Origin: Verrucomicrobiota bacterium | GTDB taxonomy: Bacteria > Verrucomicrobiota > Verrucomicrobiia > Verrucomicrobiales > Akkermansiaceae | Direction of reading: 5' to 3' | Assembly: GCA_039804425.1 (NCBI GenBank) | Contig: JBDLWB010000049.1 | Location: forward strand, 1-43,571 | Length of the DNA: 43,571 nucleotides | The notes under the pieces: generated by a model | The model's database searches: none | The model's input: only the letters and a program-made list of their open reading frames with translations | Told to the model about the DNA's origin: nothing | Made by a program: the position numbers and the translations under genes | Shown: positions 1 through 43,571 of the stretch, piece by piece | How the letters are laid out: each line of letters opens with the position of its first letter | Numbering within the stretch: position 1 is the stretch's first letter

Positions 1-53
1 TGGGATTGCTTGTATTGTGCTTGGTGCTGATTTTCGCCTAAGTATGGCATCGC

Positions 54-383
54 TCAGAATGCCGCGCAGCAGAGATAGCCATTGAGCAAGCCATAGCCGA
101 TGGCGGGTATCATTTGCCAGAAGGTATCGTGGATCTTGATCCGCACCATCACGCCGGTCAGCATCATCAGCGCTAATCCTGCGGCGGCGGCCTGCCCTAG
201 CCATGGGACGGCAAAGCCGATCAGCAGTGAGATGGCGGCGATGAGTTGTAGGCAGCCAATCCAAGGTCGCCAGCGGTCGAGGCCGTAGCGTTGGAACTCG
301 ATCTTCATGCGGGAGGAAAGCAGGCAGGCAAAACCAAATCCGAGAAAGGAGAGCGATGAGAACAAGATGAGGATGATGGTCAA
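54..383 (-). CDS. DoxX-like small integral membrane protein
   Basis: 109-aa ORF that is almost entirely hydrophobic, with 3-4 predicted TM helices (LILFSSLSFLGFGFACLL, LQLIAAISLLIGFAVPWLG, AAGLALMMLTGVMV). Size and layout are typical of the DoxX/DoxX_2 family. It is transcribed divergently from the SDR gene. Confidence 0.6.
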   Translation of the reverse strand: MTIILILFSSLSFLGFGFACLLSSRMKIEFQRYGLDRWRPWIGCLQLIAAISLLIGFAVPWLGQAAAAGLALMMLTGVMVRIKIHDTFWQMIPAIGYGLLNGYLCCAAF

Positions 384-494
384 GGTCTGTTCCTACCACA
401 GATTGCTCAGCTTGCACGGAATGATTCGCAGAGGCGACGAAAAACTTTGTGAATTCGCTGTATCGCAAGCGAGAAAATCGATTAGTTTCACTCC

Positions 495-1967
495 ATGCAT
501 GTTCTTGTGACTGGAGCCAATGGCTACATCGGCTTGCGCCTGATTCAGGAACTTCTGGCGGCGGGGCATGAAGTGACTGCAGTCGTGCGGGACCGTCGGC
601 GCTTTCCGACGAAAAATTTTGGCGAGCAAGAAACATCGCTTCATCTGGTAGAAGCTGATTTTTTGCTGGCATCGTCGCTGAGTTCCTTGCCGCGCGACAT
701 GGAGGCAGCGTATTACCTGATCCACTCGATGGGTGCCAGCGGGGACTTTGCGCAACAAGAAGAACAATGCGCAAGAAACTTTGCGGCAGCAGCGCATGCG
801 GCCAACTGGAAACGCATCATTTATCTTGGTGGTTTGGCCACGGCGGAAGGGCCACTCTCGGAACATCTCGCATCGCGTCGCACGGTGCAGCAGATTCTGG
901 ACGATTGCCCCGTGCCTCTGACCACGCTGCGCGCTTCGATCATCGTTGGTTCGGGCTCGGCCTCGTTCGAAATCATTCGTGATCTTGCTGAAAAATTGCC
1001 GGTGTTAATCACGCCCCGTTGGGTGCATACGCATTGTCAACCGATCGGGATTCGTAATGTGTTAGATTATCTGGTGGCGATTTTACAACATCCGCAAACG
1101 GTGGGTGCGACTTACGACATCGGTGGTCCAGAGGTGATGAGCTATCTGGATTTGATCAAGCAATACTGCGAAGTGCGAGGCCTGCGTCGATGGTTTTTGC
1201 CGACGCGATTGTTGAGTCCGCGTCTGTCATCGGGTTGGCTATGTCTTTTGACTTCGACCTCTTTTCCGCTGGCTCGCAGTTTGGTGGATTCTCTGACGCA
1301 CGAGACGGTATGTCATGATCAGAAACTGCGTGCGATCGTGCCGCTGGAACTATTAAGCTACCGTCAATCGGTTGAGCGGGCTTTGGCGCGAATTGCGCAG
1401 AATCATGTGCCATCGAGCTGGATCAATGCGCTGACGGCAGGCACGCTGTCGCCCGGTTTTTTTGCGGCAATCAAAGTGCCGGAGCATGGTGTGTTATCGG
1501 ATACGCGTCGAGTGCCGTTGACCGCTCCACGCGAGGAAGTATTGGAGCGCATTTGGTCGGTTGGTGGATCGGCGGGTTGGCCATCGATGAACTGGGCGTG
1601 GCGATTGCGGGGGCTGATCGATCAATTGTTTGGCGGCATCGGCCTACGACGTGGTCGTCGGCATCCGCACGAACTGAATGCGGGTGAAGCTCTCGACTTT
1701 TGGCGAGTGTTGCTCGCTGATCGAGCGAATGGGCGATTGATGTTGTATGCGGAGATGAAATTGCCGGGTGAGGCATGGCTGGAATTTGCGATGGAATCCC
1801 ATACGGGTGGCGGTGAGACACTGAGACAAACGGCGACCTTTCGACCGCAGGGATTACTCGGGCGTTTGTATTGGTATGTAGTGCTGCCCTTTCACTGGAT
1901 CCTATTTCCGAAAATGGCCCGTCACTTGGCAGCAGGGTCGCGATTGCGTGATAAAGCAAATGGATGA
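495..1967 (+). CDS. NAD(P)-binding SDR/NmrA-like oxidoreductase fused to a DUF2867-like C-terminal domain
   Basis: ATG at 495. N-terminal Rossmann motif VLVTGANGYIGLRLIQELLAAGHEVTAVVRD. The roughly 180-aa C-terminal half (WSVGGSAGWP...LDFWRV...LMLYAEMKLPGEAWLEF) resembles the DUF2867 domain commonly fused to these SDRs. Confidence 0.8.
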   Translation: MHVLVTGANGYIGLRLIQELLAAGHEVTAVVRDRRRFPTKNFGEQETSLHLVEADFLLASSLSSLPRDMEAAYYLIHSMGASGDFAQQEEQCARNFAAAAHAANWKRIIYLGGLATAEGPLSEHLASRRTVQQILDDCPVPLTTLRASIIVGSGSASFEIIRDLAEKLPVLITPRWVHTHCQPIGIRNVLDYLVAILQHPQTVGATYDIGGPEVMSYLDLIKQYCEVRGLRRWFLPTRLLSPRLSSGWLCLLTSTSFPLARSLVDSLTHETVCHDQKLRAIVPLELLSYRQSVERALARIAQNHVPSSWINALTAGTLSPGFFAAIKVPEHGVLSDTRRVPLTAPREEVLERIWSVGGSAGWPSMNWAWRLRGLIDQLFGGIGLRRGRRHPHELNAGEALDFWRVLLADRANGRLMLYAEMKLPGEAWLEFAMESHTGGGETLRQTATFRPQGLLGRLYWYVVLPFHWILFPKMARHLAAGSRLRDKANG

Positions 1968-2046
1968 TGAGTTCTATTGGGGAAGGGGGCGAAGAGATTT
2001 TTTCCGTGCGTAGCCACCGATTCTGTGACAGTGTAACGAAGGCATC

Positions 2047-2853
2047 ATGGCAAAGCAGGAGCATCGCAAAGAGTCCGCAGCGCGGTTAATATTCTTGGGC
2101 ACGGGAACATCCACGGGGGTGCCGGTGATCGGATGTCGTTGCGCGGTATGTTTGTCAGATGATCCGCGCAATCAGCGCTTGCGCTCGTCGATTTGGTTGC
2201 AGAGTGAAGAGGCTCATTTGCTTGTTGATGCGGGACCTGATTTGCGTCAGCAGGCCTTGCGCGCGAAGATGGAGCGGGTCGATGCGGTTCTTTATACGCA
2301 TGGGCACATGGATCACGTTTGTGGCTTTGATGAGCTGCGGGCTTATTGCTGGCATCGCGACACACCCTTGCCGATGTATGCGAATGAAGGTTGCATGGAG
2401 ATTCTGCGGTCCATGTTTGCCTGGGCTTTTGCCGAGACCAATGTCTACCGAGGATACATCAAGCCCGGGCCTGTGGTGATCGATGGACCATTTGAAATCG
2501 GTGCTTGGCGCATCACGCCCTTGCCCGTATTGCATGGCACGGTAGAAACCAACGGCTATCTTTTTGCTCGTGACCAGTGTCGCAGTTTGGCCTATCTTCC
2601 CGATGTGAAATCGATTCCCGAGAGCACCATGGCGTTGTTGCATGGTGTGGATGTTGTGGTGATCGATGCCCTGCATCATCGCTCACATCCGACGCATTTG
2701 ACGGTGTCGGAGTCCCTGGAAATGATCGAACGAATCGCTCCTGGTGAGGCTTATCTGATTCATTGTTCGCATGAATTGGATCATCAGACCTTAGAGGATT
2801 CTTTGCCGACAAATGTGCATGTGGCACATGATATGATGATACTTGAATTATGA
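2047..2853 (+). CDS. MBL-fold metallo-hydrolase, PhnP-like (phosphodiesterase family)
   Basis: N-terminus LIFLGTGTSTGVPVIGCRCAVCLSDDPRNQRLRSS has the Cys-rich zinc knuckle typical of PhnP-like proteins. HxHxDH motif present (THGHMDH). Length is 268 aa. Confidence 0.85.
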   Translation: MAKQEHRKESAARLIFLGTGTSTGVPVIGCRCAVCLSDDPRNQRLRSSIWLQSEEAHLLVDAGPDLRQQALRAKMERVDAVLYTHGHMDHVCGFDELRAYCWHRDTPLPMYANEGCMEILRSMFAWAFAETNVYRGYIKPGPVVIDGPFEIGAWRITPLPVLHGTVETNGYLFARDQCRSLAYLPDVKSIPESTMALLHGVDVVVIDALHHRSHPTHLTVSESLEMIERIAPGEAYLIHCSHELDHQTLEDSLPTNVHVAHDMMILEL

Positions 2854-4436
2854 AGCGAGTAATTTTATGGTTAGCTTGTTGTGTGAGTTGGGCGATTGCT
2901 GGTCCCCCAGCGATTCTGCCATCGCGTGTCGTCGTGGTCTACAACGCATCACTGCCCGAATCGGAAAAATTGGCCAAGGTCTATCAGAAGGCGAGGTCGA
3001 TTCCGACAGCGAATTTGGTGGGACTCGAGTTGCCAGATCGTGAGGAAATTACGCGACAAGAATATGATGAATTGATTCGTAAGCCGCTACGAGAGGAATT
3101 TGAAAAACGGGTTTGGTGGCGTCTTGGGGAGGTCGATGCGGGGCGCGAAGTGGCTGTGGAAAATCGCATGCAGGTGATGGTGTGCATGCGTGGTGTGCCA
3201 CTTAAAATCGCTCGGTTGGCCGCTGAGCCAGGTTCGACAAAGGCTAGTAACAATGGATCGATTCCGGCGAATCAACAGCCACTGGCAGAGGCCAATGAGG
3301 CATCGGTTGATAGCGAATTGGCGGTGTTGAGTTGGTCAGGTCAGCCGTTGAATGGTCCGTTGCGAAACGCTTATTTTGAGTCCCAACAAGGCATTGAAGC
3401 GGCGGCGTTACCGGATTTGCTTTTGGTGGGACGCATAGACGGTCCATCCTATCAGATCTGTGAGCGAATGATCCGTGATGCGGTGTCGACCGAGACCCAT
3501 GGTTTGTGGGGTCGTGTTTATGTCGACATGGCGCAATTTTATCCTGAAGGAGAAGCATGGCTGCGGTCTTGTGGCTTGCAGAGTGCTAACGAGGGAATTC
3601 CCGTGATCATGCATCCTTGGAAAGAGGTATTTTCCAAGCATTATCCGATGTCCGAAGCAGCAGCTTATTTTGGTTGGTATGAGTGGAATGCTTGTGGTCC
3701 TTTTGCGAATCCGACCTTTCGCTTACGACCTGGCGCAGTGGCGGTGCATTTGCATAGTTTTAGTGCGGCGACAGTAAGGAGTGAGACGATGAATTGGTGT
3801 GGGCCGCTATTGGCGCGTGGTGCTGCCGTGACTTTGGGCAATGTGTATGAGCCCTATCTTGGGATGACGCATCATTTGGATCAACTGCAGCAGCGCTTGT
3901 TGCAGGGGTTTTCTTGGATCGAAGCGGCGTATGCGTCGATGCCAGTCGTTTCTTGGCAAGGCGTGGTGTTAGGCGATCCGTTGTATCGTCCGTACTTGCA
4001 CATGGATGGCACGGGGGAGAAGCGTCCGGAAGATCGGTCCTATCGTGCATTGCGGGTGGCGAAGTTGCTGTATCAGGATCAAGATCGCAAAATGCTGCAT
4101 GAGATTGAGCGCATTGGCCGTGATAAGAAAAATGCCATCATGATGGAGGCGTTAGGGTTGCTGCATCTCCAGCGCAAGCAAGAAGCGCAAGCATTGCAAT
4201 TCATTTCCGAGGCGAAAACCTACTATCCATTGCCGGCGGATCGTCTGCGGTGTGATTTGCATTTGATTGGCATGGATCGCGATGCAGGTCGCACGGGCAT
4301 GGCGATCAAGCAAGTGCGTGAAGCGGAGATTCTTTACGCAGAAATGCCCGAAGTGGAGAGCATCAAATCACTTCGTGCGATTCTTGACCCACCACCACCA
4401 CCACCGCCTGCAGCGGGGCAGGCACCTAAAAAGTGA
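2850..4436 (+). CDS. Secreted conserved hypothetical protein, TIGR03790-like, with helical repeat C-terminus and Pro7 tail
   Basis: The ATG at 2850 overlaps the upstream TGA (ATGA at 2850-2853). Signal peptide MKRVILWLACCVSWAIAG. The N-terminal block VVVVYNASLPESEKLAKVYQKARSIPTANLVGLELPDREEITRQEY matches my recollection of the TIGR03790 family, which has no assigned function. The C-terminus is TPR-like helical and ends in PPPPPPP...KK. Confidence 0.55.
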   Translation: MKRVILWLACCVSWAIAGPPAILPSRVVVVYNASLPESEKLAKVYQKARSIPTANLVGLELPDREEITRQEYDELIRKPLREEFEKRVWWRLGEVDAGREVAVENRMQVMVCMRGVPLKIARLAAEPGSTKASNNGSIPANQQPLAEANEASVDSELAVLSWSGQPLNGPLRNAYFESQQGIEAAALPDLLLVGRIDGPSYQICERMIRDAVSTETHGLWGRVYVDMAQFYPEGEAWLRSCGLQSANEGIPVIMHPWKEVFSKHYPMSEAAAYFGWYEWNACGPFANPTFRLRPGAVAVHLHSFSAATVRSETMNWCGPLLARGAAVTLGNVYEPYLGMTHHLDQLQQRLLQGFSWIEAAYASMPVVSWQGVVLGDPLYRPYLHMDGTGEKRPEDRSYRALRVAKLLYQDQDRKMLHEIERIGRDKKNAIMMEALGLLHLQRKQEAQALQFISEAKTYYPLPADRLRCDLHLIGMDRDAGRTGMAIKQVREAEILYAEMPEVESIKSLRAILDPPPPPPPAAGQAPKK

Positions 4437-4461
4437 CAGTCATGGATTCCGAGATTGATTG

Positions 4462-6048
4462 ATGAGAGCGACTGGCTATGTTTTCGCTCCTATGCATCTT
4501 GGAATCGACAGTTCTACGCAGTCGCTCAGTGGTTTGGTGATCGACGCCGCCTCGGGAAAAATCATGGCGGAATCCTCCGTGAACTTCGGAGCGGATTTGC
4601 CCGATTACCAATCGCCGAGCGGATTTTTGCCCGGTGGTGAAGCGGGAGAGGTGCATGCGAATCCCTTATTGTGGCTCGCGGCGTTGGATCGGATGTTGGC
4701 GGATCTAGGGCAAAAGATTGCGCTTGGGGAGATTCGTTCGATCGGTGGTAGTGGCCAGCAGCATGGCTCGGTGTATGTCGACGCAACCTTTGCCCCGAAA
4801 GTCGCATCGCTTGAAGCAGAGCAAGATCTCGTCACTGGTTTGCATTCCTGCCTGAGTCGTGCGACCTCGCCGATTTGGATGGATACTTCCACGGGAAGCC
4901 AATGCCGCGAGATCGCTGCGGCGTTGGGTGGGGATGAAGAAGTATGTCGTCGTAGCGGGTCGCAGGCCATTGAGCGTTTTACCGGCCCACAGATCCGGAA
5001 ATTTTGGCAGCAAGATGCTGCGTCGTATGAGCGTACCGAGCGCATTCACTTGGTCAGTTCCTTTCTCTGTTCTGTTTTGGCGGGCGTGCACGCACCCATC
5101 GATTTTGGTGACGGTGCGGGGATGAATTTGATGAATCTTCAGCGCTTGGATTGGGATGATGCATTGGTGGCGGCGACCGCTCCTGGGTTGATGAGCAAAT
5201 TGCCTAAGCTTGCTGCAGCGGCAAGCCCTGTAGGACCAGTGGCATCGTATTTCGTGAAAAAATACGGATTTTCACCCAACTGCCAAGTGGGGGTATTTAC
5301 GGGCGACAATCCTGCATCATTGGTGGGAATGGGTGCGACGACTCCTGGTCAAGTGGTGATTTCCTTGGGCACGAGCGACACGTTTTTTGCGGGGATGAAT
5401 CAAGCGCTGACCGACCCGCGGGGCTTTGGCCATGTTTTTGGTAACCCTGGTGGCGGCTACATGTGTCTCGTCTGTTTCCGCAACGGCTCCTTGTCACGTG
5501 AGGCATTGCGCGACCAATATGGATTGGACTGGTCGGACTTTGATCGCGAGGCGCTGGCGAAGACGCAGCCTGGCCAGGATGGCAATGTGATGTTGCCCTT
5601 TTTTGGTCCCGAAATCACACCGCGTATCGACATTGCCGCACCGGTGCGTTCGGGAGTTGCGTCGTTCGTCCGAGGAGAAAAACCTGAAACACAAGTGCGG
5701 GCGTTGTTGGAGGGGCAATTTTTGAACATGAAGCATCACACCGATTGGATCGGGATCGATGTCGATCGCATTCGTCTCACAGGCGGTGCGTCGCGCAACG
5801 ATGGGATTGCGCAGATTGTGGCCGATGTGTTTGGTGCGCCTGTCGAGAGACTTGCGATTGCCAACTCAGCAGCACTCGGGGCGGCCATTCTCGCGGCGGT
5901 CACAGCGGGAGAGTCGATGGAAAAAATGCAGCAAATTTTCTGTCAAAGCGCTCCTGGAAGCGGCTTGCATCCGACTGCTGGTGTGAACTACGCGTCGACG
6001 CTTGCGTCCTTTGTCGAGTTGCTCGACAAGACCAAAGCGGTTCACTGA
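4462..6048 (+). CDS. xylB: Xylulokinase-like FGGY-family carbohydrate kinase
   Basis: FGGY N-terminal motif LGIDSSTQSLSGLVID and GGSGQQHGSVY. C-terminal motif RIRLTGGASRNDGIAQIVADVFGAPV. Start is ambiguous: ATG 4462, ATG 4492 (MHLGIDSS) or TTG 4459. Confidence 0.85.
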   Translation: MRATGYVFAPMHLGIDSSTQSLSGLVIDAASGKIMAESSVNFGADLPDYQSPSGFLPGGEAGEVHANPLLWLAALDRMLADLGQKIALGEIRSIGGSGQQHGSVYVDATFAPKVASLEAEQDLVTGLHSCLSRATSPIWMDTSTGSQCREIAAALGGDEEVCRRSGSQAIERFTGPQIRKFWQQDAASYERTERIHLVSSFLCSVLAGVHAPIDFGDGAGMNLMNLQRLDWDDALVAATAPGLMSKLPKLAAAASPVGPVASYFVKKYGFSPNCQVGVFTGDNPASLVGMGATTPGQVVISLGTSDTFFAGMNQALTDPRGFGHVFGNPGGGYMCLVCFRNGSLSREALRDQYGLDWSDFDREALAKTQPGQDGNVMLPFFGPEITPRIDIAAPVRSGVASFVRGEKPETQVRALLEGQFLNMKHHTDWIGIDVDRIRLTGGASRNDGIAQIVADVFGAPVERLAIANSAALGAAILAAVTAGESMEKMQQIFCQSAPGSGLHPTAGVNYASTLASFVELLDKTKAVH

Positions 6049-6884
6049 GAGGTCATGCTTTGATAGGGCTGGGCGAGTGCGCTGTAATCGTAGTCGCCGA
6101 GTCCCTGTTGGCATAGCTCAGTCATGCGGCTGGAGACAGCCTGCATGGCCGGCAGGATGAGATGTTTTTCTGCGGCCAGTGCGAGAGCGTAGGTAGAGTC
6201 CTTGCGCATGTTATCGAGCGAAAAGTGAGTTTCGTAATCTGCGTTGAGCATGCTGGGCAACTTCAATCGAGTGAGAGGTGATGTGGTGCCGTGAGATGCG
6301 AGAGCTGCGGCAAATTCCTGAGCTTGGATGCCATGATGAAGGCATAGCGCTTGTGCTTCAGCGAGAGCTTGAACTTGGCAAGCGGCGATGAGATTGGTGG
6401 AAAGCTTGAATACTGTTGCTCGACCGATCTCTCCCATGGCAAGGCATTGGGTCGATGTTGGTTCGAGAATCTGGGCAGCTTTTTCGATGTTTTCCGTCGA
6501 TCCAGACAAGAAGTAGCAAAGCGCACCATCTTGGGCAGCTTGTTTGGATCCCGTGAAAGGAGCATCGACAAATTGGCAGCCGATTTCCGCGCATTGCGCT
6601 GCAATCCATTGTGTTGTGGCAAGATCGACAGTCGAGTGATTCATCAAAAAATGGCGAGTGTGCAGTGCGGACTTGATGCTCGTGAATACTTCGCGGAGTG
6701 CTTGAGAGTCTTTGAGGTAAAACGATAGGATGTCGGAAGCACGCGCAGCATCCAACGCATTCGAGGTGAATGCATCGAGATCTTTAGGAGTTCGGTTCCA
6801 TCGAGTGACCTGATGTCCTGCTGTTTGCCAATGATCGGCACAGCGCGCGCCGATGATGCCCATGCCCAAAACGGTGATTCTCAT
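6042..6884 (-). CDS. NAD(P)-dependent beta-hydroxyacid dehydrogenase family oxidoreductase (3-hydroxyisobutyrate/6-phosphogluconate dehydrogenase-like)
   Basis: The tracked ORF runs to 7229, but the Rossmann start MRITVLGMGIIGARCADHW is at an ATG at 6884. The upstream extension overlaps the next gene and looks non-coding. Motifs FVDAPFTGSKQAAQDGAL and KDSTYALALA are typical of the family. Confidence 0.85.
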   Translation of the reverse strand: MRITVLGMGIIGARCADHWQTAGHQVTRWNRTPKDLDAFTSNALDAARASDILSFYLKDSQALREVFTSIKSALHTRHFLMNHSTVDLATTQWIAAQCAEIGCQFVDAPFTGSKQAAQDGALCYFLSGSTENIEKAAQILEPTSTQCLAMGEIGRATVFKLSTNLIAACQVQALAEAQALCLHHGIQAQEFAAALASHGTTSPLTRLKLPSMLNADYETHFSLDNMRKDSTYALALAAEKHLILPAMQAVSSRMTELCQQGLGDYDYSALAQPYQSMTSQ

Positions 6885-6903
6885 GGGGCAGAGCTTAGTC
6901 GAC

Positions 6904-7809
6904 TTATTGTCCGTTTTCCAACTGCGATTTGGATTTGCGCCGAAATTGTTCATCGCGAACCCGTTTGAGGTATTCGAAGTAGCGCTGCTGAGCGTCAAGA
7001 TTCGGCAGGGCGGTATCATTTTTAGCGATGGCTCCGTATTTTTTCCAAGGACCAAAAGGCACCTGGGATTCTTCCACAAAGCGCCAGTGAACTTTGCTGG
7101 AGTTGGTAATACCGAGGTAGTCTCGGACAGCTGGCGAAATATCGATCCCGGCACCTTGATTTTTTCGATTGATGGGCCGGCTATTGCCGAAAACGTAGCG
7201 CCAGTCATCGACTTCAAACGGACCAACATCTTCCCACTGAGCGTAGCAAGATCGATTGTTGGTGTAGATTTGCAACCATCGGCCTTTCAAAGTCGAGCGT
7301 TGATCATGTTTTGGGATCCGATGAAACCATGGGATGACCTTACTCGCTTCAGGTCGATAACCATTTTGTTGTTTGTCATTGTAGGGTAATGCGACGTAAA
7401 AAGGATTCAGTTTCGGAACGAAATGTTTGGGGCGGAAATCACCTGAGTTGTGGGAAGCAACTCGTTTCATGGGATCAGGATCATCATAGCCACCGTAATT
7501 TTCGACCCAGTTCCTATCCCATGAAGAAACATCATTTGGGACAGGATTATTTCTTGTCGGTGTTTCACCAATCCAGAAGGCCGTGGAAGTAATGTGAAGT
7601 TTCCATGGATAAAGCGTTCGCGCGACTGTTGCCGAGGTGGTGGGAGCGATCCGAGAAGTAGGCGGTGCATTTCTCGATGTGCTGGGAATGATCACACGCG
7701 GTGAAGTGCTCGACTGTTGCGCAGAGGTCATGGAGGCAAATCCAAGCAAGCAAAAAACCTGAACCATCAGGTGCAGTGAGGCAGGAATTGCTGGATTTCG
7801 ACGTGCCAT
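6904..7809 (-). CDS. Secreted protein with putative RlpA-like double-psi beta-barrel (DPBB) domain
   Basis: Likely start MARRNPAIPASLHLMVQVFCLLGFASMTSAQ (signal peptide) at 7809. The core WLQIYTNNRSCYAQWEDVGPFEVDD...GAGIDISPAVRDYLG resembles the RlpA/DPBB signature (..V.DRGPF...IDLS.aAa..LG). Basic C-terminal tail. The family call is tentative. Confidence 0.45.
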   Translation of the reverse strand: MARRNPAIPASLHLMVQVFCLLGFASMTSAQQSSTSPRVIIPSTSRNAPPTSRIAPTTSATVARTLYPWKLHITSTAFWIGETPTRNNPVPNDVSSWDRNWVENYGGYDDPDPMKRVASHNSGDFRPKHFVPKLNPFYVALPYNDKQQNGYRPEASKVIPWFHRIPKHDQRSTLKGRWLQIYTNNRSCYAQWEDVGPFEVDDWRYVFGNSRPINRKNQGAGIDISPAVRDYLGITNSSKVHWRFVEESQVPFGPWKKYGAIAKNDTALPNLDAQQRYFEYLKRVRDEQFRRKSKSQLENGQ

Positions 7810-7969
7810 ACAAAATCGTAAAAAAGACGCCCTAGATCGAGCACGCGCAAACTCGCACATCAGCCCCTGAGAGGCAAGATGGAAATGTTGGCGTGATCGT
7901 GAGGTGATCAAGCTAGGGAGAGAATCTTCCATGATAGCAAAGCAAGCCGGCAATCGAGACTGGTTTTGA

Positions 7970-7997
7970 CAGAATTTCAGAATTTTTCAGAATTTTT
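7970..7997. repeat. Short tandem repeat cagaattt / cagaattttt / cagaattttt
   Basis: Three consecutive copies read directly in the sequence. They lie in the AT-rich intergenic region, about 160 nt upstream of the 7809 start of the DPBB-like gene. Confidence 0.7.
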
Positions 7998-8306
7998 CCA
8001 TATCAATCATCCCGAGACACCCCATTCCGATAACGCTTCGTTCAGGATTTCCTAATATTCTTTCATCTCCTTTTATGGTCATTCGGGTAATTCTGAAGTT
8101 CTGTTCACTCAGCTTCCCTCAATCAAGAAAAACTGATTCCCTTTGTCTACCATACTGAGCACGGTGTTCCCTAACTTCGACCTATAATTTCTCGAATCTG
8201 TCTGCGGAATCCGCTTGGGGCGAGAAATCACAGGCTCTGGGAGAAAACTGTGAAGAGACAGCCTTGTTATCAGCATTCCCCCTTGCCAGTTTTCAAGGAA
8301 AGGGGC

Positions 8307-9617
8307 ATGTTGGCGGCGTCTATGGCTGTGTCTGCATTTCAATCGTTGCCGGGATTTCGGGATTTTTTGCCGCGTGATTTTGCGGTTCGTCAGTATTTGC
8401 ATGAGACATGGCGCACTACGGCCCGACGCCATGGTTTTGTCGAGTATGAGACACCTCTTTTGGAAGATACGGGTTTGTATTTGAAAAAATCTGGCGGAGA
8501 GCTCTCGACGCAGTTGTTTCGTTTTCAAGATCAAGGTGGTCGAGATATCACCTTGCGACCTGAAGTGACAGCTTCTCTCGCACGCTTGGCGGCCGATCAC
8601 CAAAGGAATTTTCCTAAACCCTTGAAGTGGTTTGAGATTGGTCAGTGTTTTCGTTATGAAAAACCGCAAAAGGGTCGGGGTCGTGAGTTTTTTCAATTCA
8701 ATGTCGATGTTCTCGGAGAAAGTGCTGCGAGTGCCGATGCCGAATTGCTAGCCGTGGCCATCGATACCATGCGAGCTCTGGGTTTTGAGAAAGACGATTA
8801 CCAAGTTCGGGTGTCGGACCGACAGGCTTGGGCGAATTTTGCGAGTCAGCGAGGATGGGATGCGGAACAATTGGCGCAGTTCTTGCAAATTGTCGATAAA
8901 CTGGAGCGCGAAAAACCTGAGGTTTTGCAAGAGAAACTTGCGACATTGGATTTGTCGCTGGCGGAGGTTCAGGCATTCATTGCCGACCCCACGAACACAT
9001 CGGAATCCTATCGTGCGTTGCTTGATGATTTGCAGGCGCGTGGTTTGGGCGAGTTGATTCGCTGGGATCTATCCATCGTGCGTGGTCTCGCCTATTACAC
9101 GGGTCTCGTTTTTGAAGTATTCGACGCCAAAAACGCCATGCGAGCGGTCGCGGGTGGTGGTCGTTACGACACCTTGATCTCAACGATTTCAGATGGCAAA
9201 GTCGATTTGCCCGCAACGGGCTTTGCGATGGGGGACTATGTCATTCGCAATTTGATTGAAGAAACGCCGCATGCCTTGATGCAGATGGAAGTGTGGTTGC
9301 AGCGCAATCAAGCGGGCTGCGATGTGTATGTCGTGGTGGATCGCGAAGAGCGAAGGGCTGATGCTTTGCGGGTGATCACAGAGTTGAGAGCGGCAGGTGC
9401 ATCGGTTGATTACGCACTGACTCCTACCAAATTTGGCAAACAATTGCAGCGAGCAGAGCAATCGGGCGCTCGTTTGGCTTTGATTGTGGGAGAAGACCCA
9501 TCGCGTTACACAGGCAAAATTCTCTCCAGTCGGAGTGAAACATTTTTCCCTGCTGACAGCATTGCTTCATCGGTCCTGCAATTTTTGCAGGGACCTGATG
9601 GTCCATTGTTGGCGTAA
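8307..9617 (+). CDS. hisS: Histidine--tRNA ligase
   Basis: Class II aaRS HisRS motifs: GFRDFLP, LFRFQDQGGRDITLRPEVT, KWFEIGQCFRYEKPQKGRGREFFQFN, GLAYYTGLVFEV, AGGGRYD. The ATG at 8307 is preceded by the purine-rich aaggaaagggg. The GTG at 8250 used in the track is probably too far upstream. Confidence 0.95.
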   Translation: MLAASMAVSAFQSLPGFRDFLPRDFAVRQYLHETWRTTARRHGFVEYETPLLEDTGLYLKKSGGELSTQLFRFQDQGGRDITLRPEVTASLARLAADHQRNFPKPLKWFEIGQCFRYEKPQKGRGREFFQFNVDVLGESAASADAELLAVAIDTMRALGFEKDDYQVRVSDRQAWANFASQRGWDAEQLAQFLQIVDKLEREKPEVLQEKLATLDLSLAEVQAFIADPTNTSESYRALLDDLQARGLGELIRWDLSIVRGLAYYTGLVFEVFDAKNAMRAVAGGGRYDTLISTISDGKVDLPATGFAMGDYVIRNLIEETPHALMQMEVWLQRNQAGCDVYVVVDREERRADALRVITELRAAGASVDYALTPTKFGKQLQRAEQSGARLALIVGEDPSRYTGKILSSRSETFFPADSIASSVLQFLQGPDGPLLA

Positions 9618-9640
9618 AAAAGTTCGGATCAAATGGAGCG

Positions 9641-10441
9641 TCAGGGCGCATCGGACATGCGCGGTTGTGGCAGGGTCGGCACAGTCCGGCGATTTGCGGA
9701 ATGGGGTTCTGCTGTCGGACTTTGTTTTTTTTGCAAAGAGCGTTGCAAGGCGTCGAGCCGATCATGCCATGCAAGTGGAATCACACTCTTGGCGCTGCTG
9801 GTGTAAGGTCCGTCGAAAATGGTGACGCCTTCTGTGTCAATGATGGACAACCAAATCCCATCATCGCGTTTCTCCATCTCGAGCACGGCTTGGGCGTCTT
9901 CTAAGCGCGCGATGCGAGAGTTGTCTGGAAGACTTTTTTGGAGCGCCATGGGGGCATCGGCCGCGATCGTGCGTGGCTGCGGCATGGGAGATGAAAGTGC
10001 TGCACGGGGCGATATGGGAGAGGAGCCGAGAGTGATCTCGAAGGTGTGTTCTTTTCCTGCGCGGTAGACCGTGACGTTGATGCGATCTCCGACTTGTTGG
10101 AGGTTGAGCAATGTGGCAAGTTGGGCTTCATTGATGAGCCACTGGTCGTTCCATTTCCAGAGTACATCAAGCGAGCGAATGCCTGCCTGATCGGCTGGGC
10201 CTTGGGGGGTGATGTGGTTGATGACAAAGCCGACGCCTTGGGGCAGCTTCGGCAACTGAGCGCGAACGGTCGCATCGGCGCGAGTTACTTCCAACCCCAG
10301 CCATGGCGAACTTTTGTTCGAGGAGCTGAGGGGAACCGTCGGGCTTGATGGGCTTGCGGGCTCGCTAGCTTGAGCGATGGAGGCAAAGCCCATGCCGATG
10401 AAAAAGATCAGCCGCAGATGAGATGGGGCGAATGCTTTCAT
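9641..10441 (-). CDS. Secreted PDZ-domain protein without a protease domain
   Basis: Signal peptide MKAFAPSHLRLIFFIGMGFASIAQA (ATG at 10441). PDZ core LGLEVTRADATVRAQLPKLPQGVGFVINHITPQGPADQAGIRSLDVLWKWNDQWL...GDRINVTVYRAGKEHTF. The rest is a roughly 70-aa unknown domain plus a Pro/Ser-rich tail. No trypsin-like His/Asp/Ser module. Confidence 0.75.
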   Translation of the reverse strand: MKAFAPSHLRLIFFIGMGFASIAQASEPASPSSPTVPLSSSNKSSPWLGLEVTRADATVRAQLPKLPQGVGFVINHITPQGPADQAGIRSLDVLWKWNDQWLINEAQLATLLNLQQVGDRINVTVYRAGKEHTFEITLGSSPISPRAALSSPMPQPRTIAADAPMALQKSLPDNSRIARLEDAQAVLEMEKRDDGIWLSIIDTEGVTIFDGPYTSSAKSVIPLAWHDRLDALQRSLQKKQSPTAEPHSANRRTVPTLPQPRMSDAP

Positions 10442-10448
10442 GATCGAA

Positions 10449-10955
10449 TCAAAAGTCGTTTTGAGGCAAGTAGACCTTTTCATGGTGCGTCTCAGAGATG
10501 GTGATCAGATAGCCCTTTTGGGCATCACGGTAGCGCTCATGAGAATGAACACTGCGCTTGACTTGCTGGATCATGAAGCCATCGGTATTGGCGATGGTTT
10601 TCTCGACCGTGGGAGCATCCGTCACCAGCAAGCGGTCGACTAGCATGGGGGGAGCGGGGGGGATTTGCTTTGAGGAGTCGATGAGAGAAGCTTGGGGCGC
10701 GATGGCGATAGCAGGCGGAGAGTGAGTCGGAAAAAGCTTGGACCAGACGATGCTGCCTGTGCTGAGCAAAACGACGGCTGCGGCCGACCATGAAAGAACA
10801 GAGCTTCGGTTCAGAGGCGGGCGGGACGCCGAAGATGTGATCGACTTTGCGGCAAGATCGGAAAGCATGGACGAGACATTCGACTTCGCACGATGGCTGA
10901 GATCCGTCGGTGCAAGGCGACGGAGGGCTGCTTCAATGGCTTCAGGCGATTTCAT
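10449..10955 (-). CDS. Single-pass membrane protein, putative anti-sigma factor
   Basis: Its start overlaps the ECF sigma stop by 14 nt, and a strong SD (aaggagga) precedes the ATG at 10955. One TM helix (VLSWSAAAVVLLSTGSIVW). No zf-HC2 or FecR signature, so the role is inferred from position only. Confidence 0.45.
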   Translation of the reverse strand: MKSPEAIEAALRRLAPTDLSHRAKSNVSSMLSDLAAKSITSSASRPPLNRSSVLSWSAAAVVLLSTGSIVWSKLFPTHSPPAIAIAPQASLIDSSKQIPPAPPMLVDRLLVTDAPTVEKTIANTDGFMIQQVKRSVHSHERYRDAQKGYLITISETHHEKVYLPQNDF

Positions 10956-11472
10956 GGCGATCCTCCTTGATTCGTTGAAGTTCTTGGGCGAGTTGAGTCA
11001 GTGCATAGCGATAGCGAGATGCGCAGGTGTTCGCGGGGATGGCAAGTGCGATCGCGATTTCTTGGAATGTGAGATTGCCCCAAATTTTCATGGTAATCAC
11101 ATCGCGCAGCTTGGGTGTGAGTCGCTGAACGGCATCACGCAGCAGCGCTGCTTCTTCGTCCTCTTCGAGAGTGGGGTCCAACCAGACATCTTCAAAGTCA
11201 TTGAGGTAAATGATGGCTTCCTCACGTTTGCGTCGTCGAGAATCTGTGCGCTTTTGATTGAGCCCACAGAAGCGGATCGTAGAAAAAGCCAGGGGTAGAT
11301 CGGGCGGTTGACCGCCGCGGTCGGCTTGATAATGCCAGAGTCTCAGCATGGTTTCTTGGACTAAATCCTCGGCGCAATCCTTCGATACGCTCCAGCCACG
11401 GGCAAATAGCAAGAGCCTTGGTCCGTTTTCATCGAACCAACGTTGCCATTGTTCTGCCTGCGATTGTGCCAT
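10942..11472 (-). CDS. ECF-type RNA polymerase sigma-70 family factor
   Basis: Region 2 (WFDENGPRLLLFARGW..DCAEDLVQETMLRLW) and region 4 HTH (LTPKLRDVITMKIWGNLTFQEIAIALAIPANTCASRYRYAL). Start chosen at MAQSQAEQW (11472). The track ORF extends to 11562. Confidence 0.85.
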   Translation of the reverse strand: MAQSQAEQWQRWFDENGPRLLLFARGWSVSKDCAEDLVQETMLRLWHYQADRGGQPPDLPLAFSTIRFCGLNQKRTDSRRRKREEAIIYLNDFEDVWLDPTLEEDEEAALLRDAVQRLTPKLRDVITMKIWGNLTFQEIAIALAIPANTCASRYRYALTQLAQELQRIKEDRHEIA

Positions 11473-11611
11473 CAAGAGAGTAAATGCCACACGACACAAC
11501 ATTTGTCGCGAAAAATGCAATATTTTCCGTTTTTTGGAGAAAATCATCCGACAAGGGTTCATGGCTCATTTGCGACTTGGCAATCAACAAACTCGGCGCA
11601 AAGTAGGGCGC

Positions 11612-12493
11612 ATGAACCGACGATCATTTCTTTGGCAGACTGCTGCCGCAACGAGCTGGATTTGGGCAGGGCAAGCAGCAGCGGCGGAAGAGGCGATGGC
11701 AAAATATCGCAAAAACATCGGCTTGCAGCTTTACACTCTGCGCAATCCCCTCGGTCAAGATCTTACGGCAACCATGAAGGCCGTCGCTGAGGCGGGCTAT
11801 GGACAAGTGGAGCTCTATGGATTTCCGGACAGTGAATTGATGATGAAGGCGGCCCGGGATGTGGGGTTGATGGTGCAGTCGACCCATTTTGCTTGGGACT
11901 CGGTAGTGAGTCCGAGCGATGCGAGTTATTCGGATTTTGCCAAAATATTGGATCAAGCGCATGAACGCGGACTGAAGCATTTGGTGGTGCCATACTTGCA
12001 CGATGGGCAGCGCAAGAACCTCAGTGACTATCAAAAAGTGGCAGCCCATTTGAGTGCCGCGGCCGCGATGTCGGCCAAGGCGGGCATTCGGTTGGCCTAT
12101 CACAATCACAACTTTGAGTTCGCGCCGATGGAGAATGGCCGCACCGGATATGATGTGCTAATGCAGGAGTGCAGTGAGCAAGTTTGTTTCGAGCTCGATG
12201 TATTTTGGGTGGCAGCTGCGGGCTTAGATCCTGTGGCATTGATGAAAAAACTTCAAGGACGCGTGACGCAGTTGCATCTCAAAGACTTGAAAAAAGGCAT
12301 CGCAGTGCCGACCTACAACTCTCAAGTGCCTGCAGATGCTTTTCAAGAATTAGGAGATGGCATCATTGCGATGAAGCCTTTGATTGAAGCTGCTGCAGTT
12401 GTTGGTGTGGAGCATTGCCACATCGAACAAGACCAGTCTCCGGATCCTTTGGCGAGCGTTCGTCAGAGCATCCGCTATTGGCAATCCATCTAA
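11612..12493 (+). CDS. TAT-signal sugar phosphate isomerase/epimerase (xylose isomerase-like TIM barrel)
   Basis: ATG at 11612 gives MNRRSFLWQTAAATSWIWAGQAAAA, a twin-arginine-type signal. AP_endonuc_2-like body (GYGQVELYGF..., LAYHNHNFEF, HLKD, HCHIEQD). The upstream part of the tracked ORF is antisense to the sigma gene. Confidence 0.8.
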   Translation: MNRRSFLWQTAAATSWIWAGQAAAAEEAMAKYRKNIGLQLYTLRNPLGQDLTATMKAVAEAGYGQVELYGFPDSELMMKAARDVGLMVQSTHFAWDSVVSPSDASYSDFAKILDQAHERGLKHLVVPYLHDGQRKNLSDYQKVAAHLSAAAAMSAKAGIRLAYHNHNFEFAPMENGRTGYDVLMQECSEQVCFELDVFWVAAAGLDPVALMKKLQGRVTQLHLKDLKKGIAVPTYNSQVPADAFQELGDGIIAMKPLIEAAAVVGVEHCHIEQDQSPDPLASVRQSIRYWQSI

Positions 12494-12499
12494 GAGAAA

Positions 12500-13399
12500 T
12501 CAGGGGGATTTGGTTTGCTCAATCGCAGCCTTGATGAGCGCTTCGGCATTTTCCTCGCGAGGCAATCGATGGCGCATGACGGGTGAAAAGAGTGACTTCA
12601 CATGATCGGGGTGCACTTCCGATTGTTGATGAAGAAATGCCATCGCTCGCGCCGCCTGCATGAGGTGAAGCATTGCGCGAATCGAGATGCAAGATTCCCA
12701 ACCAGAAAGTCGGCGTAAGGAATCACAGAGCTGAGTAAGATAGTCAGCGAGATCCTGATGCAGAAAGATTTGATCCACCTTCGATTGTAGATCGAGCAAC
12801 TCCGTAGTGCTGATCAATGGTGTCCAAGCATCGGGTTGACTGTTTTTTTGGGCATGATGCAGGAGAATCGAACTCTGCAACGCGGTGTCAGGTAAGTCCA
12901 TGCGCAGTGACAGGCAAAAGCGATCGAGCTGTGGCTCGGGCAGAGGAAAAGTGCCACTGCTGTGCAAGTCATTTTGCGTCGCGATGACCTGAAAGGGTGA
13001 GGGTAAAATGTGCGTGATGCCATCAAGCGTAACTTGTTGTTCGCTCATGCATTCGAGTAGTGCCGATTGCACGCGCGGAGACGTGCGATTGATTTCATCC
13101 GCTAACAAAAAATGGGTAAAAACAGGTCCTGGGATGAATTGAAAATCGCCCTGTTGCATGCGGTAGAGTGAATAGCCTAACAAATCAGCAGGCAGCAGAT
13201 CAGGGGTAAACTGCACGCGTTTGAAAGAACTGCCAATCGACTGAGCCAAAGTAGCAGCAAGTGTGGTTTTGCCAATGCCCGGCGGTCCCTCTAGCAGCAC
13301 GTGGCCGCGCGCGAGAAGAGCAACGAGCAGCAGTTCGGCGACTTCATCGTTACCAAAAATTGTTTTTTCTAAGCGCTGGCGGAGGGCGGGAAGTGACAT
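12500..13399 (-). CDS. MoxR-family AAA+ ATPase
   Basis: Walker A GPPGIGKTTLA, Walker B LLADEINR, and the typical MoxR blocks VQFTPDLLPADLLG and QVIATQN..E..GTFPLPEPQLDRF. Confidence 0.9.
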   Translation of the reverse strand: MSLPALRQRLEKTIFGNDEVAELLLVALLARGHVLLEGPPGIGKTTLAATLAQSIGSSFKRVQFTPDLLPADLLGYSLYRMQQGDFQFIPGPVFTHFLLADEINRTSPRVQSALLECMSEQQVTLDGITHILPSPFQVIATQNDLHSSGTFPLPEPQLDRFCLSLRMDLPDTALQSSILLHHAQKNSQPDAWTPLISTTELLDLQSKVDQIFLHQDLADYLTQLCDSLRRLSGWESCISIRAMLHLMQAARAMAFLHQQSEVHPDHVKSLFSPVMRHRLPREENAEALIKAAIEQTKSP

Positions 13400-13402
13400 G
13401 TT

Positions 13403-14167
13403 TTAGTGAAGAATGAGTCGTACTGGGCAGTGATCCGAACCGTGCACATGAGCGAGAATGTCTGCTTCCGCAATCTGGTATTTCAGTGGCGCTGAGGTGA
13501 GGAAATAATCCAAGCGCCAACCGACATTGCGTTCGCGAGCACCGCCGCGGTATGACCACCACGAATAGGCGTCGCGTTGATCCGGATAAAGGTGGCGGAA
13601 AGAATCGACAAATCCGGCTTCTAACATCTTCGAAAAACCCGCGCGTTCTTCATCACTGAATCCGGGATTGCGACGGTTTTCCTTGGGACGTGCGAGGTCG
13701 ATTTCTTGATGCGAGACATTGAGGTCGCCGCAGAAAATCACGGGCTTGTTTTTTTCTGCTTCGAGATTTTTCACGTAAGCCAAAAAATCAGCATCCCATT
13801 GTTGGCGATAATCGAGTCGCCGCAATTCATCTTGAGAATTGGGCGTATAGACGGTAACGAGTGAAAAATCGGCAAACTCCGCGGTGATGACTCGTCCCTC
13901 GCGATCGTGGTGTTCATGACGAATGCCGTATTGCACGTCAAGAGGTGCCACGCGGGAAAAAATCGCGGTGCCTGAGTAGCCGGGTTTTTCTGCAGAATTC
14001 CAGTAGCTGTGATAACCTGCCATTTCCAAAGGCAACTGCACTTGCTCGGGGCGAGCTTTCGTCTCCTGCAAGCAAAGTACATCCGGTTGCTCGGCAGCAA
14101 CAAAGTCGGCAAAACCTTTGTTGATCGTGGCACGGATGCCATTGACATTCCAGGATATGAGTCGCAT
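13403..14167 (-). CDS. xth: Exodeoxyribonuclease III
   Basis: [13 protein letters not shown]...DVLCLQETK...[10 protein letters not shown]...VYTPN...GDLNVSH.EIDL...WWSYR...N.GWRLDY...HGSDHCPV. This is a full ExoIII/APE1 signature. Confidence 0.95.
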
Positions 14168-14172
14168 GGGAA

Positions 14173-14628
14173 TTAGCTCAAACGTTTCATCACTGCTTGT
14201 GAAAGCGTGCGGCCATCGGCACGACCGTCGACCAACTCTTGTAGCGCTTTCATGACCTTGCCCATGTCTGCCTTGCTCGTTGCACCGGTCTCGGCGATGG
14301 CTTTTTCTAACAGATCAGCAACTTCTTGTTCTGAGAGAGCGGCGGGTAAAAATTTTTGCAACAGGGCGAGTTCGAGTTTCTCATTGTCGGCGAGCTCGGC
14401 GCGTCCGGCTTTTTCAAATTGTTCGATCGAGTCTTGGCGTTGTTTGATTTGCTTGCGGACGATGGCGAGGCATTCGGCGTCGTCGAGGGCGGTGCCGAGG
14501 CCACCTTTTTCAATGGCCGCATTGGTCAAAGCGCTTTTGAGGGCTCGTAAGGTATTGAGTGCCACGCTGTCCTTGGCGCGCATGGCGTTTTTGATGTCTT
14601 CTGAAAGGTTTTCGACAAATGTTCCCAT
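14173..14628 (-). CDS. GatB/YqeY domain-containing protein
   Basis: Start at [20 protein letters not shown] (14628). Motifs [51 protein letters not shown] and MGKVMKAL are characteristic of YqeY. Confidence 0.85.
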
Positions 14629-14750
14629 GGCCGAAAGATGGACGAGAAACTCTGAGCGGACAAGGACGAACTTTTCGGACTGCGATGGTTTTTGCATTGG
14701 ATTTTTTTGTCCGCCGCGTGCATGCTGGCCGAGTGAACATTGAAGACGAA

Positions 14751-15530
14751 ATGAAGGAAGAAGACTACACGAGGATCGAGTCGTGCTTTGTCAGGCATCG
14801 TAATGCACTGATGATCCGCGCCTCGTTTACGGGTTTGTTCACAGATTACTACATTCATTTGATGGATCACCAAATCCGTCATCATCCCGAGCTCGATCTG
14901 ATGCTCAAGGAGCATTTGGCAATGCTCAGTCTCTATCTGACCACTCGTCCATGGGCTGAAACCACAGGATGGACGGTGAATCTGCGCGCTCCACGGGTCA
15001 ATCTTTTCGCCACAGGCGGATGCACTCAGGAAGCGATTGTAGGACGACTTTTCACCGAGGATGTGCGTGAACCAGATCGCAATTATTTTTATTCGCAAAC
15101 CACTGATCCGTATCAAAAAGAGCCGCGACTTTCGACGATGGAAATGGATTCGCGCCAGCCATTGGAATGGTTTGAAGCATTTTATCATCAATCTGAGCAG
15201 CGACCCGGTCGAGCTTTTCACATGGGCGACGACGATTACACCGTGGTTGTGGCGCAGCCTGATTGTGATTTGGACTGGCTAGCTAGTTTGAATGTCGACG
15301 CAGTTCGTAACATCGAACAGAACGAAGAAGTGAAATTGTTAGAAGTGAGGCGCCTGCGATTTTTTTGTGGCTGTGATTTGAAAAAAATCTTGCCGCTGTT
15401 GTCATCATGGAAAAATCGTTTGGATGTGCTATTTGAAGGCGAAGAAAGGATTAAGGTTCAGTGCCCTCGTTGTGCGGCTGTCTATCCTGTGACGCGAGAG
15501 ATGGTCAGTGATTTTCAGGAAGATGCATAG
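14751..15530 (+). CDS. hslO: Hsp33-family redox-regulated chaperone
   Basis: C-terminal zinc centre CGC-x29-CPRC (RFFCGCDLKKILPLL...IKVQCPRCAAVYPV) and the conserved FYHQSEQRP block (Hsp33 Y-x-x-SEQ). Start chosen at ATG 14751. The tracked ORF begins at 14619. Confidence 0.7.
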   Translation: MKEEDYTRIESCFVRHRNALMIRASFTGLFTDYYIHLMDHQIRHHPELDLMLKEHLAMLSLYLTTRPWAETTGWTVNLRAPRVNLFATGGCTQEAIVGRLFTEDVREPDRNYFYSQTTDPYQKEPRLSTMEMDSRQPLEWFEAFYHQSEQRPGRAFHMGDDDYTVVVAQPDCDLDWLASLNVDAVRNIEQNEEVKLLEVRRLRFFCGCDLKKILPLLSSWKNRLDVLFEGEERIKVQCPRCAAVYPVTREMVSDFQEDA

Positions 15531-16458
15531 TGCGATGGCGGCCATTCGAACATACCACCATCGTGATTTTGATGTCGCTGAGCTTTGCCGAAAAAAGGTC
15601 GACCTGGGCGAGACGGTCAGTGTGGTGATTCCCACCCTTGATGAGCAATCAACCATCGGCGCGATTGTGCACATCATTCGTCAGGAGTTGATGGAACATC
15701 AGCCATTGGTGGATGAGATCATCGTTGTCGATTCAGGATCGCAAGATGACACCGTTGCGCGCGCAAGAACTGCGGGGGCTACAGTGCATCAAGCCGCAGA
15801 AATTCTTCCGAACTTGGGGCAATATCGTGGGAAAGGGGAAAACTTGTGGAAATCGCAATCAGTCACGCGTGGCAGCATTAGCGTTTTTGTTGATGGTGAC
15901 ATTTTGAATTTTCACGCGGGATACATCAGCGGCTTGGTGGGGCCATTGCTTGAGCAATCAGCGCTGCAATACGTCAAAGGCTTTTATCAAAGGCCCTTGT
16001 GCACTCAGCAAGGTGATTTGCAGCAAGAAGGTGGGCGGGTTTCCGAGTTGTTGATGAAGCCCTTTTTTTCCTTGTTTTATCCTGAGCTGCGAGCTCTGCA
16101 TCAACCCCTCGCAGGTGAGTATGCAGTGCGGCGGACCTTACTCGAGAGATTGTCTTTTCCCACGGGTTACGCGGTCGAGGTGGCTCATTTGATTGATGTG
16201 TTCGCTTTGTATGGTTTGGATGTTTTTGCGCAGTGTGATCTTGATTCTCGCCGACATCGCAATCGGCCATTGAGTGAGCTGAGTGATATGTCGTGTTCGT
16301 TGATGCAAGCTTTGTTGTTGCGCGCGGCTCGCGATGGTAAATTGCAATTGTCGGATAAGGTGTGCGAATCGTGGCGAATTGATTCTGCATCGAGCGACGC
16401 CGTAGAGATCGAGCGAGATCCATGGTGTCAAATCAACTCAACATCGATAGCGCCATGA
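15523..16458 (+). CDS. gpgS: Glucosyl-3-phosphoglycerate synthase (GT81 glycosyltransferase)
   Basis: Colinear with mycobacterial GpgS as I recall it: VSVVIPTLDEQSTIG, VVDSGSQDDT, RGKGENLWKS, VFVDGDI, GPLL...YVKGFYQRPL, GGRVSELL, QPLAGEYA, GYAVEV, HRNRPLSELS. It overlaps the hslO stop by 8 nt if the ATG at 15523 is used. Confidence 0.8.
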   Translation: MHSAMAAIRTYHHRDFDVAELCRKKVDLGETVSVVIPTLDEQSTIGAIVHIIRQELMEHQPLVDEIIVVDSGSQDDTVARARTAGATVHQAAEILPNLGQYRGKGENLWKSQSVTRGSISVFVDGDILNFHAGYISGLVGPLLEQSALQYVKGFYQRPLCTQQGDLQQEGGRVSELLMKPFFSLFYPELRALHQPLAGEYAVRRTLLERLSFPTGYAVEVAHLIDVFALYGLDVFAQCDLDSRRHRNRPLSELSDMSCSLMQALLLRAARDGKLQLSDKVCESWRIDSASSDAVEIERDPWCQINSTSIAP

Positions 16459-16892
16459 AGATCCGTCGATTAAGCATCCAGTCAATGCCCGAAATTTTGG
16501 ACTTGTTGTCCTTGATGAACCCCGCGATCGAACGCGAAACGTTGCAGCGTCGATACGAAAAAATTCTTCGCGAATCCAATCATTACCGCATTCTTGGGTG
16601 TGAGTATGACGGTCGACTTGCTGGTCTAACAGGTTTGTGGATTGGGACGAAAATGTGGTGTGGCGATTATGCCGAAATTGACCATTTGATGGTTCATCCA
16701 GACTATCGCAATCGCGGGATTGGCACCGCGTTGATTGTTGCTGCAGAAGACCTGGCCCGCGAACTCGATTGCAACATTATGGTGTTAGATAGCTACACCG
16801 ACAACCATGGGTCGCACCGACTGTACCATCGGCTGGGTTGTGAAATTTGGGGGTTTCATTTCGTCAAACCGTTGAAGCCCTTTCAGCATTAA
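16455..16892 (+). CDS. GNAT-family N-acetyltransferase
   Basis: ATGA overlap with the gpgS stop (16455-16458). Acetyl-CoA binding motif A: LMVHPDYRNRGIGTALIVAAEDLAREL. About 145 aa. Confidence 0.85.
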   Translation: MKIRRLSIQSMPEILDLLSLMNPAIERETLQRRYEKILRESNHYRILGCEYDGRLAGLTGLWIGTKMWCGDYAEIDHLMVHPDYRNRGIGTALIVAAEDLARELDCNIMVLDSYTDNHGSHRLYHRLGCEIWGFHFVKPLKPFQH

Positions 16893-16932
16893 AGGCAGGA
16901 TCACATGGCCTCGAAGTGGATGAGAAGAAAAG

Positions 16933-18642
16933 TCATTCGTGCATCCGCTCAACATTTCGCAGATAAATGCCTCGAGACTCCTCTTTTGACCAAGGAAAAA
17001 ATTGCAGGGTGATGTTGGTTTTTCTGGAGCATTGGCCGTTCGCGGTATCTGTGATGAAAATGCCATAACTTGCGGTCTCGCGTATGAGGTTATCGGCGAT
17101 CACAAAACCAAGGGCGTCGAAGCAGGGTTTGGTGTCAGGATTCCCTATGCGAATGCCTTCTCCGCCGTGCCACTCATCTGCTTCTGCGAGCTTGGTTCCG
17201 CGGATGTGCGAGATGCGATTGCGGCGAATGAAAAACTTTGTGCAGCCCACCATTTCTATGCCCGAACCACCATCCACGTCAGTGATTTCGTTGTCCTCTA
17301 CGACGACCGCATCGGCATGATGCAGCAGAAATGCAACGCCACCGTGTCGTGATGCTAAATGCGGATGATGGACGTCTTTGGTGATCTGGCTGACGCCAGC
17401 AATGGCCTGATGATTGTGTCCCGCGCGTGCCCGTGAGTGATGGTTGAGGATCGTAAGCCCCTGAATGCGATGTTGGGGAGAAGTGGCGTTATTCTCATTT
17501 GCGTTGCGAAAAATGCCAACCCTGACGGCATGGCGGGCCTGGGAAAGTCGATTTTCTGCAATCAAGATGTCGCGGATCAATGCGCGTTCTCCACGACAAT
17601 CGACCTTGCCCTCCTTGTCCCATTTTTCGTGATAAAAAACATCGATGCATCCTTGGCCGATCCACTGCTCGGCGAGATCATGTCCGGTCACAAGATTCTT
17701 TTCGTGAGCCGCGCTGTTCGTAGAAATGTCATTATTCAACACACGGATCTGGCGAGAGCCGAGATTTCGCATCGTTTCTCCGTGCAGTGCATACCAGTTC
17801 CAAGCGGGGTTCGCTTCGATGGAAATGGCCGAGTCTTCACTACGGATGGTATTCCATTGAATGATGGCATTCACCACATTGACCAAATGCAGGCCATCTT
17901 GGGATTGGTGGCAGTGCATGATTCCTCCCGCCTGATCGGTATGTCCCATCCACGTGGTAGAAAGACGACCGGTAGTGATTTGATTGTGATGAAAATGCAC
18001 TTTCTTCACCTGCCCAAAATAGACGCACCATCGATAGCCATCTTGAAATTCCGCATGGTGAATTTGCATGTCGTGCGAACGCTCTATCGCGACCGTATGC
18101 AGATGAGAGCCATCGGGCTCGCAGGTGGGAAATTGTGGGCTGCCAGAGCTGATGAATCGATTGCGATCAAAAGTGCCGGGCCCCTTGATTTCCATGTGCT
18201 CAGCATTCCCGTCAAAGGTGATACCTGAGAGCTCAAAGTTGTCCACTTCCTTGACGTGGAGAATGGCAAGACCGGGAAACAGGCCTTGCGTGTCGTTATC
18301 CCATCGCTCCGCGTGACGCCTCAAGAGAGTCTTGCCCGCACCCGCCCCGCGGAGTTTGATGTTCCTTTTGCCCGTGATCAGCAGATTTTTCACGAGAAAG
18401 CTGCCTGCTGGGAGGAGCACGACATCGCCATCTCGACACGCATCAAGCGCTTGTTGCATGACGCGGGTATTGGTCACTGCGGACTCGTCCCTGACCACGT
18501 GCGGTGCGGTGATGACCAAATCTTGCTGAGGAATTTCGATGATTGCAGCTTCAGCGACTGGCGCGGCCAACAACCACAGGAAGAAGGCCATAAAGTGCAA
18601 CAGGCAAAGGAAAAAAAGTGGGCGATGGAAGGAAACTGGCAT
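16933..18642 (-). CDS. Secreted or membrane-anchored right-handed parallel beta-helix protein (pectate-lyase-fold glycosidase/lyase)
   Basis: Start MPVSFHRPLFFLCLLHFMAFFLWLLAAPVAEA (18642). The N-terminal block MQQALDACRDGDVVLLPAGSFLV...NIKLRGAG is typical of the pectate_lyase_3 / GH28-GH55-like fold. Repeated beta-helix turns follow (ITFDGN, IHHAEF, HFHHNQI, LNNDIS, VEDNEITD, IRRNRISH). Confidence 0.7.
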   Translation of the reverse strand: MPVSFHRPLFFLCLLHFMAFFLWLLAAPVAEAAIIEIPQQDLVITAPHVVRDESAVTNTRVMQQALDACRDGDVVLLPAGSFLVKNLLITGKRNIKLRGAGAGKTLLRRHAERWDNDTQGLFPGLAILHVKEVDNFELSGITFDGNAEHMEIKGPGTFDRNRFISSGSPQFPTCEPDGSHLHTVAIERSHDMQIHHAEFQDGYRWCVYFGQVKKVHFHHNQITTGRLSTTWMGHTDQAGGIMHCHQSQDGLHLVNVVNAIIQWNTIRSEDSAISIEANPAWNWYALHGETMRNLGSRQIRVLNNDISTNSAAHEKNLVTGHDLAEQWIGQGCIDVFYHEKWDKEGKVDCRGERALIRDILIAENRLSQARHAVRVGIFRNANENNATSPQHRIQGLTILNHHSRARAGHNHQAIAGVSQITKDVHHPHLASRHGGVAFLLHHADAVVVEDNEITDVDGGSGIEMVGCTKFFIRRNRISHIRGTKLAEADEWHGGEGIRIGNPDTKPCFDALGFVIADNLIRETASYGIFITDTANGQCSRKTNITLQFFPWSKEESRGIYLRNVERMHE

Positions 18643-18676
18643 GACGGTGAGTCGAGTAGTGCACGCGGCCTGAGTA

Positions 18677-19558
18677 TCATCGACCGCTGCGGAAGCGTTG
18701 TCGATAGAGTGCTGGTGATACACCATTGAGTTTCTTGAAAAAACGGCTGAAGTAGAATTCGTTCGCGAAGCCCAATCGGTCAGCAACTTCTTTGATTTTG
18801 AGATGGTTGTTGAGCAATAGTGCGATCGCTTCTTGATTCAGGCGTCGGTTGATGAACTCTTTGGGGCTCATGCCGACATCATCGGTGAAGGCTTTCGAAA
18901 AAGCGCGCAGTCCCGTGCCGTAGGTTTGGGCGAGTGTGCTGACACGCAAGTTGGCACTGAGTTGATCTTCGACTTGGTCAAAAACGTTTTTGAAAGTGCT
19001 GTGGCTCTTGATGTGATGTTTGACCAAGGTCGAGAGGTCAGGAAGCATTCTTGCCATCCACATGTTGATTTGTGCATGCAAGAACAGCAATTGGTTGGCG
19101 CTGATCGAATAAGGGTCTTCTTGCCAAGGGAGCCAATCTTCAGGATTAATGTCGCCCAATGGAGTGGGGCAACGATCGGGGCGATCGAGCAGTGGGTCGA
19201 TGCCGCGCAACCATTCGCAGCGGATTTTGATGAAAAGAAGTCGACAGTCCATGGAGCAACGTCGCTCCACAGGGGTATTGCCGGGTAAGTAATAGGCACG
19301 GCCAGGCATGATGTCGAGAACCCGACCTTGATGTACTACTTGGCGGTGACCGCTGAGGGGAATGTCGATGTGATGAACATAGTCCGTTTCCTGAGCGCCA
19401 TCACTGCTCCACTCGGGTCCAATTTCGGCAAAGTACATGCCTAACAAGTGAAAGTGCAAATTTTCTGCGAGTTCCAATTCGTGTTGGTGAGTCGATTCGC
19501 TCCACAAAGGATAGGCTTTTTCATGGGCTCTGGGGTTGGTTGTCTCGATTTTTTTCAT
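18677..19558 (-). CDS. AraC-family transcriptional regulator
   Basis: C-terminal double HTH: VSTLAQTYGTGLRAFSKAFTDDVGMSPKEFINRRLNQEAIALLLNNHLKIKEVADRLGFANEFYFSRFFKKLNGVSPALYR. N-terminal cupin-like sensor region. Start taken at ATG 19558. Confidence 0.9.
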   Translation of the reverse strand: MKKIETTNPRAHEKAYPLWSESTHQHELELAENLHFHLLGMYFAEIGPEWSSDGAQETDYVHHIDIPLSGHRQVVHQGRVLDIMPGRAYYLPGNTPVERRCSMDCRLLFIKIRCEWLRGIDPLLDRPDRCPTPLGDINPEDWLPWQEDPYSISANQLLFLHAQINMWMARMLPDLSTLVKHHIKSHSTFKNVFDQVEDQLSANLRVSTLAQTYGTGLRAFSKAFTDDVGMSPKEFINRRLNQEAIALLLNNHLKIKEVADRLGFANEFYFSRFFKKLNGVSPALYRQRFRSGR

Positions 19559-19597
19559 GATGGCCAGAAAATCCTTACACAATTCCTAAGGGAGATG

Positions 19598-19619
19598 GGA
19601 AAAAGTACATGCTTTTTCC
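19598..19619. promoter_or_regulatory. Inverted repeat ggaaaaag-N6-ctttttcc in the divergent control region
   Basis: Perfect 8-bp arms read directly (19598-19605 and 19612-19619), 40 nt upstream of the AraC start. Candidate operator or RNA hairpin. The function is not established. Confidence 0.3.
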
Positions 19620-19665
19620 GCTTTCGTCTATGGCGAAATGAGGATTTTTTGAGTAAATTTCTAGC

Positions 19666-19690
19666 GTTGCATTCATTGCGACTCTGCAAC
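19666..19690. promoter_or_regulatory. Inverted repeat gttgca-N13-tgcaac upstream of the PEP-CTERM gene
   Basis: Perfect 6-bp arms (19666-19671 and 19685-19690), 35 nt upstream of the ATG at 19725. Candidate regulator-binding site. Confidence 0.25.
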
Positions 19691-19724
19691 AAATCAATCA
19701 ATTACAACAAACCCACATCATCCA

Positions 19725-20399
19725 ATGAAAATCAAAAATTCATTACTTCTGGTTCCACTAGCCTTGGTTGCTATGAACACACATTTGCAAGCTGCCGTTG
19801 TCTTCAGCGGAACAGCGCAAAGCACCCCATTTACGGTTGATGCCACGACGCCCTTAACGATTGTTAATGCAGATATTGCCTATAATGCAGGAGAAAATAA
19901 TGCTGTTGGAGGATTTTCTTGGCCTATTCTTGATGATGGATTGGTTCAAAACGCTACTGTCATCAGCGGCGATGCTTCCCCTAATGGCTTACTCTATCGT
20001 CTGACGGATGGTGCTGCTTCGATTGAATCGATTTCTGTTTATTCAGGTTGGGCTAACACTGGCAGAATGGAGCAGTATTACAGCGTGTATTACACCACCG
20101 ATGCTACAGTCAACGGATCATCGACCTGGACTTTATTGACTACCGTGCAAGGAACAACTCCTGGAACACCAACATCTTTCGGAAGTGGTGTGAACAACCA
20201 ATTGAAAGTGACAATTTTCAATGATTCCAGTTCTACTCTCATCGCAAATGCAACTGGTCTTCGTTTTAACTTCGCTGGTGGGCAACAAAATGGCGGTTCT
20301 GGATACAAAGAAATTGATGTCAAGTTAGTCCCCGAAACCTCGACGACTCTCCTTGGTGCGTTGAGTGCGCTCGCGCTGCTGCGTCGCCGTCGCTGCTAA
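19725..20399 (+). CDS. PEP-CTERM sorting-domain protein (small secreted beta-sandwich-like protein)
   Basis: Signal peptide MKIKNSLLLVPLALVAMNTHLQA. C-terminal VPE-TSTTLLGALSALALLRRRRC has the PEP-like motif, a TM helix and an Arg cluster, which together form the PEP-CTERM/exosortase sorting signal. The middle is Thr/Ser/Gly/Asn-rich and beta-strand-like. Confidence 0.85.
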   Translation: MKIKNSLLLVPLALVAMNTHLQAAVVFSGTAQSTPFTVDATTPLTIVNADIAYNAGENNAVGGFSWPILDDGLVQNATVISGDASPNGLLYRLTDGAASIESISVYSGWANTGRMEQYYSVYYTTDATVNGSSTWTLLTTVQGTTPGTPTSFGSGVNNQLKVTIFNDSSSTLIANATGLRFNFAGGQQNGGSGYKEIDVKLVPETSTTLLGALSALALLRRRRC

Positions 20400-20417
20400 T
20401 TTTTTTACGTGGAGTGT

Positions 20418-20455
20418 GGAGCGATGGGTGTGAGCCTGTCGCTCCTTTTCTTTTC
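20418..20455 (+). terminator. Rho-independent terminator after the PEP-CTERM gene
   Basis: Stem ggagcga (20418-20424) pairs with tcgctcc (20439-20445), with a 14-nt loop, followed by ttttcttttc. Confidence 0.6.
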
Positions 20456-20505
20456 GAGATTTTTTCATGTCATTCACTGATCTTTTTTGCTGATTTCTTA
20501 CACCT

Positions 20506-22527
20506 ATGATACGCCATCGACTCAAACAACTCGTCTTGCTCTTGATGCTCAGCGCTCCGTCGCTCAGTCCCTTGCATGCTCAATCGACACCAGCGGAAAA
20601 TTTCCGTGCCATGAAATATGGTTTCTTCGTTCACTACGTGTGGGGCGGTGAGGCCTACACCGTGACCGTCAACAAAGATGGCACCAAGCCGAGTGGCATC
20701 GAAGATCTCACCAAGCGTTTTGATGCCGAGCGTTTTGCGTCCGATATGAGTGCGATGAATGTGGAGTATGTGCTCTTCACCGCATGGCACGCCAACATGA
20801 ATACCCTGTATCCCAGCAAAGTCATGGACAAGTGGCTGCCAGGGCATTCTGCCAAGCGCGATTTGATTGGTGATATGATCAAGGCCTGCAAAGCCAAAGG
20901 CATTCCCGTGTTGCTCTACACGCACCCACGCGATGGACATGACCTAGGACCAGAAGACATGGCCAAAACAGGCTGGCATCCCGGTCAGTCGCCGAATCCC
21001 GATTTCAATCAATGGAACAAGGACAAATGGAATGACTTTGTCAACGAAGTCTACGGCGAGCTCGTCGAGCGTTATGGTAAAGATATTCTCGGTCTTTATC
21101 TCGATGAAGGCAGTGCTGCGGCGGACAGCTATCGCGTCGTCGATTATCCCCGCCTGCGCAAAACGATTACCGCCAAGCATCCGCATCTGATCATGATGCA
21201 GAACGACTACGGAAATCTCTACACCGCTGATATCGGCAACAAAGAAATTTTCTACAACAATGGCTTTGAGACCAGCAATGGCGACGCATGGCCATCGTTC
21301 AAAATCCCGATCACGATTGTCGCGGGCAGCATTTTCTGGGCGGCCTTTCCCGAAGGAAAAATGGCACCTCTTAGCCAGAGTCCGAAAGTAGGATTTAACG
21401 CTTGGGTGCAGTATAGCCCCGAGTCCATGTTGCGCTACACCGTTTTCCAAGCAGGCGCCAACATCGACGGCGGTGGCACCCTATGGGCGGCAGGTCCTTA
21501 TCCCGAAGGGGGCTGGGAAGTGAATGTGTTTGAGCGCATGAAAAAACTGGGTGAGCTGGTGAAGCCGATTGAAAAATCGATCAAAAATACGTTCCCCAGC
21601 ACCTCCTATCCCACCAAGGCCGGCGTCAACATCGCGTCGTTGACGTGGGGCGTGGCAACACAATCGACCGATGGAAAGATCGAGTACTTGCACGTATTGC
21701 GTCCGCCGACGAACTCGAAGACTCTCAAGCTACCTGCTCCAGCGGATGGCAAAAAGTTTGCCAAAGCCATTTTGCTCAAGGGGCTGAAGCCCGCGAATCT
21801 GCGTCAGACCGCCGTAGGCTTGGAGGTTTCCTTGCCTGTGGGAGAAACATGGGATGCGCTTGATACGGTGTTTGCTTTGCAAGTCGCCGCAGACTCTCCT
21901 TCGCAAAATCTGGCTCTTTACAAAACCGTGCGGGCTACCTCGCTCGTAGACAAAAAATACGCCATGCTTGCATCGGACGGAGATCGCAATACGGCATGGA
22001 TCAGTGCTCCCGAAGATGCGAAGCCCTCGTGCTTTGTCGATTTCGGCACGGCGTTGACATTTGATGAAATCAAAGTCGTCGGTCGTATTCCGAGTGGTAG
22101 CGTGCTGGAAGCATCGGATGACATTCATTTCGGCAAAACACAAACGCTAGGCGCATCACCTGAGGTCAAGCCATCGCAATTGCAGATTGTCAAAGCGAGC
22201 TATGGCAAGGGTGAAACTTGGATGGACGTGACAGAAAAATTGCAAGCGATGGTGAAGGATGGAACCATCCAAGCTCAATTGGGCATGGCTGTGGCGGGAG
22301 TCGATCCCGTGCCGAACGTGCTGAAGGAGACGAAGGTCGACTACATCCTGAATGGCAAGAGCGAGAGCATTACCGTGACGGAAGATGGAGTGTTGAGTCT
22401 GGGCAATGATCAAGAGTGGTCCATCAAGCTCAAGTCGCCCGTGAAGAGCCGTTTCCTGCGTCTCGCCAGCAAAAATGAGGGGAGCTGCATCGTGTCGGAA
22501 ATCGAAGTGCGTGCCTCTGCGAACTAA
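20506..22527 (+). CDS. Secreted GH29-like (alpha-L-fucosidase superfamily) glycosidase with C-terminal F5/8 type C (discoidin) domain
   Basis: Signal peptide MIRHRLKQLVLLLMLSAPSLSPLHAQS. N-terminal TIM-barrel blocks parallel GH29: YGFFVHYVWGG, FDAERFASDMSAMNVEYVLFTAWHANMN, RDLIGDMIKACKAKGIPVLLYTHP, LGLYLDEG. They are divergent, for example WHANMN in place of KHHDGF. Discoidin signature NLALYKTVRATS...ASDGDRNTAW...FLRLAS...VSEIEV. Confidence 0.6.
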   Translation: MIRHRLKQLVLLLMLSAPSLSPLHAQSTPAENFRAMKYGFFVHYVWGGEAYTVTVNKDGTKPSGIEDLTKRFDAERFASDMSAMNVEYVLFTAWHANMNTLYPSKVMDKWLPGHSAKRDLIGDMIKACKAKGIPVLLYTHPRDGHDLGPEDMAKTGWHPGQSPNPDFNQWNKDKWNDFVNEVYGELVERYGKDILGLYLDEGSAAADSYRVVDYPRLRKTITAKHPHLIMMQNDYGNLYTADIGNKEIFYNNGFETSNGDAWPSFKIPITIVAGSIFWAAFPEGKMAPLSQSPKVGFNAWVQYSPESMLRYTVFQAGANIDGGGTLWAAGPYPEGGWEVNVFERMKKLGELVKPIEKSIKNTFPSTSYPTKAGVNIASLTWGVATQSTDGKIEYLHVLRPPTNSKTLKLPAPADGKKFAKAILLKGLKPANLRQTAVGLEVSLPVGETWDALDTVFALQVAADSPSQNLALYKTVRATSLVDKKYAMLASDGDRNTAWISAPEDAKPSCFVDFGTALTFDEIKVVGRIPSGSVLEASDDIHFGKTQTLGASPEVKPSQLQIVKASYGKGETWMDVTEKLQAMVKDGTIQAQLGMAVAGVDPVPNVLKETKVDYILNGKSESITVTEDGVLSLGNDQEWSIKLKSPVKSRFLRLASKNEGSCIVSEIEVRASAN

Positions 22528-22551
22528 AGCCATCATTGAGAGAGAAACGAT

Positions 22552-23988
22552 ATGTTCGATCAAAGCTATCCCTTGCGCGTTGGTTTGTTTGGAATCGGCC
22601 TCGAAGCCTATTGGCCACAGTTTCCGGGATTAAAAGAGCGATTGGAGGGTTATGTAGAAATCGTCGCCTCGCACATGGGGCGTCCGGGCGTAGAGATCGT
22701 CAATTTGGGGCTGATCGATTCACCGCAAAAGGCGATGAAAGCGGGCCACGATTTCCGTCGTGCCGATGTTGACGTGATTTTCCTCCATGTAACGACCTAT
22801 GCTTTGAGTTCCACGGTGTTGCCTGTAGTGCAGCGAGCCAAAGTTCCCGTGATCATCTTGAACTTGCAGCCCATCGCTGCGATGGATTATGCGACCTTCA
22901 ACAAACTGGGCAATCGCACCAAGATGACCGGCGAGTGGCTGGCGCATTGCGGTGCGTGTCCGGTGCCAGAAATTGCGAATGCATTCAATCGCGCGGGCAT
23001 TGCCTTCCACCAAATCACTGGCGTACTCGAAGGGGAGCACGCGGTCTGGGAGGAGATGGGTGAATGGATCGATGCCGCGCGCGTCGCTCATGTGATGTCG
23101 CACAATCGACTCGGTTTGATGGGGCATTACTACAATGGCATGCTCGACATTTACACCGATCTCACTCGCATTGTTGCGTATTTCGGTGGCCACATGGAAA
23201 TCCTTGAAGTAGAAGAATTGGCTGCATTGCGCCGTGGGGTAACGGAAGAAGCTGTCGCTGCCAAGATGCGCGAGTTTGCAGAAAAATTCGACATTCAAGC
23301 GGATTGCTCCCACGAGGAATTGCACCGCGCCGCGCGAACGGCTGTGGCGTTGGATTCTCTGATTGCGGAAAAAGAGTTAGGTTCCATGGCCTACTACCAC
23401 ATGGGCACAGGCCAAGATGAGCATGAAGATGTGATGAGCTCGGTGATCCTGGGGAACTCGTTGCTCACCGCGCGCGGCATTCCCGTGGCAGGGGAGTACG
23501 AAGTGAAAAACGTCCAAGCCATGAAGATCATGGATTCCTTTGGTGCAGGCGGATCTTTCACGGAATACTATTGCATGGATTTCGATGACGATGTCGTGCT
23601 CATGGGGCACGATGGTCCTGGTCACATTCGCATTGCTTCGGGGAAAACCAAAGTGCGTCCGCTCGAAGTGTATCATGGAAAAGTCGGTCGAGGTCTGTCC
23701 GTGGAAATGAGTGTGCAGCATGGTCCTATCACTTGTCTTTCCGTTGTTGAATATGCCGATGGCTCGCTCAAACTTTTGGTTGCAGAAGGTGAATCGGTGC
23801 CAGGTCCTATCCTCGAAATTGGCAACACCAACAGTCGCTATCGATTCCCGATCGGCGCGCGTGCTTTTGTGGAAAACTGGAACGTACAAGGTCCTGCTCA
23901 CCACTGCGCTGTGGGAGTCGGGCATATTGCTTCAAAAATCGAAAAGCTAGGCAAGCTGCTGGGCATGGAAACCGTTCGCGTTTGCTGA
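22552..23988 (+). CDS. L-arabinose/L-fucose isomerase superfamily protein (aldose-ketose isomerase, substrate unknown)
   Basis: 478 aa with no signal peptide. AraA-like layout: N-terminal flavodoxin-like block (VGLFGIGLEAYW..., DVIFLHVTTYA) and a C-terminal catalytic-like block GEYEVKNVQAMKIMDSFGAGGSFTEYYCMDFDDDVVLMGHDGPGH and HHCAVGVGH. Confidence 0.7.
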   Translation: MFDQSYPLRVGLFGIGLEAYWPQFPGLKERLEGYVEIVASHMGRPGVEIVNLGLIDSPQKAMKAGHDFRRADVDVIFLHVTTYALSSTVLPVVQRAKVPVIILNLQPIAAMDYATFNKLGNRTKMTGEWLAHCGACPVPEIANAFNRAGIAFHQITGVLEGEHAVWEEMGEWIDAARVAHVMSHNRLGLMGHYYNGMLDIYTDLTRIVAYFGGHMEILEVEELAALRRGVTEEAVAAKMREFAEKFDIQADCSHEELHRAARTAVALDSLIAEKELGSMAYYHMGTGQDEHEDVMSSVILGNSLLTARGIPVAGEYEVKNVQAMKIMDSFGAGGSFTEYYCMDFDDDVVLMGHDGPGHIRIASGKTKVRPLEVYHGKVGRGLSVEMSVQHGPITCLSVVEYADGSLKLLVAEGESVPGPILEIGNTNSRYRFPIGARAFVENWNVQGPAHHCAVGVGHIASKIEKLGKLLGMETVRVC

Positions 23989-24131
23989 TGGGATCGCAGT
24001 CCAGCCTGTGAGTTTTTTGGTATCCAAATCGGCGATCTGCCGTTATTTCTTTTTCGCATCCATCCCACTCCGCTTTGAAAAAACATTCTTCTTCCCAAGA
24101 CCATTTTGCTGAGTCGACAAAAACGTTATCG

Positions 24132-27100
24132 ATGAGTTCTGCTATGATTGATCAAGATCGGAATCAGTCGCTACGCGATTCATTTCTCAATCCTCCGTCG
24201 ACTCATGGACCGATCCCGTTTTATTGGTGGGTAGGAGAACCCTTGCAACGCGAGCGAATTTCCTGGCAGTTGGATCAGCTCGCGGACAAAGGAGTGAAGC
24301 AGGCGGTGATTAGTTATCCGCACGATGAGAAAGGGCATACCGATCTTGGTGATCCTGCGTTATTTTCCCCTCAGTGGTGGGATTTATTCCGCTGGTTTCT
24401 CGGGCAATGCAAGCAGCGCGGCATGACGGTGGGGTTCCAGGATTACACCCTGGTGGAACCGATTTTGTTAGCGATCGGGCAAAGCACGCCGGATATGCAA
24501 GGTGGTCAGATGGATTGTCGATCGCAGAAGGTTGGTGCTGCTGAGGCGCTTCGACTCAGCATCGACCCCGGGTGTTCTGCTGTGGCTGCCTGGGCCTATC
24601 CCTTGGTCGATGAGGTTGCTCAGATCGACGGTGCGATTTCGCTACTCGAACAAATCGACGAAAGCGTTTTGACGTGGCAAGCGCCTGCGGGTGACTGGCT
24701 TGTAGCGCTGGTTTTCGTGCGTCCCAATGCTTTCGACCCCATGCACCCCGATGCGGGAAAACTGGCGATCGATCAACTTTATGCTCCCTTTGAGAGAGAA
24801 TGTCCTGGGGAAGTCGGCAAGACGCTCAATTTGTTCTTCCAAGACGAGCTCGGTTTTGGTTGTCGAATGCCCTTTTGGTCGAATCGTTTGATGGAGCGTT
24901 TTGTTGCTCAAAAAGGCTATGATCTGGCTCCTTTGTTGCCTGCATTGTGGCATGATGTGGGTGCAATCACCGAGAAAGTTCGCATCGATTATGCTGATGT
25001 TGTGGTGACGACGTTAGAGGAACGGTACTTTCGACCTGTTTTTGAGTGGCACGAGCAGCGAGGGGTCATGTTTGGTCATGATAACTCGGGGCGAGGGCGC
25101 ATGGCACAAGGTCGGTCATTTTATGGAGATTACTTCCGCACCATGCGGTGGTTTTCGGCACCTGGATGTGATGATCCGAAGCTGCATGGAGCGCGTGCGT
25201 TCAAAGGCTTGAAAGTGAATAGTTCGATTGCGCATTTGTATCAGCGTCCTCGGGTATGGATCGAGGCCTTTCACTCCAGTGGTTGGGGGACCCAGCCGGC
25301 GGATGTGATGGCGGCATTGAATGAAGACTTCGCGTATGGTGCGACCGTTGTGAATCTTCATGGGCTTTACTATTCGACTCGTGCAGGTTGGTGGGAGTGG
25401 GCTCCTCCTGACTTCCATTTCCGTCAGCCGTATTGGCAGCATGCCAAGGTCTGGAATCAGGCGTTGACTCGATTGAGTTGGATTCTATCGCAAGGAGTGC
25501 ATCGTTGTGATGTTGGCATCGTGTATCCCATCGAAGCTCTGGATGTGGAAGCCGTTGATCCGTCGATGTCGGGCGTGGTGGCTCATGTCGAAAACGAGAA
25601 TGTTGGTGCGGATCAGCAAGATCCTAGGGGGGCTGAAGAAACGGCATTCGTGATCGGCAAGCACCTATTCGATCATGCTTGTGATTTTGATTTTGTGGAC
25701 TTTGAATCCATCGCTTCAGCGCAAGTAAAAGATGGCATCATGTTCGCGAGAAATGCGCAATACCGGGTGTTGGTGATCCCCGCGATGCGCGCTTTGCGTT
25801 ATGCTTCTTTGTTGAAAGCACGAGATTTTGTTAGAGAAGGTGGTCTAGTGATTGCCTTTGGTTGCTTGCCAAAAGCAAGCGAACGCGCGGGTCGTGACGA
25901 TGCTGAGTTGGATGCGTTGTTGCTGGAAATTTTCGGTTCCCGGGAGGATCGTGAGGATTTACTCAAACGGCATCCCTCTGGCGGCATGGGAGTGTTTTTG
26001 GCGAGTGATTTTAGACGTGTATTGAGTCAAGTCTCGCAGGTGATCGATCGCGCGGTTACTTCATCCAAACCGCTACAAGTTTTGCATCGAGAAATGGGTG
26101 AGAGCGATGTCTATTTCATCAACAACGCATCCGACGATGTCGTGACAAGCCAGTTGCGTTTTCGGTCGCAGGGTCGATGTGAGATTTGGGATGCGATGAG
26201 TGGTGGCATGGAACCCTTAGATTTCGTCGACGAGTTGTCGTTAACTCTTGCGGCACGCCAAGCCCATTTGTTGGTGATTCAACGCGGGGAAACATCAAAT
26301 CCACTGCAGCAAATTGACCAGAGCGTGCAGCAGCGCGAAACCATCATTCCCCTTGAGGGGGCGTGGGACTCATTGTTAGAGCCGACGCTCGACAATCGAT
26401 ATGCCGACTTTTCCTTGCCTGCCTCATCGGAGTTGTTAGGGGCACAAACGCGTCGATTCCGATATTGTGAGGAGCACGAAGAGAGTCATGGATGGCAAGC
26501 GGTTGACTTTGATGATGCCGCTTGGTCACAAACGAGTTATTCCTACGGTCCTCAAATGGAGGTGATAGGCCCCTTTGCGCCAGAGAGTGACGAGGCGAAG
26601 CGCGAGCAGCTTGTGATAGGGAAATCCGACAAAGAGTGGCATGAATATCATTTTTCCCGACGTTGGGGCATAGAAAACGATCCCTTTCTCACCGACTGGC
26701 TGAGTGGGCCTCATGGACTGAAGGGTGTTGTGCCAGACGATTATTTGGATTTTTACACGGAGGTCCCTGGCAGTGTTTGGTATGTCCGAGCAAAAGTTGT
26801 CGCACCTATGGCTGGTGAATACCAGCTCGTGACAGGTGCGCGCTGTCGTTATCAAGTATGGATCAACGGAGCGTCTGTGTTAGAGCAGACAGAGGAATCA
26901 GGGCCTGGACGCCATGCACCTTGGAACATTCCCCACTACGAATGTGAGCATCGTGAGACTCGCGTTTCACTGGTCGATGGCGAGAATGACATTTTGCTCC
27001 AATTGGTTCAGCCCGTTGGTCAGAGAACTCGCGCTTTCTTGGCTTTCAATCCGCCGCAACATGATCGTAGTCGACTGGCGTTGCGATGGTTTACGGATTC

Positions 27101-27761
27101 GTCGTTACCACGACCCTGCTATCTCGCACCTGCATCGCGCCGTGCCATTCGTTTTCGATTTGTTGCGCCTTCAGGGGCCAAAGAAATTTCCTTTGTTTCG
27201 CGTGGTCCGTGTCGTGCATGGGTGGATGGCCTAGAGATCCCGCTGCAAGTCATCGAAAAGATCGATGGAAATGGCATTCGCTACCGCGGCGTGCTGGAGT
27301 CGGCTTCTCTGCAAAATGCCATCGTAGCATTGCGAGTCGAAGCACCGCGTGATTCGCATGCGGGGGATGCATTGCCAGAGCCTGTGACATATGTTTGTGT
27401 TGCTGGTCAAATGGAGTGCGGTGATTGGTGTGCGCAAGGGCTCGCGAGCTATTCGGGCATGGTTCACTATTCGCGACGCCTGACTGTCGTTGAGCCCTTT
27501 AAGCGTGCAACGCTTGACCTTGGTCACGTTGCGGCAACGGCAGAGGTTCAGGTCAATGGTTGTGTGGTGGCGACTCTGCTATCACCGCCATGGACCTGTG
27601 ATCTGAGTTCTCATCTCCACGTAGGAGAAAACGAATTGACGGTTACTGTCGCGAATACGCTTGCGAATCACTACAGTGTTGGTATTCCTTCACCCTACGC
27701 ATTCACTCATCAAACTCCCTCAGGCTTAATCGGTCCTGTGCAATTGATCCTTCACTCCTAA
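24132..27761 (+). CDS. Large cytoplasmic GH106-like glycoside hydrolase (alpha-L-rhamnosidase-like) with C-terminal galactose-binding-like domains
   Basis: N-terminal FLNPPSTHGPIPFYWWVGEPLQRERISWQLDQLADKGVKQAVISY mirrors the GH106 opening block (F.NPP...P..fWfW.g......i..dl..m...G). The C-terminal LDLGHVAATAEVQVNGCVVATLLSPPWTCDLSSHLHVGENELTVTVANTLAN is the usual terminal sugar-binding sandwich. No signal peptide from ATG 24132. The track uses TTG 24075. Confidence 0.6.
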   Translation: MSSAMIDQDRNQSLRDSFLNPPSTHGPIPFYWWVGEPLQRERISWQLDQLADKGVKQAVISYPHDEKGHTDLGDPALFSPQWWDLFRWFLGQCKQRGMTVGFQDYTLVEPILLAIGQSTPDMQGGQMDCRSQKVGAAEALRLSIDPGCSAVAAWAYPLVDEVAQIDGAISLLEQIDESVLTWQAPAGDWLVALVFVRPNAFDPMHPDAGKLAIDQLYAPFERECPGEVGKTLNLFFQDELGFGCRMPFWSNRLMERFVAQKGYDLAPLLPALWHDVGAITEKVRIDYADVVVTTLEERYFRPVFEWHEQRGVMFGHDNSGRGRMAQGRSFYGDYFRTMRWFSAPGCDDPKLHGARAFKGLKVNSSIAHLYQRPRVWIEAFHSSGWGTQPADVMAALNEDFAYGATVVNLHGLYYSTRAGWWEWAPPDFHFRQPYWQHAKVWNQALTRLSWILSQGVHRCDVGIVYPIEALDVEAVDPSMSGVVAHVENENVGADQQDPRGAEETAFVIGKHLFDHACDFDFVDFESIASAQVKDGIMFARNAQYRVLVIPAMRALRYASLLKARDFVREGGLVIAFGCLPKASERAGRDDAELDALLLEIFGSREDREDLLKRHPSGGMGVFLASDFRRVLSQVSQVIDRAVTSSKPLQVLHREMGESDVYFINNASDDVVTSQLRFRSQGRCEIWDAMSGGMEPLDFVDELSLTLAARQAHLLVIQRGETSNPLQQIDQSVQQRETIIPLEGAWDSLLEPTLDNRYADFSLPASSELLGAQTRRFRYCEEHEESHGWQAVDFDDAAWSQTSYSYGPQMEVIGPFAPESDEAKREQLVIGKSDKEWHEYHFSRRWGIENDPFLTDWLSGPHGLKGVVPDDYLDFYTEVPGSVWYVRAKVVAPMAGEYQLVTGARCRYQVWINGASVLEQTEESGPGRHAPWNIPHYECEHRETRVSLVDGENDILLQLVQPVGQRTRAFLAFNPPQHDRSRLALRWFTDSSLPRPCYLAPASRRAIRFRFVAPSGAKEISFVSRGPCRAWVDGLEIPLQVIEKIDGNGIRYRGVLESASLQNAIVALRVEAPRDSHAGDALPEPVTYVCVAGQMECGDWCAQGLASYSGMVHYSRRLTVVEPFKRATLDLGHVAATAEVQVNGCVVATLLSPPWTCDLSSHLHVGENELTVTVANTLANHYSVGIPSPYAFTHQTPSGLIGPVQLILHS

Positions 27762-27847
27762 CCATTTCCATCTGAGCATTCATGGGATTCGTCATTTTTT
27801 GATCGGATGCCTTGATTGCGAAAAAACTCCACCACAATCCCAATTCT

Positions 27848-29293
27848 ATGACATCAAAAAACAAAACTTGCGGCACTGGAAGTATGTTCACCTACTCGTT
27901 AGGTGAATGTGCGAACTCTCTGGTGATGAATGGAATTTTTGGCTTTGCCATGCTATTCTATACCAAATCACTCGGGTTGAATCCTTCATGGGCAGGTTTC
28001 GCCATGTCGCTCTCGGTGTTTTGGGAGGCCATTACGGAACCAGTGATGGGGCATATTAGCGACAACACTCGCAGCAAGTGGGGGCGTCGTCATCCTTACA
28101 TGCTTTTTGGAGGATTGTTGATGGCCCTTTGCTCTTATTTGATCTGGACTGTGCCGGGATTTTGCCGAGGCAGTCAGATGTCGATTTTTTGGTATCTGGT
28201 TACGATGAATCTCTTGCTGCGCACTGGATTAACGATGTTTTTCATCCCTTACATGGCGCTTGGATTTGAAATGTGTACCGACTATGAAGGTCGCTCGCGT
28301 CTTCAAGGCATTCGTCAAATTCTCAATATGGCAGCAAACTTTGCCGGTCCAGCGATGGCTTGGGTGATTTTCTTTGGGGGCGAGGGCAATCATCAAGCAA
28401 CGACTGTTGAAGAAAACTATCATCACATGGGTGCTGCATTCGCGATAGCAACAGCCGTTTTTGTGTTGCTTGTCGTGTTTTTGACTCTTCGCTGGCGTGA
28501 AGATACCCGTCATGCTACCATCACCAGTGAGCATGGGTGGTTTCAGCAATTTTTCATCGAAATGAAACAGATCCTTGCAGATCCCAATCCGCGATGGGTG
28601 TTTGTGTTTATCTTCATTGTTTGTTGCGGCATGGTCATCGTCGGTTCCTTGCAAATGTTTGTGTATGATGACTTCATGAAATTTCCCGCTTGGCAGAAGT
28701 CGATGGCTCACGGTGGCACGATGGTCGGGATGGCCTTGGGCGCAGCGTTGTCAGTGGGACTTTCAAAGAAATTTGACAAAAAGGGTGCGGTTCTCATTGG
28801 TGGCGTCATTAGCATCTCTTGCAATGTGATGTTGGGTGTTTTATTCCTGACCGGATGGTTGAAGCCTGATGCGACGACGTTGTTGGGTGGAACCAAGGTG
28901 CCGATTGCATTCATCTTGTTCGTTCTGTTTCATGCGACCTATTGGTTAGGCAACGGCATCATGCTGCCAGTTTCAACCGCGATGATGGCGGATGTGAGCG
29001 AGGTGCGTCGACTGGAGACGGGCGAGGTTCGCGATGGTGGTTATTCATCGGTCTTTAGTTTGGCCATGCGCATGGCCATTTCATTCAGTCTTGTGGTGTC
29101 GGGTTGGTGCTTGAGTGGGATTGGTTATCAAGTGCCGGCCCCGGATGCTGGACAAACACCTCAGGCGATTTGGAACCTTGGCATGATTACCTTTATCATT
29201 GGCGCGTTGATTTGCTTCTTGTCCTTGCTTGCCATTCGCCGTTATCCCATTACGCGTGTGGTATTAGAGAAAATGCGCGATCGTGCGAAGTAG
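27848..29293 (+). CDS. GPH-family (glycoside-pentoside-hexuronide):cation symporter / MFS transporter
   Basis: About 12 TM helices. GPH motif GHISDNTRSKWGRRHPYM after TM2. Start ATG 27848 (alternatives TTG 27812, ATG 27884). Confidence 0.8.
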   Translation: MTSKNKTCGTGSMFTYSLGECANSLVMNGIFGFAMLFYTKSLGLNPSWAGFAMSLSVFWEAITEPVMGHISDNTRSKWGRRHPYMLFGGLLMALCSYLIWTVPGFCRGSQMSIFWYLVTMNLLLRTGLTMFFIPYMALGFEMCTDYEGRSRLQGIRQILNMAANFAGPAMAWVIFFGGEGNHQATTVEENYHHMGAAFAIATAVFVLLVVFLTLRWREDTRHATITSEHGWFQQFFIEMKQILADPNPRWVFVFIFIVCCGMVIVGSLQMFVYDDFMKFPAWQKSMAHGGTMVGMALGAALSVGLSKKFDKKGAVLIGGVISISCNVMLGVLFLTGWLKPDATTLLGGTKVPIAFILFVLFHATYWLGNGIMLPVSTAMMADVSEVRRLETGEVRDGGYSSVFSLAMRMAISFSLVVSGWCLSGIGYQVPAPDAGQTPQAIWNLGMITFIIGALICFLSLLAIRRYPITRVVLEKMRDRAK

Positions 29294-29366
29294 AAGGCAG
29301 GTTTTTCTGCGATCGATGCCGAGAATGTTCCTTGCTCTGAGGTGAGTCAGGAGCTTGAATGCACCA

Positions 29367-30170
29367 ATGCAAAAGCTGCTTTTTGTTTGGGTGTTGATGT
29401 GGGTGCTTCCGCTCCATGCTGTGGAGTGGAAGATGCACAAAAGTTCCATCTATCCTGGGACCGTTCGGCAATATGGGGTGCACCTCACACCGGGGAATGA
29501 TCCCCAAAAGCCTGCTGCTTTGATGGTGTTTCAGGATGGGCATGCGTATGTGAAGGGTGACTTCAAAGCGCCGCAAGTCATGGATCGCTTGGTAGAACAG
29601 AAAAAGATTCCTCCCATGGTGCTAGTGTTTGTCAATCCCGGCATCTTTGCGGATGAGTTGACGAGCGAACCGGGATGGAATTTACCCAAAGATCGAAAAA
29701 GCAATCGTTCGGTGGAGTATGATACGCTCTCCGCGCAGTATGTGACGATGTTAGAAAAAGAAATTCTGCCCTTGGTCGAGAAAAGCCAAATGTTGAGCAA
29801 AGATCCGCAACAACGTGCGATTTGTGGCATTTCTTCGGGGGGCATCTGTGCCTTTACGGCAGCGTGGGAGCGTCCGGATTTGTTTGGCAAAGTCATGAGC
29901 CACGTGGGAAGCTTTACCAACATTCGTGGTGGGCATGTGTATCCTGCTTTGATCCGCCAAGCGAGCAAACGTCCGCTACGAGTGTTTTTGCAGGATGGCA
30001 GCAACGATCTCGACAATCAGTATGGCAATTGGTTTCTCGCCAATCAACAAATGGCTGCGGCGTTGAAATTTCGACAGTATGATTTTCGCTTTGTCACCGA
30101 TGATACGGGGCACGGAGGCAAGGGTGGGGGAAAGATCTTTGCGGAGAGCATCGAGTGGTTGTGGCGTTGA
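29367..30170 (+). CDS. Secreted esterase (esterase D / enterochelin-esterase-like alpha/beta hydrolase, CE1-like)
   Basis: Signal peptide MQKLLFVWVLMWVLPLHA. Nucleophile elbow GISSGG within RAICGISSGGICAF. NRSVEYD...ILPLV blocks are typical of the 'putative esterase' family. Possible His in the terminal TDDTGHGG. Confidence 0.75.
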   Translation: MQKLLFVWVLMWVLPLHAVEWKMHKSSIYPGTVRQYGVHLTPGNDPQKPAALMVFQDGHAYVKGDFKAPQVMDRLVEQKKIPPMVLVFVNPGIFADELTSEPGWNLPKDRKSNRSVEYDTLSAQYVTMLEKEILPLVEKSQMLSKDPQQRAICGISSGGICAFTAAWERPDLFGKVMSHVGSFTNIRGGHVYPALIRQASKRPLRVFLQDGSNDLDNQYGNWFLANQQMAAALKFRQYDFRFVTDDTGHGGKGGGKIFAESIEWLWR

Positions 30171-30213
30171 ATTCTGACTTGTCCGCTGCGATGCTTTGCT
30201 GCATCTTTGGGAT

Positions 30214-31182
30214 ATGGCCACACCACATAAGATTCGTACCGTCAACGCCATCACCGTGGGGGACTTTTTTGAGCGTCACAAGTCGTCTTTGGGGCTCGAG
30301 TTGCTCAGCGAAAAGCATGATCTCAAGCGCTTGATTCGCGAGCCAGCAGTGAATCGTCCGGGCTTAGCTCTTGCGGGATTTTTGACGTATTTTGCCCGTA
30401 AGCGCATTCAAATTTTAGGGAATTCGGAAATTTCCTATCTTGAAAAACTCACCCCGATGCGACAGATGGCGCGTTTTCGTCGACTGTGCAAAGAGGGAAT
30501 TCCTTGCTTGGTGATATCGCGCAGTCGAACCTTGCCACAGCATTTGATCGATCTCGCGGCGGAGTTCGAGCTCCCCATTTTTGGCACGACGCAGGTAACG
30601 ATGAAGTTTCTTAACGCTGCCACCTTGCGCCTAGAAAATGATTTTTCGCCCAGCACGACATTGCACGGGTGCATGGTTGACGTGCGCGGCATTGGCGTGT
30701 TGATCATGGGTAAGAGTGGCGTAGGAAAATCGGAAACGGCGATTGGTTTGATTGAGAAAGGTGCATCGTTGGTGGCGGACGATATGGTGCGAGTCAAATT
30801 TTCTGGTGGTGAGTTGATCGCATATTCGCCTGATCTGTCACGTGGTTATATTGAAATGCGCGGCATTGGCATCGTCAACGTTGCGAACCTTTATGGTCTT
30901 GCTGCCATTCGACCAGAAAAACGTTTGGATTTGATTGTTACCTTAAAGTCGCATGCGGATCTCAACAATGTTGATCGTGTGGGGATTCAGACCAATACCA
31001 TCGATGTCTTGGGGGAGGCCATTCCTCATGTGGAAATTCCTGTAGCACCGGGACGCGAAAATGCCCGGATGATTACCATCGCTGCTTTGGATCAGCAGTT
31101 GCGACGATTGGGATACAACATGGCTGATGAGTTCAATCAGCGATTGCTCAAGCACATGAGCGAAGGAGGTAGTGCTTCTTAA
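30214..31182 (+). CDS. hprK: HPr kinase/phosphorylase
   Basis: Walker A GKSGVGKSETA, followed by LVADD and the signature EMRGIGIVNV. About 320 aa. ATG at 30214. Confidence 0.9.
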   Translation: MATPHKIRTVNAITVGDFFERHKSSLGLELLSEKHDLKRLIREPAVNRPGLALAGFLTYFARKRIQILGNSEISYLEKLTPMRQMARFRRLCKEGIPCLVISRSRTLPQHLIDLAAEFELPIFGTTQVTMKFLNAATLRLENDFSPSTTLHGCMVDVRGIGVLIMGKSGVGKSETAIGLIEKGASLVADDMVRVKFSGGELIAYSPDLSRGYIEMRGIGIVNVANLYGLAAIRPEKRLDLIVTLKSHADLNNVDRVGIQTNTIDVLGEAIPHVEIPVAPGRENARMITIAALDQQLRRLGYNMADEFNQRLLKHMSEGGSAS

Positions 31183-31188
31183 GTCGGC

Positions 31189-32517
31189 TTATTGCGGTGT
31201 GATCGGCCAGTTTTTTTGAAAATAGGCGAGTGCCTGATCGCGATGGAGCAAGCGTCCTTCGAGTTGCTCGGTTTGGATCGTTTCCAAAATTTCTGCAAAC
31301 TTTGGTCCTGGCTTCATGCCTGCGGCAATGAGGTCTCGACCCGTGATGAGCGGTTGAGGAATCAGTGGTTCATGAGCGAACTCTTGCTGCTTATTGAGCA
31401 GATATGTCCAGTTGTCGGTAAAGCCATTGCTTGACGCGCAATCGACGCGATGCAGTTCCATTTCATCGGCAAAACGCGGAGAAGACATGAAGCGTTTGAG
31501 TTTTGCCGTGCGCATTTGCTGCACATTCATGAATTGCATGTGCCGTGCCACCATGGGAACGACGGCATCGATGATTTCATTGGAAAAGCGCAAACGACGC
31601 ATCATGTCTTCGGCCATTTGCGCTCCTACCGCATCATGCGTATTGAAACGAATGCGTCCGTTTGCAGCGGCATCAATGGTCCTTGTGGGGGGTTTACCGA
31701 TATCATGAAGCAGCACGGCAAGGGCGAGTTCCAGTGAGGCATCGGCAGGTAGCATTTCGAGCATGATGCGAGTATGGGTAAAAACATCACCTTCAGGATG
31801 CCATTCTGGTGGTTGTTCACAGCCGATTAGATCCATCACTTCTGGCCAGAAGGCTGCGAAAAGTTGCGTTTCTGCCATCATCGCAAATGCGCGTGCACGC
31901 GATGGATGAAGAAGCATGCGGCACAATTCTTCGCGGATGCGTTCTGGTGAAATGCTGGCTAGCAGCGGTGCGCACTCGGCGATGGATTGGAGGGTGGTTG
32001 CTTCGACCGTGAATCCGAGGTTGCAAGCAAAGCGAATCCCTCGCATCAGGCGCAAATGATCCTCACGGAACCGTTGATAGGGGTCGCCAATCGCACGGAT
32101 GATCCCTGCTTCCAGATCCTTTCGTCCGCCGACTTCGTCGATGATTTCTTTAGTGAAGGGATTTTCAAAGAGTCCATTGACGGTAAAATCGCGGCGCTGG
32201 GCATCGGCCTCAGGAGTTGCAAAAACAACATGTTCTGGACGTCGCCCGTCTTGGTAGCTGCCATCGGTGCGAAACGTTGCCACTTCGATCCAATGCGAAC
32301 CCATGCGAACCAAGATGACACCAAAGTGAGCGCCAATTTCATTGCCCTTCGGAAATTGCTGCAGCACTTGCTCGGGTGTGGCGTTGGTGGCGATATCGTA
32401 ATCCTTCGGCTCACGTCCCAGCAATCGATCGCGCACGCATCCACCTGCGAGATACGCGATGTATCCCGCATCGGCGAGGCGTTGAGCGACCTCTTTGGCA
32501 GCGTGCGCGGCAGTCAT
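31189..32517 (-). CDS. cca: CCA-adding tRNA nucleotidyltransferase / poly(A) polymerase family protein with HD domain
   Basis: Head domain YLAGGCVRDRLLGREPKDYDIAT, RRDFTVNGL, and HD domain LAVLLHDIGKP. Confidence 0.8.
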   Translation of the reverse strand: MTAAHAAKEVAQRLADAGYIAYLAGGCVRDRLLGREPKDYDIATNATPEQVLQQFPKGNEIGAHFGVILVRMGSHWIEVATFRTDGSYQDGRRPEHVVFATPEADAQRRDFTVNGLFENPFTKEIIDEVGGRKDLEAGIIRAIGDPYQRFREDHLRLMRGIRFACNLGFTVEATTLQSIAECAPLLASISPERIREELCRMLLHPSRARAFAMMAETQLFAAFWPEVMDLIGCEQPPEWHPEGDVFTHTRIMLEMLPADASLELALAVLLHDIGKPPTRTIDAAANGRIRFNTHDAVGAQMAEDMMRRLRFSNEIIDAVVPMVARHMQFMNVQQMRTAKLKRFMSSPRFADEMELHRVDCASSNGFTDNWTYLLNKQQEFAHEPLIPQPLITGRDLIAAGMKPGPKFAEILETIQTEQLEGRLLHRDQALAYFQKNWPITPQ

Positions 32518-32532
32518 AGTCCATCTTTAGCA

Positions 32533-32546
32533 TTCTCCGCGGAGAA
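32533..32546. promoter_or_regulatory. 14-bp perfect palindrome ttctccgcggagaa between the SLC13 stop and the cca start
   Basis: Read directly. It lies in the 41-nt gap between two same-strand genes. No T-run follows on the minus strand, so it is not a canonical terminator. Confidence 0.2.
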
Positions 32547-32558
32547 GTGCGAATTTTG

Positions 32559-34355
32559 TTAGAAGCTCCAGACCATGGGGATAATGACGGAAGTCGCAAT
32601 CCAAGTCAGTAGATTCATGGGTAAGCCGATGCGAATGAAATCGCCAAACTTATAGCCACCAGGGCCGTAGACCATCATGTGTGTTTGATAGCCCATCGGC
32701 AGCATGAACGCGCAGGAAGCAGCGACGCAGATGCCGATGATGTAGGGCATGGGGCTGACACTCAGCGTTTTGGCAAGATTGATGACAATGGGTACCATCA
32801 TCAACGCGGTTGCATTGTTGGAAAGCACCTCTGTCAGAGTAATGGTCAGCAAAATGACTGCAGTGAGTGCGAAATACGGCAGCATGTCGGGAGTGGAAAA
32901 TTGCCGAGAAATGTTGACGAAAAGTTCTGCCAGGTATTTTGCTGTGCCTGTTTGATCCATGGCCATGCCCAAACCGAGCATGCCATAAAGCATAAAAATG
33001 ATGGCCCAGTCGACACCGGCGTAAGCTTCGCGCATGGTGACAATGCGCAGCCATAAAATCGCAACTGCTCCGATGAGGCTGGCGATGTGCATAGCGACTC
33101 CGGGGATCAGGGTTACACTGAGCACAACCGCCAAAAGCACGGCCCACGTCAGTGTTGCTTGAGAGCGCCAACCGGGTGCTGGCATCGAGTCTGCGCGGTC
33201 CGTGAGCACAAAATTGTCGCTATCCTGCAATGTGCGCAAATTGTTACGAGGCGTTAGAACAAGCAGGGTATCGCCATAATCAAGCTCCGTGGAGGCTAAG
33301 CTTTGCGTGATATTTTTTCCACTGCGGTGCACGGCGAGGACCACGCAGTTGTAACGCTGTCGGAAGTCCGTCGCGGCCAGCGTTTGATTCAGCAAATCGG
33401 ATTCTTCGGAAATCACCAACTCCGTCACAACGCCGTCGATTTTTGAGAGGGTTTGGATTCCTAAATTGGGTAGCAGTTCTTCGGCGGTGTTGACATTTTT
33501 TCTGCGTCCATGAATGCCGATCAAAAAGCGATCATTTGGTTCGATGACCAGTTGGTTGACTTGTGTCATCACACGCTCGCCGTTGCGGCGAATTTCCATG
33601 AGATGGATGCCGGATTTGGGGTCAAAAATGGGAGACTCCAGCAAACGCAGTCCGATGAGAGGAGAATCTCTTTCGACGAGAATGTGAAAGAGAGCACTGC
33701 TGCGTTGTTGATCATTGAGAACTCCGATCACCGAGCTGCGGTTGGGCAGAAGTTTAGGACCAAAGGCAATCACGTAGGCAAGACCGAGCACACTCATGGG
33801 GATGCCGATCCATGCGAGTTCGAACATACTGAGTGGAGGCAGTCCGTATTTTTCCAAAGCACCACTGACCACGATATTCGTCGATGTGCCAATCAACGTA
33901 CAACAGCCGCCGAGAATCGAGGCATAAGAAAGTGGGATCAGAAGTTTCGAGGCCGGAATGTCCTTCGAACGAGCTAGTCCGAGTGCGACCGGCAGCATGA
34001 TGGCGACAATTGCGGTATTGTTCATGAAGGCACTCAAGAAAGCCGAGGCACCGCAAAAAATCAGGAGTGTCGAGCGCAGGCCACCGCCTGCCATTTTTTC
34101 GATGATGCCGGCAATTTGGCGCACGCCTCCCGATTTTTCGAGAGCAGTTCCGATAATAAAGAGAGCACCGATGGTAAGGGGGGCTTCATTTTTGAAAACA
34201 TCAAGAATCGACTTCGAGTCCACCAGCCCGAGCAGAACTGTGGCGCAGAGAATGGTTAGCGCGATCAAATCCGCAGGAGCGATTTCTTTGATGAAAGCGT
34301 ACAAGGTTACCACGATGAGCAACAAGGTGAGGATAATGGGTGCGGAAAGTTCCAT
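32559..34355 (-). CDS. SLC13/DASS-type anion permease with two central TrkA-C (RCK_C) domains
   Basis: Start MELSAPIILTLLLIVVTLYAF (34355). Two multi-TM halves flank a soluble insert (FHILVERDSPLIGLRL...IEPNDRFLI and VVTELVISEESDLLNQTL...YGDTLLVL), which is typical of duplicated TrkA-C. Confidence 0.8.
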   Translation of the reverse strand: MELSAPIILTLLLIVVTLYAFIKEIAPADLIALTILCATVLLGLVDSKSILDVFKNEAPLTIGALFIIGTALEKSGGVRQIAGIIEKMAGGGLRSTLLIFCGASAFLSAFMNNTAIVAIMLPVALGLARSKDIPASKLLIPLSYASILGGCCTLIGTSTNIVVSGALEKYGLPPLSMFELAWIGIPMSVLGLAYVIAFGPKLLPNRSSVIGVLNDQQRSSALFHILVERDSPLIGLRLLESPIFDPKSGIHLMEIRRNGERVMTQVNQLVIEPNDRFLIGIHGRRKNVNTAEELLPNLGIQTLSKIDGVVTELVISEESDLLNQTLAATDFRQRYNCVVLAVHRSGKNITQSLASTELDYGDTLLVLTPRNNLRTLQDSDNFVLTDRADSMPAPGWRSQATLTWAVLLAVVLSVTLIPGVAMHIASLIGAVAILWLRIVTMREAYAGVDWAIIFMLYGMLGLGMAMDQTGTAKYLAELFVNISRQFSTPDMLPYFALTAVILLTITLTEVLSNNATALMMVPIVINLAKTLSVSPMPYIIGICVAASCAFMLPMGYQTHMMVYGPGGYKFGDFIRIGLPMNLLTWIATSVIIPMVWSF

Positions 34356-34543
34356 TGCGCCAGCTATTAGGGGCCAAGTCGAGGAAAAGACAAGCGCCGA
34401 TTCCGACAGCGAAGCTGCGAGTGAGAGAATTGGTCTGAAATCGGCAGTTGGCCCATGGCTCACTGAGGGCGACTAGCGCTCCTGGAGCAGGGTCGGGTTC
34501 ATTTTGAGTCGAGAGCAAAAGATCAAAGAGATGACACAAGGCG

Positions 34544-35254
34544 TCAGTTGGTCGGGTGCTGAAACAGAGCGAGCCAGCGATCGACTGATTTTCCCGGAGC
34601 ATCCGCTAAGGGTCGAGAAAGGGCATGGCGCATGTTCAGGCAGAGATGTCCGCCCAGGCTTTTCAGGGCGGCGAGCGCGAGTTCGTGTTCGCGATCAAAA
34701 TACGAAGTCAAGAACAGCCGACCTGAGGGCTTGAGTCGTGCCAGGGCGTGGCGAAAAATTTGATCCCAAATCGCAGGGGCATCCCAGAAATTCTGGTGGC
34801 GCAGGAAAATGACATCAAATGGCTCACTCGGCCACTCTTGGGAGATGGAGGCATCTGCGACGCGGAATTCCACCCGACCTTGCGGTCGCCATGAGTGAGT
34901 CCAGCGACGGCGTGCTTCGTCGATTTCGCGCGGGCGAAGGTCCATTCCGAGATAAAAGCCTGCGGTGTCGGGCCAGGCGAGGGTTTCTAGTAAAACACCC
35001 GTTTCATCAGCCCGGCCACAGGCGACATTGAGCATGTTGGGTTGTTGCCACGGTGGGAGAGAAAGCAGCTGCATCGACTGCTGAAGCAGCCGTTTCAAGC
35101 GTTGCGCATCCTCGGCATTGCCATCGAAGGAAAACGGCATCGCAGGGTTCACAGGCGGCATGCGAGGAGCATAAACGCATGAAATCGGGGTGCGAAAGCT
35201 CAAATCACTTGAAATTTCAGAGAAATCAAGAAAACGGCGAATTGGGCTTGTCAA
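34544..35254 (-). CDS. Class I SAM-dependent methyltransferase
   Basis: Motif I LNVACGRADETGVL, then LGMDL (motif II) and FDVIFLRHQNFW (motif III/IV-like). About 70-aa N-terminal extension of unknown function. Confidence 0.65.
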   Translation of the reverse strand: MTSPIRRFLDFSEISSDLSFRTPISCVYAPRMPPVNPAMPFSFDGNAEDAQRLKRLLQQSMQLLSLPPWQQPNMLNVACGRADETGVLLETLAWPDTAGFYLGMDLRPREIDEARRRWTHSWRPQGRVEFRVADASISQEWPSEPFDVIFLRHQNFWDAPAIWDQIFRHALARLKPSGRLFLTSYFDREHELALAALKSLGGHLCLNMRHALSRPLADAPGKSVDRWLALFQHPTN

Positions 35255-35305
35255 CAGTCACAAAAATGGGAACATTGTGGCAGTTAATTCACGGACAATC
35301 ACCCT

Positions 35306-36403
35306 ATGAAATTTCGTATCTCCAAAGAAGCTCTTCTCGAAGGTTTGCAAAAAGTGCAACACGTTGTCAGCAGTCGCACGACATTGCCAATCTTGTCGAA
35401 TGTATTAATCGTGGCCAAAGGGGATCGCTTGCAGTTCACGACGACCGACCTTGATGTTGGTATCACAGGTTCCGTTCTTTGCAATGTCGACAAAGAAGGA
35501 GCCACCACCTTGCCTGCGAAAAAGATTGTCAACATTGTGCGCGAGCTTCCCTCCAGCGAAGTAGAAGTGACGGTTGATAGCAAGCATGTTGCGACCATCG
35601 TCAGTGGTGCGGCTACCTTCAAAGTGAATGGTTTGAGCGACTCGGAGTTTCCTCCGTTTCCGGATTTTCAAGGCGCTAAGGAGTTTACGATTTTACAAGA
35701 CGATTTGCGCGACGGCTTGAAAAAAACTTCGTATGCGATCAGCAATGACGAGACTCGCTATGTGTTGAACGGCATTTATACTTCCTTCCGCAATGGCAAA
35801 ATGACCTTGGTGGCCACGGACGGCCGTCGTTTGGCGATGGCCGAGAGTGATCTCGAGTTCCCGCCATCGCATGAAACCGACGTGATCATTCCAACAAAGG
35901 CTGTGCAAGAGCTGCAGCGTTTGCTGGGCACGGAAGGTGATCTCAAAATGCGCCTCAGCGAAAATCAAGTGTCCATTTCCATTGGGGATTCCTTGCTGGT
36001 CAGCAAATTGATTGAGGGCAACTACCCGAATTACCGCCAGGTCATTCCGAGCGATGCGAACGAGCGTGTGGAATTGCCGCGTGAAGCGCTGCTTGACACC
36101 GTGCGTCGTGTGTCGCTCTTGTCCTCCGATAAATCGAGCTCCGTAAAACTGTTTTTCGCCGACAACAAAGTCGACATTTCCGCGACATCGCCCGATATCG
36201 GTGAGGCTCGTGAAGAAATGTTGGTCAAGTATGAAGCCAAGCCGATTCAGGTGGCGTTCAATCCCGAATTCATGATGGCTCCCTTGCGCAACTTGGAAAC
36301 TGAGACGGTATATCTTGATTTGATCGATGAAATGAGCCCTGGCGTGATTCGCATCGACGGTTCATTCCTTTACGTGCTGATGCCGATGCGTGTGACGGCG
36401 TAA
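35306..36403 (+). CDS. dnaN: DNA polymerase III subunit beta (sliding clamp)
   Basis: MKFRISKEALLEGLQKVQHVVSSRTTLPILSNVLI..., TRYVLNGI, LVATDGRRLA, GNYPNYRQVIP, 365 aa. Confidence 0.95.
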   Translation: MKFRISKEALLEGLQKVQHVVSSRTTLPILSNVLIVAKGDRLQFTTTDLDVGITGSVLCNVDKEGATTLPAKKIVNIVRELPSSEVEVTVDSKHVATIVSGAATFKVNGLSDSEFPPFPDFQGAKEFTILQDDLRDGLKKTSYAISNDETRYVLNGIYTSFRNGKMTLVATDGRRLAMAESDLEFPPSHETDVIIPTKAVQELQRLLGTEGDLKMRLSENQVSISIGDSLLVSKLIEGNYPNYRQVIPSDANERVELPREALLDTVRRVSLLSSDKSSSVKLFFADNKVDISATSPDIGEAREEMLVKYEAKPIQVAFNPEFMMAPLRNLETETVYLDLIDEMSPGVIRIDGSFLYVLMPMRVTA

Positions 36404-36422
36404 CGATTTCCTTACCTGATAC

Positions 36423-36459
36423 GACGCGCTTGCCCTTTGGGTGAGCGCGTCATTTTTTT
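36423..36459 (+). terminator. Rho-independent terminator downstream of dnaN
   Basis: Stem gacgcgct (36423-36430) pairs with agcgcgtc (36444-36451), with a 13-nt loop, followed by a T7 run (36453-36459). Confidence 0.75.
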
Positions 36460-36526
36460 GCATTTTTCCCCGTAAAATATCCTTTTTCGGTTGTCAGACA
36501 AATCGTGATCTGGCACGGTGATTGGC

Positions 36527-37885
36527 ATGACAGATATGAATCAGCAGGGCAATTGGTGGAGCGGATTGAATCGCTATCAAAAGCTCGTTTTCGCAGTGGC
36601 GACATTGGCGTGGATGTTCGATTGCCTTGATCAGCAATTATTCAATCTGGCGCGCACTCCGGCGCTGAATCAATTGATGAAAGATGCTGATCCTGCATTG
36701 ATCAAAAAAATGGCGGGCTACATGACCTCCGTATTTGTTCTGGGCTGGGCGACAGGGGGGATGATCTTTGGTTCGCTAGGTGACCGATATGGTCGGGCGA
36801 AAATGCTAGGCATTACGGTCATGCTGTATTCTGTGGCGACAGGATTGTCTGCATTAGCGACGGGATTGTTCGATTTTGGTGTCTATCGATTTTTGACGGG
36901 TTTGGGAGTTGGTGGAGTCTTTGGTTTGGCTGTGGCTCTGGTTTCTGACACCTTGACGCACGAAGCGCGTCCGCGCGCGCTCGGAGTCTTGCAGTCATTT
37001 TCTGCGGTGGGCAACGTGCTAGCAGGTTTCATTGGTTTGGGCGTATGGGCGATGCAAGCGGGACCGGGGCATTGGAAATGGCTGTTTTGCATAGGTGCCT
37101 TGCCCGCTTTGTTGACGGCGACGATTCAAATGCGCTTGAAAGAGCCTGAGGCATGGGTGAAGGCTCGTGACAAAGCAACAGCCGAGGGGCGGAAGGCTGG
37201 TTCGTATCGTGATTTGTTCCGTCACCCCGTTTGGAGAAAGCATGCGATTCTCGGCATGTTGCTGTCTTGTGCGGGCGTGATCGGTCTTTGGGGCATTGGT
37301 GTGTTTTCGACGGATATGGTCGGCGATATCATTGCCAACAACCTCAAAGCCTCAGGAGTCGCTGAAGCAGAAGTAGCATCAGGTAAGCAGAAGTGGATGT
37401 CGATCAACCTACTCTGTTTCAACGCCGGCGCATTCCTCGGCATGCTTGCCTTTACTCGAGTGGCGGTGAAAGTGGGACGTCGCACGGCCTTCGCCGTCTT
37501 TTTCACCTGCGCCGCAGTGGTGACGGTGTTTGTCTTCCAAAAACTCCAGACCACCACGGATGTGCTGTGGATGGCTCCGCTTATGGGCTTTTTCCAATTG
37601 TCGGTATTTGCCGGTTTTTCGATCTACCTCGCCGAGCTTTTCCCCACCAGCCTGCGTTCGACGGGAGTTTCGTTTTGCTACAACGTCGGTCGCTACTTGG
37701 CCGCTGCGGGCCCCTTGACCCTAGGAGCACTGTCGGCGGAAATGGCGAAAAACGCGCCAACCGTCGAGCTGAAGATCGACGCCTTTCGCGATGCCGCATC
37801 GTGGATGTGTTTGATTTTCCTCGTGGGAGTGTTGGTCCTACCCTTCCTTCCTGAGACCAAAGGTAAGCCCTTGCCAGAAGATTGA
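36527..37885 (+). CDS. MFS transporter
   Basis: About 12 TM helices. MFS motif A GSLGDRYGRAK between TM2 and TM3. ATG at 36527 (GTG 36518 in the track). Confidence 0.85.
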   Translation: MTDMNQQGNWWSGLNRYQKLVFAVATLAWMFDCLDQQLFNLARTPALNQLMKDADPALIKKMAGYMTSVFVLGWATGGMIFGSLGDRYGRAKMLGITVMLYSVATGLSALATGLFDFGVYRFLTGLGVGGVFGLAVALVSDTLTHEARPRALGVLQSFSAVGNVLAGFIGLGVWAMQAGPGHWKWLFCIGALPALLTATIQMRLKEPEAWVKARDKATAEGRKAGSYRDLFRHPVWRKHAILGMLLSCAGVIGLWGIGVFSTDMVGDIIANNLKASGVAEAEVASGKQKWMSINLLCFNAGAFLGMLAFTRVAVKVGRRTAFAVFFTCAAVVTVFVFQKLQTTTDVLWMAPLMGFFQLSVFAGFSIYLAELFPTSLRSTGVSFCYNVGRYLAAAGPLTLGALSAEMAKNAPTVELKIDAFRDAASWMCLIFLVGVLVLPFLPETKGKPLPED

Positions 37886-37896
37886 TTGAGATCGAT

Positions 37897-38250
37897 ATGG
37901 TTTTTTACGGATATCGCAAGTGCTCCACCTGTCGGCAAGCGCAGCAATTTCTGCGTGAGCGAGGGCTAGAGGTACCAATGGTGGAGATTCGCGACACACC
38001 ACCGACTGTCGCGGAACTGCAATTGGCGCTGAAACTACTGGGTGGTCAGCGCAAGTCGCTGCTTAACACCGCTGGTGCGGAATTTCGTGCGATGGGTTTG
38101 AAGGAAAAGCTCGATGCTCTGAGCGACGAAGAAATTTTCTCGCTGATTCAGCAACAGGGGAACCTCTGCAAACGGCCGTTTTTGCTCGATGAAGCGAAAG
38201 GAGTCGTCCTCACAGGCTTTCGCCAAGATGAGTGGCAGAAAGCTCTGTGA
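37897..38250 (+). CDS. ArsC/Spx/MgsR-family protein (YffB-like)
   Basis: MVFYGYRKCSTCRQAQQFL start with the family's N-terminal Cys motif, plus the KRPFLL block. About 117 aa. It starts 12 nt after the MFS stop. Confidence 0.8.
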   Translation: MVFYGYRKCSTCRQAQQFLRERGLEVPMVEIRDTPPTVAELQLALKLLGGQRKSLLNTAGAEFRAMGLKEKLDALSDEEIFSLIQQQGNLCKRPFLLDEAKGVVLTGFRQDEWQKAL

Positions 38251-38269
38251 GAAATCTGACGAAATCCTC

Positions 38270-39721
38270 TTAGGCGAGGATGTCCTTGATCACCTTGGCA
38301 GGTAGCACACCCGTGAGGCGGTTATCGAGACCTTGGTATTTGTAGCTCAAGCGTAGGTGATCGATGCCCAACTGGTTCAAGATGGTGGCATGCAAATCGC
38401 GCACGTGCATTTCGCCCGAGAGAATGTTGAAGGACATTTCGTCGGTTTCACCGTAGTTGAAGCCTGGCTTGATGCCGCCGCCTGCCATCCAGATTGAGAA
38501 GGCGCGGGGGTGGTGGTCACGTCCGTAGTTTGTTTGTGTTAGTGTGCCTTGTGAGTAGGCCGTGCGACCGAACTCTCCGCCCCAGATGACGAGAGTGTCA
38601 TCGAGCATGCCGCGTTGTTTCAAGTCTTGGATCAGACCGTAGCAGCCTTGGTCGATGTCACGGCATTGTGCCGCAATGTCGTGCGGGAGGTTGCCGTGCT
38701 GGTCCCAGCCGCGATGGAAAATTTGGACAAAGCGAACTCCGCGTTCGAGCAGTCGGCGCGCCATCATTGTCGAGCTCGCAAAGGTTCCAGGCTTGCGCGA
38801 GTCAGGACCGTAAAGTTCATAAGTCGCTTCTGATTCTCGGCTGAGGTCCGAAAGCTCAGGAACGCTGGCTTGCATGCGGAAGGCCATTTCATACTGCTGA
38901 ATGCGCGTCTGAATTTCAGGATCGCCCACGGCTTCGTAGGATTTTTGATTCATGGCAGCGAGGCCATCGAGCATCTTGCGGCGGATTTCTCTGGGAACAC
39001 CGGGTGAGTCTTGCAAGAACAACACGGGGTCGCCCGCGGAACGCAGCGCTACGCCGGCATACTTGCCGGGCAAGAAAGCCGATCCCCACAGACGCGAAGA
39101 AATCGCTTGCACGTTCGATCCTGGATTCGAGTGCGAGGCGTGAAGCACCACAAAGGTCGGCAGGTCCTGATTCATCGAGCCAAGACCGTAAGACAGCCAT
39201 GATCCGATCGAGGCTTTGCCGCCGACCATGTTGCCGGTATACATCAATTGGTTCGCCGGTTCGTGATTGATCGCGTCGGTATGCATCGAGCGAATCACGC
39301 AGATGTCATCAGCCATTTTAGCGGTCCAGGGCAGCAATTCCGAAATCCAAGTGCCAGCTTTGCCGTGTTGGGCAAACTTGTAGATCGACGGGGCCGCAGG
39401 GAATTTGGATTGGCCTGCGGTCATGCCCGTGAGACGTTGGCCTGACGCTTGCAAAAATCCTTTGAGGTCCTTGTTGAATTCAACCTTGGGTTTGTAGTCA
39501 AAGGTTTCGAACTGCGACGGGGCGCCGATCATCGAAAGATAAATTGCGCGTTTCGCCTTGGGGGCAAACTGGGCCAGTGCTGGCGGGATTTCTCCTGTCG
39601 CAGCGCCCATGGCGTCTTGCCCCAGCAGAGAGGCGAGAGCCGCATAGCCGAGACCCGTGGCGTTTTTACGGAAAAATTGGCGCCGTGTGACGGCCGAGTT
39701 GAAAAGTTCAATGTCGTTCAT
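38270..39721 (-). CDS. DUF1501 domain-containing protein (sulfatase/alkaline-phosphatase-fold, TAT-exported)
   Basis: Twin-arginine signal [23 protein letters not shown]. Blocks [40 protein letters not shown] and GRDHHP are typical of DUF1501. Confidence 0.85.
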
Positions 39722-39739
39722 GGTCGTGAGAAAAAATGG

Positions 39740-42700
39740 TTACTTGGTGAGAGCTTCATCGAGGTTGAACAATTGGCTGGTTACCACCGTCCAAGCGGCC
39801 AATTCCGCAGCGGGTAGGCTGGCATCCGGCTTGGTAGAGCCAATGCTAATCAGCTTCATCGCGTCGTCGGCTTTGGTCTGGTAGTGATCCAGTGAGGACT
39901 TCAGTGTTTCTTGCATGGTGGCAACTTCTTCGTTCGCAAGCGGACGAGCGAGAATGCGCTCGGCAATGAATTGCAGTCGCTGTGTGGCATCGGACGATTG
40001 CTTCATCGACAACTGCGCGAGCTGTCGGTAGCCCTCGACAAATTGTGGGTCATTGAGCGTCACAAAAGCCTGCAAGGGAGTATTGCTGATTTCTCGGCGG
40101 ACGCAGAACAATTCGCGAGAGGGGGCATTGAGAATTTCCATGCTTGGTGGCGGCGCGGTGCGTTTCCACAAGGTATACATCGAGCGGCGATAGAGTTTGT
40201 CACCGGAGTCTTGTTGATACACACGAGTGTTTGATTCTGGCATCGCTACCGCTTCCCAGATGCCGGTAGGTTGATAAGGCTTCACCGATGGTCCGCCGAC
40301 CACTGGGGTGAGCAGTTCGGCTTGTTTGAGGATGGTGTCGCGCAGCGGTTCGGCCTCTAAGCGGAAACGTGGCGCACGGGCGAGGAGACGGTTGAGCGGA
40401 TCTCGTTCTAGCTTTTCCTTGCTGATGGTGCTCGATTGACGATAGGTCGCAGAAGTGACCATGAGTTTCGCCATGTGGCGATAATTCCAACCGGAATCCA
40501 TGAACTCCACAGCGAGCCAATCAAGCAATTTCGGATGTGTGGGGCGAGCGCCCATGATACCGAAGTCCTCCACGGTTTCGACAATGCCGGTGCCAAAGAT
40601 GTAACCCCAGAGTCGGTTCATCGTGACGCGTCCGACGAGAGGATTTTTCTTATCCACCAGCCACATGCCGAGGCCGAGACGATTTTTCGGCATATCAGCC
40701 GTCATCGGATGCAGCACCTTCGGTACGCCGACACCGACTTTCTCTCCTTTGTCCGAATAGGAACCGCGGTTGAGAACGTGCGCAAACGGCTCTTGCTTTG
40801 GTTTTTCCTGCATGATCAAAGTCATGGCACCACGCGCCTTCAGCGATTCAAATTCCTGACGGAGTTTGACCATGCTCTCGCGCAATTGTTTCGTTTTTGG
40901 GTCGTGTTGATCGAGATAATACTGAAACAATGCCTTTTGCTGTTCCGGCGTACGACGGTCCGCAGCGATGGCGAGAATGTTTTGCATGGGGGCACGATTG
41001 GCGAGATTCGCCACATCTTGGGCAGAAAGCGCTCGTTGATAGATGCGCAGATCTTGCAATGCGGTAGTGGCGCTGAGGTTACTGCCGCCTGTGCGCGCGC
41101 CGATGGTGAAAGGCACGGCCGTTTGGATATTCGGTCCGACCCCTTTTGCGCTGTAAGTTTGTGCTGCGGGTTTGCCATTGATGTAAATGGTGATCAATTG
41201 ATCCGAAGGTTTCGAGCCATCGCAGACAACCGCGACATGATGCCATTTGCCGGGAGCGAGTGCTTCATTCGCCAAAGCCTTCGTGCCAGCGTTCGTCCAA
41301 TTGTCGACGATGTGCATCGAAGGTCTGCCACTTTCTAACCAAAAATCCCAACCACGATAGTCTTCTGCATGATTCATGCGAGCGAAAACAGCACCGTTGG
41401 GTTGACCTTCGACGTAGAGGAAAGTCGAGTAAGAAAACGAATCCGAGCGTTTGAAATTGCCGATGTCACCGACATTGAGTACTTGGGCATTGGCGACAAG
41501 CGCGTGACCATTCGGGCCGGGGCGGCGCTGAACGGTCGCTGCATTTTCATAGGGCTTGCCGAGCAATGTGCCGCGCACTGGGCCCTCGGATTCATTCAGA
41601 GGCAGATAAAATACCAAAGTAGGATCAGGAGACTCGGGAGATGGGGCTGGTTGAGAGGCTGACCAAGCATTGAAATCTGCTTGCGCATGTTTCGCGCGAT
41701 CAGCGAGTTGTTTTTCTTCAGCGGCCAGTTGTTTTTCAATTTGCGCCATGCGAGGCCGATCGGCGAGTGCCGGGGCGAACATGCTGGGCGGATGCTGCGC
41801 GTTGTTGCCATCCAGAGCCGACATTGGAGTATTGCGGAAGAAGGCGGTCATTTGATAAAATTCCTTCTGCGAGACGGGATCGAATTTGTGATCGTGGCAG
41901 GCAGCGCATTGTGTCGACAGACCCAGCCAAAGAGCTGATGCATTGGCCACTTGGTCGCCCGCGTAAATGGCATAGTATTCTTCGGCAATCGCGCCACCCT
42001 CTCCCGTAGTGGGCATGCAGCGAGCATAGCCGGTGGCAATTTTTTGTTCGAGCGACGGCTTAGGCAGAAGGTCGCCACCCAGCTGCTCGATGGTGAACTT
42101 GTCCCAAGGCTTGTTGTCTTTGAAGGCCTGAATCACCCAATCGCGGTAGGGCCAGATCGAGCGGTAGTTGTCAAAGTGAATGCCATGGGTGTCGCCATAG
42201 CGTACGGCATCGAGCCACTGGCGAGCGAAATGTTCGGCGCCTTCGGTCGATGCAAGCATGCGATCTGCGGCTTCGGCGATGGCTTTATCGGCATCGAGAA
42301 CGAAGGCATTTTCAAAAGCTGCGAGATCCTTGGGCGAGGGAGGTAGGCCGGTGAGGTCGTAGCTGAGACGACGGAAAAGTCGGCGTGGCGACTCTGTGGC
42401 ATTGGGAGCCAACTTCTCCTGTTCCAGGCGAGCGAGAACAAAGGCATCGATGGGATTTTTAACCCAGTCCTGCTTTTGCACGGTCGGCAGTTCAGCCTTC
42501 GCGGGCGGGATGAAAGACCAGTGCTCTTCATACTTAGCACCTTGTTCGATCCATTTTTCGAGTAGGGCGAGTTGGCGTGGAGAAATCTCTTTATGCGCCT
42601 CAGGTGGTGGCATGCGGAGGTCGGGATCCGTTTCTTTGATGAACTGGATCATCGTCGAGTTTTTGGGGTCGCCGGGTTTGATGACTTCGAGGCCATCTTC

Positions 42701-42985
42701 GCGTTTGGCAAAAGCGTATTCCGGTCGATCGAGACGCAACGGCTCCTTTTTCGGCTCGCGCGTGCTGGAGTCGGGACCGTGGCAATGAAAGCAAGTATCG
42801 GCCAAAATGGGTTGAATGTGTTCATTGAAAGAGACCACCTCTGGGAGATTGGAGGTGGAATCTGTTGCCGCTGCCACAGTAGTTTCAGCAGGCTGCTCGT
42901 TTTTTGCGTGAGCTGATGTCTGTTTGGAACAGGCTGTCAGCGCCACGGAAGCGATGAGCAAGAAAAGAGTCTGGGTGAGTTTCAT
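39740..42985 (-). CDS. PSCyt1 / PSCyt2 (DUF1549) / LamG / PSD1 (DUF1553) multidomain lipoprotein
   Basis: Lipoprotein signal MKLTQTLFLLIASVALTAC (ATG at 42985). CFHCH heme-type motif at 42779-42793. DUF1549 blocks NPIDAFVLARLE and LSYDLTGLPPSP. Second motif CAACHDHKFDP at 41894-41908. LamG-like insert (KWHHVAVVCDG...IYINGK...LRIYQRALSAQDV). C-terminal DUF1553 blocks (MNRLWGYIFG, RRSMYT.WKR). Confidence 0.85.
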   Translation of the reverse strand: MKLTQTLFLLIASVALTACSKQTSAHAKNEQPAETTVAAATDSTSNLPEVVSFNEHIQPILADTCFHCHGPDSSTREPKKEPLRLDRPEYAFAKREDGLEVIKPGDPKNSTMIQFIKETDPDLRMPPPEAHKEISPRQLALLEKWIEQGAKYEEHWSFIPPAKAELPTVQKQDWVKNPIDAFVLARLEQEKLAPNATESPRRLFRRLSYDLTGLPPSPKDLAAFENAFVLDADKAIAEAADRMLASTEGAEHFARQWLDAVRYGDTHGIHFDNYRSIWPYRDWVIQAFKDNKPWDKFTIEQLGGDLLPKPSLEQKIATGYARCMPTTGEGGAIAEEYYAIYAGDQVANASALWLGLSTQCAACHDHKFDPVSQKEFYQMTAFFRNTPMSALDGNNAQHPPSMFAPALADRPRMAQIEKQLAAEEKQLADRAKHAQADFNAWSASQPAPSPESPDPTLVFYLPLNESEGPVRGTLLGKPYENAATVQRRPGPNGHALVANAQVLNVGDIGNFKRSDSFSYSTFLYVEGQPNGAVFARMNHAEDYRGWDFWLESGRPSMHIVDNWTNAGTKALANEALAPGKWHHVAVVCDGSKPSDQLITIYINGKPAAQTYSAKGVGPNIQTAVPFTIGARTGGSNLSATTALQDLRIYQRALSAQDVANLANRAPMQNILAIAADRRTPEQQKALFQYYLDQHDPKTKQLRESMVKLRQEFESLKARGAMTLIMQEKPKQEPFAHVLNRGSYSDKGEKVGVGVPKVLHPMTADMPKNRLGLGMWLVDKKNPLVGRVTMNRLWGYIFGTGIVETVEDFGIMGARPTHPKLLDWLAVEFMDSGWNYRHMAKLMVTSATYRQSSTISKEKLERDPLNRLLARAPRFRLEAEPLRDTILKQAELLTPVVGGPSVKPYQPTGIWEAVAMPESNTRVYQQDSGDKLYRRSMYTLWKRTAPPPSMEILNAPSRELFCVRREISNTPLQAFVTLNDPQFVEGYRQLAQLSMKQSSDATQRLQFIAERILARPLANEEVATMQETLKSSLDHYQTKADDAMKLISIGSTKPDASLPAAELAAWTVVTSQLFNLDEALTK

Positions 42986-43053
42986 GGAGGTGGGTGAGTG
43001 ATCAGGAATACGGGGCAGGAGTGGCATTTCTTTCAGTGGGTGAGCAGTGCTTT

Positions 43054-43479
43054 TCACGATGTTGTGTCATGCGGCGGCGCTGTTTCGCGGGGCTCCGACA
43101 TTTCGTTGAGGTAAATGTTGAGCGCGCCATTCGAAGCGAGCACTTCCCATAGCGACAGCAGCAGCGACACAGCCATGCTGGCAGCACTGAGTGTGAATAA
43201 GATAACGCCGCTCGTTTGATGGTCAAGGAGCAAACTTAGGATGGATGCCAAACAGCCGATCAGGCTGATGACGCCCGTCGCTTGGCACCAGCGGATGAGT
43301 TCGATGCGTCGACGGATGTTAATGATTTGCGCTCGCAGACTCGGTTCGTGTCCATAAAGCCAGTCGGAGTGAAGTTTCCGTACCAATGAGCTGAGGTGGA
43401 GGAAGCGATTGGTGTAAGCGAGAAAAATCAGTGAGATGGCGGGAAATAGTGCGGCGGGGCTGGTGATCGTGATTTCCAT
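43054..43479 (-). CDS. DUF2721 domain-containing membrane protein
   Basis: 141 aa. N-terminal PAISLIFLAYTNRFLHLSSLVRKLH, a central IRRRIELIRW and two further TM helices give the typical DUF2721 layout. Confidence 0.65.
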   Translation of the reverse strand: MEITITSPAALFPAISLIFLAYTNRFLHLSSLVRKLHSDWLYGHEPSLRAQIINIRRRIELIRWCQATGVISLIGCLASILSLLLDHQTSGVILFTLSAASMAVSLLLSLWEVLASNGALNIYLNEMSEPRETAPPHDTTS

Positions 43480-43571
43480 AGGAGTGATTGGGGATGGGGC
43501 GGAGAGATGGCGAGCTCCGTGGCAAAAGATAGCGGAACATCCGCGTCATGGCAAACATCTCACGAATGATC

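Follow-up and report, generated by a model that had tools for sequence, protein, structure and literature searches.

A Verrucomicrobial carbohydrate-utilisation locus with a divergent GH106 enzyme, a GPH symporter and an AraA-fold isomerase of a family tied to rhamnose loci

Genes at the locus and their conservation

The stretch of DNA analysed here, hereafter the window, is 43.6 kb long and comes from a Verrucomicrobiota bacterium. Eight ORFs were confirmed at 16,933-30,170, and their Pfam and NCBIfam assignments largely match those proposed in an earlier note on this DNA. The genes, with one further feature, are:

16933..18786 (likely start 18642), minus strand: exported beta-helix protein (Beta_helix, 39 bits)
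18677..19582, minus strand: AraC-family regulator, divergent from the operon (HTH_18, 67 bits; HTH_AraC, 57 bits)
19725..20399, plus strand: small PEP-CTERM-type exported protein (signal peptide and C-terminal 'VPE..TM..RRRRC' PEP-CTERM-like tail)
20418..20445, plus strand: terminator-like hairpin between the PEP-CTERM gene and the operon (12-bp stem, 7 G-C pairs, T-rich tail; consensus match only)
20506..22527, plus strand: exported GH29-related glycosidase with a C-terminal F5/8 type C domain (PF01120, Alpha_L_fucos, 50.9 bits)
22552..23988, plus strand: cytoplasmic AraA-fold aldose-ketose isomerase of the AraA/FucI superfamily (profile versus AraA structures, E 2e-17)
24075..27761 (likely start 24144), plus strand: cytoplasmic divergent enzyme of the alpha-L-rhamnosidase family GH106 (PF17132, Glyco_hydro_106, 118.6 bits)
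27812..29293, plus strand: GPH-family (MFS_2) cation symporter (PF13347, 232 bits)
29355..30170, plus strand: exported CE1-like serine esterase (PF00756, 69.8 bits, GISSG motif)

The locus is a genuine carbohydrate-utilisation gene cluster of a Verrucomicrobium and is conserved in relatives, the nearest loci being those of Verrucomicrobia, Verrucomicrobiales and Verrucomicrobiaceae MAGs. Gene order in the operon is GH29-like, isomerase, GH106-like, GPH and esterase, with gaps of 24-86 nt between genes at 20506-30170. Inspection indicates signal peptides on the beta-helix protein (from Met49), the PEP-CTERM protein, the GH29-like protein and the esterase, and their absence from the isomerase and the GH106-like protein. 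Together with the family matches, this agrees with the exported enzymes, GPH importer and cytoplasmic GH106-like enzyme and isomerase described earlier. As also claimed, the 16.9-30.2 kb region contains no TonB/SusD, sulfatase, kinase or aldolase gene; rhamnose catabolic or transport genes are absent from the 43.6-kb window. The FGGY kinase encoded at 4459-6048 is xylulokinase-like and has no relation to the locus.

That the eight genes make up a single system is borne out for the core but not for the genes of the beta-helix and PEP-CTERM proteins. In related Verrucomicrobial contigs the conserved core comprises the exported GH29-related glycosidase, the AraA-fold isomerase, the signal-peptide-less divergent GH106 and the GPH symporter; an AraC gene usually accompanies it. 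These four genes are collinear in four relatives (L003-L006), and the core is syntenic in related loci, contrary to the lack of synteny that the earlier note named as a possible refutation. The pair of GH106-like and GPH genes is present in all 10 complete loci, down to 45% identity; GH29-like paralogs occur in 8 of these and AraC-type regulators in 7. Of the eight genes, synteny supports as a conserved unit only those for AraC, the GH29-like protein, the isomerase, the GH106-like enzyme and the symporter; in one relative the esterase joins them.

L003 has an AraC ortholog in the equivalent position (75% aa), and in L006, L035, L121 and L122 the core is flanked by AraC genes; the AraC protein is likely the local regulator of the operon. 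The beta-helix gene runs in the same direction as the AraC gene. No homolog of this gene was found in about 120 related loci, and positions 14250-18676 have no counterpart in L003, which reflects a rearrangement at 14.2-18.7 kb. The gene is strain-specific, lies in a strain-specific indel and is outside the conserved system. Its product shows faint matches only, scoring 22 bits with rhamnogalacturonidase and E 0.06 with an exopolygalacturonase structure. The PEP-CTERM protein gave 19 bits with NF038129 (cutoff 65) and no match in the Pfam scan, and a different PEP-CTERM protein occupies its position in L003. Its residues 100-216 are similar to the C-terminus of a GH78 protein in L082 (E 3e-6). 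It is a variable accessory that may bind carbohydrate at the cell surface.

Glycosidases, symporter and esterase

The catalytic module of the GH29-like protein spans about residues 30-460. It matches GH29 structures at E 2e-11; a separate scan of the C-terminus gives 29.5 bits for the F5/8 type C domain. Homology with GH29 alpha-L-fucosidases covers the N-terminal half of the barrel, where the nucleophile-position Asp (D200, 'LYLDEG') and the first His are kept. The Alpha_L_fucos match, however, is partial (profile positions 92-227 only), and the His-His substrate motif of GH29 is replaced family-wide by Trp-His. The WHANMN motif pointed out earlier is present as TAWHANMN at residues 92-99; across the family H95 is invariant and W94 nearly so, and the family alignment (A2) also shows invariant H43, R118, D119, D200, E247 and E338. 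Unlike the fucosidases, these proteins constitute a small separate family (246 clusters at 50% identity, E<=1e-30), often within giant surface proteins. Paralogs adjoin the GH106-like/GPH genes in L004, L006, L034, L036, L120 and L122.

The GH106-like ORF encodes 1228 aa, compared with 1205 aa for a 99%-identical database protein. The family profile (A3) matches the GH106 structures 6q2f (6e-49) and 5mqm (1e-47), and the N-terminal, barrel, middle and C-terminal jelly-roll regions are homologous to those of GH106 alpha-L-rhamnosidases such as BT0986 (5MQM/5MWK), BT4145 and Novosphingobium RHA-P (6Q2F). D257, E258 and E397, at acidic motifs of the GH106 barrel, are invariant. In contrast to these enzymes, the GH106-like proteins are leaderless, starting straight at a conserved 'F.NPP..HGP.PFYWW' block, and they are teamed with a symporter, not with a periplasmic or SusCD system. 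The specificity of these proteins might not be that of canonical GH106, with which they share only about 20-25% identity and from which they are set apart by an additional segment of some 350 aa (residues 770-1120). The best NCBIfam match, the BT4145-type rhamnosidase model, gave 102 bits, far under the cutoff of 1300.

The symporter gene adjoins the GH106-like gene in the window, L003, L035, L036, L121 and L122, and lies in the same cluster in L004, L006, L034 and L120; its product scores 138 bits with TIGR00792, under the cutoff. The nearest solved relatives of the esterase are feruloyl/CE1 esterases. This gene is kept in the closest relative only (L003, 80% aa), but esterases of differing families recur, CE1-like in the window and L003, CE2_N in L034 and SASA in L122. 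This recurrence makes an acylated substrate plausible and fits the possibly acetylated glycan suggested earlier.

An isomerase family associated with rhamnose loci

The AlphaFold2 model of the isomerase (pLDDT 88) superimposes on AraA with a TM score of 0.85, at 16-17% identity, and on FucI with 0.73. Invariant E315, E338, H353 and H450/H451 align with E306, E333, H350 and H450 of E. coli AraA (2AJT/4F2D). The protein carries AraA-type, not FucI-type, catalytic residues, and shares with AraA its fold and the Glu/Glu/His/His catalytic and metal set. It nevertheless fails the AraA equivalog model (41.5 bits, cutoff 622), scoring about equally with the sulfoquinovose isomerase model (38.7 bits), and its relatives are never found beside araB or araD. 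Public databases name it 'L-arabinose isomerase' or 'L-fucose/L-arabinose isomerase family protein'.

The neighbourhoods of 115 isomerase-family loci were analysed, with neighbour families confirmed by Pfam/NCBIfam. Recurrent neighbours are GH106, GH78, RhaM, RhaT, RhaB, RhaEW, RhaA and RhaI. A rhamnose-linked gene lies within 6 kb in 53 of the 91 loci whose flank is 2.5 kb or longer (GH106 in 21, RhaM in 18, RhaT and GH78 in 11 each). Label-based counts over whole loci give RhaM 20, RhaT 12, RhaI 9, RhaB kinase 7, RhaEW 6 and RhaA 5; in 28 long loci a rhamnose gene is not within reach. Most canonical GH106 and GH78 neighbours bear signal peptides, and rhamnulokinase is the best-scoring assignment for every FGGY neighbour. 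Queries with E. coli AraB, AraD, FucI, FucK-specific, FucA, FucP, UxaA, UxaC, UxuA and UxuB had no match in the 115 loci. The association spans Verrucomicrobiota, Acidobacteriota, Actinomycetota, Chloroflexota and Bacillota, and in Bacillales the isomerase and RhaM genes form two-gene units. The isomerase is thus a member of an unnamed family tied to rhamnose loci of several bacterial phyla.

In these five phyla the family is embedded in L-rhamnose utilisation loci (rhaBAD-rhaM-rhaT and RhaI/RhaEW variants), whereas the window itself is without their catabolic genes. Examples, with ISOM for the isomerase, are ISOM-RhaM-RhaB-RhaI-RhaEW-LutBC (L024), rhaM-ISOM-ABC-RhaEW-RhaI-RhaB (L117) and ISOM-RhaM-RhaA (L047). 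We know of no AraA-fold enzyme among the components of the classical L-rhamnose pathway. Of the 7 isomerase loci showing RhaB and/or RhaEW, 6 also contain RhaA or RhaI, the exception (L025) being cut at a contig end, and in L047, L101, L043, L097, L023 and L030 the canonical isomerase gene is in or beside the apparent operon of the isomerase-family gene. The family is therefore an addition to rhamnose loci and not a replacement; it is not simply 'the' rhamnose isomerase. It is missing from the GH106-like/GPH loci L034-L036 and L120-L122.

Proposed function and alternative readings

The 18.7-30.2 kb region is, in our judgement, a Verrucomicrobial glycan-utilisation operon whose most likely target is an alpha-L-rhamnose-containing, probably acylated, glycan or glycoside, a reading that we hold with moderate confidence. 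Outside the cytoplasm, the GH29-related glycosidase, with its discoidin-type binding domain, and the CE1-like esterase would trim and de-esterify the substrate; in relatives giant PATR- or PEP-CTERM-anchored enzymes, exported canonical GH106 or GH28 may also contribute to this step. A small rhamnoside or oligosaccharide would be imported by the GPH symporter and hydrolysed in the cytoplasm by the GH106-like enzyme. The AraA-fold isomerase, presumably metal-dependent, would convert the released aldose, L-rhamnose or an accompanying sugar, to the ketose. Phosphorylation and aldol cleavage would be encoded elsewhere in the genome. The earlier note took the missing kinase and aldolase for a pathway gap; as the isomerase family adjoins RhaB, RhaEW, RhaM and RhaT in other lineages, these genes are probably located elsewhere. 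The gene families, localisation signals, synteny, conserved catalytic-type residues and the tie between the isomerase family and rhamnose loci are observed; the substrate, the direction of flow, the symporter cargo and the isomerase substrate are inferred. Points against the rhamnoside reading are the divergence and additional segment of the GH106-like family, the puzzling presence of a GH29-related enzyme in such a pathway, the co-occurrence of the isomerase with RhaA or RhaI, the 28 long isomerase loci with no rhamnose gene within reach, the GH106-like/GPH loci lacking the isomerase, and the absence of rhamnose catabolic and transport genes from the window.

This arrangement recalls melB/melA and uidB/uidA of E. 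coli, in which a GPH cation symporter gene stands beside that of a signal-peptide-less glycosidase cleaving the imported glycoside, but the present hydrolase, a GH106 relative, is 1200 aa long and the pair is set among exported trimming enzymes and an isomerase. Like Bacteroidota PULs, the locus groups a regulator with exported CAZymes, an esterase and a component for uptake. It differs in having no SusC/SusD or TonB receptor, in uptake by an inner-membrane symporter and in cytoplasmic final hydrolysis. Since SusC/D pairs define Bacteroidota PULs, their absence is expected here and is not the atypical trait it had been taken for.

An RG-I-type pectin is an unlikely target, albeit one with several points in its favour. 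The symporter would import Rha-GalA-type oligomers, the GH106-like enzyme would split them in the manner of BT4145, and the isomerase would act on the galacto-configured partner, D-galacturonate or D-galactose, instead of rhamnose, which would explain its coexistence with RhaA or RhaI. Hexuronide carriers are known in the GPH family, galacto-configured sugars are substrates of AraA, and the best model match of the GH106-like protein is to BT4145, a member of the B. thetaiotaomicron RG-I locus. A GH28/RHGA-type gene is also found near the GH106-like/GPH genes in L121, and the beta-helix protein has its faint pectinase-type matches. However, that beta-helix gene is unconserved and the BT4145 score is far below cutoff; UxaA, UxaC, UxuA and UxuB are absent from all isomerase loci, an ExuT-like gene occurs in only 3, and the isomerase-RhaM units of Bacillales also argue against this reading.

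The earlier note had left L-fucose and L-rhamnose side by side. The 6-deoxy-L-hexose link stands through the isomerase neighbours, which support L-rhamnose over L-fucose. On a fucose reading, the GH29-related enzymes would be genuine alpha-L-fucosidases working on a glycan rich in fucose, and the isomerase would stand in for FucI, supplying L-fuculose to a deoxyhexose pathway that also serves rhamnose; the routes of both sugars end in DHAP plus lactaldehyde. The PF01120 and GH29 structure matches, the conserved Asp, a canonical GH29 beside the isomerase in L014 and GH29-like genes beside it in 7-8 loci are consistent with this. The Trp-His replacement, the AraA-type active site and closer AraA fold, the absence of sulfatases, the lack of FucI, FucA, FucP and FucO homologs near the 115 loci, the rhamnulokinase-type FGGY neighbours, and GH29 neighbours far fewer than rhamnosidase and RhaM neighbours make it quite improbable.

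That the isomerase is an ordinary L-arabinose isomerase in a cluster for arabinose-containing glycans, as its public names, fold and catalytic residues and a GH127 neighbour in L014 might suggest, is very doubtful in view of its low equivalog score, its 16-17% identity to solved AraA structures and the lack of AraB and AraD near the 115 loci. Chance juxtaposition of eight functionally uncoupled genes, to which the unconserved beta-helix and PEP-CTERM genes and the rearrangement could point, is already largely refuted by the synteny of the core in four relatives and of the GH106-like/GPH pair in every complete locus, and is extremely improbable.

Gene content of the locus

The earlier note had described an AraC-associated, SusC/D-less locus for utilisation of a deoxyhexose-containing glycan. 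All eight open reading frames that it named are found in the window, and their families are largely backed by Pfam and NCBIfam:

16933-18786, minus strand: beta-helix protein (Pfam and NCBIfam), signal peptide visible
18677-19582, minus strand: AraC regulator (HTH_18 67.3 bits, HTH_AraC 56.7 bits)
19725-20399: small exported protein with a PEP-CTERM-like tail, signal peptide visible
20506-22527: GH29-related protein with an F5/8 type C domain, signal peptide visible
22552-23988: AraA/FucI-superfamily isomerase, without signal peptide
24075-27761: GH106-related protein of 1228 aa, without signal peptide
27812-29293: GPH/MFS_2 symporter (Pfam and NCBIfam)
29355-30170: PF00756 esterase, signal peptide visible

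The signal peptides bear out the proposed export of the beta-helix, PEP-CTERM, GH29-like and esterase proteins, and neither the isomerase nor the GH106-like enzyme carries one. The genes from 20506 to 30170 run in one direction with gaps of 24-86 nt, and a strong terminator-like hairpin (20418-20445) lies between the PEP-CTERM gene and this series. Promoter scans gave fewer matches than in shuffled sequence and are thus uninformative on co-regulation.

The AraC protein has the C-terminal double HTH of AraC/XylS regulators. In the 19725-20399 protein a VPE-TM-RRRRC tail is visible, with only 19.3 bits to NF038129 against a cutoff of 65 and no match to the PEP-CTERM model PF07589. Its residues 100-216 are similar to the C-terminal part of a GH78 protein of 1397 aa in one of the collected loci (L082:4631-8824; 29% identity, E 3e-6); Pfam matches neither protein, and the likeness hints at a common, undescribed binding module. 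The symporter belongs to the GPH family by PF13347 (231.9 bits, cutoff 27); its TIGR00792 score of 138.5 bits is under the cutoff of 231. The esterase (PF00756, 69.8 bits versus a cutoff of 22) has the G-x-S-x-G nucleophile motif as GISSG and CE1/feruloyl esterases as closest solved structures, which makes it a CE1-like serine esterase. The beta-helix gene was rejected as a component of the system, with homologs in none of about 120 loci.

The GH106-like enzyme is related to GH106 by PF17132 (118.6 bits, cutoff 29), and its family profile aligns with the GH106 structures 6q2f (E 6e-49) and 5mqm (E 1e-47) over four collinear segments. The invariant residues D257/E258 and E397 fall at or beside the 6q2f motifs TDSIE and AAESM, the first with a register off by 1-2 residues; they are candidates for the catalytic acidic pair of the inverting mechanism. 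About 350 extra residues (770-1120) are without GH106 counterpart. A putative role as alpha-L-rhamnosidase rests on context, namely the rhamnose-linked family of its isomerase partner.

The GH29-like enzyme scores above threshold with PF01120 (50.9 bits, cutoff 25.2), over just positions 92-227 of the 345 in the profile. In place of the GH29 His-His motif (K/R-H-H-D/E-G-F) it has A-W-H-A-N; the replacement of this block by TAWHANMN, given as WHANMN in the earlier note, is kept family-wide, H95 being invariant and W94 conserved in 90% or more of the members. The first His, an R-D pair and the invariant E247 and E338 are retained. Invariant D200, in LYLDEG, stands at the expected nucleophile spacing after the aligned YG, beyond the end of the HMMER alignment at residue 192, and would be the equivalent of the GH29 Asp nucleophile after beta-strand 4 (WFDG type). 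These modules form a small separate family (246 clusters at 50% identity, E<=1e-30) and often lie within proteins of 1000-2600 aa. A small KA.YGKG...DVT...DP.PN..K module (21868-22524) interrupts or follows the F5/8 type C domain; it gives 20-23 bits to PF11875 (DnaJ-like C11 C-terminal) and is conserved in long GH29-like paralogs. Neither the GH106-like nor the GH29-like subfamily has an assayed member among solved structures or database names.

Synteny and the conserved unit

Related loci were gathered via the isomerase (31 from genomes and 80 from metagenomes), and nine more via GH106-like and Firmicute isomerase homologs. The closest relative, L003 from a Verrucomicrobia MAG, is collinear with 18676-34087 of the window in the order AraC, a different PEP-CTERM protein, GH29-like, isomerase, GH106-like, GPH, esterase, HprK and CCA enzyme. 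When 8273-18676 is compared with L003 1-5970, the part 8273-14250 is inverted, and 14250-18676 (Hsp33-like, GT2, GNAT and beta-helix genes) is an insertion without counterpart there. The segment 20605-23988, with the GH29-like and isomerase genes, is 89% identical to L003 at the nucleotide level, versus 72-77% for the flanking aligned blocks; possible causes are a recent recombination or transfer event, or constraint of unusual strength. The HPr kinase/phosphorylase gene (30196-31182) begins 25 nt past the esterase gene, with which it may be co-transcribed. It occupies the same place in L003 (95% amino acid identity) and is missing from the other related loci.

Three further Verrucomicrobiales/-aceae loci (L004-L006) retain the GH29-like, isomerase and GH106-like genes in this order, L005 ending at a contig end within GH106-like. 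GPH is retained as well in L004 and L006, along with two added GH29-like paralogs; upstream lie DUF5703_N/F5-8C in L004 and other giant exported proteins in L006. With homologs down to 45% identity, GPH adjoins or shares a cluster with GH106-like in 10 of 10 complete loci, so that these two genes are the conserved unit, often accompanied by GH29-like enzymes, a regulator and an esterase. Such loci usually also hold GH29-like genes, AraC-type regulators and PATR or N-methyl surface proteins, and some add an exported canonical GH106 (L120), a GH28/RHGA-type enzyme (L121) or esterases of other families, CE2_N (L034) and SASA (L122). The isomerase is joined to the unit in one Verrucomicrobial sublineage, and in a Bacillota MAG (L031) it likewise neighbours a GH106-like homolog. 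Several GH106-like/GPH clusters are bordered by giant proteins of 1500-2600 aa with PATR repeats (L034:1969-9900, L120:1-6244, L035:16201-23292); one of these proteins bears GH29-like and CE2_N domains, and they may be surface-displayed multi-enzymes.

No SusC-like TonB-dependent transporter or SusD-like lipoprotein is encoded in the open reading frames of 16.9-32.5 kb or in the related Verrucomicrobial loci. The absence of the pair, which was thus correctly noted, sets the locus apart from Bacteroidota PULs, which have it; calling the locus atypical on this account does not hold, since SusC/D absence is normal for Verrucomicrobiota. The locus is a variant of known glycan-utilisation clusters, made of divergent GH106 and GH29 subfamilies. 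The earlier description is confirmed in part and its interpretation partly supported.

An AraA-fold isomerase linked to L-rhamnose genes

The isomerase model (pLDDT 88) has a TM-score of 0.85 to AraA, at 16-17% identity, versus 0.73 to FucI. Invariant E315, E338, H353 and H450 align with E306, E333, H350 and H450 of AraA, so that the protein has the AraA fold together with its Glu/Glu/His/His catalytic and metal residues. These features lend some support to a plain arabinose isomerase, a reading that nevertheless has fewer observations in its favour than a rhamnose-linked role. The AraA (EC 5.3.1.4) equivalog NF002795 is missed widely (41.5 bits, cutoff 622), phmmer found no match in the PDB, and araB or araD accompanies the isomerase in 0 of 115 loci. 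The protein is no homolog of RhaA (PF06134) or of the xylose-isomerase-like RhaI, its fold being AraA-like and different from theirs. The family is large and highly conserved: searches gave more than 8000 database matches, all under generic names, and identity within a clade is typically about 80%.

Gene families within 6 kb of the isomerase (loci, of 115)
Exported GH39-like family: 23
AraC-type regulators: 22
Canonical GH106: 21
RhaM mutarotase: 18
RhaT permease: 11
GH78: 11
GH106-like: 8
GH29-like: 7

Best-labelled counts over whole loci are 20 for RhaM, 12 for RhaT, 9 for RhaI, 5 for RhaA, 7 for rhamnulokinase-type FGGY kinases and 6 for RhaEW, with the family assignments confirmed by Pfam/NCBIfam. 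Among the 91 isomerase loci flanked by 2.5 kb or more, 53 have a rhamnose-linked gene within 6 kb. Control queries with the E. coli proteins AraB, AraD, FucI, FucA, FucP, FucO, UxaA, UxaC, UxuA, UxuB and RhaD found nothing in the isomerase loci. L-rhamnose is therefore the sole monosaccharide pathway recurrently linked to the family, as in the following gene orders (ISOM, isomerase gene):

L024 (Solirubrobacteraceae): ISOM-RhaM-RhaB-RhaI-RhaEW-LutB-LutC
L117 (Caldalkalibacillus): rhaM-ISOM-ABC transporter-RhaEW-RhaI-RhaB
L047: ISOM-RhaM-RhaA
L097: ISOM-RhaT-RhaA-RhaT
Paenibacillus and Neobacillus: AraC | ISOM-RhaM

The isomerase had at first been read in L024, L015 and L025 as a plain replacement of RhaA. 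This was rejected, RhaA being present in L015 and RhaI inside L024. The isomerase shares 14 loci with RhaA or RhaI, and among these are 6 of the 7 loci showing the RhaB kinase and/or RhaEW; given this coexistence, the isomerase is no simple non-orthologous substitute. In L024, from a Solirubrobacteraceae MAG, RhaI and the RhaEW aldolase/dehydrogenase lie in a single 1061-aa ORF (L024:3170-6390), through a fusion or else an overlooked stop or start. The GH39-like family (about 508 aa, Pfam GH39 29-41 bits; L012:8291-9817, L103:3515-5041 and about 20 other loci) is the commonest neighbour in Acidobacteria-type loci, often as a RhaM-GH39-like unit divergent from the isomerase.

Proposed route and its alternatives

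The gene families, localisation signals, synteny and neighbour statistics are observed; which glycan is used, what the symporter carries and what the isomerase converts are inferred, as follows. The exported GH29-like enzyme and esterase, together with lineage-specific surface enzymes, would trim an acylated rhamnose-containing glycan. A small rhamnoside would be imported by the GPH symporter and cleaved by the cytoplasmic GH106-like enzyme, after the logic of melAB/uidAB, and the isomerase would act on rhamnose or a co-released sugar. The 43.6-kb window holds no rhamnose kinase or aldolase, and both would be encoded outside it. The FGGY kinase at 4459-6048 was rejected as the missing kinase, being xylulokinase-like, without homolog in the related loci and beyond a rearrangement; the xylose-isomerase-like TIM-barrel gene at 11348-12493 was likewise rejected as RhaI, which it does not match.

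Two other substrates have some support, each from fewer observations than the rhamnose model: a route for Rha-GalA of the RG-I type, with the isomerase acting on a uronate or galactose, and L-fucose as the sugar of the glycan.

Judging from database names, the isomerase family is an unannotated member of rhamnose loci. That it performs an unrecognised step or branch of L-rhamnose(-glycan) catabolism, alongside new GH106-like and GH29-like specificities, is a tentative joint reading that we consider rather unlikely; similarly low odds apply to the isomerase, with its partner enzymes, defining a genuinely new step or specificity. If true, the family, spread over at least five phyla, would act outside the textbook rhamnose pathway, since it is retained beside RhaA/RhaI in the same loci. 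Its substrate could then be a second aldose whose breakdown joins the rhamnose pathway, or the sugar set free together with rhamnose, and the cytoplasmic GH106-like and Trp-His GH29-like enzymes would make up a Verrucomicrobial import-then-cleave rhamnoside system.

Verrucomicrobia have a major part in the degradation of glycans from plants, algae and microbes and, to our knowledge, their non-SusCD uptake routes are poorly described. The locus offers a testable model of surface trimming, GPH import and cytoplasmic GH106-type hydrolysis. The isomerase is regular in L-rhamnose utilisation loci and seems to repeat none of the known steps; once its substrate is established, many "arabinose isomerase" annotations would be put right, and deoxyhexose catabolism could gain a reaction.

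Elsewhere in the window, 2047-7229 encodes an MBL-fold hydrolase, a TIGR03790-family protein (318 bits), the xylulokinase-like FGGY kinase and a hydroxyacid dehydrogenase, and appears unrelated to the sugar-utilisation operon. The stretch 38270-43057 encodes a DUF1501 protein next to its partner, a protein with PSCyt1/PSCyt2/PSD1 plus LamG; such pairs are typical of Planctomycetes and Verrucomicrobia.
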